A DNA stretch of 64,000 nt, from contig NW_005434633.1 in NCBI RefSeq assembly GCF_000315625.1, positions 23,677 to 87,676 on the forward strand, in the 5' to 3' direction. Shown here one piece after another: positions 1-64,000 of this stretch. Within the stretch, counting starts at the first letter, position 1, and every line of letters starts with the position of its first letter. A program made the position numbers and the translations under genes. Source of the stretch: Guillardia theta CCMP2712 (taxonomy: Eukaryota > Protista > Cryptophyta). The notes under the pieces are model-generated. The model saw only the letters and a program-made list of their open reading frames with translations, did not search any database and had not been told where the DNA came from.

Positions 1-644
1 AGACGGGGAAGGAATGTTGTCATGAGGTTTCGAAGTATCTTCGTCCGATCATGTACAGGGACGGAGAGTTTGTTTTCCATACGGGCGATCAGGGAACTAC
101 CATGTACTTTGTAAACTCAGGCGCGGTGTCTGTACAAATACGCGGGCACGAAGTTGCACGATTGCTGCCTGGGAGCTACTTCGGCGAACTTGGCCTGATG
201 CTTCAAGACGGAAGGAAGGCTGATGCTGTTTGTGATGGAGACTCAGAGCTTCTGGAGCTTGATCGGCCGGATTTCTACCACGTTCTGGAGAAACATCCGA
301 TCCTGGCAGGGAAGATGTACGATAACATGAGCGCTGAAGTCAAAGCTCACATCAAGAGAGCAGCAGAAGAGACTGCAGTGAGACATCACCAACATCTCGA
401 TCATGCAGGAGAAGTTTGACCTCGTGGTCTCCAGGCTCACCAGATGTCCAACGCTCTCAGCAACGTGTCCAAGGGAATCGCAGACGGGGAGCCCCCAGAT
501 GAGGCTGACGATGCGGAGCTTCTCGAAGCCAACGAGCGGTCAGAAGGGTTGCTCCATCAATGTGTGCTGGCTGACAAAACTCTCAAGGGCGTTCAAGGCG
601 AAGAAACCCCAAAAGAGTTGGCTCACGAGATCATTGAGCTCTAG
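1..644 (+). CDS. 3' part of a cyclic-nucleotide-binding domain protein (possibly an ion channel C-terminus); exons <1-377 and probably 444-644
   Basis: cNMP-binding motifs YRDGEFVFHTGDQGTTMYFVNSGAV and GSYFGELGL..RKADAVC. Putative GTGAG..CAG intron at 378-443. Confidence 0.75.
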
Positions 645-720
645 CAGCCCCAAAGGGTATGAGAGGGATAGTTGAGGAGCAGCTTCGTCTGATGTGCTGA
701 GCAGGAGCTTTCATAATGGC

Positions 721-1572
721 ATGCAGCTTGCAATGACGTTCATGCAAGTGAGTGCTTGTCTCGTCTCGCAGTCTCTCTCCATCCTCACGGGATCTTGTGC
801 AGGCGACAGTGAAGAGTGGTGTCCTGAACGACCGCAAGCAGAATGGTCCAGTGAATGTCGACAAAGAGAACGCTAAGTGCGGACCATGGCAACTCATGGG
901 GGACTGAGAGCTCTGACAAACGTGACAGGCCAGGACTGATGGTGTCTTTGAACGTCGAGTCTTATCTTCAGTCAGGAAATATCAGGTGGATCGGACGGAC
1001 TGTTAAGACGGCATGCTGATAGAGAGAGGGACGCAGATTTCCGGGAGACGACGGTCCTGGGGCCCTTTTGGAAGATCACTTCGGGGACAAGTGAGCAGGA
1101 GAGGAAGTTCAAACTTGACGTTCTGACGGGCCGCCAGGACGATGTGGAGGGTGCGCTGGCTGCACACCAACTGCTGGGGAATCTACAAGACGGTACCTCC
1201 CTCCCCGCTACCTCCTCTCCGAATGCTCATGCAAGCCGCAGGGTCATGGAGGAGAGTTCCACCTCTGGGTCGGCACCGATCAGGTCAAGGAGCCGTTCGA
1301 CTCCGAATGCTTCTTCAGGTCCGTCCTTCCTCCTCCTCTTCCTCCTTCTTCCTTCTCGCCCTCTCCGTCCGCTCACTTGTCCCCATAGCAAGGGGAGGCT
1401 CCCCTCGTTCTTCTTCTGCACCCCCGCCGTCGAGTCGGCGAACGAACGGAAGGCAAGGATCCGACGATGCTCACCCTTTCTCACGTTGTGCTCAGGTGAT
1501 CTATGACACCTCTTCTCCTCGTAGCAGAATCTTCCTCCCCGACCCAGCCAGCCCCATGGTCCCGGGCCAGTG
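721..1572 (+). CDS. Small multi-exon hypothetical gene, or further exons of the upstream gene
   Basis: Series of ~50-nt GT..AG introns with open exons (ATVKSGVLNDRKQNGPVNVDKENAK, FPGDDGPGALLEDHFGD). No recognisable domain; limits approximate. Confidence 0.3.
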
Positions 1573-2029
1573 AAAACTGTGGTAGTGCTTTCTCCGACGT
1601 GTACATTATCTGATATTTGAACGAATGAACTTGAATAAAATCTGCTATGATACTGCAAACTCTCCGTCGTCGCTTTCCTTTCTGCGAGGAAGAATTATCT
1701 TGATAGATCACAAACAACCTGACAAACATCAAACTCAAATTACTTGTCTCAACCTGCATTCTGTTCAGCTAGCAGTAATGTAATTATCTTCACTACTGAG
1801 ACCATCTCAAAACCTGTAGTCAATATTTCGGAAGGCAATGGCCCTGTGGAGCGGCGGGGCAGGGGGCAGGGGAGGAGGAGGAGCGAAGGAGAAGGGGAGG
1901 GGGACGAGCTTGATGGCTGAAGGGATCAAGCATGTGTACAGGTGATTTTGTGTCTGAACGTGGCGAGTCAGCAGTCTGAAGCAAGCCTTGCTACAGAATA
2001 GACAAGCTGATGGTTGGGACTTTGAACTA

Positions 2030-3900
2030 TCAGGCTGCGAGTTTCCCTTCCCATCAAGACGGTAGGTTGCGTCCTTCTGTGTCATGACAACCAACCTTGC
2101 CTCATTCATCAGGACCAGCCAAGAAAGCAAGATTTTCTTCTCCTCATGGCGTCGCATCGCGCCCTCGGGGGACTGGCTTGATTGTAGTTCATGTTCATAG
2201 CGAGAATGCACAAGTTGATCGCAGATATTTGCAGGTGACTGATCCAGGAAACAACGCTGTTCGTCTTGTGGACTTCAACACTGGAGAGATTTCCTCCCTG
2301 AAGCAAGGCCTTTGGCGAAACCCAACAGGGATATGCGCCGTGTCGGATGGTGTGCAGGGTGCTGGTGATCTGATGCCGATTCAAACTGAGCGCAGGATAC
2401 GTCATCTGCGATACTGGCCATCACCGCCTCGTGCATCTGTCACTTTGCGGGCAGAATGCGACAGTGTTAGCTGGGAGCGGAAGATCTGGTCACATGGATG
2501 GGGCTTCAGGGGTGGTACATGCCCAGCTGTGTGTGCTGTTCAGACTGAGACGACATGGCTTGATAGGCGATGTTCTGTAGCCCTCAGGGTGTGACCTGTC
2601 TTCGAGACGGGTCAGTGATCGTTGCAGACACGGCAAGACATGCTTCCTTGGGCTGGCTGGCTGCTGATGCTGTGCAGGGGAACCATGTTCTTCGGCACGT
2701 TGAGAGGATGAAAGTAGTGACGATCGCTGGATCTGTTGGAGTGCCGGGGTGTGCGGACGGTCTTGCACATGAAGCAGAGTTTACGGTGAGGAGGGGAGGA
2801 AAGAGACGATGGGGAGATGAATGAAGGGATGAGGAGATGGAGAGATGAGGAGTGTGGGACGTAGAAGATGATTGTAAAACAGGAGCCAAGAGCTGTCTTG
2901 GCAACCAAGGACGGGAACATCTTGATTGGAGATAGCAACAACGGGATCAGGATACTATCTGCTGACTTGAAGTTTGTTCGAACGCTTGTGAGGGGAGTCA
3001 AGAGGTGTTCTATTTCTGTTTGTGTCAGATCCTGTGTGGTTGACTGGAGAACACAGAGGAAAGAAAGACGGAGCCACAGACAAATCGTTGATGTCAAGTT
3101 GTCTTGGGATGTGCGAGGCCAATGATGGATCGATCGTGGTGTCAGATGCGGGGAACCATTGCTTGAGGAGAGTAGAGCAATGATGGTTGCTACAACAAAG
3201 ACGATAATGCAGATGATGATGATGATGATGATGATAATGAAGTTGATGACGATGACTATGCTGATGGAGATGATGGAGATGATGATGTTGATGATTGTGG
3301 TGGTGATGGTGATTAGGATGATGCTGCAATGACAATTTATACAGGGTGGTCGATTCTGATCTGATGACAATGTCGACGTTAGCGGGGGATTGCGACAATG
3401 CCCACAAGGATGGCCTCGCGAATAAGAGTTCCTTCCATGTGATTGTGGTGGTCCTGTGGCTTCTGTGACGGTCATCAAGGAACCCTACGGTGTTACCTGC
3501 CTTAAAGATGGAACCATCTTCGTCGCTGATCGATGCAACCACGCGATCAGGTAACGTTCCTGATGTTTGCATGCTTGTCCTCACGCTTGAACTTGGTTCC
3601 TGCCCCTCCCTGCTAGCACGTTCCCTTCACTTCTTCACCTCCTCCTCCTCCTCCTCCTCCTCCCGCTGTACGCTGCTCGTCCTCTTCCTCCCACCTAACT
3701 CCTACTTCGTACCTCGTGACCCTACCTCCTTCTCTCCCCTTCCTCCTTCTGTGCTTTGACATCACTTGCAGAGTCCTTCAGTATGCCAACGGGCATGAGT
3801 TGTTGATCTCAAACTCCTTGAAGATTCCGCTCAGTAGGTCGATCCCAAGTGACCCACTCAAGCCGAACTCTCCTGGTACACCATGAGGAGTGGGGGACTT
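2030..3900 (+). CDS. NHL-repeat (beta-propeller) protein, multi-exon
   Basis: NHL blades in successive exons: VTDPGNNAVRLVD, NPTGICA, SPQGVTCLRDGSVIVADT/GNHVLR, VVTIAGSVGVPGCADG, EPRAVLATKDGNILIGDS, EPYGVTCLKDGTIFVADRCNHAIR. Limits approximate. Confidence 0.8.
3200..3330. repeat. Degenerate (GAT)n microsatellite in an intron
   Basis: gatgatgatgatgatgatgataatga... seen directly. Confidence 0.85.
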
Positions 3901-4329
3901 GACAAGGGTAGAAAGCAACGAGACCTGACAATATGCTTTCCCTCAAGGAGAGTTCAATGGCTCCCACATCAACGTGCGAGTCTTGGATGCCTTCTTGAGC
4001 GAAGACAGCTCTTCCGACACCGACACTGCGCGGCCGGTGAAGGTAACTTGATCCGATGTAGTTCATGTTCTCGTTCATGACTTGTTACAGAAAACATCTG
4101 CTGTGGATCGCTCGCATGTAAAGGTTATGCCGGGTTGTTGCTTTCAACGTCGTCAACGTCTGAGACAGGATGATCAATCCCGAGAGCTGTCAAGATCATA
4201 CCGCAGCAATCCTGCTTCTCCTCCTTCTCCTCCTCCTCCTCGTCCTCCTCGACCCCCTTCATCTCCCCTTTCTCCTCCTCCTCGTCCTCCTCAACCCTCT
4301 CAGGTCTCTGTCTCTTTGAATCGCTGTAC

Positions 4330-7300
4330 AGGTAGTGACATTTTTGCAGAGTGTGGAGCATGACGACAGTGACGGCCATGATGCTGAGCATCTGACGGTA
4401 ATGGCACATGAAGTGGAGTGATCCTGCCTTGACTGATTTGCAGATGTTCATTGCAAGGAAAGACAAGCTAAGATCTTCGAGAAGAGATGGATTGACAGTG
4501 AAGAAGAGAACTGTGAGATGGGAGAGTTCCGATGAATCGAACGATGAGATGGTGTGGGCGGGACATGACAAGGAGAACAAGAACGTGCATGCAGTGAGCG
4601 GGAGAGCAAGCAACGACGAGCATTTGAAGACTCTGAAAGCGAGAAATGATGGGGCTCGAGGCGACATCTTGGACCTTCTAGGTGATTTCTTTGTGTTGAG
4701 AATGTGATGCTTGACACATCACATGCGATGAGGATGGAGTCGATGGTGACGATGATGATTGTTGTGATGTCAGTGATAATGATCGTGGTGTGATCACATC
4801 ATTTTGTCAAAGAGCTTGCAAGATGTGATCAGCATGCAGACGGAGTCGTGGAGGCGAAGGACGGAGGCTTCATGTTTCTTGCTCGAGATCGCCTGGAGGT
4901 GGCGCGAGCGTCGCTGCAGCTCGAGCTCAGCAAGAGGACGGGAGAGATAGAGAGGGGGGCAGGGAATAGGAGTGGAGAGATGTTCGAGGGAGCACCAGCA
5001 CCTGCTGAGAGGAGGAAACAGGAGAAGGACGTGGAAGAGATCGTGAGGAGATTTGACAAGCTTGAACGCGACTTGTCCGGCAAGGGACTCCTGGAGATGG
5101 ACGAGGACGAGGACGAGGGTGAAGATGCATATCAAGATGTGAAGAGCAGCAAACAGCAGAAAAAGGGCCCGAAGGCAGGAGAAGTGAATGACGTGATTGG
5201 AAGCGATGTTACCAATGACAAAGATGAGGAAAATCGCGTCAAGACAACTAGATCGAGTTCTCGTCGAGTTGAAAATGAGAGCGGGCGGACTGAGAACGCC
5301 AGTGACAGCAGCAGCAGGCATAGAGGGGAGACGGCAGGGAATGAAAGACAACAAACCTTGCCCACACCACAGAGGCTGCAGGCAAACTCATCAACAGTGT
5401 TTGAAGATTGTGTCGAGGTCATCTTTGATAGCACTTGTTCACTTTCATGGTAACAGACCTGCTGCTTTCAGATCTCGAGAAAGGTGCTTCAGAACAATAT
5501 CGAGGCCTGGTCGACTCCCAAGAGAGTCCAGATTATCATCAGGAGGGACAAATCCATGTGAATCCACTGTTCTCCAGACCTGCATCTTACTGACATGCTT
5601 GTGACCAGGTCAAACGTGACGTATTTCTTCTCCATCCTGGTAAGGCAGAGTCTCGCAGCTTTTGATCTCCTCCTCAAAATCATGAAGGACCACAAGACCA
5701 GAAATCCGCTTGAACGAGCAGATGGCAAGAGATTGGGTCTTGCTGCTCTCGTTGCGTTTGCCGGCTCTATTGACGCTGTTGTAGACGGAGGAACGAGATG
5801 CTGCAGAAATTCAGATTTGAACGTGATGGAAGTATCATGGAGAGATCACTGCGATGATGAACTCCTCACCTTCAAACTTGTCTTTGCAAACCCTGCTCGG
5901 TCAGGAGCTTTCCTCAGGTCTGTACAACACTGACGTTGGTGATCTTGTCTCATCGCGTGAATACTCCATCTCCTCTGAAATCCAACTGAGTCTGACAAAA
6001 CATCTACGATCACCCTGAAGTTTGCAACCTCATTGTATTTCTCTCCGTTTTGTCTCCTCTATTCATCACCACTACTTGTCATGATCTGTTCTGTGTTTTC
6101 TGCATTCTGCTCGGCATTTTCTATTTCAGTCTCTTTTTGGCTCACTTTCACACTTCTCAGCACGATTGAGTTTACTTCAATTGACTTCCTCTCTCTTCCT
6201 TCTTCTTTTCTGTTGCTCTGCTCTCCTCCTCTGATCTCCTTGTTCCCCTCTGTACAGAGCATGCTCTATGGCCGGAGTCAATCTTTCTTCAGAGGGTGAG
6301 CTTTTCTTCAAAATCTGGCAAATGGCATCATGAAAATGTCAGGTACATGTGTACAACATCAACAGCAACATGCCATCTCAAGTCATGATCAACAACATCA
6401 ACATGTCTTCCCAGAGCATCATCGAGGTCGAACACTCTGTCCGAATGTTGATCTGACATGCTGTGAAGCAGAGAAGGAGATGGAGAGCATGGAAATGGAT
6501 CGCCTGTCCTTCTCTGATCTCAGGCAGACGCCAATGAAAGGTAGGGGGAGCGTGTAGGAGGCAGCAGATGCTGAACATTTGAAGGAGGAACGGACGTGTC
6601 AACAAGAGTAGAAGACTCTCCGTTTATCCCAAGGACGCCAACCAACACCAGATTCTTGGAGGAGAAGGAGGAGGAGGAGGAGGAGGAGGAGAAGAAAATC
6701 CCTGTCCAGAGAGTGACGGCAGAAGAGGCTGGATCGGGGGAACCCAGCATTGCGACGAGGTTGACGGCTTGATATTCACCTCCTCAATTCTCTCTGTTTG
6801 AAATTTGAATTCAGGCCCATGAGAGATGGAGACGGAGATGAAATCGTGAACCGATTGTTTGTCGACCAGCCCAGGACTTCTCCTGCGCCTGCCCCGTACG
6901 AGCTTCAAGTGCTCGCATCTGACTTGCCCGTTGACAAGCTCGACAGGCCTGAACCTGCTCCAGACGTCAAGGGAGGAAGGTACTGTGACTCTTGGAAAAC
7001 CTCCTCGTCCTCGTGCTTGATCATCTCCTTGTTGACACCCTCCTCCTCCTCCTCCTCCTCCTCCTCCTCCTCCTCCTCCTCCTCCTCCTCCTCCTCCTCC
7101 TCCTCCTCCTCCTCCTCCTCATCCTCCTCATCCTCCACCTCATCCTTGGCCTCCTCGTCCTCCTTCTCGTTTATCCTCGTCCTCGTCCTCCTCATTCTGC
7201 TCCGTCTCCTCTTCCTTGTCACTTCTGTCCTCGTCCTCGCCCGTTCGTCTGTCATGTGGAACTGTCGTTGAACCTACTGACAACAGGAGGGCCTTACTTG

Positions 7301-10300
7301 CCGATCCAGACTTCCTGCTTGACGGTGTGCAAAAATTAGAGAAGAGGAAGCAGTGGGAGAGGGAGAGGAACTGGAACAGGACAAGAACAGGCAGAGGCAG
7401 AGTCAGAGTCAGAGACAGAGTCAGAGGCAGAGACAGAGACAGAGACAGAGACAGAGACAGAGGATGCGAAGAAGGAGGAAGCAAGCAAGCAAGGAGTTTG
7501 AAATTTTGCTCCAAGATTCAATCGACGGGGGCGATGCGCAGGAGGAGAGAGCAAGAGAGAAGCAACGCACATCAGGTTCAATTTCCTCTCGGATGTATGA
7601 GACCATCGTTCTCCTCTCCTCCCCTCCTCCTTCTCCGCTTCCCCTCCACCATCTCCTGCCCCTCACTTGCCACCTCCTGTAGTCGTTTCTTTCCCTCCTC
7701 CCTTGGTGTTTCCTTCTCGTCCTCAACGAAATTACAGGTGTGGAGCAAGATCAAGATGTGAAGGTAACATCGTTGATATGACATCTTCGATCAAATCTCT
7801 TCCTTCCCCCTCACACTTAGTCCTCCTCACTCTGTCTTCAGGACATTGTGGTTGCGCTCGAGAAGAGTGTAGAATGGCACTTGTCACTCAAGCAGACCGG
7901 GACCAGCCTTCCTGGGTATCCCTTTCCTCTCTCCCTCCCTCCCTCCTNNNNNNNNNNNNNNNNNNNNNNNNNNNNNNNNNNNNNNNNNNNNNNNNNNNNN
8001 NNNNNNNNNNNNNNNNNNNNNNNNNNNNNNNNNNNNNNNNNNNNNNNNNNNNNNNNNNNNNNNNNNNNNNNNNNNNNNNNNNNNNNNNNNNNNNNNNNNN
8101 NNNNNNNNNNNNNNNNNNNNNNNNNNNNNNNNNNNNNNNNNNNNNNNNNNNNNNNNNNNNNNNNNNNNNNNNNNNNNNNNNNNNNNNNNNNNNNNNNNNN
8201 NNNNNNNNNNNNNNNNNNNNNNNNNNNNNNNNNNNNNNNNNNNNNNNNNNNNNNNNNNNNNNNNNNNNTACTTGGGACAACCTCGCATGCTAGAGATGAC
8301 GGCCGGGCCGAAGGAGCGGGTGGGGTTGATAGGACACCATCTGGAGGAGCAGAATCAGATGCGTCACTGTCACGCAGATGAGACTCGCACCGATGGGCAG
8401 CAACACGACGTGCGCCAGGAAGACGGCAAAACCGATAGGAATGCAGGCTGCCTGCCCGCAGCGAGAGTCACGGCAGTTTCCCAGACCACATAGCAGAGCA
8501 AGAAGGTCATGGCGACCTCCCCAGAAAAGGCTGCGCCGTAACCGAAAGCAGGGTTTACAACGTTGGTTCCCAGACTGTTGGTCATATCCATTTCGCAAGG
8601 AAAAATCTAGGTCAGTACCTCCGTCCCCCCCTCCCTCTTCATATTCCTCCTCCCCCCTCCGTCTTTCCCTCACTTTCGTCTTCCATCCACTCCTCCCTCA
8701 ACATTTCTCCTTCTTTACCGACTCGTATGTCAGGTATGAAAACTTCCTGCACGAGATGCTTGCTTCCTGCCGCTTGCACCTTTCCAAGGAGGAGGCAGCC
8801 AGGCGAGCAAGGACGGGAACAGCACAGTCTGAGGAGGAGCAGGAGGAGGAGGAGGAGAAGCTGCAAAGTCGGTTGAATCATATCGACAGTCTGCTATCCC
8901 GATCTTCAGAGTCATCAAGAGATTTGCCAGCACATCTTGGACGGATAGTTCCTTCTGATCGACGTATCAATTCAGATTCCACAAATGTTACATCAGATTC
9001 TCATTCTGCTGTGTTTCAAGATGCCGATGTTGTTTCTCAACACGTTGCTGCTGCTCCCTCCCAAGAAATTTCTCAGCAGACGCATGCGCCAGCTGCTGAT
9101 GAACAAGATGAATCGCAGTTGAGTGATCAGGCAGAGCTTGTTCGCAGTGAAATTCCGATCCCTTCTTCTCAACCCTCCTTCCCTCCTGCGCTAGAGCATC
9201 CACCCGTGCAAACAGCTTCAAGACCGGACATAACTCTGGTCAGCTATCGACACGACGACGACAAGAAATCCAGTCGCTCTCCCCAGGACAAGGGCAAGGA
9301 CAAAGGAGAATTGAATCATCGTAAGTGAAGAGATCCTTTGCCTCTTTGCATCAGCCCCATTCATCGTTTCTCGCAGGAACATCGGCAGACACTCTCGTTC
9401 CCCGACATCTCTCAACACTCGTCCAAGGGAGTGAGCCCGGGGACGGAGCTCCCGGTGCCTCATGTCAAAACATCCCCTGCCTCCTTTCCTTGACATCTCC
9501 TCTTCGCCCGACAGGTTCCGAGCCCCACCGTCTCCAACAAGACAAGGCGATCACGGATGTCTTTGACTGCAGATCTGACCTTTGCCGGGACGTGGCGTCA
9601 TTGCGCCAATACTACTTCATGCTCACTTCTCTGCTCGCCCCTTCCTATATGCTCTACGAGCTTCAGGTCTACTTTCTCCTCCCCTTGTTCTTGTGCGCTT
9701 CTCACTAGCCAGTTACCCGCCAAAAATCTCCTCCTCCCCCTCCTCCTCCTTACCTTCCCGCTAGGTCTGCCTCTCGGATGGCCGACCTTGCTTCAGAAAT
9801 TCGGCCGGGCATTTCATCGCCCTACGAGGAGCATTTGTGTGGGTCAAGCTACTCCTTTGGGGCTTTTTGTTCCAGGCAAGCACGAACCACAAGGATGAGG
9901 ATGAGGAAAGAGATGAGAGGAGGGAGGAGAGGGAGAAGGAAGAATAAGTAGGAGCAAACGGAGCTGGAGGGGGAGTAGTAATAGGTGATGGCGGAATAAG
10001 AAGAAGCGAAGGAGGAGGAGGAAGCGGATTAGTAGTAGTGATGGGTGGAGGAGGAGGAGGAGGAGGAGGAGGAGTTCTGATTGTTACCCCGTAGGAGGTG
10101 TGGGTGAGGAGGGACAGATCACAGCTTCCGCTGAAGGTTCGATACGACGGAGACAAAGATGCATACTACGTCATGTTCAAAGTGAAACTACAGCGAGAGA
10201 AGGAGGAGGAGGAGGAGGAGGAGGAGGAGCGTGATAAGAATGCGCATGACCGCCTGCGGAGTTGGAGGGAGGAGGTGGATGTGGCGGCTCAGGTGAAGTC

Positions 10301-10565
10301 TCAAGACAACGATCGCTCTTCGATCATTCGGGTGAGATCTTCCTTCCTCCTCCCTCCTTACCTGACAAGTGCCAAGCTCGAGCAGAAAGTCCAGCTGCAC
10401 TTTGAGCTGGCAAGCTCAGCTGACGGCATGGAGAAGGAAGTTCGTTTCCTGAAGCAGGAGAGGAAGAAGGAGCTTGAGAGCATGCCGCCCCTGCTGATCC
10501 CCCTTGCCATGCTCAGCTGTCGCTGGCTCAGCCGCGCCGTCCTCGATCAGAGGAGCGACTCTTGA
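4330..10565 (+). CDS. Multi-exon hypothetical gene(s), acidic/low complexity; may continue the NHL gene; interrupted by the assembly gap
   Basis: Plus-strand open exons bounded by GT/AG (e.g. 4848-5380, 6830-6980, 8735-9320, 10098-10565). No domain recognised; number of genes uncertain. Confidence 0.4.
7041..7140. repeat. (TCC)n microsatellite
   Basis: Long perfect TCC run inside an intron. Confidence 0.95.
7390..7462. repeat. (AGAGAC/AGAGTC/AGAGGC)n hexamer repeat
   Basis: Seen directly. Confidence 0.85.
7948..8268. other. Assembly gap (N run)
   Basis: Run of N. Confidence 1.
8270..8575 (-). pseudogene. Aquaporin (MIP family) fragment with frameshifts
   Basis: Minus strand reads LGTNVVNPAFGYGAAFSGEVAMTFLLCYVVWETAV / ACIPIGFAVFLAHVVLLPI / intron / INPTRSFGPAVI, i.e. 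TM4, TM5 and the second NPA box (here NPT). Two single-base frameshifts. Confidence 0.75.
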
Positions 10566-10610
10566 TCTGAGCATGGGCGCTCCTGCTCCCGACAACGAGG
10601 CCGCAGCCAC

Positions 10611-12472
10611 TCATGCAGAGAGGAAGTTGAGAGGGACGGCAGAAACAGCACCGAGGGTGAGGCCCAGCGTCTGAAGGAGAAGAAACGAAGTCACGGGGTC
10701 ACGAGGTCAGTCACGAGGTCCGTCACCATGCACAGCGCCAGCAGCGTTGAAGCCGTATCCCGCTGAGGACCTAATGGTGGATGAGGACGGAGAGCAGGCA
10801 GGAGGAGGGAGAGGGAGAGGAAGGAATAAGCGGCAATAGGAAGGGAGAGCGGGAAGGAGGGGACTCGGAAGATAAAAGGATGCAGAGGAAAGGGTACGAC
10901 AGGCATGGCAGGGAGAGGCCCGGGGAAAGAATCATGTTCACCTGTTGACACTCGCTCCTGCCCCTTGATCAAGAAGATGGTTGCCGCGAATCCATTCGAT
11001 ACTGCCTGCGAGGAAGCAGAATCAGAGGGACAAGAGGAGAAGAGGAAGAACAGACCAGGAGGCAGACGGCAAGGAAAGCTGACTCGTTGTGGAAAGGAGC
11101 GAGGACCAGGGGACTTCGCTGGAGGAGGAGGAACAAAGGGATGAGGGCAACACGAAGGACAGCGAAGCTGAGAAGGAAACGCTCGGAGAGGAGATAGCAG
11201 AGGTGCCCTCCAGCCACTCGGCCCGCCAAGTCTCCCACGTTGTACATGGCGATAAGGAGGATGGGCATCCAGTTGCGATCGTCCTGACCTGCGCATGGGA
11301 TCTTGGTGGTGATGCCAGGAAAGAGGCTGATGGTGAGCCAAAAGACGAAGAGAACTCCGATGGCGGACGGGTGGACTTTGCGGAAGACATCAATGACGGA
11401 TGCGTCTTGAGAAGCAGGAGGAGGAGGAGGAGGAAGGCCTTCCTCAGGTACTAAGATCTCTCTCTCCTCGTCATCCAGAGCGTCCTCCCTCAGATTCTGC
11501 GCATGGGATCGACTCTGCCGCACCATCGGCATCCGCAGCAAGCTGAAGAACGACAGGGTGCACAGGAGAACAACAACGAGGGAGGAGATGAAGTAGATGA
11601 TGGAGCTGGTGCGCAGGGCGTCGAAAGGAGGCAGATCGTCGAACCAAACCTTGGACAGGATGCTGGGAAAGCAGATGCGAGTCAGAGCTAGAAATCATGG
11701 GGAATGAAAGGGGAGCAACGAAATGAATCGAGTGAGTGTAAGATGAGAGATTGAACGTGTAAGAAAACATGCCAACGAGCGCCTCTGTCCTGCCCTCCGT
11801 TCACTCATATCCGCTGCCACCCCAACATGTCTCAACTCTCTCCATGTTCCTCTCCACTCTCCCTCAGGCTCTCTTCTTTCTTTCTCTCTCTCACTTTTCT
11901 TTCCCCTTTCCCTCTTCCCCCCCTCTTTCACTCCACCTCCTTCATCCTCCTCTCAGCAGAGCTCACCGGCATGTAGAAGTCAACAATCCCGCAACTGCCT
12001 GCCCGTTCATGAAGGCCCCGGTGTACGTGCTACCTACCTGCCCGGAGAGGCTGAAGAACACTGTCTGCAGCCCTGCTCCTGCTCCTCCGGCCACGCCAAC
12101 CAAACCTACCAATAGAGCGAACTGCAAAGCCTGGTCCACAGACGCTTCCTGGAAGGGCTCAGTGTATCGCCATGCCTGATACATCGGGAAAGACAGAACG
12201 GCAAAGTACAAGAACAGGCAGATGTAAGCCTTCGCCTGGAAGCATCGGAACCACTTGAGCTGTAGCAGGAAGAAGAAAAGACTGGCAGAAAAATTCGCAA
12301 TGGCGAACGCATCCGCGACGTCATATTGAGAAAACAGAGTGCTGAAGAAATCGACGGCGGAGACGAGGGAGTTCCATGGCGTAAGTGCTCCGCATCCAAG
12401 GAGGAGGAAGTAGATGAAAGTAGCAAGACTGTTTTCAGCTTCCTGCCTCTCTAGAATCGAAACATCCACCAT
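10611..12472 (-). CDS. Equilibrative nucleoside transporter (ENT/SLC29), multi-exon
   Basis: FLLLGCGALTPWNSLVSAVDFF, YTGAFMNGQAVAG, VFWLTISLFPG, YNVGDLAGR, LRVALIPLF, NGFAATIF are ENT signatures. Confidence 0.92.
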
Positions 12473-13220
12473 CTCGTGAGCCGTCTGCTATTCTATTCTA
12501 AAAAGAGATCATGCACCATCTTTTCCGATACTACAACACCAGCTGCAATGACGGCGCTTCTCCTGCATAAGTCGAGAGTCAGCAACTACAAATTCTTCCA
12601 AATCCACATGCTCTTAAACAGGCATTCTAAACAATTATGCCAGAAGACTCATCCTTCGTCAACAGCAGATTCCAAGAACTCTCTGAACCTGCATCCTTCC
12701 TTCCAAACTTGTCGGGTTATGATCAGATTCTTATCCTCCACTCTTCCTCTTGGCTATCTGGATTTCGTAATATCCGCTCTCGTCCTCCTCCTCCTCCTCC
12801 TCCTCCTCCTCCTCCTCAACCTCAACCTCCGCAACAACAACCCCATGATTATACGGAGGCATGGGTATACCAACAAACCCGCCTCAACAGAAAACTAGGA
12901 AAAGGAAAAGGCAGACAAAACCTCTCCTGCAACCACGTTTACTCAAAGTTAAGTTAAAATTCAGTGAGAGGACAATCACGGGTGACTTCGCCCTTTACTC
13001 AAAGCTAAGTTAAAAAGAAGTACGGGTGACAGTTGATGAGAGTCCTGAATGAAAAAAAAAAACATCAATCCTACCAGAGAGATGCTGCCTTTCCTCTTTT
13101 CTACTCTCTGACTCTGAGGTCAGCGCGATCTTCTATCAGACACCCCCCCCCCCGATAGGTCCCGCCTTGTTTCACTTCGGCCCAACGACCGCGGCTTCTT
13201 CCGCTGCGCCGGCAGCGACT

Positions 13221-14135
13221 ATGGCAGAGCAAGAACAGCTCTTCAGGCTGCGTGGCAGCGGTACCATAGCGCACTTGTCGACCACGCGCACCATGCCCCT
13301 CCAGGTCCTCGCTACGGTCTTCAAGGTAGGAGCGTATCAACGACATAGCCTCGAGCTCGGTTACAGCGACGTGGAGAAGCTTGAGCGAGGCAAGGCGTCT
13401 TCGCAGCGGTTCTGCATGAAGCTCAATGCTTGCTTCCAGTCCAAGGTCCCCCAGAGCCTGCCGCCAAGCATGCTCTTTGACGGAACCTCTGAGAGCAAGC
13501 GAGGCGATCCTCACGTCGGGATGGTTTGTCAAGCTGACATGACGGTCTGTTTGAAGCACGATGCGTATCTCTCTGTCTTGCTCCAGACCGTGATAGACAA
13601 CCCAGCGAGCGACGTCATAGCAGTCATGCCGGGCCCGGCGGGGTCGGCGGATTACAAGCAAGTACATGTCAAACAGCACGAGTACATCTCGTTCGAGATG
13701 GCAGAGACGCCAGACAAGGTGTGCGAAAAGATCTACCAGCTCAGCCGGCTATGTCACGTTCTGAAGGAGGAGTTTATCGGAGAGCAAGCGAGGATTGCAG
13801 CTACGGGGATACTGGTGAATGGCAAGAGAGAAGACTTCGAGCTCGGGGCTGAGGTAGTGAGATCGTTCTTGTCAGAGGCCAAGGCTGATCCCGACCTTTG
13901 CGAGCTTTTCGACTGGCAAGTGCCCATGTTTGTGTGCTATGCTCCCATTCGAACAGATCTCGATGCCAGCAGGTCAGAAATCGAGCTCTTCATGTCGCAG
14001 ATCCAGACGGAAGTCGCTGCGATCAGATCAAGAGACAAGACCCTCCTCAACGGACTAGCAGCATACATGTCGGACGACTACTTTCATTGCAAGGCTGACG
14101 CCATGAATGACCTTAACGCTAGAGAATCTTCTTGA
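13221..14135 (+). CDS. ORF311 family copy A1 (304 aa), putative degenerate PD-(D/E)xK nuclease-fold protein
   Basis: Intronless ORF from the ATG at 13221. Motif QADMTV..FEMAE..KIYQLSR..TGILVNG. Variant C-terminus. The fold call is inference. Confidence 0.7.
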   Translation: MAEQEQLFRLRGSGTIAHLSTTRTMPLQVLATVFKVGAYQRHSLELGYSDVEKLERGKASSQRFCMKLNACFQSKVPQSLPPSMLFDGTSESKRGDPHVGMVCQADMTVCLKHDAYLSVLLQTVIDNPASDVIAVMPGPAGSADYKQVHVKQHEYISFEMAETPDKVCEKIYQLSRLCHVLKEEFIGEQARIAATGILVNGKREDFELGAEVVRSFLSEAKADPDLCELFDWQVPMFVCYAPIRTDLDASRSEIELFMSQIQTEVAAIRSRDKTLLNGLAAYMSDDYFHCKADAMNDLNARESS

Positions 14136-14970
14136 CTATCTCAATCGACCAGAAACAGAAGATACCGAGTGATGTAGAAGCGCGATGCTGTTAGGCTGCC
14201 GTCAGCTTGCGCCGGGACCCAGTCCCTGGCACAGTGCGGGAGGAGAGACATAGTTTGCGAATAGCTTGAAGCCGCCTCCTGTTGCGATCGTAATACATCA
14301 CAGCTGTCCCTGTCACAGCCTTGGTAATTAATGCTGCTTATGGTCGAGACGATGTGCGGCCTGCAGCCGCTTGACCAGACTGCTCGCGTCATGATCACAA
14401 CCGACTCGAAATACTTTCAATGCGCTTGTTATTCGAGTATACACAGGTCCCTCCCAAACACCTCAATCCCCAACAACGCTCTGCTCCTCCTTCTGTCTCA
14501 TCTCACGCGCCGCAGTCTCGATGTGAACCAGGAACCCGCCAAGCAAGCTTCAGCTCGCGCCTGCTGCATCCTTGCCACAGCTCACCTATCGAACTCCTCT
14601 TTGATGAGGTCATGGCTCTCTTCCAGCGTCGTCGAGACCACGTGCACCTGCGCTAGTGACTGGGGGATCGCGCTCCTACTCGACTTCACGTCCTGCGACT
14701 CGTGCCCCACTATGACCACTGAGCGAGCATGCCGGGCCCTCTGGCGCGGACTTGCTGTAGCTGAAGACGACTGTCGGATCTTGTCGTTGTCTGCTTCGAA
14801 ACGAAAAAAAAAACATCAATCCTACCAGAGAGATGCTGCCTTTCCTCTTTTCTACTCTCTGACTCTGAGGTCAGCGCGATCTTCTATCAGACACCCCCCC
14901 CCCCATAGGTCCCGCCTTGTTTCACTTCGGCCCAACGACCGCGGCTTCTTCCGCTGCGCCGGCAGCGACT

Positions 14971-15906
14971 ATGGCAGAGCAAGAACAGCTCTTCAGGCTG
15001 CGTGGCAGCGGTACCATAGCGCACTTGTCGACCACGCGCACCATGCCCCTCCAGGTCCTCGCTGCGGTCTTCAAGGTAGGAGCGTATCAACGACATAGCC
15101 TCAAGCTCGATTACAGCGACGTGGAGAAGCTTGAGCGAGGCAAGGCGTCTTTGCAGCGGTTCTGCATGAAGCTCAATGCTTGCTTCCAGTCCAAGGTCCC
15201 CCAGAGCCTGCCGCCAAGCATGCTCTTTGACGGAACCTCTGAGAGCAAGCGAGGCGATCCTCACGTCGGGATGGTTTGTCAAGCTGACATGACGGTCTGT
15301 TTGAAGCACGATGCGTATCTCTCTGTCTTGCTCCAGACCGTGATAGACAACCCAGCGAGCGACGTCATAGCAGTCATGCCGGGCCCGGCGGGGTCGGCGG
15401 ATTACAAGCAAGTACATGTCAAACAGCACGAGTACATCTCGTTCGAGATGGCAGAGACGCCAGACAAGGTGTGCGAAAAGATCTACCAGCTCAGCCGGCT
15501 ATGTCACGTTCTGAAGGAGGAGTTTATCGGAGAGCAAGCGAGGATTGCAGCTACGGGGATACTGGTGAATGGCAAGAGAGAAGACTTCGAGCTCGGGGCT
15601 GAGGTAGTGAGATCGTTCTTGTCAGAGGCCAAGGCTGATCCCGACCTTTGCGAGCTTTTCGACTGGCAAGTGCCCATGTTTGTGTGCTATGCTCCCATTC
15701 GAACAGATCTCGATGCCAGCAGGTCAGAAATCGAGCTCCTCAGGATGGAAGTCGCTGACATGAGATCAAGAGACAAGGCCCTCAGAGCAGAGCTCCTCAA
15801 CGGACTAGCAGCATACATGTCGGACGACTACTTTCATTGCAAGGCTGACGCCATGAATGACCTTAACCATCTCTGTGACTACCTCGACGAAGATGAGACC
15901 GAGTGA
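14971..15906 (+). CDS. ORF311 family copy A2 (311 aa)
   Basis: Near-identical to A1; intact ORF. Confidence 0.7.
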   Translation: MAEQEQLFRLRGSGTIAHLSTTRTMPLQVLAAVFKVGAYQRHSLKLDYSDVEKLERGKASLQRFCMKLNACFQSKVPQSLPPSMLFDGTSESKRGDPHVGMVCQADMTVCLKHDAYLSVLLQTVIDNPASDVIAVMPGPAGSADYKQVHVKQHEYISFEMAETPDKVCEKIYQLSRLCHVLKEEFIGEQARIAATGILVNGKREDFELGAEVVRSFLSEAKADPDLCELFDWQVPMFVCYAPIRTDLDASRSEIELLRMEVADMRSRDKALRAELLNGLAAYMSDDYFHCKADAMNDLNHLCDYLDEDETE

Positions 15907-16931
15907 TGTAGAAGCGCGATGCTGTAAGGCTGCCGTCAGCTTGCGCCGGGACCCAGTCCCTGGCACAGTGCGGGAGGAGAGACATAGTTTGCGAATAGCT
16001 TGAAGCCGCCTCCTGTTGCGATCGTAATACATCACAGCTGTCCCTGTCACAGCCTTGGTAATTAATGCTGCTTATGGTCGAGACGATGTGCGGCCTGCAT
16101 TCACACCCGCCGTCGGGATGCCCACCGATGTGTCCAGACCTCTCCCGACAGCCCGGCCGGCTGACAGCAGAGCACAGCCCGCATCTACCTCCCGACTAGT
16201 ATCGCCACAGCCTGCATGGTCTCCTACCCACGTGGGATGTTACTGCAAGCCCGCTCCCGAGCGCCCATGAAGCGGACTACTCGGATCTCTGCTCTCCGCA
16301 CTCTCCCAAGTGAGGCTCAAGTGCAGCACCTTGACCAGACTGCTCGCGTCACGATCACAACCGACTCGAAATACTTTCAATGCGCTTGTTATTCGAGTAT
16401 ACACAGGTCCCTCCCAAACACCTCAATCCCCAACAACGCTCTGCTCCTCCTTCTGTCTCATCTCACGCGCCGCAGTCTCGATGTGAACCAGGAACCCGCC
16501 AAGCAAGCTTCAGCTCGCGCCTGCTGCATCCTTGCCACAGCTCACCTATCGAACTCCTCTTTGATGAGGTCATGGCTCTCTTCCAGCGTCGTCGAGACCA
16601 CGTGCACCTGCGCTAGTGACTGGGGGATCGCGCTCCTACTCGACTTCACGTCCTGCGACTCGTGCCCCACTATGACCACTGAGCGAGCATGCCGGGCCCT
16701 CTGGCGCGGACTTGCTGTAGCTGAAGACGACTGTCGGATCTTGTCGTTGTCTGCTTCGAAACGAAAAAAAAAACATCAATCCTACCAGAGAGATGCTGCC
16801 TTTCCTCTTTTCTACTCTCTGACTCTGAGGTCAGCGCGATCTTCTATCAGACACCCCCCCCCCCGATAGGTCCCGCCTTGTTTCACTTCGGCCCAACGAC
16901 CGCGGCTTCTTCCGCTGCGCCGGCAGCGACT

Positions 16932-17867
16932 ATGGCAGAGCAAGAACAGCTCTTCAGGCTGCGTGGCAGCGGTACCATAGCGCACTTGTCGACCACGCGC
17001 ACCATGCCCCTCCAGGTCCTCGCTGGGGTCTTCAAGGTAGGAGCGTATCAACGACATAGCCTCGAGCTCGGTTACAGCGACGTGAAGAAGCTCGAGCGAG
17101 CCGAGGCGTCTTTGCAGCGGTTCCGCATGAAGCTCAATGCTTGCTTCCAGTCCAAGGTCCCCCAGAGCCTGCCGCCAAGCATGCTCTTTGACGGAACCTC
17201 TGAGAGCAAGCGAGGCGATCCTCACGTCGGGATGGTTTGTCAAGCTGATATGACGGTCTGTTTGAAGCACGATGCGTATCTCTCTGTCTTGCTCCAGACC
17301 GTGATAGACAACCCAGCGAGCGACGTCATAGCAGTCATGCCGGGCCCGGCGGGGTCGGCGGATTACAAGCAAGTACATGTCAAACAGCACGAGTACATCT
17401 CGTTCGAGATGGCAGAGACGCCAGACAAGGTGTGCGAAAAGATCTACCAGCTCAGCCGGCTATGTCACGTTCTGAAAGAGGAGTTTATCGGAGAGCAAGC
17501 GAGGATTGCAGCTACGGGGATACTGGTGAATGGCAAGAGAGAAGACTTCGAGCTCGGGGCTGAGGTAGTGAGATCGTTCTTGTCAGAGGCCAAGGCTGAT
17601 CCCGACCTTTGCGAGCTTTTCGACTGGCAAGTGCCCATGTTTGTGTGCTATGCTCCCATTCGAACAGATCTCGATGCCTGCAGGTCAGAAATCGAGCTCC
17701 TCAGGATGGAAGTCGCTGACATGAGATCAAGAGACAAGGCCCTCAGAGCAGAGCTCTTCAACGGACTAGAAGCATACATGTCGGACGACTACTTTCATTG
17801 CAAGGCTGACGCCATGAATGACCTTAACCATCTCTGTGACTACCTCGACGAAGATGAGACCGAGTGA
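16932..17867 (+). CDS. ORF311 family copy A3 (311 aa)
   Basis: Near-identical to A2; intact ORF. Confidence 0.7.
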   Translation: MAEQEQLFRLRGSGTIAHLSTTRTMPLQVLAGVFKVGAYQRHSLELGYSDVKKLERAEASLQRFRMKLNACFQSKVPQSLPPSMLFDGTSESKRGDPHVGMVCQADMTVCLKHDAYLSVLLQTVIDNPASDVIAVMPGPAGSADYKQVHVKQHEYISFEMAETPDKVCEKIYQLSRLCHVLKEEFIGEQARIAATGILVNGKREDFELGAEVVRSFLSEAKADPDLCELFDWQVPMFVCYAPIRTDLDACRSEIELLRMEVADMRSRDKALRAELFNGLEAYMSDDYFHCKADAMNDLNHLCDYLDEDETE

Positions 17868-18383
17868 TGTAGAAGCGCGATGCTGTAAGGCTGCCGTCAG
17901 CTTGCGCCGGGACCCAGTCCCTGGCACAGTGCGGGAGGAGAGACATAGTTTGCGAATAGCTTGAAGCCGCCTCCTGTTGCGATCGTAATACATCACAGCT
18001 GTCCCTGTCACAGCCTTGGTAATTAATGCTGCTTATGGTCGAGACGATGTGCGGCCTGCATTCACACCCGCCGTCGGGATGCCCACCGATGCGTCAAGAC
18101 CTCTCCCGACAGCCCGGCCGGCTGACAGCAGAGCACAGCCCGCATCTACCTCCCGACTAGTATCGCCACAGCCTGCATGGTCTCCTACCCACGTGGGATG
18201 TTACTGCAAGCCCGCTCCCGAGCGCCCATGAAGCGGACTACTCGGATCTCTGCTCTCCGCACTCTCCCAAGTGAGGCTCAAGTGCAGCACCTTGACCAGA
18301 CTGCTCGCGTCACGATCACAACCGACTCGAAATACTTTCAATGCGCTTGTTATTCGAGTATACACAGGTCCCTCCCAAACACC

Positions 18384-19147
18384 TCAATCCCCAACAACGC
18401 TCTGCTCCTCCTTCTGTCTCATCTCACGCGCCGCAGTCTCGATGTGAACCAGGAACCTGCCAAGCAAGCTTCAGCTCGCGCCTGCTGCATCCTTGCCACA
18501 GCTCACCTATCGAACTCCTCTTTGATGAGGTCATGGCTCTCTTCCAGCGTCGTCGAGACCACGTGCACCTGCGCTAGTGACTTGGGGATCGCGCTCCTAC
18601 TCGGCTTGACGTCCTGCGACTTTCTGTGTGCCATGATCATACATTGACTGTCCTTGAAGCCCATGTTCTGCCCAAACCATCTGTGCCTGCTCACCAAGAT
18701 CAGCCAGCACACAGCAGAAAAGGGTCTCACCATTGATCCAGATCCTTCTCCTCCCCAGCGTTCCCAGCGTCGTACACATAGATTGCTCCCATGGCTCCAT
18801 GCATGATCGCCGGCCATGCTGCTTCGTAGGCCCTATCCCCTGACACATCCCACAGCTCCACAGAAACATTCACCTTCAAGGAACACAAAGTGAGTGAGCG
18901 ATGGAGGGAGCAGGGGTGAGGGAGGGAAGGGACAGAAGCTTAAAGAGAGAGATCAAGGAAAGCACATCACCGATCCTGTCCCTTTCCTCACAGTTCGATC
19001 AAACTCCAGGATTCTAGTACCAACCGTCGGCTTGGTGGGAGCCATGGACGGGTTTTCACAGTTCTGAACAGCATCTGCCAAGAAGTTTGCAAGAGAAGAT
19101 TTGCCGCTCGACTTTGGTCCCACCATTAGGATTTTGACCTCCGTCAT
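18384..19147 (-). CDS. IFT22: Intraflagellar transport protein 22 (RABL5-like small GTPase), 4 exons
   Basis: Spliced product MTEVKILMVGPKSSGKSSLANFLADA..PTVGTRILEF..VELWDVSGDRAYEAAWPAI..QCMIMAHRK..IKEEFDRFL..EEQSVVGD* matches the RABL5/IFT22 pattern. Confidence 0.9.
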
Positions 19148-19911
19148 TGTCGATTGTATTCCCAGGCTACCTGCAACGACATGTATCAGTTTGGCAACAT
19201 CTTCATGATTCAAGTTTCGATTAACACTCGATCCAATCAAAATGTTTTGATGTTTTTATGAACTTCATGTTTTTGGTATGTGCTCTTGATAATTCCTCTT
19301 ACGACTCGAGCAGTCATGTCATTAGGATAGACGCATCAATCCATGCACTTGAGACTTGTCAGTACATTGTTGTCCTACTAAACCATTCCTTGTACCACGT
19401 GTCTTCACCTCCAAGTCCATCTCCTTCATCATCTTGCTTCTCCAGACTCTTCTATCTTCCTCTTTCCCTCGCTCCCGACCTCCCCTTGTCCATTTCAACC
19501 CCATGCTCTGTTCCTGCGGCAACCGCCATCGTTTGAACTCTCCACTGCAGGTTCCCCTCAGCTCACTTGCTAAAGATTCAGTCGGGCAGCAGATATTGAC
19601 TAATTCATCGAATAGGTTCACAGATTAGTACATTGGAAAGGGTAGGGGTACTCTCACAGCACCCCTGAGATTGTATATGGAAGGTAGGGGTTAGAGGCAA
19701 ACATCTCCTTGTGAAGTGGGGTAGGGGTCCGTGATGCTGCCAGTAGAACCCGGAGGGACATGGCATGAAAGAGCGAACGGGCAAAATGGGCGAGACGCGA
19801 GAAATGGAGGAAGGCAGGTGAAGAACGAGAAGCTGCTGAGGAGGATAGTGAGGCATCTGTGAGGAGCAAAGAGAAGTAGAGAGCAGGGAAGCAGGGAAGC
19901 AGAGCAGCAGG

Positions 19912-22335
19912 ATGTCGAAAGCAAAACTACTTTTCTACAAGATCGCGCAGAAGACCGTCAATTTCTTCAAAGAGGACGAAGAAACCTTGCGGAAGAAAGA
20001 GATCTCAGGACAGACGCCGGTATGCATGCTTCATCCTCTTCAAGGTTTTGCTGAGATCTTGACCATATCAAAGGTTCACGTGGCGATCAACATCATCCTC
20101 CAGATCGGGTTGATCGTGGTGTTCATGCTGAATGTAGACCACCAGAAGTATCCTGCTCATCCGAACCCTCCGGCGTACCCTGGTGTTGGACAACCAGGTA
20201 GAGCATGCGGCTGTTAGGTATGAGTCGCTCACTCCTTGACCAAGGTGGTCCTACCTTGCCCCAGCCTGAGCCTGTCATCCCCTTCAAACGGTAAAGGAGG
20301 GATACAACAACCTTCCAGCACATTGTGATCGAATCTCAGGTATCCTGCTGGTTTTGATGTGTGGGGACCAAGACCAGACGGGAGTCTGACTTCTCGGCTC
20401 GCGGAGACCGTCATGCAGAACCAGTTCAAGTAGTTCAACTCTCTTCCGCCTCTCTGAAACCACACTCTGATGCTTCCTCAAAGGTTTTTCATCGAGATCA
20501 CCACGTATGTTTACCTGGGATTTGCTCTCCAATACTCCTTCTTGAGGAAGTTCGGATACAGCACCATGTCTTTCGGTCTGCTTCAGGCTACGGTCGCTGC
20601 GCAGTGGGGGATCGTCTGGATGCAGCTGATAGACGTCATACACTGTCAGGTAGTCAACCAAGAGGGGAATATTAACTTGGAAGCTCAATGCTTGTCCAGT
20701 ACCTCAAGTCAAACTTCATAAACATAGATGCGCAATGCACACCGCCATTCACTGCCGAACAGATCTCCCCGACCTATAGTCAGAAGCAGCTCAGACAGGT
20801 TCCCTGCTTGTTTGGAAATACTGGGAGAGGTGCGCTGTTGACGATCGCATTTCGGTTGAACAGGCGTGCTCATGCCAACTGTGGGATGTCATCCATGGCA
20901 ACAGAAGTATTGTGACAGAGCAGCCGAATTATGCCCACCATACCCTCATCACGATAGGGAAGATGAACTTTGACAACACGTTTGTCATCACTCTACCCTC
21001 TTTGATGGAAGGCCTGTTAGCAACGATACCCGTGCAGGTATGTCGGCATTGTGGTCGTAGATGTTGGTGAAAGACTTTTCATCAGATCACGTACGGGATG
21101 CTGCTCGGTAAAGTCGGCCCCAGCCAGCTGATGCTCTGCGCTCTCACCTGCGTGACTTGCTACGGAATCAACTATTGGATCGTCATCTACGTGCTGGGGG
21201 CATGGGACCACGTGGGAGGCTCTTGTATCATACACGCATTCGGCGCTTTCTTTGGCATCGGGTAAGCCATGCGCTGCTCCTTTCATGAGCAACCTGAGAG
21301 AATGGTCTAGCTGCACTCTGTTTGCATCGCCAAAGGGAGTGGCTTCCAACCCGGACAACTCTCCAAGGTGCAGAACAACCTTTCCATGAATTCCAGGTGT
21401 GTGAGCGTGTACAGGTACAACGCAGACGTTCTCTGCACTGTAGGAGTGATCCTGAACTGGATCACCTTTCCATCCATCAATGCATACTTCGCCCCGGCTG
21501 CGGCGCAACAAGCAGTGGTCATCAACACTTACCTGTCACTTTTCAGCAGTTGTGTAGCATCGATGCTGTTCTCAAGCTTGTACTCACAGCAGTTCAAGTT
21601 CGATCCTGCAGACATTCAGCGCTCTTGCATATCCGGAGGAGTAGCGATCTCTTCAGTGGCCTCCCTCTTCGTTCAACCCTACCAGGCCATGCTGATCGGG
21701 TTTGCCGGAGGCTTTGCCTGCAGCACCTCCCACAACTTCCTCCGAAAGTTTCTCGAGAAGAAGCTGATGATAACTGACACCGTCGGTGTTGTCAGCCTGC
21801 ATGCCATCCCCTCCGCCATCGCTTGGATCGCAGGTGAGCATGCTCGGGTCAGCTCTCAAGCTTGTTCATGTCGACACCTTGCAGGCGTCATCAGCGTGGC
21901 TCCTCTCAACACAGCCTACATGGGGAAATGGGCTGGTACTCAGTACATCTCCCAGCAGACTAAGACGCTGCCCTTCGGATTGGAGTACGGACAAATCTTT
22001 CAGCACACCGCTGGCAACGGCGATACAGCTCGTTACCAGGTAACCCCTCTTCAGCTGATAGCAATACCGCCCCCATGCTCCTTCTCCTCCTGACTTTCCT
22101 TAAGCTTATAATGTATCCTACCACCGTCGCCTTTGCTCTTTCTTCAGGAGCGCTGTGCGGATTTCTAGCGAGGAATGTGAAGGGGCCGTCGGTAGCCCGC
22201 AGCTTCTCAGGTGCCTGCATGCTTGTTGGGTCACCTTGTGCTGAGCTGTGCCTTGAAGATTCTATCTTCTGGTTTGTTCCCGAGGATTTCAGAAAGACAG
22301 AGGACCTGATGAGAAAGGAAACGACGGCCGTGTGA
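19912..22335 (+). CDS. Rh-type ammonium transporter (Amt/Mep/Rh family), multi-exon
   Basis: LGFALQYSFLRKFGYS, DHVGGSCIIHAFGAFFG, VILNWITFPSINA, ISGGVAISS, DTVGVVSLHAIP (twin His), EDSIFWFVP. Confidence 0.9.
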
Positions 22336-22400
22336 GAAGATGGAGGGAGACAGAAATCGCAATTACAATCGTACTTTACATCAAATACAAGGCAAAGAAA

Positions 22401-24381
22401 TCAAGCGAAATGTGAGATATGAATGTTCCTAGACGGGGAAGGCTTGAAAGATTCCTTGACATCATCCTGACTGGTGAGTCTCTGTCCCAAGTAGAGGGAG
22501 GGATCGCGGTGTATGAATCGAGTCACGATGATCTCTGCCTCCACAGAGCAGCCCGGCCTCCTGCCTCCCACCTTGCTAGTGAATGGCCAGGAGTCCACGT
22601 TGATAGGTTTCATCACGCAGCCGCAGCCGCACCATGGACGTCGGTGAGAGCAGAAGCTGTCGCAAGACTCCGCGCCTGGGGAGAAGGACTGTCGGGCCCT
22701 GCTGCCCGTTGGCTCCTGACTGCCAATCACGTCGCCGACTTCTTCGTGGGCAATTGGCTGGCAGGAGAGTTTGCAAGTAGAGGACGAGGAGCTTGCATCC
22801 TCGAGCGAGGCCTGGGAGTCACGCTTGAGGTCCATAGGGCAGGAGGAATCTGTCCAGAGGGGAGAGCTCTGCACGGGAAGAGAATCACATCGAGGAAATC
22901 GAGAGGGAGAGCACAAAGGTTACATCATCGAATTCGTCGTTCAGCTCTGTGCTGATCATTGTCTTGTTCAAACATCGAGGAATCCAGGAAGGCGAAAAAG
23001 TTGACGTCTTCTTCTGCTTGTCAGTTGCCTTCCAATCCCTCGCTGCCAGCCGTCTGAGCTTCTTCCATATTTTGGATGAGCTGGCGAGTTTCAAAGGTCT
23101 GGCATCGGCACCCTCCTCTTTGCTCTCCTGCGCCCCAGATTTTGATTCAGACTCTTCGCCCTCGCTGCAAGTCTTGACGCTCTCTCCTGTTGCGGGCCGG
23201 TCAGCATCGGACTCGCTGTCGTCGCAGCGTCCACAGGCCGACGCATCATCAGCATTTGCAGGAAAATTCTGGATGTAGAATCTCTGCACCGGCGCTACTC
23301 CCCCGATCGAGCGACCTTGCTCTTTCGCGCTCAGTGGAGCAGGGGTGTAGTCCCGCTGCAATCCTTCGATGTTCATAGAGAAGCTGATCGAGTTGGTCTC
23401 ACTGTCCCACCCTTGGGTAACATAGACGTAGGGGTTCTCCACCACCTCAGCGCAGTCTTCGTCGATCTCCTTCAGCATCAGGCTGGTCGTCCACGCGATG
23501 TTGCCTTGCTCCTGATCTTTGAAGATGCAGTACGCCTCCGGTGATTTGTTCCGACGATTTTGATCTTTATCTGCAAGCTATCGAGTGAGTTCATCTCTCT
23601 ACAGCACTCGGTTTTATTTCTCACCTCCCAGGAACAGCTTCTGACTATCAGCACAAGAAACCTGATATGCCACATGTGAGGGAAGAGCTGTCATGGTCCT
23701 CGGAGTTCCTACCTCGGAAGGTTCAACAGAGGCGTCCCTGTTGCAGTACTTGCTGAGTGAACAAGTTTCTTCACACCCCTCTGTCACGGCCGAGCTCCTG
23801 TTTCAAGGTGAGATAGCATCTGCACGCATGGCTAGATTCATACTTGAGGCTAGCACTTGCTTCGCCGTCATACTTGCCTGCCACTGTGTCTTCGCATTGA
23901 TTTCTCCCTGCTTCCTGCTCTCGATTTGACTTTTGGAGCCATTCATCGACAAAGCTCAAGTCTTTGCTCGGCTGAATCTCGCTTTCAGCCTTGCGTGAGA
24001 GCATTTGGTAGAACAGCAGCACTTTAGCCTTTTGCTTCAACAAGTCCTCGTTCCGAGAAGCTTGCCTTCCCAGGAACTACAAAGAGAGCGGCGCGTCAGG
24101 GCTCGGTCTGGCTATGATGCAGTTTCACTCACCATCGACGTGAATGGACTGTGCTTTGTCGCCACCTGACTCCGAAGATGGCTCCTACTCACCGACGTGA
24201 TATCAGAATCTGCCACCGAAACATCGTCCTCCGAGTCACAAGGTCCCTCCCGCGGGTCCACGCTAAGAGGGATATCATAGCTCTGCTGTTCATCATCGTC
24301 TTCCGTGGCGTCTCCCAAGCCAGGTCTGGGACTCCTCAATGATTCAAGCATGGTCTCACGAGAGCGTGTTCCGTTCCCCAA
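22401..24381 (-). CDS. Hypothetical multi-exon protein
   Basis: Minus-strand open exons (24112-24381, ~23930-24070, 22885-23560 and others) with GT/AG borders. No domain recognised; 3' end approximate. Confidence 0.5.
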
Positions 24382-24739
24382 TGGACTACCCCACAGTTAT
24401 GGATTTCCGGCTGACATAAGGCTAAAAACACGTCTGCAATGAAAGATGTCAGATACATCAGGTTGAAATCCTGCTTGATCATTGTTGAATCTCCACTCGG
24501 CATCTACTGTCTGACCTAGCTCTACCAGTACCTTCCTGCTCACACATATGCAAAACCACCAAAACCACCAAAAGAAGATGTCTCCTCTTCTCTCAACGCC
24601 TTCAGAAGAAGAAAGTTTTCATCGGCAGGTTACATTGAATGCATCCTCCCTCCCTCCCTCCTGCATGCCTGCCTGCCTTGCTCCCTGGTCCCACACTGCC
24701 ATGCGATCCTTCGCGTCCACAAAGCGCACCGTCCACCCC

Positions 24740-26150
24740 CACCCGTTCGTTTTAGTACCCCACCCGTATATTTCACCTCTAAATCACCCACCATTACACT
24801 CCTTGTTGACCCACCCATCTGTACCTCAGGACTTTCCGTCATCGATCCCCGGGGACCACCCCACCCCCTATTGTACTGAGACTCCGGACTTCGGACAGTC
24901 ACTTCTACCCCGATATCTTTCTTGTTTGAAGGGGGGTGGGTGGGTGTTCCGTGAAGAGGTAGAACAGGTGAGGCGCCTTTGACGGTGGGTAGGGGTACAT
25001 CGATGGTAGGGTGGTCGTGACATAACATCTATAAATACGGGTAGTTTTAATATCAATTGGTGGGGTGATAATGAAACAGCGAGGGTCACAAAAGATGAGG
25101 GGGGGTGTCGGAATTCGGAAAAGCCTTGAGCTAAAAAGCAATTGTTGACCACCCCACGGTGGAGCGCTGCCAACATTGGTACCACCACTACCACCATGAA
25201 TCACAGTGTTTGACACCGGTCAGAGGCCACCGGGGTAATTATTGGGGTAGTCCTACGTACCCCTACCATCACTGTCTCATGTACTACCCTACCCGATTGC
25301 ATCAGGTGTATAATGAACGAGGGTCTTCTTAGAGGACCCCGGATGCAGACCTTCCCCTGTCTTCCTAGTTCCAATGACCCCTACCCCTATCAATTATGAC
25401 CCCTATGTTGACAAGAACTGGTCTTTGACTGCCACCAGTCCGAATTCCTTTACTCCAGTTGCACACCTCCACCCCCTGGACCATGTACCCCCTGTGTATT
25501 CAATCACTGCCCACCTATTCCGTTTCATTGTGAGACTACGTTTGTAGTACCCCTCCTTAATGATACGTTTAACCCCTATCTAGAGGAGCTCACAGTCACG
25601 ACTTCTTTCTGTACCCCACCTAAACATGACAACCCCTACCCCAGTAACAAATGGGCCTTCTCTCTCAGATACGTCCATACCCCCACCCCGACTGTGCAAG
25701 GACCCTTCAAACTATACCCTTCCAAGAAAACCCCACCCTCTTCAACCATTCCACCCCTACCCCCTAGTAAAGAAGTACCATCCGGGAGGTTGCAGGTGAC
25801 GGCAAAGTGCTCTGCAGTCGAAGGGGTGGATCATTTCGGCAGGGGTGGGAGGGACTTGGCAAACAATATCAGCAGGGATCTAGGACGGGTACATTCTCCT
25901 GACATGGGTGGGTGGGGTAGTATCTTTTAGTCCGACATCAGCCCCAACGGACTTGTTTGTTCCAGCCACCCCTCGACAAGTGAAATATCCAATACCCCCA
26001 CCCTCCAATACATCAAGATACCCCCTCTTACAAAGTGAAAATAATGTATATAAATACCCGTACTCTCGGGAAAATATTGCCATGGACCCCATATTTTTCA
26101 TTGGTACCCCCACTTGGGGTAGGCATGAACGAGTTCCAAAAAAAACCCCG
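24740..26150. repeat. Non-coding region rich in TACCCC/GGGGTA motifs
   Basis: Many CCCCTACCC / GGGTAGGGG words on both strands; no credible ORF. Confidence 0.55.
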
Positions 26151-27581
26151 TAAAATCTAGAAAGAAAGTAAAAAAAAAGTATCAAATAATGATTTTAAGA
26201 TTCCTAGACTACTACTCTATTGTCCCGGTACTGATTTTTAATTTAAACTTTGAGTCAACCAACTACCATTGGTCGGTTTGCCTTTCTTTTTCAGCCAATA
26301 ACAAAAACTCCGATTCTCGTTTGCTATGCCGCACAGGAGTCAACGCTAGCGCTCGACGTGATGATGGAGACGTGGATCTTCAACTTCTTGGTTGTGATCC
26401 GAGGCATGAATTCTTGTTTGAACCTGGAGCTATGTCGACTGCAAGGGATACTTTGGTGAATTGGCTGGATCATTTGCAATTTACCATGTTCGGTCGTTGT
26501 AATCGACAGCATCGCATTGGTCAAGTAGTCAGACTATGATCCACCATTGCTTTCGCTTCACATTTGCTCAAACTATCTCGACAGTAAGATTAAGAATGAC
26601 TGCACAGCCAGCCTGTGCCCGGACATTGTGACATCCAAGCTGAAGTCTAGATTTACGCTCGTGATACCGGGAGGCTAACGACAACTGTTTGTGCGAGTCG
26701 TGCGTGCCTTATTCAAGAGTCCAACCTAAGATGTTTATACAATCCCAATCTTTCTTACCCATTGATAAACAGATTTCCTTCTTCACGTCGCAGCATTAAA
26801 AGCAATTTTCTTCAATGGGTAGTTTTCTCCTGTTATAGCGATGGGTTTCTTGCTTGTCAAGCAAGAAAATTTAAGTCAGAACAGCAAGGAGCATATCGAA
26901 AATGAAGGGAGGGAGGAAGTGAGATCAGGGAGGAGAAAGCGAGCGAGCGAGCGAGCGAGCGAGTAGTAGGATGCGGTGCAATCAAAAAAAAGAGACTGAA
27001 GGGCCTACGGTTTTCTCCCACCGAAAGCAAAGTTACCGTCAGCGACGATGGTGAGGAGTGTGTCTCAAGCGCGGTTGTTGCGTGCCTCTTGTCTTTTGTA
27101 ATGAGATGAAGGATGAAAACATGAAAGGGACGATAAGTTGGGGCAGCAGGGCCCGGATAGGAAGAGGAGACAGGAGCAAGAGGACGAGGTTGGAGCAAGA
27201 AGAGCACGTGGCAGGGGAACGGACAGGGTCAGATAATAAGAGATTCAAGAGAAGAATGCTAGAGTTGCTAAGAATTTCAAGGAATATTGAGATGAGGAGG
27301 TTGGATCACGAGATTAGTGAGGATGAAAGAAAGGCGGTAGGAAGAGGAGGGAGGTATCAGAGCTTTGCAGGGTGTGAGAGCGCAAGTGAAAGGGGAGCAG
27401 CCAGATTGAGTCTGCAGGATCAACAAGAAACGCAAGAGGAGGTGCTACTGTTCGAACGTGGTTCGGAAAGAGCAGGACATGCAACCTGATGCAGAAACGT
27501 TGCGACCTTGAATGATTTTGCTGACGAAACTGTGACAACTCTGTCTTCCGCGATGATTTACTTTCTGCACGCTGCTATGCC

Positions 27582-28307
27582 GTGACGGCTGACTTTTCGT
27601 TCCTCGAGGACAATGAGAGCGAGTTGTATGAAGATGTCCTGAAAGCAGAGAATATGCAATGTGAGCATGAAGAGACTTCAGTGCCACTCGAGCAAAGAAG
27701 AACGCAAGAAGTAGAATCAGGATCAGCGGCTGGATCGATACAACCGAGCCACAACTTCGTTTACCACGAGTCATTTCCTCGTGGCCGGGTGACTCAATCC
27801 CAAGTCCTTCCTTGGGAGAAGTGCATAACGCTTCTGAATCATGATACGAAGGATAAGAAGATACAAGTCAGTTCGAGCATGGCTGACTCGAGAGTTCACA
27901 TCATTTCTTCCTACGATGTAGATCTGAATGACCTGATGAAGAACCTATGGCTGTGGGAGGTGAAATTCGAGATTTTCTTTGTTGAGGAGGAAGCGGAGTG
28001 GTTGGATGTCTTCTCATGGAAGAAGGACCAGAGCTTATTCCACCTCCTTCCCCTCATCTTCCAAGCAGATTTTGTCTGGTGGAAAGTGAAGAACTACAAC
28101 ATGCTTGCGCACAGCTTTCACTTGAATCAGGAGCGCGTGAGAGTTGGAATGAAAGATTGCATGTCGGAGAAAGTCAACGTTGGACGTGATAGTGGGGCGG
28201 AGGACCCAGGAGTGAATCTTGAAAATGTACTCGACGACGTTTTGAATCCTTTTCGGCGGCTAAAAGTTGGGTATTCAATGCTCAGCTCCGAGAAGGTCTC
28301 GAACTGA
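27582..28307 (+). CDS. Hypothetical protein (probably with upstream exons from ~27100)
   Basis: 241-codon open frame with protein-like composition; no family recognised. Confidence 0.4.
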   Translation: MTADFSFLEDNESELYEDVLKAENMQCEHEETSVPLEQRRTQEVESGSAAGSIQPSHNFVYHESFPRGRVTQSQVLPWEKCITLLNHDTKDKKIQVSSSMADSRVHIISSYDVDLNDLMKNLWLWEVKFEIFFVEEEAEWLDVFSWKKDQSLFHLLPLIFQADFVWWKVKNYNMLAHSFHLNQERVRVGMKDCMSEKVNVGRDSGAEDPGVNLENVLDDVLNPFRRLKVGYSMLSSEKVSN

Positions 28308-28719
28308 TTTCATTACCGTTCGGTGACTCGTTAGTTCTTCCGAAAACTCGTCGGATGTGAGGGACTTGATGGCAGCCTGTGAGTGGCCGCTGGGACCGTC
28401 AGCAGGAGGCCGGGCTGGCACCTCCGACGACTCAATGGCGCGGTGCTGCGCACAGGCTGGCGGCGGCGCGTCAAATGAGTCAACTTTCGGCCAGGCTGGC
28501 AGTGCCAGGGCATTCTAGCTGAACTTTGATTTGTATGATCGTTAGCTACTTAACGACCAATTGCGGCAAGCGAGGACCATCCGTTTTTTAACATTGGTTC
28601 TGTCACTTGCACGGTGATCCAATAAACAAAGCACACGCTGCGAGTAAGAGACCCATCAAGCCTCGTTCTATCTGCTTACCCTGCATCCTGCATCGATTTC
28701 AACATGGTTTTGCAAGCTT

Positions 28720-29124
28720 CTTCTTGCTCCCCTTCATCATGGTGGGGCTGTGGCTGGTCATGTTCACGCTCTCCAGGATCCCGATATTCTACAGTGAGTA
28801 CCAGTCGGAGGTGGCCAGGATGTCCGACGACGAGTGGCTAAGGGACCTCTGCGGCTACAAGAGCTGCGTGGAGTACATCAACGAGGCCGTGCAGTGGGTG
28901 CTGGGCTGGGCACCCGCTTCCTCATCGCCATCCTCGCGGTCGTGCTGCTCTTCCCGACGCTCCTCTACCCGATCTACAGCGCCCAGCTCAACCGCATGGC
29001 GGACCGGCGCGTCATGTCGTTCTACCACACCCCCTACGGGATGGACTACCACATGCAGTCGCACCGGTACCCGCTCATCACGGAGGTGCAGGACCCGCAC
29101 GAGGACATCAAGAAGCTGGTCTGA
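28720..29124 (+). pseudogene. Intronless, high-GC3 membrane-protein gene with a frameshift; possibly of giant-virus origin
   Basis: N-part in the 28607 frame (SRIPIFYSEY..DEWLRDLCGYKSCVE) continues in the 28834 frame (FLIAILAVVLLFPTLLYP..). Nearly all codons end in G/C. Confidence 0.5.
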
Positions 29125-29226
29125 CCTTCTATTAGACGCCGGCTCACATCAGCACCCCCTCCGCCACGCCCAGGCAGCCCAGAGTGGTGACGACGGCGAA
29201 GTCCCTCCTCTTGGTGGAGATGGTCC

Positions 29227-29886
29227 TCACCTTGAGCAGGGGGCGGTCCTCAAGGGTGAAGCCGTGATCCTCTCCATCTCCCTCTGCATCAGCTCCAGCG
29301 CCTCGTCCTTGAACGGCATGCTGTGCACCTTGCAGTTGCTCCTGAACTCGGCGAGGGAGTGGGTCGCGATGTCCATGGCCGGGACGCTTCGCAGGTCCCC
29401 CCTGGCGGTGATGCTGTTGTAGGTCATGATGGGCTTGTCGAAGCCGAGGATGCGCGAGACGTAGTCGGGCGAGCCGACCGCCACGTGCCGCTGCAGCTGC
29501 TGGTTGATGTGGTGGTGCTGGAGGATGTGCTCGTTGTCGTCCCCGATGGCGGTGACGACGGAGGTCAGGACGCGGAGGGGTGCGTCCTCCTTCTGCTTCA
29601 TCGTCACCGTCACCTCCTCCGTCATCACGGAGCCGTTGAAGCAGACTGAGGTGCGGCTCAGGCGGAGGCTGCCCAGCTCGGACTGCTCGATGCTCCAGTC
29701 CCCGCTGTAGAGCTGGATGTTGTGCAACGTGCTCGTCGATCCCACGGTGACGGTCTGCTTGAGCTGCATGGGGTTAATCACCTTCACCCCCGCCTCGTTG
29801 GCCTTGATGCTGCGGCAGGCGGCGCCCCAGGCCCGGCCGAGGTCGCCGAACTTCTGCAGCAGTCCCACCTCGTCCTTGTCCACCAC
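29227..29886 (-). pseudogene. Intronless, high-GC3 hypothetical ORF lacking a 5' ATG; possibly of giant-virus origin
   Basis: 219 open codons with strong G/C third positions, convergent with the previous ORF; begins abruptly at a GTG. Confidence 0.5.
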
Positions 29887-31099
29887 GTGGCGACATGGGT
29901 TCCGTCCGGATGGTCAAGCCGAGCCCCTGCCTCATGATCATCGAGTCCAGCTGCTTCTGCCTGCTGCAGCTCCTCGCAAGCTCGCTCCACTGCTGCGATT
30001 CACGGCGGTGGAGTCGTCAGTGGTCGATTCAGGATTTTATCCGATGATCACTGTCAAGCCGCAGTGAGTCGCCAAACTCGGAAGAACAACAAAGCTGAGT
30101 ACGGAAGCTACTGTGACAGAGTCGGTCGGAGTCGCGGAACTCAGTTCAGCCTTGAAGGACTGACTCGGAGCAGTGTCGGACTAGTAACTTGAGAGATTAA
30201 CATTTACACTTGCATCCTATTACAATGTTTCTATGAGCAAAGATCTAGTATCTTAGACGAGAATATTATCAGTCTTTTAGCCTCGATGTTCATCATCATT
30301 ACTAATCTACATCAAGGCAAGCAGATCGACTGCCTACAAGCGCTACAAGCTCAGAACAACGTACACTAGATGTACATGAACCAACGCAATTTGCAGGAAA
30401 TGTCGTACAAAAAAACGCTTCAAACACAAAAATTCCACATAAAGACCATTGTACAGGTAAGAACTTTCTCCAAACGTGTGACAGAATGCCAACTTTAACC
30501 GTTTTCCTCTGCTTTGCACCGCTGGAGCAGCATGGCAATCGATTCGTAGGGGATCAACTAAAAGTTTCTCTTTACTCGAAGTAAAGTTTTAAAATTCATA
30601 TCTAAATATCTAAAAAACAGACTTTTAAAAGGCCAAAAAAAACAAGTGGTCAATTGAACACCCCTACCCCCCACCCTGTGACCTTCTGCCATGGGCATGA
30701 GAGGGCTGGCTTGTTTACAATGCCGGAAGTTGGTGAGTAAGAGCGGTGAGAGAAGGGGAAAGGGAGGAAGGAGGTGAGGGAAGGAAGAAGACAAGAAGGT
30801 GAGCGAAGGAAGAAGAGGTTAACACGATGTAGAAGAACAAAAAGTAGCAAAACAGAGCAAAACAGAGAAAACAGAAATGAGGAAGTCCAGTGAAGTAGGG
30901 AGGTCTGGAACAAAATGAGATCTGATGCTCTAGACTACAAGACACAGACCAACGCATACCGCTATAAGATGAGGAGCGTTGTGAAAGAAGTCACACAGCA
31001 CTTAGAGCAATGAAATAGCCTGCAAGACAGAGCAAGGTGGGAAGCAAAGGAATGGGTTTGATGTGTGTGGCATCAACGAAGCTCAAAGAGGGGGCATCC

Positions 31100-33600
31100 A
31101 GTCCGCATGATGTGAAGTGGCCTTGTGAAACAGAAGAAAAAATGCGACGGAGAGATCCCCTGCCTCAACTGTACGAGCAGAGGTCTGTTGCTCGCACTGA
31201 ATAGTTTGCAACCTAACCTTCATATCTGTGCAGGACAAGCGCACGTATGCTCCCGGGCAGAGCTGAAAGTGCGGTGTTGATGTGCACCTCGAGGAGGCTG
31301 ACAGTAGCTGATAGGAGGCGTGTGCATTTTGCAAGAAGAGGAAGATCAGATGCGACAAGATGCGGCCATGTCCGAGCAGAGGCACTCTTGTACGTACACT
31401 CACTTGTGTGCAGGCTCGCGGTGTGTATCGAGCGGACGGCAGACTGAATGCATGGGATCAGATGAGATAGAGATAGAGCGTGGTTGATGTATGAGCTGGT
31501 TGATGTATGAGCTGATACCCAACATCAGGACACACTCTGGATCTCTCCGACGACCAAGATGTGAATCTCGGAGGCTGCAAGTGTCTTTGCATGTTGACAT
31601 GAGCTTGATTGTGCAGCTCGCGGATCCTCCTACAAGTGATTTCGTCGAAAGCTCGATTGCAGACGAGTACTCCCCGTAACGAGCGTCGACGGGTGTTGCA
31701 CGGGGGATCTGATCTGCATGTACAGAATGGACGAAAGCCTGCAAAGCTCGTCGACGGACAGCACACTTCAGGTCAATGTGATCAGGCCTCTGCAGACTGC
31801 CATGCACTTGTACCTTCGGGATCCTGTTTCTGGGGAGGTGAGGCAATCAGAGGAAGACGTGCAGATTCTCTGATAGCGTGATGCGCACGTAACGTCTCTG
31901 CAGGTACGGGATGCTCACCTTGAAAGGTTGAGAATCCCGAGGCTGTTGATCAAGGCCTTCTTGCAAGTAGGATACAACTCAACACTGTATCCCTTCATTT
32001 TGTGTCTCCTACCGATACATCTGAAACATTGACAGGATGGTAAAGATGTTTCATGATATGCCATCAAACGTGCGATCGGCTTTCTTTCATGGATCGAATG
32101 CAATTGAGCTGATCGCCACAAGGTTATTACATTTGTTCTTATGCGTCAAGGAACTTTGACATCGCATCTTCCAGCTCTTTCATGGGAGAGTTTGCTATCA
32201 TGAGACATCAGCAACAGGCTTCAGACAGTCAGCGATGATGGAAGGATTTTTTTATGCTGAATTTTGCACCTTCCAGGTAAACATTTGTTCAACATCGACA
32301 GCTTGAGAGATGCAGTATCGACAGAAGCAGGTTTGGGGTGAGTATCTCACAATGGGAGCGATGATGGATATGGTGAATGATGGCGATGGCGATGGCGATG
32401 GCGATGATGAATCGTGATGGTAGTGATAGTGCTGACGATAATGATGATGATTGTGATGACGAGGAGAGTTGAATGTTGAATGTAGTCAGATCATCTTCAT
32501 CATATGATGATCATACTGAATCTTCGACTAGTTACTGGATCATGGAGATGGATCCAAACACGATGGTTCGAACAAAGGTCGAGGTAACTGATGTTGGTTC
32601 AACAACTGGCAAGTGTTTGTTCATACTTCTTTCTTCCGCGTCTTCTTCCTCTTCTCTTATCCTGTCCTCGCTCCCATGCTGCTTTGCTCTGCAGATAAGC
32701 TCGGGAATCGCCTTCTTCCTAAACATGCACCCGGAAGAAATGCTCGCACGCCTGGGAAACTGCGACAACGCCCTTCCTAACTCGGAGCTCGAGTTCTTCG
32801 GCAACATGACATGTCGCCTTTCTCCTCTTATGCATTGTTTTTCCTCCTTGTACAGCCTGACCTTTTCTCTCCGTGTTTTTTCTTCCGCAGTTCCATTTTT
32901 ATTCTCCATGTTTTCCCACTCCTCTCTCCGACGTGACGATGACGTCATCAGATGAGATTGCCAAGGTCCTAGACTCAAGAATAGTCCGCAACGTCCGCAT
33001 GATCCGACGATGCCCACGGGTAACGGGAGCGCGAAGGAGAAGCAGCATGACGTGGGATGGCAGAGCGGAAAACTCACAGATCCCTTGCTCGCCCGTCTGA
33101 TCTCAATGAAGGAGCGAGATGCTCACGGACGGTGAGACTTCACAGAGGGAGAGAAGAGGAGGAAAAGAAGAGCGAAGGGTAACATTATATCAGGGTAATC
33201 CGCGTCATGAACGTGCTGCAGCGTCTTAGCCCCGAGGAGTACGACTCAGCATGCAGGTCCTCGCTTTCCTCTGAAGAGCTCACATAGTGTGCTTGTCGCC
33301 TTTCCCCTTCCCATCTACTTGCTCCCAGTGCACATCTTGACCTATGTGCTTGTCCTCCTCGTCCTCTCCATCCGCATCTTCCTCCTGCCCGTCTAGACGT
33401 ATCTCATGCTGTTGCCAGGAACGAGCCTGAGACTTGCCGCCCTCTCATGGATTGTCTCGGGGACGTGAGAGGGGGGGAAGAGCTGCTCGAGTCTGCGAAC
33501 TACGACTCGCTCTTCACGCAGAGCTTCGCGTCTCTCAACGGGAGCGCGCAGGTGGGAAGAGGAGGGTGACGTGAAAGCCAAGTTGAGGGGGAAAGAATGC
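31100..33600 (+). CDS. Hypothetical multi-exon protein
   Basis: Spliceable exons such as VRDAHLERLRIPRLLIKAFLQVGY, WIMEMDPNTMVRTKVE, IAFFLNMHPEEMLARLGNCD, MTWDGRA. Limits approximate. Confidence 0.45.
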
Positions 33601-33849
33601 CGGGATGGGTTGGGGGGGAAGGAGGGAGGGGCGGGGAGGAGACTGAGAGGCTGACCGATGCTGGGGGTGCAGGGATTACAACAAGCGCAGAAGCTGACGG
33701 AGAAGGTGCAGCAGCTGTTTGCTCCGTTTGTCGAGTACGCGACTTCGAAGGGACTGTTAAGATAGAAGAGTATGAGAGTGTCAAGTGGGAGGAGGATCAG
33801 GGTTGTAAACAAGTGATAAGATGCGAGTGAGTCGCCTAGTTCGCTGGCT

Positions 33850-36650
33850 CAAAGCTTCTCCACCATCCATGCTCCTCACCTTGTCAGACTGCCAGCAACC
33901 TCCTCGTCCCGACCAGTGACACAGCAAGGTTCAGGAGGAGATTACGGTACTAGCCTTTCAGATGTAGAGTGAGCTTCAGTTAGACGACTGTGATTTGCCT
34001 ATAGACTCTGCAACAATCTCAACCCCCTTTACCATCTTACTGCTGCAATGATGCCGCTCGAAACCATGTAAAACATCCCAACCGCGTCGTGCTCGACAAG
34101 TGGAAAGAGACTTTGCGTTGCACCCATGTTGTTTTGCTCCCTGATAGTCGTTGCTGCTCCACCTGGAAGACCCGTAGGTTACCTTCGTGAAGCAAGCCCA
34201 GCAGAGACGGATCCAGCTCCAGCACAAGTGGTTCCCTCACAGGTGGGGCTGTGGCCGGAGACTATATACAGCTGCTAGCTCACTTCAGGCGCGAAGGGGG
34301 AGTAGACAGCGATGGGCATAGCAAGGACTGCAGGACTGCTAGGAATACGTCTCAAACCGTCTACCGCTGATACTGCAATCACTGAGCAAATGTGGTAGAA
34401 CACTACAACAATCGTGATCTGAAGGAAGCTCGACAACGTCTTGTTGGTAATGGTCACATGAAGGATTCCTTTGAGTCTATCCTTGTACAAACTCTTGACA
34501 CGTTCCGAGGATGGAGGGGTGGATGGAGAGATTCCCCGTTAGTTGTAGCCAGCGTCCGAGCGAGTCGAGGGATCCACAGCCTGTGACTTCACTGATCTGC
34601 TTAATGCGTTGGATTACGTAGTCTCGCTCCGCACTGTCCCCTGTCTCCATGAGGCTTGCGACGAAGTTCCATGCGTCTCGTCCGAGAATGACTTTAGGGT
34701 GTTCGAGCTGCATCCCCCCTGTGTATTTGGGGGCCTGGAATATGATACTTGCCGTGGAGAGGGCCCGGGGCGCTTCCAAGCGGCTCGCATGGCTTGGGTT
34801 CACACGTTGTAAAGCTGGTCTAGTTCCTCGTCGTTCCTATGCATGATGGCGGCGGAGTACCGAAAGATCGTGACTATAGAGACAAGTCTGCCAGTGGGCG
34901 GAGCTGGAAATCAACGCAGGGAAAAGCGAAATATCGGGGTATGACTACCGCCTCCACTCGGAGATCCAGGAGGTGTGCACAGTTAAAATCAATCAAGTAT
35001 CTGCCTGCCCATCAATCTTTCCGGTACCTTGGATTCCGGGTCGCGATTCACGCACAAACCTGCAGATATAAGAGGCATGCCGCTCTCTGATCTCCTGGGA
35101 GGACGTGCATACAACCTTCGAGAAGGAGTACATCCTCACAAAGACCAGAGAGCTTGGTAACAAACTTAAGGGCAAGCACTACCTACCAACACAGCTGCAC
35201 TGGGTTGTAATTGTTCCACTAAGTCGATCGGTGAGCGCAGCTCTCGGACGCTGTCTGTCAAGAGCGCTACGTCGTCTGCGTACCAGCTCTGATGGTAGTC
35301 CTGCCCACCAAAGCTGACCGTCCCTGGGACCGTGTCCAGGAGTCTTGCCAGCGCCGATGTAATGCACAGAGCCAAGATAGGCGAGAGAGCGGAGCCTTGC
35401 AAGATTCCCTTGTGGAGCTGTATTTCTGCAAGTGGTCCCTGGTCATCTAGGATCCGAAAGGCCATCTCCTCCAGACATTTGCCTAGGATGATTGAGTCCT
35501 GATCTGAGAGCCCAAAGGTGCCCAGAAGATGCAGCACAACCTCGCGTCGTATGGTACCAAAGAAGTTGCTAAGATCGAGATACGCGACAATCAGACATTG
35601 TTTCCGGGCCCCGGATTGTCTGTAGCAGTTTCCACGCCTGTCTTTTGCAGCCTCTTCCTCCTCGGAAGCCCCGGGGTTGCGTCGGGTGGAGCACTTGGTG
35701 TTCCTCCAAGGCTGTCGTATGCAGGGCACCAAGAACTGGTTCGGCAGTTGTCTGCCCCTGATGAGATGTTCGAAAGGACAGGGCCGCAGTGGTCAATGTA
35801 GTCGCTGCCGTTTCCAGTGCTGAAGCTACTAACCGCGGGCATACCCCAGGCCTCCCTGTGCCACAACGCTGGCAGGGTCTCTGCTCTTCGGGGATAGCAT
35901 TGATCGCATGAAAGAACTCCGTGTTGGCCTGCTTGTTCCTCTCTTGTGCTCGTTGGTGCGTTCAGTGCATCGCTGCAGGCCCTCCAGTTATGCGACGATA
36001 GCCCTCGTGAATCGAGAACAGCAGCCCGCTGTAGTATCGTGCGTATCCCACGAGGTGCAGGTTATTTCGACCTGCGCTGCGTCGTGTCGTCGCTGTATCC
36101 GAACCTGTATTACGTCTTGAGCCGCCCTCGCGTAAACAAAAATAAAAATAGCATTCATCATGGAGGACTGCAGTGCCACGTTTAGCGTCGTGCTGGTTCG
36201 CACTAGGGCCACTGATTCGCTACTACACCATCCTGGTCCTCCATGACGGTCAGAAGGAGTGTCGCTATATCCTGCTCCGCTCCAGTGACTACAATCTGGT
36301 TAGGATGCTGTTGTCTTGGTGATCCCGTGGTTCGGATCTTAGCTGCGGCGAAGTTCCTCCATTTCCCCATGATTTGGTGAGTCTCCTCCGCTTGCATCCT
36401 CACCTGCTCTTGCTGCCCCTGTGCTTCCTCATCGGTCTGACCTTCAGGGTCTCCCTCTACACGCCCGACCGAGCAGACGCGCTGGAGGCAGACGGCGACC
36501 AGACGGCGAGCCGTGGACATGGCTGTTTGTATCGAGTCGGAGTAACGCACGGCATGACGATCTGCTACATGCTTCCTCGAAGCGAAAGAAGCACTCAGCG
36601 CTCATCGCCCACGCGAGGAAGCAGCCCCCCTCTTCGGATTAGCCCAGTTG
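33850..36650 (-). mobile_element. Degenerate non-LTR (LINE-like) retrotransposon with reverse transcriptase
   Basis: RT motifs YLDLSNFFGTI, KGILQGSALSP, WYADDVALL (35200-35600, -); thumb FRYLG in an inverted piece; downstream FQAPKYTGGMQLEHP. Stops and frameshifts; ends approximate. Confidence 0.88.
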
Positions 36651-37121
36651 CCACTTAAATCGAATTGACCAGATAAGCCGAGCCACTTGCTTTAGGTAAC
36701 TTCTTGACTAAATATCAGTCATCTTGATTGATTTAAAGACATTCTAGCTGTCTTCCAATCTGATTTAACTACTTTTCACTTAATTTGTTTCTTTGTTAAG
36801 TAAAATTTAAATGGAAAAAAATCTCCTTGCTGATGTGTCCAGTACCACCCCCAGAGAGCCTATACCCTAGTTCCTCCATTCAGTACCCCTACTTTTTCCT
36901 CTTAGTACCCCCTGTTTTGGCACTGCCATTCCAAGTTTTCACATGCCTACCGAACCTCGTGGTTCCACTCTCCCATCCAATTACCACCCCTTCAAAGAAT
37001 GACCCTACCTATCAATTTAGAGCAAAAATGTTATGATATAACCCGTGCTTCCATCACCCCACCCCAGATCATCCACAAATTTGCTAAGGGGTTCCACCAC
37101 TCCTTCCCCTCCTTTCACACC

Positions 37122-40100
37122 ATGGTAGCTCGCAAGGGCGATGGCGTGAGAGCGCGACCAGTGACGGAACAGATCCTTCTCGAAGCTGCCAGAATCTACG
37201 ATGCGCGAGATGAGGGCATGGCCAAAGATCTCAAGTCCTATGCAGCATTCCTCTCGCGTCAGGATGCTTTCACAAAGGTGAGAGGAGAATGGGGGTTGCA
37301 CGTGGTGAAAGGGCAGAAAAGTCGGCGAGAGCGAATGTGAGACGTCATGGTTGGCATGATGGATCTCGGATATAATGATGTGTACGAGCAGCTGACGAAC
37401 TAGGGCTAGATTGTTTTGGGTTAGAACCAGAAGAATGTGGGGTTGTTGTCTTGAGAAAGACGGGTGCGTTGAGGGTTAGCGGCCGCCGGTGATGGTTGAG
37501 ATGTAATGAGCCCATGAGTATCTTCGAGGATGGATCAAGTTTGTGATTCCACTTGACGAGAAATCTTGTAAACCACTCATGTGGTTCTACCTGTAATCTT
37601 GAATGTCAACTGGGGCATCATTTGCTTCTAGAATGTTCCGTAGATGACAGAAGCAAGCGTGCGTGCACAGTGTGTCTTGTGGTCTATCCTTGTGTCCTTG
37701 GAGATGTCCGACTTGTTAAATTAAGTCGTTCTGTTGTTCCAGCATCTTCCCAAGGACCTCCTTGAACGCGCCGTCAACATGCGGCCTCCCAGAGACAGGA
37801 TCACCTGCCTGCTCATCGGTAACCACTCCGCGGGAAAGTCCTCCTTCACCAACTGGTGGGATGAAGAAAGAATCTCTGCTGATCTTCGTGCTGAGCTGAC
37901 AAGGTTGGCTGGTGCTTCAGGTACATCGGGGAGAAGATCCAGAAGGAGAGTGTTGCGATTGAAACCGCCGGCATCACGATGATCAGGCGTGGAAAGCAGC
38001 GCACGACATGGAGGGGGCCCCAGACCATGAGCGCATTTCCTCATGTAGATCTCACTTGTTGTTTCTCCCTGATCCCTGAAGGATGTTGCTTCAGATCCAA
38101 GGCCTGAAGAAGATCGAGGGCGTGACAGATTTCCTCAGTGAGTTTTCATAACACCTTGGATCTCCGAATAACTAGAAGTTGCTGCTGACCATCACATTCC
38201 CAGCCACGGAGTTCTCGACTTCGGAGGAGAAGAACTTTCCTCTCGTGGAGTTCATTGACACTCCTGGGCTCACAGACGGTGTTGTTGCAAAACTCCTACT
38301 GTTCCTGTGGTAATGGTGTCAGCACAGGGACTCTCAAGTATCCTTTCGATGTTGAGTCGGTCATCTACGAGTTGGCCGAGCATGCGACTATGATCATGGT
38401 CTTCCTCGATCCGATCGGCAAGGCTCTTGTCAGTCGATGCATGAATGTGGTTGAGAAGCTGGCGGTCAACCATTCGGCAAAGATGTCGTATTACCTAACC
38501 AAGTTCGACACTGCCGGTAAACTTGCGGACATTGTGCAGAGGCGAGTGCGTCCGGACTGATGGGATGATGCAGGGGATGAGATCGATCGTACCAACGTCG
38601 TCTCACAGATTGTTCAAGAGCTTCAAGGACGCGTTCGCGCAACCCACGCGCTGAAGCTGCATACTATGTTTTTGCCAGGTTTGCTCGTAGAGTATGATAG
38701 AAGCCTTGTCACCTGACAGCTTTCTGCTGGAAATTTGCAGATCGTGCTGACGAGCAGACGAACCAGAAGGTTTGAAGAACTTGAATAGCAAACTTGGATG
38801 CTGACATTCTTCCTCATAGGTGCCGAACAAGATCGGAGAGTTGTGTCAGAATATTCGCATGGAGATAGACAGCAGAGTTCAAGATGTACGGAGAGCCGCA
38901 CGACATGACTGCGCTGTGATTGACGTCTCTGTTCCAAGGTGCTTGACGAGCTTAGCAAGGACTGCGAGGCGCTGAGCAAGATAGTCGATGAGAAGATCGA
39001 GCGCAACAAGAAGTGTGCCAGTCACAACGCGGTAGATCGTGACATGAGGTTTCTGTTTCAACGATTTTGATTTGTTTCCTTGTTTTCATAGTTTGCAACC
39101 GTATGGAAAGGGGTTTTGTCGTCTGCTTTCATTGTGTTCCTTTCAATTTTCGTCATTTGGGCGCTTTTGAACTACGCGGACACCGATGTGATCGGAATCT
39201 GCGAGCAGCAGGTTTGATATTCTTCTGCGGGCCACGCTACTCACTCCCCTAGTGCTATTCCTCGTTTTTGTTTCTGTCTGTCTCTGTCTCGAGTGTGTTG
39301 ACAAGATGTACAAAATGAAACTCCTGGCGTTGTCTAGGGAGAACATGTCACTGTTCACAAATTGCCTGGTTCTACCATCAAGGTATAGAGGACTCCATGA
39401 AAGGAATCTGTTGATATTGTTCATTTGTGTATGCTCAACGTCTTTTTTTTTATTTTCTTGTGTTCATCTGATTGTTCCCTCCACGTGTTTCACAAGTCTC
39501 TTGTAATGGAACACAACAGGAAGTGAAGGATCGGCCAGTCAACAAGAACGTATATTGCACGATCTTGCGCTTCGCCGGAGGCGTACCAGCAGCGGTGAGG
39601 AGAAGAGATGGGATGAAGACTGACAAGAAACTCACAGAGGTTGTCATACACAGGTTCTCCTGATCGTTGGGGTTGTGTGCACTGCTCTGTTGTGGTTGAA
39701 GAAGACAAAAGTTGTTGAGCAGGTGATTTGACGATGGACGACGTGAGGATTTCTGTTCTGAACGTTTTTCTGTCTTTGCAGCTATCCAGCGATGAGATGA
39801 GACGTCTGAAGGAGATTCAGGTTGCTCACGTTTATTCATCTCGTTTTCTTCATCTCGGTCCTGCTCCGCTCCTGCTCCTGCTCCTGCTGCTCTTCTCTGG
39901 TGCTCTTGCCTGCTGGTCTTACTCTCTCCCCCCCCCCCCCCTTCAGGATGACATCCACAACAACATCGAGAAGAGGCACAAGGAGCTCAAGGTGTGTTAC
40001 TTGTCCCTCCTCATCTTCTCCACTGCCTGGTACTCTGTGCGGGGTAGACAATCTGCTTCCTATCCCAATCCCCTTTTCTCCTTCCATGGTAATCATCTGC

Positions 40101-40147
40101 TACAGAAACGCCTCACCGACGATGCTCTGGAAGATCATCTGGCCTAA
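37122..40147 (+). CDS. Dynamin_N/EHD-like P-loop GTPase with a C-terminal hydrophobic segment, multi-exon
   Basis: G1 LIGNHSAGKSSF, G2 VAIET, G3 FIDTPG, G4 LTKFD; TM-like VLSSAFIVFLSIFVIWALL exon. Confidence 0.85.
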
Positions 40148-40239
40148 CTTGCCCTTGCCTTGGTGCAACGAAACAGACACTCTTGTTTCAAGTTTCTTGT
40201 CGTGTATGGTTTGTTGATATCGGTAGTTGAATTCCGTCG

Positions 40240-42504
40240 ATCATATTGCTTTACACCGCCATGCTGCTGCATGCCCCTTGCTCTTGTCAAGTTTTGCCTG
40301 CATCGAAGTCTAAGACACAGAAAGACAGGGAGAGGAAGACTTGGGTAGTACCACAAGCAAGTGCCCAGCTGCAGCTGACGGTTCTTGACCTGTCTCTTCT
40401 CGCGTTGTGATGTACAACTGTTGATACGATCAGAGTTAAGTCGAGTAGGAGCCGTGGGGGAGGAGGGGAGGCGACAAGAGTAGAAGATCAGACGAACAGT
40501 AACTGGACAAGAACGGGAACAAACGCAGAAACTGATGAGGAGCACAACATGAGGGAAGTAGGGGAAGGGGGGAGCACAATCGCAGGATGAAGGAGACCTC
40601 TTGCAAGTCCTCTCCTCCAAACGTGCAGGCTGTGGGTCTCTTCACCGGTAGCTTGAACCTCTACATGCACGTCAGATGGCCACGAGCTCTGTTGCCCTTC
40701 TCCTCCTCCTTTACCTGCACCTCCTCCCCAGTCTCCGCATCGTACTGGGCCACTGCACCGCCTTCCCCGAGGGTGACCCACAGTAGACCATCGGCTGCAG
40801 ACGCATGAGAAGGAGCCAAAGGGGGAAAGGGAAAGTAAAAAGGAGGTGCTGAAAGAAGGTAAGGGCAAGAAGGTGAAAGCAAGTGGAGGAGAAGGCAGGA
40901 GGTAGAGGATGAGCAGGATGTTCTGAGAATGCGATTGGGAGGTAGCAAGGAAGGAAAGATCGGCCACCATCGATCGTCATGCCGTCAGGAACGCCTCCTC
41001 CATCCCCTGCAGTAGGGATCTTCACCACCTCTTTCCTTGAGCCGACCTCGATGCTTCCATCCTTGTCGTCATAATCGAATCTCGAGACCGTCTGCAGCAT
41101 CGTCAGGCACACGGAGGAGGAGGAGGAGGAGGAGGAGGAGGAGGAGGAGGAGGAGGAGGAGGAGGAGGAGGAGGAGGAGGAGGAGGAGGAGTCGGGTTTC
41201 CTGTCTAGCAGAGTCGATAAAGTAGAAGGTGTCATATCCTGCATCGCTCCTGCTCCCGCATCATTTCCAACTTTGCAACTCCCTTCCCGAGCATACCCAG
41301 GTCTCCTGAACCATGTCATTCCATTCGAAAGTTGTACGTCCGTCAGACTGCAGTGCTTGTATGAGAGGTGTGGGCAACGTCCCCGACCTCCTTACACAGT
41401 TCGGAACTTCCCGTCCTTGTCCAAGACATAGCTGAGAGACTTGTCAACGATGCAGCATATCCCCTTCCCCTCGTTCCCTTCTCGCCGCCCTCCACCCCTC
41501 CAATCTTCCCACCTTCTCACTCCTCCCTCCCTCCCTCCCTCCACCCCCCTCCCTCCCTCCCTCCCTCCCTCTCCTATCAACATCAACACTTACAGCTTTC
41601 CACGAGGAGCTTTCTCATCTCTCCACTGCTTGTTCATAGTTCCAATCCACAACCTGCCTTGTCTGCCACAGCCTCTGGTCAGGCTGGCAAAACCTCGCGC
41701 TCCCACTCACGGGTCGCACTTGCCGTCGTTGAAACGAAACCCACTGGGACACTCCCTGCCATCACCTCAGGCCATGGCATAGCATGCCTTCATCCCTTAC
41801 CCCTCCGGCAGCGTCGCCAACTTCCGCACTGCCTCCTTCCCCTCCTTCTCCACGTCCACCTGGAGCAAGGTGTCGCTGCCCCCCCACCGCAGCGACCGAG
41901 CGTGCTGCACACCTCAAAGATCGAGTCTACGACCGCCGCATACACTCTCCTCCTGTCGGGACCAGGGACCACACAGCCCACCTCCCCTTCAAGCTCCCAC
42001 GTCTTGAAGCTGCCGTCCTTGGGACTGTGACTGTGAACCTTCTTGCCGTTGATGTCCTGGGGGATACTCAGCGTCTCGAACGTGCCAGGCAAGCTATCTT
42101 CACCACGAAGTAGAGGACGTGCAAGTCTTCATCCCAAACTGGGCTCTCCCCAAGGATACACTTGCACTCCACAGCGGACCTTATCGGATCCCGCTCTCCT
42201 TCCGTGATCAGAGTCAGTCGAAGGGATCAGGGAGGGGTGCGTTCACCCTCGTCCTCCTGGCCCTCTTTGCCTATCTTGATCCTCTTCCTCGGAGACTCCT
42301 CTGAAAGGCAGGGTATCAGCTACTGGTCAATCAGCATATCTATCCCGCCCCCGCCCCGCCTTCCCCCATCCCATCTCTTCAAGTCTCGTTTGCTGAATTT
42401 TTCTCATCATCTGTGATTCATTCTCCTGCTCCTTCCAACTCCCCCTTCCCTCCTCCTCCTCCTCTCTCCTCCTCGCTCCCTCGCTCCCTCTTCTGACCTG
42501 CCAT
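40240..42504 (-). CDS. SMP-30/gluconolactonase/regucalcin family protein, multi-exon
   Basis: LGESPVWD, DINGKKVH, RFNDGKCDP.GR, SNGMTW, GVPDGMTIDADGLLWV, TACTFGGEDL. Ends approximate. Confidence 0.9.
41113..41190. repeat. (GAG)n microsatellite in an intron
   Basis: Long perfect GGA run. Confidence 0.95.
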
Positions 42505-42539
42505 GTTGGTGGTGGGCGATCCGCCCTCCGCCTCAGTAT

Positions 42540-42830
42540 CATTGTTTTAATGTTAAAAACATTTTTAAAATAACTATAATTATATTTTTGATTAGACTTG
42601 CATCAAGGTCCTAGCACACTCTAAGCTGTTTCTATAAATATATGTATATAAGAGAAGATTCTAAGCCATTATAGGTACAGAGAGGGTTTTTTTAGATTCT
42701 ATTTAGTGAATTTTAAATTCATTTTAGATGGATGGATCTATCTAAAATTAGGTCTATATGTTGACTATACTTTGCAGGTACCTCCCATTCTCTTTATAAC
42801 CTTTAAAAGTATTTTTGAACAGTAACAAAA
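42540..42830. promoter_or_regulatory. AT-rich island between divergent genes (candidate bidirectional promoter)
   Basis: Sharp AT enrichment with TATAAATA-like words between the SMP-30 (-) and Trk (+) starts. Confidence 0.35.
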
Positions 42831-43190
42831 GGGATGGGGGAACACGATCTCGCTCTCAGCGATTCCCCCGATTGCGCCGGGGGAGCGTCAGGGGGTGAGT
42901 AGAGGGAGTGGACGGGAGGAAGAGAAGGGGGGAAAGGGGAGGAAGAAGAAGCGAGGAAGAGGAGAAGAAGAGGGAGAGAGGGAGGGAGTGTGTGGGGGGG
43001 AGAGAGAGAGGGAGAGAGGGAGAGAGGGAGAGCAGACATTGGGAGTTTTGAGTCGTGAAAACAAGAAGTTGAGGGTTTTGAGACAAGGGCGTCAAGTTTG
43101 TGGCAATGGGCAAGGCAGACGGCTCAAATTGTAGAATTTAAGGCTTGCCAAGACCGGAAGAGTTTTCCCGCAGGGAAAATTTTGCGAAAA

Positions 43191-43221
43191 ATGAAGGTCG
43201 AGGAAATCGAGCAGAAGCAGA

Positions 43222-43255
<34 letters not shown>

Positions 43256-45817
43256 AGTGCTTGAGCGGGAGCTGTCAGAGGACGAGCTGGACCTCGATGG
43301 CACAGATCATCACCATCTGCAAAAGTCGATCTTTCTGCGATGGAACTTTTATCGGAGCATGTGGACGTACTGCCTCGCTACGAGCTTCATTGGTTCCATT
43401 ATCATCTACGTGGTCGACGATATCGCCTACATCGATGCTCTCTTCTTGTCCATCTCCGCCTACACAGGGTCCGGTCTCGCAACAGTCGAGATGTCGGCGG
43501 TCAGCAACAAGACCTTCATCGTGCTCTACGTCATGATGAACCTGGGAGGGATCATTTTTCTCCTCCTTCCCCCCATGATCTACAGAATCCTTGCTTTCAA
43601 CGCGCTGCAGCCCGAGCTTGAGGTATTCCTGTCCAAGCTCGAACTACCCTACTCCCCGCAAACTCAGAAGCTGATCTGGCTGGTGGGGGAGAGGAGGGCG
43701 CAGGTGCGAGGGCTGCGGATGGTGGTGATCACAGTGGCGGCATACATCCTGGTCATCATGGGCTGTGGGATCGGAATCTTGTATGGGACCCTCTCCGTTC
43801 GCCCGAACCCACCGGAGCTGGAGGAGAGGGGCCTAGGAAAGCTGTGGAACGCAGTGTTCCTGGTGTCAAGCGCATTCTGTAACTGCGGCTTCACGCTGAC
43901 CTCTGACTCCGTGTACTGGATGAAGACCTGGCCTGAGTGCTACCTCCTCCTCTGTTTCCTCATCCTCGCTGGGAATAATTTGGCTCCGATCCTCCTGCGC
44001 GGGTTCGTCCGCCTCGTGCACTTCCTGGCTGGGCAGCTGAAATTGGATCGAGGGGGCTTGCGGTATGCGCTGGACCACAGCCGGCAGGTGAGGGATGAGC
44101 GTGAAGACAACGAAAGGAGGGAGAGAGGAGAGGAGGGGAGGAGGAGAGACGGGGTGAGAGGAAGGAAAGGGTGGGAGGGAGAGGAGCAGGAAGGAGAAAG
44201 GAGGAGGAGGAGGCAGAGGGTGACGAGGTACTGCAGATGACGACTCACCTGCTCGACAAGGGGCAGACGCGCGTGCTGATCATCATCCTTGTGGCCATCA
44301 ACACCTTCCAGTTCATAGCTTTCCTCTCCTCCTCGCTGCAGAGAGAGGAGCTACTGGAAGGCTACGGGGCCACCGCCATGGCAGGAGCAGGCTTCTTCCA
44401 GACCATCTCCACGAGGTCGGCTGGTCTTCAGATCTTTGACCTGAACCATCTGAACCAGGGCATGCACATCATCTACATCCTTATGATGTACCTCTCAGCC
44501 GCCCCCTTCGTGAGCAGGATGTACGTCTCCGAGCAAACCCTGGACAGCGACGGCCGATCGGTCCCCACTGTCTCCTCTGTGCATGCGGCAAAGGCAAGGT
44601 TTCAGAGTCAGTACCTGTTCCGCCACCTCTCCTTCCTCCTCTTCGCCTTCCTCCTCCTCGCCTTCATCCATGACCCGAGGGCGTACAAGTACTACGTCCT
44701 CCAGCCCTTCCCCATCCTCTTCGAGCTCGTGTCTGCCTACGGCAACGTTGGGCTGTCGCTCGGAGTTCCCGGCAAGAACTTCTCGCTGTGCGGAGCCTTC
44801 AGCGTTCTGGGCAAGCTCATCATCATCTGCGCCATGCTGCTGGGGAAGCACAGGGGACTCCCAGCACACACCGACCTCGTCCTCAACTTCAGGCACACGA
44901 GGCTCAAGAGGCAGCTCGCTCTCGCCAAGGAGGAGGAGGGGCTGCCGTCAGAGTGGCGGTGGTCAGCGCACAAGAGCAGGAAGGTGGTTGACATGCAGGC
45001 GATACAGGAGGGAGAGGGAGAGGTAGATGGTGTTCTTCCTCCTCCTCTTGTGGTCCCGGCTCGTGCAAAATCAAAGAAGGAGGGTCGCCATGTGGTCATC
45101 ATGGCCGAAGGAGGGAAGCCAGAGCAAGAGGAGGAGGAGGGTGCGGAGAATCCACAACGGCATGACGACGGTGGTCACATACCGAGGAAGCAGACGGACA
45201 AGGGCATCAGGCACTCTTCCTCCAGGAGGGGCGAGCAGCACAAGACTTCCTTCAGCCATCGCCTCCTCAGCAGGCTCGACCCATCCCCGAAGCTCTCATT
45301 CACTCGACCCAAGGCTTCTCCTCCTACTTTGCCCGAGCAGGGGATGGGGGCGGCAAACATGGAGGATCTCGAACTGCAACTGGACACCAGCTTCACCAGG
45401 AGGAACAGGAACAGGACCCAGTCTCCTTCCATTAGATCGTCCGATGCCGTCGATCCTTCCTCTCTTGCTGTCAGCTCCGTCAGCTCCCCTGTCATCGAAG
45501 CTCGCGACAAGCGCCAGGGCCTCGCCGGCCTCATGCACTCAGCCTGGGATCGACTGTGGACGCCAGCGATGGAGGACGAGAGAGAGAAGATTCAAGTAGA
45601 AGATCTGCTCACGAGCGACACGTTCTTCAACCGCATCTACACGCAGGACCTGAGCTTCCATGGCCTCCCGAGCGCGAGCATGGAGGAAGGAAACGCTCAT
45701 CACGTGGAGAATCGCCATGCCTCCCTTGAGTTGATCAGGAGAACTTTCTCCAATAGAACGCTTGTTCGGCAACATGAGCTGAGTAACGACATAGACGAGG
45801 ATGCCATGTCCGTATGA
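43191..45817 (+). CDS. Trk/HKT-family K+ transporter; intron 44088-44236
   Basis: Four MPM pore loops, all with Gly: SAYTGSGL, SAFCNCGFTL, STRSAGL, SAYGNVGLSLG; also MMYLS and GKHRGLP. Confidence 0.93.
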
Positions 45818-46063
45818 TGTACCCAGTAGACCAAGAAATGGCAACTTAGCCGTTCAAAGCAAGGAGATAACGATTTCAGTCAGAATTATTTTTCATTGTT
45901 TGAATTTGGAGGGAATGAACTCAACAGAGTTGAGTGTGAATTCGATGTTCCTACTGACCAATTTAGATTGCTCTTCTCTCCACTCTCATCATGATTTTGC
46001 ACTATGGTTGCATTCAAAATGTTTAATCTTTTGAACTTTTTGCAAACTTGTTTCGAAAGAATT

Positions 46064-46812
46064 TTACTTTTTAGCTGCGGTGGCCTTGTCGCCGGGACGA
46101 GGACCCCTAAACCTGCGGCACTGTGAGACCTAGTGGAGTACGACATTGACCGACACAATAGCAGGAGAGTAGGGACCAGGCAGAGGGAACGATGCTTGGT
46201 AGAGAAGGGAGAGGAGTAGCAAAGAGATTTTTTCTGACCTTGGAGGAGGATCTCTGATCTTGCGGGCAGTGCGAGATCGGACACGGACAACACGTGAGTG
46301 GATAGCTAAGAGAAAAGTCAGAAAATGCAGCGAGGAGCGAGAAAGTGAAGCAGGGAACGAAGAAAGGAGAAACGGCAATTGGCAGCAGCACAGGGCATGG
46401 GAAGAGACACGGAGAAGAGAGAGGAAGCTCACCGCAGGAGACGCAGTACTGAAGCTTCATGTACAGCTTAGGCAAGGTGTAGCTGTCGAAAACGCTTGCA
46501 TCCCTCATGTCTCGCTGGCAACCGGCCTCGACCATGTTGCGAACCTGACAGTAGCTCGTTATGTTGGAGCAAGACATCACAAGTTTGTTCCAATACAGCA
46601 TGGCAGAAACAGAAGAGAACAATCACGTTATCACCATGAGAAATCATGGAGGGCAGAGGAAGGACAACACGGCAACCATGAGCACAAGTTACCTGGAAGC
46701 GCTTCACGGCCTTGTCCTTAGGAACGCAGCGGGCGCAGTTGGAGCAGCGGATGATGGCAGTGTGTCCACGTCCGTGCTTATTTCTACCACCATTCCTCCT
46801 TTTCTTGGTCAT
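46064..46812 (-). CDS. RPS26: 40S ribosomal protein S26 (eS26), 4 exons
   Basis: [34 protein letters not shown] / [14 protein letters not shown] / [16 protein letters not shown] / RFRGPRP. Confidence 0.97.
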
Positions 46813-47845
46813 GGTCTATCGCCAGCAGTTAGAACTCTTCCCTCAATTGTCACTAATTTGCTTAAAGACTCTGTCAAACTGACATGAAAATTCCCTTCAC
46901 AGCAGGAATCGCAAGACCCACAAGAATGTGACTAGATACATCATATGCGATGTCTGGACAACACTGTGTTTGAATGTGTGTGATTGGAGTCTACATGTTC
47001 GACCATGGATTGAAGCTTAACGCCTACATCGCAAGGAGCCATTCCGTACAAAAGGTATCAACCTCTCCACCCATTCCACGCTCCTCGTCTTGGCCTATGA
47101 GCTTCCAATCATGACTATGGATCGAATCTAACTTGATAGCTAAGAAATTTCGGGAAAATCTACATACCGCATAGAACACTAGGTTACATTCTGGAATTCA
47201 TCCCTCAAATCAGGTATCGAACCATGCCATTCCTCATCGATGTGATGATTCTGCTTGTGCAGAACATCGACTACGTTCGCATGCAACATCACCATCATCA
47301 TCCCTCTTCTGTTCAACCTCCTCCCCCTCTTCTCCCGTCTGCATTCACACTCCCTCGTCCTTCGCTCTATGCCATCTCTGCTTGCGTGCCTCTCTCGTGC
47401 TGCTTCTTTTTTTTTCCTATAGACCCCCTACCCCTGCCCTCTGTTTCCATACCACCCAGCATCAAGCACTAACACCGGTTCTTGATGATATGTACCCTCA
47501 CATCAGACAGATAAAATCTATTAAATGTACCGGTACTCAGGGAGAAATTCACTACCCTATCCCCCTTTAGAAAGGCTGACACCCCCTTGATTCTACCCTA
47601 CCCTCTCGTCACCTGGCTATGGGGCTATTTTCTCCCACACGAGGTCAGGTGCTGCATGAGGGTCCGGAACATCGGGGCCGGAGAACCAACACTGAAATTA
47701 AGCTTGATGCCCGGCCGGGCCCGATCTTTGCGGTTCCGAGTCAGGAGTCACTGAGAGTCCGGCAGACGGGGATGAGGGGATGAGGGTCAACATCGGTGTT
47801 GTCGGTTGACTTGGGAGTAACGGACGAGAAGGCGGGAAGAGCGCC

Positions 47846-48767
47846 ATGGACGAAGACGGGCAGATGCATGGGCAGATCCAGGTGATGGCGAGGACGATGG
47901 AGGAGAAACATGGCATGAGGGATATATCACTAGAAGGTTTCATGCCGAGATCTAGTTGGGATGCTGACTGGTTCGGTGATGATCATGTGTGGTTGGAGGA
48001 TGGGGGCTGAAACAAGCGAAGGAGTTGCTGTTATGTTTGTTCTGCTGGCTGTCTGAGTGGGTTGAATGGTGTGGAAAAATCTCTTTGTTTTCTTGTTTTA
48101 TTCTAAACAAGTTTGTGATTGTGAGATGAGACGCAACGATTATGTCTAATGATGACATATGACATGAAACAAGGAATTATGCTCAAAACAAAATTCTTCT
48201 AGCGTTTTGCACAAGATCTTTGCAAATCCTGATGTCTTGCTGCAATCCTCTATTCATGAAGCACCGACTCGCAAAGATGTTCCCTTTGAATGTCTTAGAG
48301 TTGCACATTTTATTGTTTCAAAAAACCAAGAATGATCGTCCTCTCACTTGCATCTAGGTGGTGGAGAACACCTACATCACCAAGCCTCAGGAGCACGAGA
48401 AGTTCCGAGCTGGCGAGGTCATTAGGGCCGTCAAGGCACTGCTGGAGGAGCGCTTGAAGGGGAAGAAGTATGATTCTAGCGAATCAGCGCAGTTGAGCAA
48501 GGAGCTCTGCACAGAGATCAAAGAGAAGGTGAAAGAGATAGGAGTGCCTCGGCACAAGCTTGTGGTTCAGGCAAGAAACAATTGAGTTTGCAGGAGTGCG
48601 AGCTGACAGCCATCATGTAGGTCACCATCGGAGAGGTACAGGGACAGGGCGTCAGAATTACAAGTCGATGCTTGTGGGATACAGAGACAGACAACCACGC
48701 TTCAGCTTATTACACTAATCCTCACCTGTATTGTGTTGCAATGGTATTTGCATGCTACTATGAGTGA
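47846..48767 (+). CDS. Tctex-1 family dynein light chain; exons 47846-47881 (probable), 48358-48570, 48621-48767
   Basis: ENTYITKP..KF..PRHKLVVQ/VTIGEVQGQGVRITSRCLWDTETDNHAS..YCVAMVFACYYE*. Confidence 0.93.
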
Positions 48768-49603
48768 GAGCAGCAACTCCGATGCCGACTTTTGGACTTC
48801 GTTGGCTCGGCTGAGATGTTATTAATTCCAACTGTTACATTTGAAGAATTCTGTTTGATAAGTTTGTAAGCCAAAACTTCAGAATGAAAGCAAAGTTTTG
48901 AAAACGTCAACCATTACCTTTAACCTTCGTGTGAAAAGGATTTGAGTGAATTTGTACTGCATGGAAAACTTCATTCATTCCTGCATCCGGCGAATCGTCG
49001 GAGTGATTAGTCATGAATATTCGCAGGATGATACCACTCTCTTGGTTGTCTCACTGCTGAAAGCTGGCAAGGGTGCCATTGAAAGTCCGCTGGAAAGCCA
49101 GGCTGCTGCCTCTGACTCCAGGACATCCGACTGGGCCGCTCAGTGACCCTCCTGATCGCCGAGACAAGAGGACTGGACGGCATTTAGCTTCTCAAACTAT
49201 GAGACATCAACGTCGGGTACGCCTACAGGCAGCTGCGAGTCTTCATTGGGTCAGTGCTGAGATGCCTTCCCAAGGTCAGCAGAAGCCAGAAAGCCGCTAC
49301 TCTCCTCCGAGCAACCCCGCCGCGACTAGAACGAACCCGTGCAAGCTATCAAACCCACCGCATGACTTGCCTTTCGCCCTCTTCAGCTTGTACCGACTAC
49401 CCGCTGCTCGCGCGATCATCAGCGCACGCAGTCCCACACGTCAGTGTACATGTATCTTTACTCGACATACATACGTAGCCCTATCACCAGGACCAAGGCT
49501 ACATCCCCACCAGCGGCTGGGCCTGGCCGGAGCAAGTAGTCGCAGCGTCTCCTCTTACCCTCCGACCTGTCGTGCGCAAGGAAGGTGACCGGTAGAGGTC
49601 TTG

Positions 49604-49942
49604 TTGGAGCGAGAGGGAGACGGAGAGGGGAAGGGGAAGAAGGAGAGGGAGAGGGAGAGGAGAGGGGGAAGGAGAGGGAGAGGAAAGGAAGAGGAGAGGG
49701 AGACGGAGACGGAGACGAAGACGGAGACGGAGAAAGGAGGAAAAGGGAGAGGGAGAGGGAGAGGGAGAGGGAGAGGGAGAGGGAGAGGGAGAGGGAGAGG
49801 CGAGGGGTAGACGTAGAGGGAGAGGGAGAGGGAGAGGGAGGGGGAGAGGGAAAGCAAGAGGGAGACGGAGACGGAGATGGGGAGGGAGGGCGAAAGGAAG
49901 AGGGAGGAGCGAGAGCAAGAGCGAGAGGGGAAGAGGGAGGGC
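49604..49942. repeat. Purine-rich (GGGAGA/GGAGAC)n tract flanked by the 9-bp direct repeat GAGGTCTTG
   Basis: GAGGTCTTG at 49595-49603 and 49943-49951. Confidence 0.8.
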
Positions 49943-50178
49943 GAGGTCTTGACGCATCGGTGGGCATCCCGACGGCGGGTGTGAATGCAGGCCGCACATC
50001 GTCTCGACCATAAGCAGCATTAATTACCAAGGCTGTGACAGGGACAGCTGTGATGTATTACGATCGCAACAGGAGGCGGCTTCAAGCTATTCGCAAACTA
50101 TGTCTCTCCTCCCGCACTGTGCCAGGGACTGGGTCCCGGCGCAAGCTGACGGCAGCCTAACAGCATCGCGCTTCTACA

Positions 50179-51114
50179 TCACTCGGGAATTTCTTCGTTG
50201 AGGTAGTCATAGAGATCGTTAAGCGCATTCATGGCGTCAGCCTTGCAATGAAAGTAGTCGTCCGACATGTATGCTGCTAGTCCGTTGAAGAGCTCTGCTC
50301 TGAGGGCCTTGTCTCTTGATCTCATGTCAGCGACTTCCATCCTGAGGAGCTCGATTTCTGACCTGCAGGCATCGAGATCTGTTCGAATGGGAGCATAGCA
50401 CACAAACATGGGCACTTGCCAGTCGAAAAGCTCGCAAAGGTCGGGATCAGCCTTGGCCTCTGACAAGAACGATCTCACTACCTCAGCCCCGAGCTCGAAG
50501 TCTTCTCTCTTGCCATTCACCAGTATCCCCGTAGCTGCAATCCTCGCTTGCTCTCCGATAAACTCCTCCTTCAGAACGTGACATAGCCGGCTGAGCTGGT
50601 AGATCTTTTCGCACACCTTGTCTGGCGTCTCTGCCATCTCGAACGAGATGTACTCGTGCTGTTTGACATGTACTTGCTTGTAATCCGCCGACCCCGCCGG
50701 GCCCGGCATGACTGCTATGACGTCGCTCGCTGGGTTGTCTATCACGGTCTGGAGCAAGACAGAGAGATACGCATCGTGCTTCAAACAGACCGTCATGTCA
50801 GCTTGACAAACCATCCCCTCGTGAGGATCGCCTCGCTCGCTCTCTGAGGTTCCGTTAAAGAGCATGCTTGGCGGCAGGCTCTGGGGGACCTTGGACTGGA
50901 AGCAAGCATTGAGCTTCATGCGGAACCGCTGCAAAGACGCCTTGCCTCGCTCGAGCTTCTTCACGTCGCTGTAACCGAGCTCGAGGCTATGTCGTTGATA
51001 CGCTCCTACCTTGAAGACCGCAGCGAGGACCTGGAGGGGCATGGTGCGCGTGGTCGACAAGTGCGCTATGGTACCGCTGCCACGCAGCCTGAAGAGCTGT
51101 TCTTCCTCTGCCAT
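50179..51114 (-). CDS. ORF311 family copy B1
   Basis: Intact 311 aa; C-terminus NALNDLYDYLNEEIPE. Confidence 0.7.
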   Translation of the reverse strand: MAEEEQLFRLRGSGTIAHLSTTRTMPLQVLAAVFKVGAYQRHSLELGYSDVKKLERGKASLQRFRMKLNACFQSKVPQSLPPSMLFNGTSESERGDPHEGMVCQADMTVCLKHDAYLSVLLQTVIDNPASDVIAVMPGPAGSADYKQVHVKQHEYISFEMAETPDKVCEKIYQLSRLCHVLKEEFIGEQARIAATGILVNGKREDFELGAEVVRSFLSEAKADPDLCELFDWQVPMFVCYAPIRTDLDACRSEIELLRMEVADMRSRDKALRAELFNGLAAYMSDDYFHCKADAMNALNDLYDYLNEEIPE

Positions 51115-52134
51115 AGTCGCTGCCGGCGCAGCGGAAGAAGCCGCGGTCGTTGGGCCGAAGTGAAACAGGACCTATCGGGGGGGGAGTGTCTGATAGAAGA
51201 TCGCGCTGACCTCAGAGTCAGAGAGTAGAAAAGAGGAAAGGCAGCATCTCTCTGGTAGGATTGATGTTTTTTTTTTCGTTTCGAAGCAGACAACGACAAG
51301 ATCCGACAGTCGTCTTCAGCTACAGCAAGTCCGCGCCAGAGGGCCCGGCATGCTCGCTCAGTGGTCATAGTGGGGCACGAGTCGCAGGACGTGAAGTCGA
51401 GTAGGAGCGCGATCCCCCAGTCACTAGCGCAGGTGCACGTGGTCTCGACGACGCTGGAAGAGAGCCATGACCTCATCAAAGAGGAGCCTCGATAGGTGAG
51501 CTGTGGCAAGGATGCAGCAGGCGCGAGCTGAAGCTTGCTTGGCAGGTTCCTGGTTCACATCGAGACTGCGGCGCGTGAGATGAGACAGAAGGAGGAGCAG
51601 AGCGTTGTTGGGGATTGAGGTGTTTGGGAGGGACCTGTGTATACTCGAATAACAAGCGCATTGAAAGTATTTCGAGTCGGTTGTGATCATGACGCGAGCA
51701 GTCTGGTCAAGGTTCTGCACTTGAGCCTCACTTGGGAGAGTGCGGAGAGCAGAGATCCGAGTAGTCCGCTTCATGGGCGCTCGGGAGCGGGCTTGCAGTA
51801 ACATCACACGTGGGTAGGAGACCATGCAGGCAGTGGCGATACTAGTCGGGAGGTAGATGCGGGCTGTGCTCTGCTGTCAGCCGGCCGGGCTGTCGGGAGG
51901 GGTCTTGACGCATCGGTGGGCATCCCGACGGCGGGTGTGAATGCAGGCCGCACATCGTCTCGACCATAAGCAGCATTAATTACCAAGGCTGTGACAGGGA
52001 CAGCTGTGATGTATTACGATCGCAACAGGAGGCGGCTTCAAGCTATTCGCAAACTATGTCTCTCCTCCCGCACTGTGCCAGGGACTGGGTCCCGGCGCAA
52101 GCTGACGGCAGCCTAACAGCATCGCGCTTCTACA

Positions 52135-53070
52135 TCACTCGGGAATTTCTTCGTTGAGGTAGTCATAGAGATCGTTAAGCGCATTCATGGCGTCAGCCTT
52201 GCAATGAAAGTAGTCGTCCGACATGTATGCTGCTAGTCCGTTGAAGAGCTCTGCTCTGAGGGCCTTGTCTCTTGATCTCATGTCAGCGACTTCCATCCTG
52301 AGGAGCTCGATTTCTGACCTGCAGGCATCGAGATCTGTTCGAATGGGAGCATAGCACACAAACATGGGCACTTGCCAGTCGAAAAGCTCGCAAAGGTCGG
52401 GATCAGCCTTGGCCTCTGACAAGAACGATCTCACTACCTCAGCCCCGAGCTCGAAGTCTTCTCTCTTGCCATTCACCAGTATCCCCGTAGCTGCAATCCT
52501 CGCTTGCTCTCCGATAAACTCCTCCTTCAGAACGTGACATAGCCGGCTGAGCTGGTAGATCTTTTCGCACACCTTGTCTGGCGTCTCTGCCATCTCGAAC
52601 GAGATGTACTCGTGCTGTTTGACATGTACTTGCTTGTAATCCGCCGACCCCGCCGGGCCCGGCATGACTGCTATGACGTCGCTCGCTGGGTTGTCTATCA
52701 CGGTCTGGAGCAAGACAGAGAGATACGCATCGTGCTTCAAACAGACCGTCATGTCAGCTTGACAAACCATCCCCTCGTGAGGATCGCCTCGCTCGCTCTC
52801 TGAGGTTCCGTTAAAGAGCATGCTTGGCGGCAGGCTCTGGGGGACCTTGGACTGGAAGCAAGCATTGAGCTTCATGCGGAACCGCTGCAAAGACGCCTTG
52901 CCTCGCTCGAGCTTCTTCACGTCGCTGTAACCGAGCTCGAGGCTATGTCGTTGATACGCTCCTACCTTGAAGACCGCAGCGAGGACCTGGAGGGGCATGG
53001 TGCGCGTGGTCGACAAGTGCGCTATGGTACCGCTGCCACGCAGCCTGAAGAGCTGTTCTTCCTCCGCCAT
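52135..53070 (-). CDS. ORF311 family copy B2
   Basis: Intact; protein identical to B1. Confidence 0.7.
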   Translation of the reverse strand: MAEEEQLFRLRGSGTIAHLSTTRTMPLQVLAAVFKVGAYQRHSLELGYSDVKKLERGKASLQRFRMKLNACFQSKVPQSLPPSMLFNGTSESERGDPHEGMVCQADMTVCLKHDAYLSVLLQTVIDNPASDVIAVMPGPAGSADYKQVHVKQHEYISFEMAETPDKVCEKIYQLSRLCHVLKEEFIGEQARIAATGILVNGKREDFELGAEVVRSFLSEAKADPDLCELFDWQVPMFVCYAPIRTDLDACRSEIELLRMEVADMRSRDKALRAELFNGLAAYMSDDYFHCKADAMNALNDLYDYLNEEIPE

Positions 53071-54084
53071 AGTCGCTGCCGGCGCAGCGGAAGATGCCGC
53101 GGTCGTTCCCCTTCAAGGCTTGCATCATGGGCCATATTACCTTCAGTAGTAGTGTGACCTCTTCCGACATCACGCTATGTGTACGACGCTGGGAACGCTG
53201 GGGAGGAGAAGGATCTGGATCAATGGTGAGACCCTTTTCTGCTGTGTGCTGATCCGACAGTCGTCTTCAGCTACAGCAAGTCCGCGCCAGAGGGCCCGGC
53301 ATGCTCGCTCAGTGGTCATAGTGGGGCACGAGTCGCAGGACGTCAAGCCGAGTAGGAGCGCGATCCCCAAGTCACTAGCGCAGGTGCACGTGGTCTCGAC
53401 GACGCTGGAAGAGAGCCATGACCTCATCAAAGAGGAGTTCGATAGGTGAGCTGTGGCAAGGATGCAGCAGGCGCGAGCTGAAGCTTGCTTGGCAGGTTCC
53501 TGGTTCACATCGAGACTGCGGCGCGTGAGATGAGACAGAAGGAGGAGCAGAGCGTTGTTGGGGATTGAGGTGTTTGGGAGGGACCTGTGTATACTCGAAT
53601 AACAAGCGCATTGAAAGTATTTCGAGTCGGTTGTGATCGTGACGCGAGCAGTCTGGTCAAGGTGCTGCACTTGAGCCTCACTTGGGAGAGTGCGGAGAGC
53701 AGAGATCCGAGTAGTCCGCTTCATGGGCGCTCGGGAGCGGGCTTGCAGTAACATCCCACGTGGGTAGGAGACCATGCAGGCTGTGGCGATACTAGTCGGG
53801 AGGTAGATGCGGGCTGTGCTCTGCTGTCAGCCGGCCGGGCTGTCGGGAGAGGTCTGGACACATCGGTGGGCATCCCGACGGCGGGTGTGAATGCAGGCCG
53901 CACATCGTCTCGACCATAAGCAGCATTAATTACCAAGGCTGTGACAGGGACAGCTGTGATGTATTACGATCGCAACAGGAGGCGGCTTCAAGCTATTCGC
54001 AAACTATGTCTCTCCTCCCGCACTGTGCCAGGGACTGGGTCCCGGCGCAAGCTGACGGCAGCCTTACAGCATCGCGCTTCTACA

Positions 54085-55020
54085 TCACTCGGTCTCATCT
54101 TCGTCGAGGTAGTCACAGAGATGGTTAAGGTCATTCATGGCGTCAGCCTTGCAATGAAAGTAGTCGTCCGACATGTATGCTGCTAGTCCGTTGAGGAGCT
54201 CTGCTCTGAGGGCCTTGTCTCTTGATCTCATGTCAGCGACTTCCATCCTGAGGAGCTCGATTTCTGACCTGCAGGCATCGAGATCTGTTCGAATGGGAGC
54301 ATAGCACACAAACATGGGCACTTGCCAGTCGAAAAGCTCGCAAAGGTCGGGATCAGCCTTGGCCTCTGACAAGAACGATCTCACTACCTCAGCCCCGAGC
54401 TCGAAGTCTTCTCTCTTGCCATTCACCAGTATCCCCGTAGCTGCAATCCTCGCTTGCTCTCCGATAAACTCCTCCTTCAGAACGTGACATAGCCGGCTGA
54501 GCTGGTAGATCTTTTCGCACACCTTGTCTGGCGTCTCTGCCATCTCGAACGAGATGTACTCGTGCTGTTTGACATGTACTTGCTTGTAATCCGCCGACCC
54601 CGCCGGGCCCGGCATGACTGCTATGACGTCGCTCGCTGGGTTGTCTATCACGGTCTGGAGCAAGACAGAGAGATACGCATCGTGCTTCAAACAGACCGTC
54701 ATGTCAGCTTGACAAACCATCCCGACGTGAGGATCGCCTCGCTTGCTCTCAGAGGTTCCGTCAAAGAGCATGCTTGGCGGCAGGCTCTGGGGGACCTTGG
54801 ACTGGAAGCAAGCATTGAGCTTCATGCGGAACCGCTGCAAAGACGCCTTGCCTCGCTCGAGCTTCTTCACGTCGCTGTAATCGAGCTGGAGGCTATGTCG
54901 TTGATACGCTCCTACCTTGAAGACCGCAGCGAGGACCTGGAGGGGCATGGTGCGCGTGGTCGACAAGTGCGCTATGGTACCGCTGCCACGCAGCCTGAAG
55001 AGCTGTTCTTCCTCCGCCAT
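54085..55020 (-). CDS. ORF311 family copy B3
   Basis: Intact; C-terminus NDLNHLCDYLDEDETE. Confidence 0.7.
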   Translation of the reverse strand: MAEEEQLFRLRGSGTIAHLSTTRTMPLQVLAAVFKVGAYQRHSLQLDYSDVKKLERGKASLQRFRMKLNACFQSKVPQSLPPSMLFDGTSESKRGDPHVGMVCQADMTVCLKHDAYLSVLLQTVIDNPASDVIAVMPGPAGSADYKQVHVKQHEYISFEMAETPDKVCEKIYQLSRLCHVLKEEFIGEQARIAATGILVNGKREDFELGAEVVRSFLSEAKADPDLCELFDWQVPMFVCYAPIRTDLDACRSEIELLRMEVADMRSRDKALRAELLNGLAAYMSDDYFHCKADAMNDLNHLCDYLDEDETE

Positions 55021-56046
55021 AGTCGCTGCCGGCGCAGCGGAAGATGCCGCGGTCGTTCCCCTTCAAGGCTTGCATCATGGGCCCTATGGGGGGGGGGGTG
55101 TCTGATAGAAGATCGCGCTGACCTCAGAGTCAGAGAGTAGAAAAGAGGAAAGGCAGCATCTCTCTGGTAGGATTGATGTTTTTTTTTTCGTTTCGAAGCA
55201 GACAACGACAAGATCCGACAGTCGTCTTCAGCTACAGCAAGTCCGCGCCAGAGGGCCCGGCATGCTCGCTCAGTGGTCATAGTGGGGCACGAGTCGCAGG
55301 ACGTGAAGTCGAGTAGGAGCGCGATCCCCCAGTCACTAGCGCAGGTGCACGTGGTCTCGACGACGCTGGAAGAGAGCCATGACCTCATCAAAGAGGAGCC
55401 TCGATAGGTGAGCTGTGGCAAGGATGCAGCAGGCGCGAGCTGAAGCTTGCTTGGCAGGTTCCTGGTTCACATCGAGACTGCGGCGCGTGAGATGAGACAG
55501 AAGGAGGAGCAGAGCGTTGTTGGGGATTGAGGTGTTTGGGAGGGACCTGTGTATACTCGAATAACAAGCGCATTGAAAGTATTTCGAGTCGGTTGTGATC
55601 ATGACGCGAGCAGTCTGGTCAAGGTTCTGCACTTGAGCCTCACTTGGGAGAGTGCGGAGAGCAGAGATCCGAGTAGTCCGCTTCATGGGCGCTCGGGAGC
55701 GGGCTTGCAGTAACATCACACGTGGGTAGGAGACCATGCAGGCAGTGGCGATACTAGTCGGGAGGTAGATGCGGGCTGTGCTCTGCTGTCAGCCGGCCGG
55801 GCTGTCGGGAGGGGTCTTGACGCATCGGTGGGCATCCCGACGGCGGGTGTGAATGCAGGCCGCACATCGTCTCGACCATAAGCAGCATTAATTACCAAGG
55901 CTGTGACAGGGACAGCTGTGATGTATTACGATCGCAACAGGAGGCGGCTTCAAGCTATTCGCAAACTATGTCTCTCCTCCCGCACTGTGCCAGGGACTGG
56001 GTCCCGGCGCAAGCTGACGGCAGCCTTACAGCATCGCGCTTCTACA

Positions 56047-56982
56047 TCACTCGGTCTCATCTTCGTCGAGGTAGTCACAGAGATGGTTAAGGTCATTCAT
56101 GGCGTCAGCCTTGCAATGAAAGTAGTCGTCCGACATGTATGCTGCTAGTCCGTTGAAGAGCTCTGCTCTGAGGGCCTTGTCTCTTGATCTCATGTCAGCG
56201 ACTTCCATCCTGAGGAGCTCGATTTCTGACCTGCAGGCATCGAGATCTGTTCGAATGGGAGCATAGCACACAAACATGGGCACTTGCCAGTCGAAAAGCT
56301 CGCAAAGGTCGGGATCAGCCTTGGCCTCTGACAAGAACGATCTCACTACCTCAGCCCCGAGCTCGAAGTCTTCTCTCTTGCCATTCACCAGTATCCCCGT
56401 AGCTGCAATCCTCGCTTGCTCTCCGATAAACTCCTCCTTCAGAACGTGACATAGCCGGCTGAGCTGGTAGATCTTTTCGCACACCTTGTCTGGCGTCTCT
56501 GCCATCTCGAACGAGATGTACTCGTGCTGTTTGACATGTACTTGCTTGTAATCCGCCGACCCCGCCGGGCCCGGCATGACTGCTATGACGTCGCTCGCTG
56601 GGTTGTCTATCACGGTCTGGAGCAAGACAGAGAGATACGCATCGTGCTTCAAACAGACCGTCATGTCAGCTTGACAAACCATCCCGACGTGAGGATCGCC
56701 TCGCTTGCTCTCAGAGGTTCCGTCAAAGAGCATGCTTGGCGGCAGGCTCTGGGGGACCTTGGACTGGAAGCAAGCATTGAGCTTCATGCGGAACCGCTGC
56801 AAAGACGCCTTGCCTCGCTCGAGCTTCTTCACGTCGCTGTAACCGAGCTCGAGGCTATGTCGTTGATACGCTCCTACCTTGAAGACCGCAGCGAGGACCT
56901 GGAGGGGCATGGTGCGCGTGGTCGACAAGTGCGCTATGGTACCGCTGCCACGCAGCCTGAAGAGCTGTTCTTCCTCCGCCAT
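56047..56982 (-). CDS. ORF311 family copy B4
   Basis: Intact; has the full-length upstream flank. Confidence 0.7.
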   Translation of the reverse strand: MAEEEQLFRLRGSGTIAHLSTTRTMPLQVLAAVFKVGAYQRHSLELGYSDVKKLERGKASLQRFRMKLNACFQSKVPQSLPPSMLFDGTSESKRGDPHVGMVCQADMTVCLKHDAYLSVLLQTVIDNPASDVIAVMPGPAGSADYKQVHVKQHEYISFEMAETPDKVCEKIYQLSRLCHVLKEEFIGEQARIAATGILVNGKREDFELGAEVVRSFLSEAKADPDLCELFDWQVPMFVCYAPIRTDLDACRSEIELLRMEVADMRSRDKALRAELFNGLAAYMSDDYFHCKADAMNDLNHLCDYLDEDETE

Positions 56983-58109
56983 AGTCGCTGCCGGCGCAGC
57001 GGAAGATGCCGCGGTCGTTCCCCTTCAAGGCTTGCATCATGGGCCATATTACCTTCAGTAGTAGTGTGACCTCTTCCGACATCACGAGAATAGTTCCCAG
57101 ACTCCGACCATGGTAGTTTGGGAATTCTATGTTCGATGTATTGAGCAACCATCGGAAAGTTTATGCAACTCAGAGGTAAGGTGGTGGTTGTCAGACGATC
57201 TTGCCAAGATCGCTTCATGAACGCTCCTGGGAAGTATGAAAGATTGATACAATGATTTACACCAGCGGTCTCGAATGCGATTTCAAGGCCGCACATGGAA
57301 CAATTAGTTTGTTGCAAGGGAAAGTGGAGGGGCAGAACAGGAGGAATGACTGCGTTAGCCCGAACAGCAGTGTTCATGGCGTCAGGCAGCGCGACGGTGT
57401 CAAAGATTTTATAGCATGCATCCGCTTGAATGGAGGCCCGGGAGCCGAGGGCTTCTGTTGGTATGAATACGCATCTATGTTTATCTATCAGAACATGGCC
57501 CTCCAATCACAACACGAAGCCCCGATGGAGGAACTGATAATGGATGTTCGATCCATGCAAGTACAAACCTGTCAACTTGGCGAATCAGGATAAGCTGCTC
57601 AGCAAGTCTCAGGCGACATCTCCTCCTCTAGTAGTTGGCGTCCGCCCTGAAGTTCATAGAATCATCCCCTTGCCCTGATTCTAATTCCTCACATTGAACC
57701 TGCTAAGGTGATTCGGCATGTTCTGCCCGGCCGAACTCGGGACTTGAGCCAGGGCAAGGTTCCGTACTAGCCGGGAACCTTACTCTGAGCTGAGGCCACG
57801 ACGGGGCGGGCGGGCCTGCCTTCACTGTCTCGGAACTCGCCGGGCCAGGAGGGCCGCGACGGTTGCACGGGGTCGCATGAGTAATTATATGGGCCCGCAT
57901 GAATAAATTGCATGTGCTAGCACAAGTAGCCTGGCGGAATAGTTGCCGCAAGACTTGACAAGATCATGGTAGCTGGTTCTCCTGGAGGAGATTGCCGTGA
58001 GATTGACTTGCAGCCCGACAAGCATGCATTCCTTTGTTCAGCGCAACATTTCTTGGTCAGATCTTGCCTCTCCCTTCAAGCGAGTGCTCAGCCCTCCCGT
58101 GATGCGAGG

Positions 58110-60110
58110 TCACAGCATATCCATACTCGCTACCTCTGCCTGCTTATCCTCGGACCCCTTCTTCCATCCGTACTCCTCCAGCGCCCCGCAATTCTTGATA
58201 GTGTCGATCTGAAAATCCTCGAGCATTTCTGGCGGAACGATGAAAACTACTTTCACTTTCCAACCCTTGGTTGGGATGTTGAGCTTCTTGAGAGCTTTTG
58301 CGAAGGGAGAGAGCTTAAATGAGTGCGACGATGAAACTGTCACCTGCACAAGCTCGACCAACTTCGCACGCACATTCACAATAATAGCATCATAGCCTGG
58401 TTGAAACACGTTGATTGGCCTCAAGCATGCTCTCTCTTGAGGAAGACCCTCCATGACCTCGTTCGCATCGAAAAGAAACACTGGGCATCCCATCCAAACC
58501 TGATTCACACGTGACACGCCCTGGCGATACGTCAGGGTCAGCCCTTGCTTCACCTTCTTGAAAAATAAAAGCTCGAAAAGGTAGCCCCTTATGCTGGGAA
58601 TGCTTGTCCCATCCAACAGTCTTTTCAAAACGCCCACCTCCGCTACTTCCGCTAGCTTCATGGCGACGTACTTGCTCACGGGCATCCAGGACGCTTCTTC
58701 GCCATGCATGTACCGTGCAGTCAAGTGATTTACAGCATCCAACGAGGAGTCACCAACGATACCCTGGAACAGATTTTCTAGGTTTCGACACGATGTAAGA
58801 GCCCGATCCAGCCTCTGCTTCACCACCGCTGCCGTCTTTTCGAACATGTACCGACATGAGCCGCCAGCCAGGTAATGCTTCGACATAATCTGCTCTTCTC
58901 TCGTTCCATTCCTCTTCCGTATCCTCATACCAATGTGCACCGCAGTGTCGTGCAATGCTAGCATGGCTTTCACCCTCTTGTAGAAAGCATCGCACTTCAC
59001 TGCATTCAGGTACTCACCAGTTGTCCATGATACAACGGTGTGCGGCATCAGATTCACATCATCTTCGAACCTGTCCCGAACCTTTCCTCCAGACATCGAC
59101 GTCACAACGATAACCCGTCGATTCTGTCTGTCACCTAGGAGCCATGTCGTACATGCTCGATAGCAGTGTGCATGATGCGACTCGTGCCTTAAGTAGCCAT
59201 CGATGACCACAAGACGCTTCTCGCTGTCCGGCCAATCTTCTAGTATTTTCCTGGTCCATTTCAGCGAGCATTCTGCTGGTATCGTGCACGATCTCCTCTT
59301 AGACCGTACGATCTGAATGCACTCAGTCCCCTTAGTTGCATCGAGCTGAAAGAATGTCACGCTCCACTCCTCCATGCCAAGCGACAAGCAGAAGGCTAGC
59401 GTCGTCGTCGTCTTGCCAGTTCCCGGCGGACCTTGGATCCAGCCCAAGGCCCGGCTCTCTAACACCTGCTCCCTCAGGAAACGTTGCTGCTCGTGGAATG
59501 CTTTCCGGCAGTAAAGCAGTGTCTCGCCGTCGCCTTGCAGGTATGATGCATCGAAACGAAAGTACTTGTTGCCATGGCAAAAGCCTGTCCGCTCCAATGC
59601 TGCCTCTGACTCGACCCAGTCAATCCGTGTCCCATCGGATTTTCTGCTTTGCCTCTGGAGATCACGCAGCTGCTTCAACCGCTCTCCAAGCTGCTCTCCA
59701 AGCTGCTTCTCTCGCACTTCAAGATGCGTCACCCGCTCTACAAGGACCGTCTTCATCGTTGAATCCTGTTCATGCTCGATCCTTTTCAGAACCTCCTTGA
59801 TCTCGTGTTGTACTTCCTTGATCTCTTGTTGTGCCTGCTTGATCTCTTGTTTTACTTCCTTGATCTCTCGCTGTACCTCCTCTATCTGAAGCTTCACCTG
59901 ATCCTCTGATCCTCCTCCACCTCTCGTGTGCTTAACCAGACCCTCAGACCAGCAAGAAGGATCACGAGCAATACCGGGCCATGAAGAGATCCACTTCGAG
60001 TTGCAAGACACGGAGGAGCAAGACCATGAGTGGGCAGGAACCAGCGTCCCGACGATCATCGTCGGCAGCTCAAGCGCCAACAACTGCATCATCGTTGTAG
60101 CCACCGCCAT
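58110..60110 (-). CDS. Crinkler/RHS-like protein: N-terminal leader, coiled coil, P-loop NTPase and C-terminal restriction-endonuclease-like domain
   Basis: LYCRKAF, WIQGPPGTGKTT (Walker A), LVVIDG (Walker B), AGGSCRYMF, GYLFELLFF, LRPINVFQPGYDAI, LVQVTVSSSH. This is the NTPase+REase architecture of oomycete CRN and trypanosomatid RHS proteins. Intronless, 666 aa. Confidence 0.85.
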   Translation of the reverse strand: MAVATTMMQLLALELPTMIVGTLVPAHSWSCSSVSCNSKWISSWPGIARDPSCWSEGLVKHTRGGGGSEDQVKLQIEEVQREIKEVKQEIKQAQQEIKEVQHEIKEVLKRIEHEQDSTMKTVLVERVTHLEVREKQLGEQLGERLKQLRDLQRQSRKSDGTRIDWVESEAALERTGFCHGNKYFRFDASYLQGDGETLLYCRKAFHEQQRFLREQVLESRALGWIQGPPGTGKTTTTLAFCLSLGMEEWSVTFFQLDATKGTECIQIVRSKRRSCTIPAECSLKWTRKILEDWPDSEKRLVVIDGYLRHESHHAHCYRACTTWLLGDRQNRRVIVVTSMSGGKVRDRFEDDVNLMPHTVVSWTTGEYLNAVKCDAFYKRVKAMLALHDTAVHIGMRIRKRNGTREEQIMSKHYLAGGSCRYMFEKTAAVVKQRLDRALTSCRNLENLFQGIVGDSSLDAVNHLTARYMHGEEASWMPVSKYVAMKLAEVAEVGVLKRLLDGTSIPSIRGYLFELLFFKKVKQGLTLTYRQGVSRVNQVWMGCPVFLFDANEVMEGLPQERACLRPINVFQPGYDAIIVNVRAKLVELVQVTVSSSHSFKLSPFAKALKKLNIPTKGWKVKVVFIVPPEMLEDFQIDTIKNCGALEEYGWKKGSEDKQAEVASMDML

Positions 60111-60895
60111 CCAGCACTCAACCCAGTCCGCCTCAGAGAGATTGAACCAACCCTATGGCACGCGCAACCGTGGATGCCCTAGTATTTAAATCCTTCTTGA
60201 GGAGTTGAGTCATTATTACTACGACACATGAACCCCAACTTTGTACGTGACCCCACCATCTTCACTCAATATTCTGGTACAAATGTGTACCAATCCTTCA
60301 AGCTAAAACTATTTTAAAACAACAGCTTCGTGGAAAATGGCTAAGTCCTTTGCCAGGAGACAAGCATCCCTTGAGTCAGAGAGTAGCCTGTATCTTTCAT
60401 CTACCCAGCGAAGCAGTTCCAACAAAGAGATCGAGTAGAAACATCGAAGTGCCAAGTACAAAGCATTCACGGAAGCTTTAGTGGAAGCTTTAGCATTCAC
60501 GGAAGCCTGAATTTGCTACTCGCACACTGGCAGGTAAGAACTCTTCCCTGTAGTTGTCCTGGGTCAAAGCTCTGCTGTTCTTCCCAAAAGAATATTTCGT
60601 CGATTGAGTCAGTTATATTCTGTTTCAGGCATAAATGATCTTACATTAAATGTTGCTTCTTGATGCACATTTTCATGTCCAGTTGTAATGATGTTACTAG
60701 GCGTTTCTAGGCTAACGTACTTGATTGCGAAGCATTCGAAGTTGCGATGACCCCTTCCAGTGGGTTCACCTGTTCTTCATTCATTCTTTCCTCATGTGTC
60801 CTTCGCAAAGCTTCTCCACTTCGTTCATCGTGGATACGATCACTGATCATGAGCATTTCATCAGTTTGACCAGTATAACATTTATCTCATTCATC

Positions 60896-61390
60896 TCACC
60901 TGCTGTCAATGTCGTTTGCCTCTGCAGGTGGCCGCCGTATATACTTGTAAACTGTAATGTACGACAAGCTTTCATACTTCTTCTTCTCGTTTTCCTTCTT
61001 CCATGAATCATCCCCATAAATTTTTTCTATAAGCTTTTTGTATGCTGTGTCAAAACAATTTTGGTAATTCTCTACAGTGACTTTCTCCTGTCCCTCTAGT
61101 CCGCCTTCATCTCTTGCCATGTGCTCAAGCTTCTCCATAACTTTCCGTGCCTTGCAAAAGTTTTGCCGCATCCTTTTCTTGCGGATAAATTCCGGTTTCA
61201 ACTTCTTCAAAGGGCATATCTTTTTTGCTATTCCATTCTCAACAAATTGTTCCCCACAGTGCCAACGTTGCCACAGGTTCTTACAGTCTACCTTCTGCAC
61301 AAAATCGTAATTTTGAGGAACCATACAGATTTCACCTGTGTCCCACTTGAACAAATCGCCTTGTACTGATGAGTCCGTGCCAACACCCCA
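60896..61390 (-). pseudogene. 5'-truncated fragment resembling the GCR1_C-like C-terminal domain of Crypton/NDC10-type proteins
   Basis: FKWDTGEICMVPQNYDF..KNLWQRWHCG..ICPLKKL..FCKARKVMEKL pattern, recognised by eye only. Confidence 0.45.
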
Positions 61391-61399
61391 GGTCATGTC

Positions 61400-61560
61400 A
61401 TGCCCACTGCCGCCGCCATGAGCTTCGACACATTGAAAACCGTTTTCTTCAAATGCTGAAACCTTGCTGTGAATTCCAATCGAACTGAACTATCCGAAAC
61501 TTTCTCATGTATCTTGAAAGGTCCAACGAAACGCAACTTCATCTTTGCCACTTGTAATCT
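61400..61560 (-). mobile_element. Ty3/gypsy integrase C-terminal (GPY/F, SH3-like) fragment
   Basis: KMKLRFVGPFKIHEKVSDSSVRLEF..KTVFNVSKL fits the consensus KL.PRF.GPF.I...V....YRL.LP....HPVFHVS.L. Confidence 0.7.
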
Positions 61561-61935
61561 CGCTGCTTGCGATGTTGCTTCAGAAATTTCTCGGTTTGAA
61601 TCGCAGAAGCTGCTGCACTTGAGCCTCATTTGGGAGAGTGCGGAGAGCAGAGATCCGAGTAGTCCGCTTCATGGGCGCTCGGGAGCGGGCTTGCAGTAAC
61701 ATCCCACGTGGGTAGGTGACCATGCAGGCTGTGGCGATACTAGTCGGGAGGTAGATGCGGGCTGTGCTCTGCTGTCAGCCGGCCGGGCTGTCGGGAGAGG
61801 TCTTGACGCATCGGTGGGCATCCCGACGGCGGGTGTGAATGCCGGCCGCACATCGTCTCGACCATAAGCAGCATTAATTACCAAGGCTGTGACAGGGACA
61901 GCTGTGATGTATTACGATCGCAACAGGAGGCGGCT

Positions 61936-62964
61936 TCAAGCTATTCGCAAACTATGTCTCTCCTCCCGCACTGTGCCAGGGACTGGGTCCCGGCGCAAGC
62001 TGACGGCAGCCTTACAGCATCGCGCTTCTACATCACTTGGTCTCATCCTTGAGGTAGTCATAGAGAGATCGTTAAGCGCATTCATGGCGTCAGCCTTGCA
62101 ATGAAAGTAGTCGTCCGACATGTATGCTGCTAGTCCGTTGAGGAGCTCTGCTCTGAGGGCCTTGTCTCTTGATCTCATGTCAGCGACTTCCATCCTGAGG
62201 AGCTCGATTTCTGACCTGCTGGCATCGAGATCTGTTCGAATGGGAGCATAGCACACAAACATGGGCACTTGCCAGTCGAAAAGCTCGCAAAGGTCGGGAT
62301 CAGCCTTGGCCTCTGACAAGAACGATCTCACTACCTCAGCCCCGAGCTCGAAGTCTTCTCTCTTGCCATTCACCAGTATCCCCGTAGCTGCAATCCTCGC
62401 TTGCTCTCCGATAAACTCCTCCTTCAGAACGTGACATAGCCGGCTGAGCTGGTAGATCTTTTCGCACACCTTGTCTGGCGTCTCTGCCATCTCGAACGAG
62501 ATGTACTCGTGCTGTTTGACATGTACTTGCTTGTAATCCGCCGACCCCGCCGGGCCCGGCATGACTGCTATGACGTCGCTCGCTGGGTTGTCTATCACGG
62601 TCTGGAGCAAGACAGAGAGATACGCATCGTGCTTCAAACAGACCGTCATGTCAGCTTGACAAACCATCCCCTCGTGAGGATCGCCTCGCTCGCTCTCAGA
62701 GGTTCCGTTAAAGAGCATGCTTGGCGGCAGGCTCTGGGGGACCTTGGACTGGAAGCAAGCATTGAGCTTCATGCGGAACCGCTGCGAAGACGCCTTGCCT
62801 CGCTCGAGCTTCTTCACGTCGCTGTAACCGAGCTCGAGGCTATGTCGTTGATACGCTCCTACCTTGAAGACCGCAGCGAGGACCTGGAGGGGCATGGTGC
62901 GCGTGGTCGACAAGTGCGCTATGGTACCGCTGCCACGCAGGAAGAGCTCTTCTTGTTCCGCCAT
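61936..62964 (-). CDS. ORF311 family copy B5, with a 1-codon N-terminal deletion and a frameshifted, extended C-terminus
   Basis: Same core sequence; an indel near 62065 changes the tail. Confidence 0.6.
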   Translation of the reverse strand: MAEQEELFLRGSGTIAHLSTTRTMPLQVLAAVFKVGAYQRHSLELGYSDVKKLERGKASSQRFRMKLNACFQSKVPQSLPPSMLFNGTSESERGDPHEGMVCQADMTVCLKHDAYLSVLLQTVIDNPASDVIAVMPGPAGSADYKQVHVKQHEYISFEMAETPDKVCEKIYQLSRLCHVLKEEFIGEQARIAATGILVNGKREDFELGAEVVRSFLSEAKADPDLCELFDWQVPMFVCYAPIRTDLDASRSEIELLRMEVADMRSRDKALRAELLNGLAAYMSDDYFHCKADAMNALNDLSMTTSRMRPSDVEARCCKAAVSLRRDPVPGTVREERHSLRIA

Positions 62965-64000
62965 AGTCGCTGCCGGCGCAGCGGAAGATGCCGCGGTCGT
63001 TCCCCTTCAAGGCTTGCATCATGGGCCATATTACCTTCAGTAGTAGTGTGACCTCTTCCGACATCACGAGAATAGTTCCCAGACTCCGACCATGGTAGTT
63101 TGGGAATTCTATGTTCGATGTATTGAGCAACCATCGGAAAGTTTATGCAACTCAGAGGTAAGGTGGTGGTTGTCAGACGATCTTGCCAAGATCGCTTCAT
63201 GAACGCTCCTGGGAATTATGAAAGATTGATACAATGATTTACACCAGCGGTCTCGAACGCGATTTCAAGGCCGCACATGGAACAATTAGTTTGTTGCAAG
63301 GGAAAGTGGAGGGGCAGAACAGGAGGAATGACTGCGTTAGCCCGAACAGCAGTGTTCATGGCGTCAGGCAGCGCGACGGTGTCAAAGATTTTATAGCATG
63401 CATCCGCTTGAATGGAGGCCCGGGAGCCGAGGGCTTCTGTTGGTATGAATACGCATCTATGTTTATCTATCAGAACATGGCCCTCCAATCACAACACGAA
63501 GCCCCGATGGAGGAACTGATAATGGATGTTCGATCCATGCAAGTACAAACCTGTCAACTTGGCGAATCAGGATAAGCTGCTCAGCAAGTCTCAGGCGACA
63601 TCTCCTCCTCTAGTAGTTGGCGTCCGCCCTGAAGTTCATAGAATCATCCCCTTGCCCTGATTCTAATTCCTCACATTGAACCTGCTAAGGTGATTCGGCA
63701 TGTTCTGCCCGGCCGAACTCGGGACTTAAGCCAGGGCAAGGTTCCGTACTAGCCGGGAACCTTACTCTGAGCTGAGGCCACGACGGGGCGGGCGGGCCTG
63801 CCTTCACTGTCTCGGAACTCGCCGGGCCAGGAGGGCCGCGACGGTTGCACGGGGTCGCATGAGTAATTATATGGGCCCGCATGAATAAATTGCATGTGCT
63901 AGCACAAGTAGCCTGGCGGAATAGTTGCCGCAAGACTTGACAAGATCATGGTAGCTGGTTCTCCTGGAGGAGATTGCCGTGAGATTGACTGCAGCCCGAC

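What the first reader, a model, noticed from the sequence alone, without database searches (positions are those of the whole stretch)
14370..18621. The repeat unit has captured the 3' half of the host IFT22 gene
Seen: the spacer of every ~1.95-kb unit is the IFT22 segment ~18291-18621 (end of exon 3, intron 3, exon 4, 3' flank), antisense to ORF311. Copies lie at ~14.37-14.70, 16.33-16.66, 51.38-51.71, 53.33-53.66 and 55.29-55.62 kb. In the third unit of array A this segment is the real gene end. The intron is retained, so capture was DNA-based. Inference: Helitron/Pack-MULE-like transduction or circle-mediated amplification. Read-through transcripts could be antisense to a flagellar gene.
Basis: seen in the sequence. 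Interest (0 to 1): 0.75.

Follow-up and report, generated by a model that had tools for sequence, protein, structure and literature searches.

The report
Tandem duplication clipped IFT22's 3' end
In the alga Guillardia theta, a local tandem duplication of an uncharacterised gene had one breakpoint inside the neighbouring flagellar gene IFT22, so each repeat carries a dead copy of IFT22's last 1.3 exons; this is an ordinary by-product of segmental duplication, not capture by a mobile element.

Summary
The window is Guillardia theta CCMP2712, contig C41. A 339-nt stretch occurs six times at 98-100% identity, and only in this window. It covers the last 115 nt of IFT22 exon 3, the 50-nt intron 3, exon 4 and the 3' flank. 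One copy (18283-18621) is the real end of single-copy IFT22. A 190-aa NCBI model, identical to an MMETSP transcript, uses that exon 4, and cryptophyte orthologues end with the same C-terminal helix.

- All five extra copies share one identical novel junction, so there was a single event.
- The last unit of array A runs without a break into the intact gene.
- The unit occurs nowhere else in the 87-Mb genome.
- It has no terminal inverted repeats.
- Its ORF belongs to a host family with about 45 matches, often in tandem clusters.

The best reading is an in-place tandem segmental duplication with its right breakpoint in IFT22 exon 3. It was expanded by unequal crossing-over and then copied in inverted orientation, 31 kb away, into a resident paralogue. 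About one third of the coding sequence was captured, not half.

Four fragments are decaying: two lost the splice acceptor and two have a frameshift. One array-B junction holds a second, 77-nt IFT22 piece from exon 2/intron 2. No transcript evidence bears on an antisense role. The case is ordinary and of low interest.

The parts
18387..19147 (-). Intact single-copy IFT22 (RABL5) gene. Exons: e1 19147-18971, e2 18873-18731, e3 18686-18507, e4 18456-18387 (includes TGA). Introns are 97, 44 and 50 nt, all GT-AG.
   Evidence: Exon translations. Exons 1 and 2 have IFT22 chains as best PDB matches. P0005 against 6ia7 IFT22 gives E 2.4e-18. P0024 (190 aa; NCBI model identical to an MMETSP transcript) matches the four exons. 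Orthologues share the exon-4 tail. Exons 1-2 occur once in the genome.
13053..18621 (+). Array A, with the ORF on the + strand. It starts with a truncated upstream piece, 13053-13166. Unit A1 is 13167-14916 and has a 222-bp deletion of unit positions 1184-1405. Unit A2 is 14917-16877, the 1961-bp reference unit. Unit A3 is 16878-18621 and runs on into IFT22.
14466..14700 (-). IFT22 fragment in unit A1: end of exon 3, intron 3 and exon 4. It carries P>S and K>Q changes, and the intron-3 acceptor AG has become GG.
16426..16660 (-). IFT22 fragment in unit A2, with the same changes as A1 (acceptor AG>GG).
16661..16877 (+). U_A, the native 5' flank of the ORF gene (unit positions 1745-1961). The novel junction 16660|16661 (GCGACT|CGTGCC) is identical at 14700|14701, 51380|51379, 53331|53330 and 55292|55291.
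   Evidence: junctions; paralogue P at C41:229 kb has the same upstream sequence for unit positions 1767-1930 at 88% identity.
49939..57258 (-). Array B, with the ORF on the - strand. It begins with a different upstream sequence, U_B (57258-57020). Units are Ba 57019-55079, Bb 55057-53251, Bc 53107-51168 and Bd 51167-49939. Bd is cut at unit position 1230 by a (GAGGGA)n tract at 49607-49939.
55292..55530 (+). IFT22 fragment in unit Ba. A 1-nt insertion near the end of exon 3 shifts the frame.
53331..53568 (+). IFT22 fragment in unit Bb, 100% identical to the real gene end. It forms part of the NCBI model GUITHDRAFT_109704 (P0007, 98 aa).
51380..51618 (+). IFT22 fragment in unit Bc, with the same frameshift as Ba.
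53175..53251 (+). Second IFT22-derived piece: 77 nt, 100% identical to 18705-18781 (last 51 nt of exon 2 plus the first 26 nt of intron 2). It lies between 80 nt of U_A and 67 nt of U_B at the Bb|Bc junction.
61607..63240 (-). Solo ORF copy C with U_B upstream. Its similarity to the units ends at unit position 1416, so it has no IFT22 coding part. It is part of a 2.4-kb repeat (61607-64000 matches 55621-58019) that runs into an assembly gap starting at 64001.

Best explanation
This is a by-product of local segmental duplication, not of transposition.

Starting arrangement (inferred). An intronless gene of a Guillardia-specific family (ORF311/329) lay tail-to-tail with IFT22, with about 520 nt between the two stop codons.

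Step 1, one illegitimate tandem duplication (shown: one junction shared by all copies; inferred: the mechanism). The left breakpoint was about 217 nt upstream of the ORF, at unit position 1745. The right breakpoint was inside IFT22 exon 3, at window 18621. This made a 1961-bp unit holding the ORF, the whole intergenic region, IFT22 exon 4, intron 3 and 115 nt of exon 3. Because the duplication was in place, the distal unit (A3) is still continuous with the intact gene.

Step 2, unequal crossing-over and gene conversion (inferred from mosaic variant patterns). These changed copy number and mixed variants between units.

Step 3, spread to a second locus (inferred). Units carrying the junction entered a resident paralogue 31 kb away in inverted orientation. 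The route was non-allelic recombination, template switching or break-induced copying. This produced array B, whose first unit keeps the resident upstream sequence U_B. One array-B junction holds a 77-nt templated piece of IFT22 exon 2/intron 2.

Status of the fragments. They have no promoter-proximal IFT22 exons and are decaying. Two lost the intron-3 acceptor and two are frameshifted. They are most likely functionless passengers.
For: - Six copies, all local, at 98-100% identity.
- The junction GCGACT|CGTGCC is identical in all five captured copies, while A3 continues into genuine exon 3.
- IFT22 exons 1-2 are single-copy.
- The real mRNA uses exon 4 in A3: P0024 equals both the NCBI model and an MMETSP transcript, and orthologues share the C-terminal tail.
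- The upstream part of the unit is native to the ORF family. Paralogue P, which has no IFT22 piece, shares unit positions 1767-1930 and positions 45-1362.
- The ORF family has about 45 matches at 31-45% identity on many contigs, several in tandem clusters.
- The unit is not dispersed.
- There are no terminal inverted repeats.
- Variant patterns are mosaic. A2 and A3 are closer to Ba and Bb than to A1, and Bc differs from Bd at 1 site.
- Fragment decay is documented.
- The A1 deletion has TGCA(G) microhomology at its edges.
- Partial-gene capture is the commonest outcome of tandem duplication in surveyed Drosophila populations: 745 partial against 248 whole genes (PMC4069613).
Against: - The left edge of array A starts at unit position 1848, at an A10 run. 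It does not continue from position 1745 into ancestral flank, so a second event (deletion or truncation) must be assumed there.
- The Bb|Bc junction needs either two template switches or a deletion from an 'extended' unit that is no longer seen.
- Sequence alone cannot separate in-place duplication from excision, amplification and homologous re-integration of a circle.
Confidence: 0.74

Rival explanations
1. Circle-mediated amplification. A 1.96-kb segment spanning the ORF and the IFT22 3' end was excised as extrachromosomal circular DNA, closing at the 1744|1745 junction. It was multiplied by rolling-circle replication or multimerisation. It then re-integrated by homologous recombination at the source locus (array A) and into a paralogue (array B).
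For: There is a single head-to-tail junction in all units. Array B looks like a multimer inserted into a resident gene: the first unit has the resident U_B and resident-type 5' variants, and the last unit (Bd) has array-A-type 5' variants. The two arrays lie in opposite orientation with no duplicated flanks.
Against: The end product is identical to that of in-place duplication plus unequal exchange, which needs fewer steps. Internal array-B units have mixed U_A/U_B 5' ends and one complex junction, which a simple multimer insertion does not predict. There is no direct evidence of circles.
Confidence: 0.13
2. Transposon-mediated gene capture (Helitron or Pack-MULE-like transduplication). The ORF-bearing unit is a mobile element that picked up the IFT22 3' end and then multiplied.
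For: A gene fragment with its intron retained sits inside a repeated unit that has an ORF of unknown function. The ORF core has weak resemblance to PD-(D/E)XK nucleases.
Against: There are no dispersed copies, no terminal inverted repeats and no target-site duplication at the array edges. The unit ends do not match Helitron 5'-TC...CTRR-3' ends (the end motif is from my own knowledge). There is no Pfam transposase or Rep domain in the ORF. No Helitron Rep hit was found in the genome, with a silent control. MULE-like hits are more than 330 kb away. The ORF family is old and divergent, with signal-peptide-like N-termini in some members. Unit A3 is collinear with the intact donor gene, which transposition would not produce.
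Confidence: 0.03
3. Assembly artefact. One or both arrays, or their copy numbers, come from mis-assembly of a Sanger-era draft.
For: The genome is a 669-contig draft. Copy C and its 2.4-kb repeat abut a 2.9-kb N gap at 64001. The units are 98-99% identical.
Against: Both arrays lie in one gap-free stretch, 8269-64000. The units differ by private variants, indels and distinct junctions. Both arrays have unique flanks.
Confidence: 0.06

Closest known systems
Partial-gene tandem (segmental) duplication, as catalogued in Drosophila populations (Rogers et al. 2014, PMC4069613)
   Same: The repeat is head-to-tail with one novel junction. One breakpoint falls inside a neighbouring gene, so a truncated gene copy with its introns is duplicated. 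The distal copy stays continuous with the intact gene. Copy number then changes by unequal exchange.
   Different: Here the array was also copied in inverted orientation into a paralogue 31 kb away. One junction carries an extra short templated piece of the same neighbour gene.
Pack-MULE or Helitron gene-fragment capture (plants, bats)
   Same: A host gene fragment with a retained intron sits inside a repeated unit, antisense to the unit's own ORF.
   Different: There are no termini, target-site duplications, transposase or Rep, or dispersed copies. The donor gene is physically continuous with one unit.
Complex rearrangements with templated insertions (FoSTeS/MMBIR or polymerase-theta end joining)
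   Same: The Bb|Bc junction joins four segments with 0-1 nt of overlap. It includes a 77-nt stretch that matches a sequence 34 kb away in cis at every base.
   Different: This mechanism is inferred from junction anatomy only. A one-step deletion from a longer precursor unit is an alternative.

Membership tests
IFT22 / RABL5 (identity of the donor gene) | Rab-like small GTPase with a P-loop at the N-terminus whose best matches are IFT22 rather than other Rabs | tested here: met
   P0005 against PDB gives IFT22 of T. brucei (6ia7) at E 2.4e-18 and Chlamydomonas IFT22 (8ruy_T) at 1.1e-13. The next best, Rab11, is at 1.5e-07. Exon-by-exon searches also put IFT22 first. A named IFT22 (barnacle) is among the homologues.
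IFT22 / RABL5 (identity of the donor gene) | Conserved C-terminal helix encoded by the last exon | tested here: met
   Exon 4 aligns with the C-termini of cryptophyte orthologues P0008-P0011 and of animal IFT22. It is present in the transcript-derived P0024.
Simple tandem segmental duplication | Head-to-tail units sharing one novel junction, with the terminal unit collinear with unique flank | tested here: met
   The junction is identical in five units and A3 continues into IFT22 exon 3.
Simple tandem segmental duplication | The proximal unit is collinear with ancestral flank at the other breakpoint | tested here: not met
   Array A starts at unit position 1848 at an A10 run. Positions 1745-1847 are absent from the left flank, so a secondary deletion must be assumed.
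Helitron | Rep/helicase protein, 5'-TC and 3'-CTRR ends with a subterminal hairpin, insertion between A and T | tested here: not met
   The ORF has no Pfam domain. The genome has no PF14214 hit, with a silent control. The unit ends are CGTGCC... and ...GCGACT. The end motif is from my own knowledge.
Pack-MULE / Mutator-like element | Long terminal inverted repeats, 8-11-bp target-site duplications, dispersed copies | tested here: not met
   There are no inverted repeats of 14 nt or more in 12700-18900. No duplication is seen at the array edges. All copies are local.
PD-(D/E)XK nuclease fold (the unit's ORF) | Alpha-beta-beta-beta-alpha-beta core with a D...(D/E)xK catalytic motif and significant structural matches | tested here: inconclusive
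   The AlphaFold model has pLDDT 75.8. Foldseek's best match is BglII at E 0.25. VIA-align gives Can2 at Z 6.2 over 126 residues, below the tool's trust level. D115 and E160 are invariant and K167 is present, but with non-canonical spacing.

The most novel reading that the evidence does not exclude
The IFT22 fragments may not be inert. Three possibilities remain open.

- Sequence exchange with the live gene. The array-B fragment Bb is base-for-base identical to the real 3' end. Proteins from other public samples (P0006, P0031) join the array-type S..Q variants to the unique 5' part of exon 3.
- Inversion. The inverted arrays could mediate inversion of the 31-kb segment between them, which would swap the 3' end that IFT22 uses.
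- Antisense RNA. Read-through from the array ORFs could give antisense or small RNAs that modulate this flagellar gene.
Probability: 0.12. Interest if true: 0.5.

Novelty: new member of a known kind. Interest (0 to 1): 0.2.

Why it matters
The main value is for annotation and caution.
- It explains a spurious NCBI gene model. GUITHDRAFT_109704 is built from IFT22 debris in array B.
- Five IFT22-like 3' ends in the genome are non-genes.
- The locus is a readable record of how this alga's lineage-specific gene families expand: tandem duplication, unequal exchange, ectopic copying and templated junctions.

It does not reveal a new type of mobile element or a demonstrated regulator of flagellar genes.

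Tried and rejected
- TE capture was rejected.
- Exon 3 alone against PDB gave nothing. Full-length database proteins settled the gene's identity instead.
- P0007 against PDB gave only chance hits.
- The ESM Atlas gave nothing for the ORF.
- One scan of JGI metagenome contigs with an exon-4 pattern found 0 matches. The tool warns that records of this genome may be left out, so this is uninformative.
The short ENA and JGI contigs that encode P0006, P0031, P0030 and P0003 therefore could not be read, and no empty site in a related strain could be examined.
- The bacterial promoter/terminator scan is irrelevant to a eukaryote and was not used.
Exons were searched one by one by reference. The spliced protein used afterwards was the database's own (P0005, P0024).
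- A literature search for Helitrons in G. theta found nothing relevant.
Full report
**Source and layout**

Protein searches name the source as Guillardia theta CCMP2712. The window is contig C41:23677-87676 of an 87.1-Mb, 669-contig assembly.

Repeat finding and BLAST define a 1961-bp unit. The reference is window 14917-16877, with position 1 at the start of the 329-codon open frame and the ATG at position 52. Unit positions are:

| Unit positions | Content |
|---|---|
| 1-990 | ORF |
| 991-1509 | Intergenic / 3' flanks |
| 1510-1579 | IFT22 exon 4, antisense |
| 1580-1629 | IFT22 intron 3 |
| 1630-1744 | Last 115 nt of IFT22 exon 3 |
| 1745-1961 | ORF's own upstream region (U_A) |

- **Array A** (+ strand) runs 13053-18621. 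Its units are A1 (with a 222-bp deletion), A2 and A3.
- **Array B** (- strand) runs 57258-49939. Its units are Ba, Bb, Bc and a truncated Bd that ends in a (GAGGGA)n tract.
- **Copy C** is a solo ORF copy at 63001-61607.
- **Paralogue P** is a more divergent copy (92% identical) at C41:229 kb.

**Check of the observation**

The 339-nt stretch 18283-18621 has exactly six matches in the whole genome.

The donor gene is IFT22.
- Exons 1 and 2, searched separately by reference, have IFT22 chains as best PDB matches.
- The database protein P0005 matches T. brucei IFT22 at E 2.4e-18 and Chlamydomonas IFT22 at 1.1e-13, well ahead of Rab11.

The spliced sequences used are the database's own.

This test is passed.
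- P0024 (190 aa) is both the NCBI model GUITHDRAFT_152994 and MMETSP Transcript_41125.
- It equals exons 19147-18971, 18873-18731, 18686-18507 and 18456-18387.
- Cryptophyte orthologues from transcriptomes end with the same helix as exon 4.
- Isoforms that retain intron 2 or intron 3 also exist (P0005, P0029, P0030).
- IFT22 exons 1-2 occur only once in the genome.

- About a third of the coding sequence (61 of 190 codons) is captured, not half.
- The segment's '18291' end is set by a deletion in A1 and by the end of copy C. It is not a capture boundary.
- Bd and C lack the piece.

**What happened**

All five captured copies share the same novel junction, GCGACT|CGTGCC. At that point A3 instead continues into genuine exon 3. 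A single event therefore made the junction, and the units were multiplied afterwards.

The sequence on the far side of the junction is the ORF's native upstream region. Paralogue P has no IFT22 sequence, yet it shares unit positions 1767-1930 upstream and 45-1362 through the gene.

The ORF is one of about 45 matches in the genome. These are 31-45% identical, spread over many contigs, often lie in local tandem clusters, and some have signal-peptide-like N-termini. This is a lineage-specific host gene family, not a young dispersed element.

The evidence against a mobile element is:
- The unit is found nowhere else.
- It has no inverted repeats of 14 nt or more.
- It has no edge duplications.
- It has no Pfam transposase or Rep domain.
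- The genome gave no Helitron Rep hit, although the control for that search was silent.
- MULE-like hits are more than 330 kb away.

The simplest account is an in-place tandem duplication of ORF gene, intergenic region and IFT22 3' end, with the right breakpoint in exon 3. Copy number then changed by unequal crossing-over. Partial-gene capture is the commonest class of tandem duplication in population surveys (PMC4069613).

**Array B and mosaicism**

The units do not group by array.
- A2 and A3 differ from Ba and Bb at 7-11 sites in unit positions 60-1180, but from A1 at 23-32 sites.
- Bc and Bd differ at 1 site.

Ba begins with a different upstream sequence, U_B, which copy C also has, and with resident-type 5' variants. 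It then switches to array-A-type sequence, including the IFT22 piece and U_A. Array B is therefore best read as junction-bearing units introduced into a resident paralogue by non-allelic recombination or copying. Further exchange followed.

The Bb|Bc junction is complex. Its parts, in order, are:
- the IFT22 fragment up to the 18621 equivalent;
- 80 nt of U_A;
- 77 nt identical to IFT22 18705-18781 (end of exon 2 plus start of intron 2);
- U_B.

This fits either two template switches or a roughly 1.96-kb deletion from a precursor unit that reached into exon 2. I cannot choose between them.

The NCBI model GUITHDRAFT_109704 (P0007) is built on this debris at 53177-53565. It uses the intron-2 donor, a cryptic acceptor in U_A, and intron 3. 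No transcript source is listed for it.

**State of the fragments**

| Fragment | State |
|---|---|
| Bb | Identical to the real gene end |
| A1, A2 | Three exon-3 substitutions (two amino-acid changes) and the intron-3 acceptor changed from AG to GG |
| Ba, Bc | The same three substitutions plus a 1-nt insertion that shifts the frame before exon 4 |

None has IFT22's promoter-proximal exons. This is decay of passengers, with Bb either young or recently converted.

**Weak points**

- The left edge of array A begins at unit position 1848, at an A10 run, rather than continuing from position 1745. A later deletion must be assumed.
- Excision as a circle, amplification and homologous re-integration would give the same structure. 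It might explain array B more naturally. Sequence alone cannot exclude it.
- The assembly is an old draft. Both arrays lie in one gap-free stretch (8269-64000) and carry private variants. Copy C and its 2.4-kb repeat run into a 2.9-kb gap at 64001.

**The ORF**

It has no Pfam domain and nothing in the ESM Atlas.

An AlphaFold model from 14 family members (pLDDT 75.8) has an alpha/beta core and a long C-terminal helical hairpin. The core's best matches are restriction enzymes (BglII at E 0.25) and the CRISPR ancillary nuclease Can2 (Z 6.2 over 126 residues). Both are below the level that shows a shared fold.

No MMETSP transcript is listed among the ORF's cluster members.

**Verdict**

The mechanism offered is not supported. 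This is an ordinary partial-gene tandem duplication with later ectopic copying. Its value is for annotation and as a readable example of how this alga's gene families grow.

A regulatory or recombinational effect on IFT22 remains possible but has no evidence here.

Noticed in passing
window 18457-18506 (IFT22 intron 3) and 18687-18730 (intron 2): Transcript-derived proteins show several IFT22 isoforms: fully spliced (P0024, 190 aa), intron 3 retained with a stop right after exon 3 (P0005, 167 aa, lacking the conserved C-terminal helix), and intron 2 retained (P0029, P0030). Intron retention in these very short introns (44-50 nt) seems frequent.
   Followed up: partly
proteins P0006 and P0031 (ENA contigs of 1154 and 1097 nt, not fetchable): Sequences from other public samples join the unique 5' part of IFT22 exon 3 to the S..Q variants, which in this genome occur only in fragments A1, A2, Ba and Bc. 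P0006 also alters the conserved DSQC..AH motif. They could be longer fragment copies or real-gene alleles in related strains. This hints at exchange between the fragments and the gene.
   Followed up: no
window 53177-53565 (+): NCBI model GUITHDRAFT_109704 (98 aa) is a chimera of out-of-frame IFT22 exon 2, antisense U_A and in-frame IFT22 exon 3/4 debris in array B. It is probably not a real gene.
   Followed up: yes
window 55621-58019 and 61607-64000; gap 64001-66939 (beyond the window): A 2.4-kb repeat at 98.5% identity carries an ORF copy plus the U_B upstream. The second copy ends in a 2.9-kb assembly gap. Between the copies lies a 666-aa ORF (58110-60110, - strand) with AAA_11 / STAND-NTPase-like matches.
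   Followed up: partly
G000 C41:229098-230966 (locus L009 4098-5966): Paralogue P (GUITHDRAFT_109752, with a signal-peptide-like N-terminus) has a 36-nt piece of the U_A upstream about 250 nt downstream of its 3' end. This is a likely relic of an older tandem pair at that locus.
   Followed up: no
window 18622-49938: The two arrays are inverted repeats of about 5.6 and 7.1 kb at 98-99% identity. They flank about 31 kb that holds IFT22, an ammonium-transporter-like ORF (21368-22093) and TrkH-like ORFs (43098-45817). This is a set-up for inversion by non-allelic recombination.
   Followed up: no
window 11963-12472 (-): A nucleoside-transporter-like exon (weak Pfam PF01733 match, E 0.0011) lies just left of array A.
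   Followed up: no
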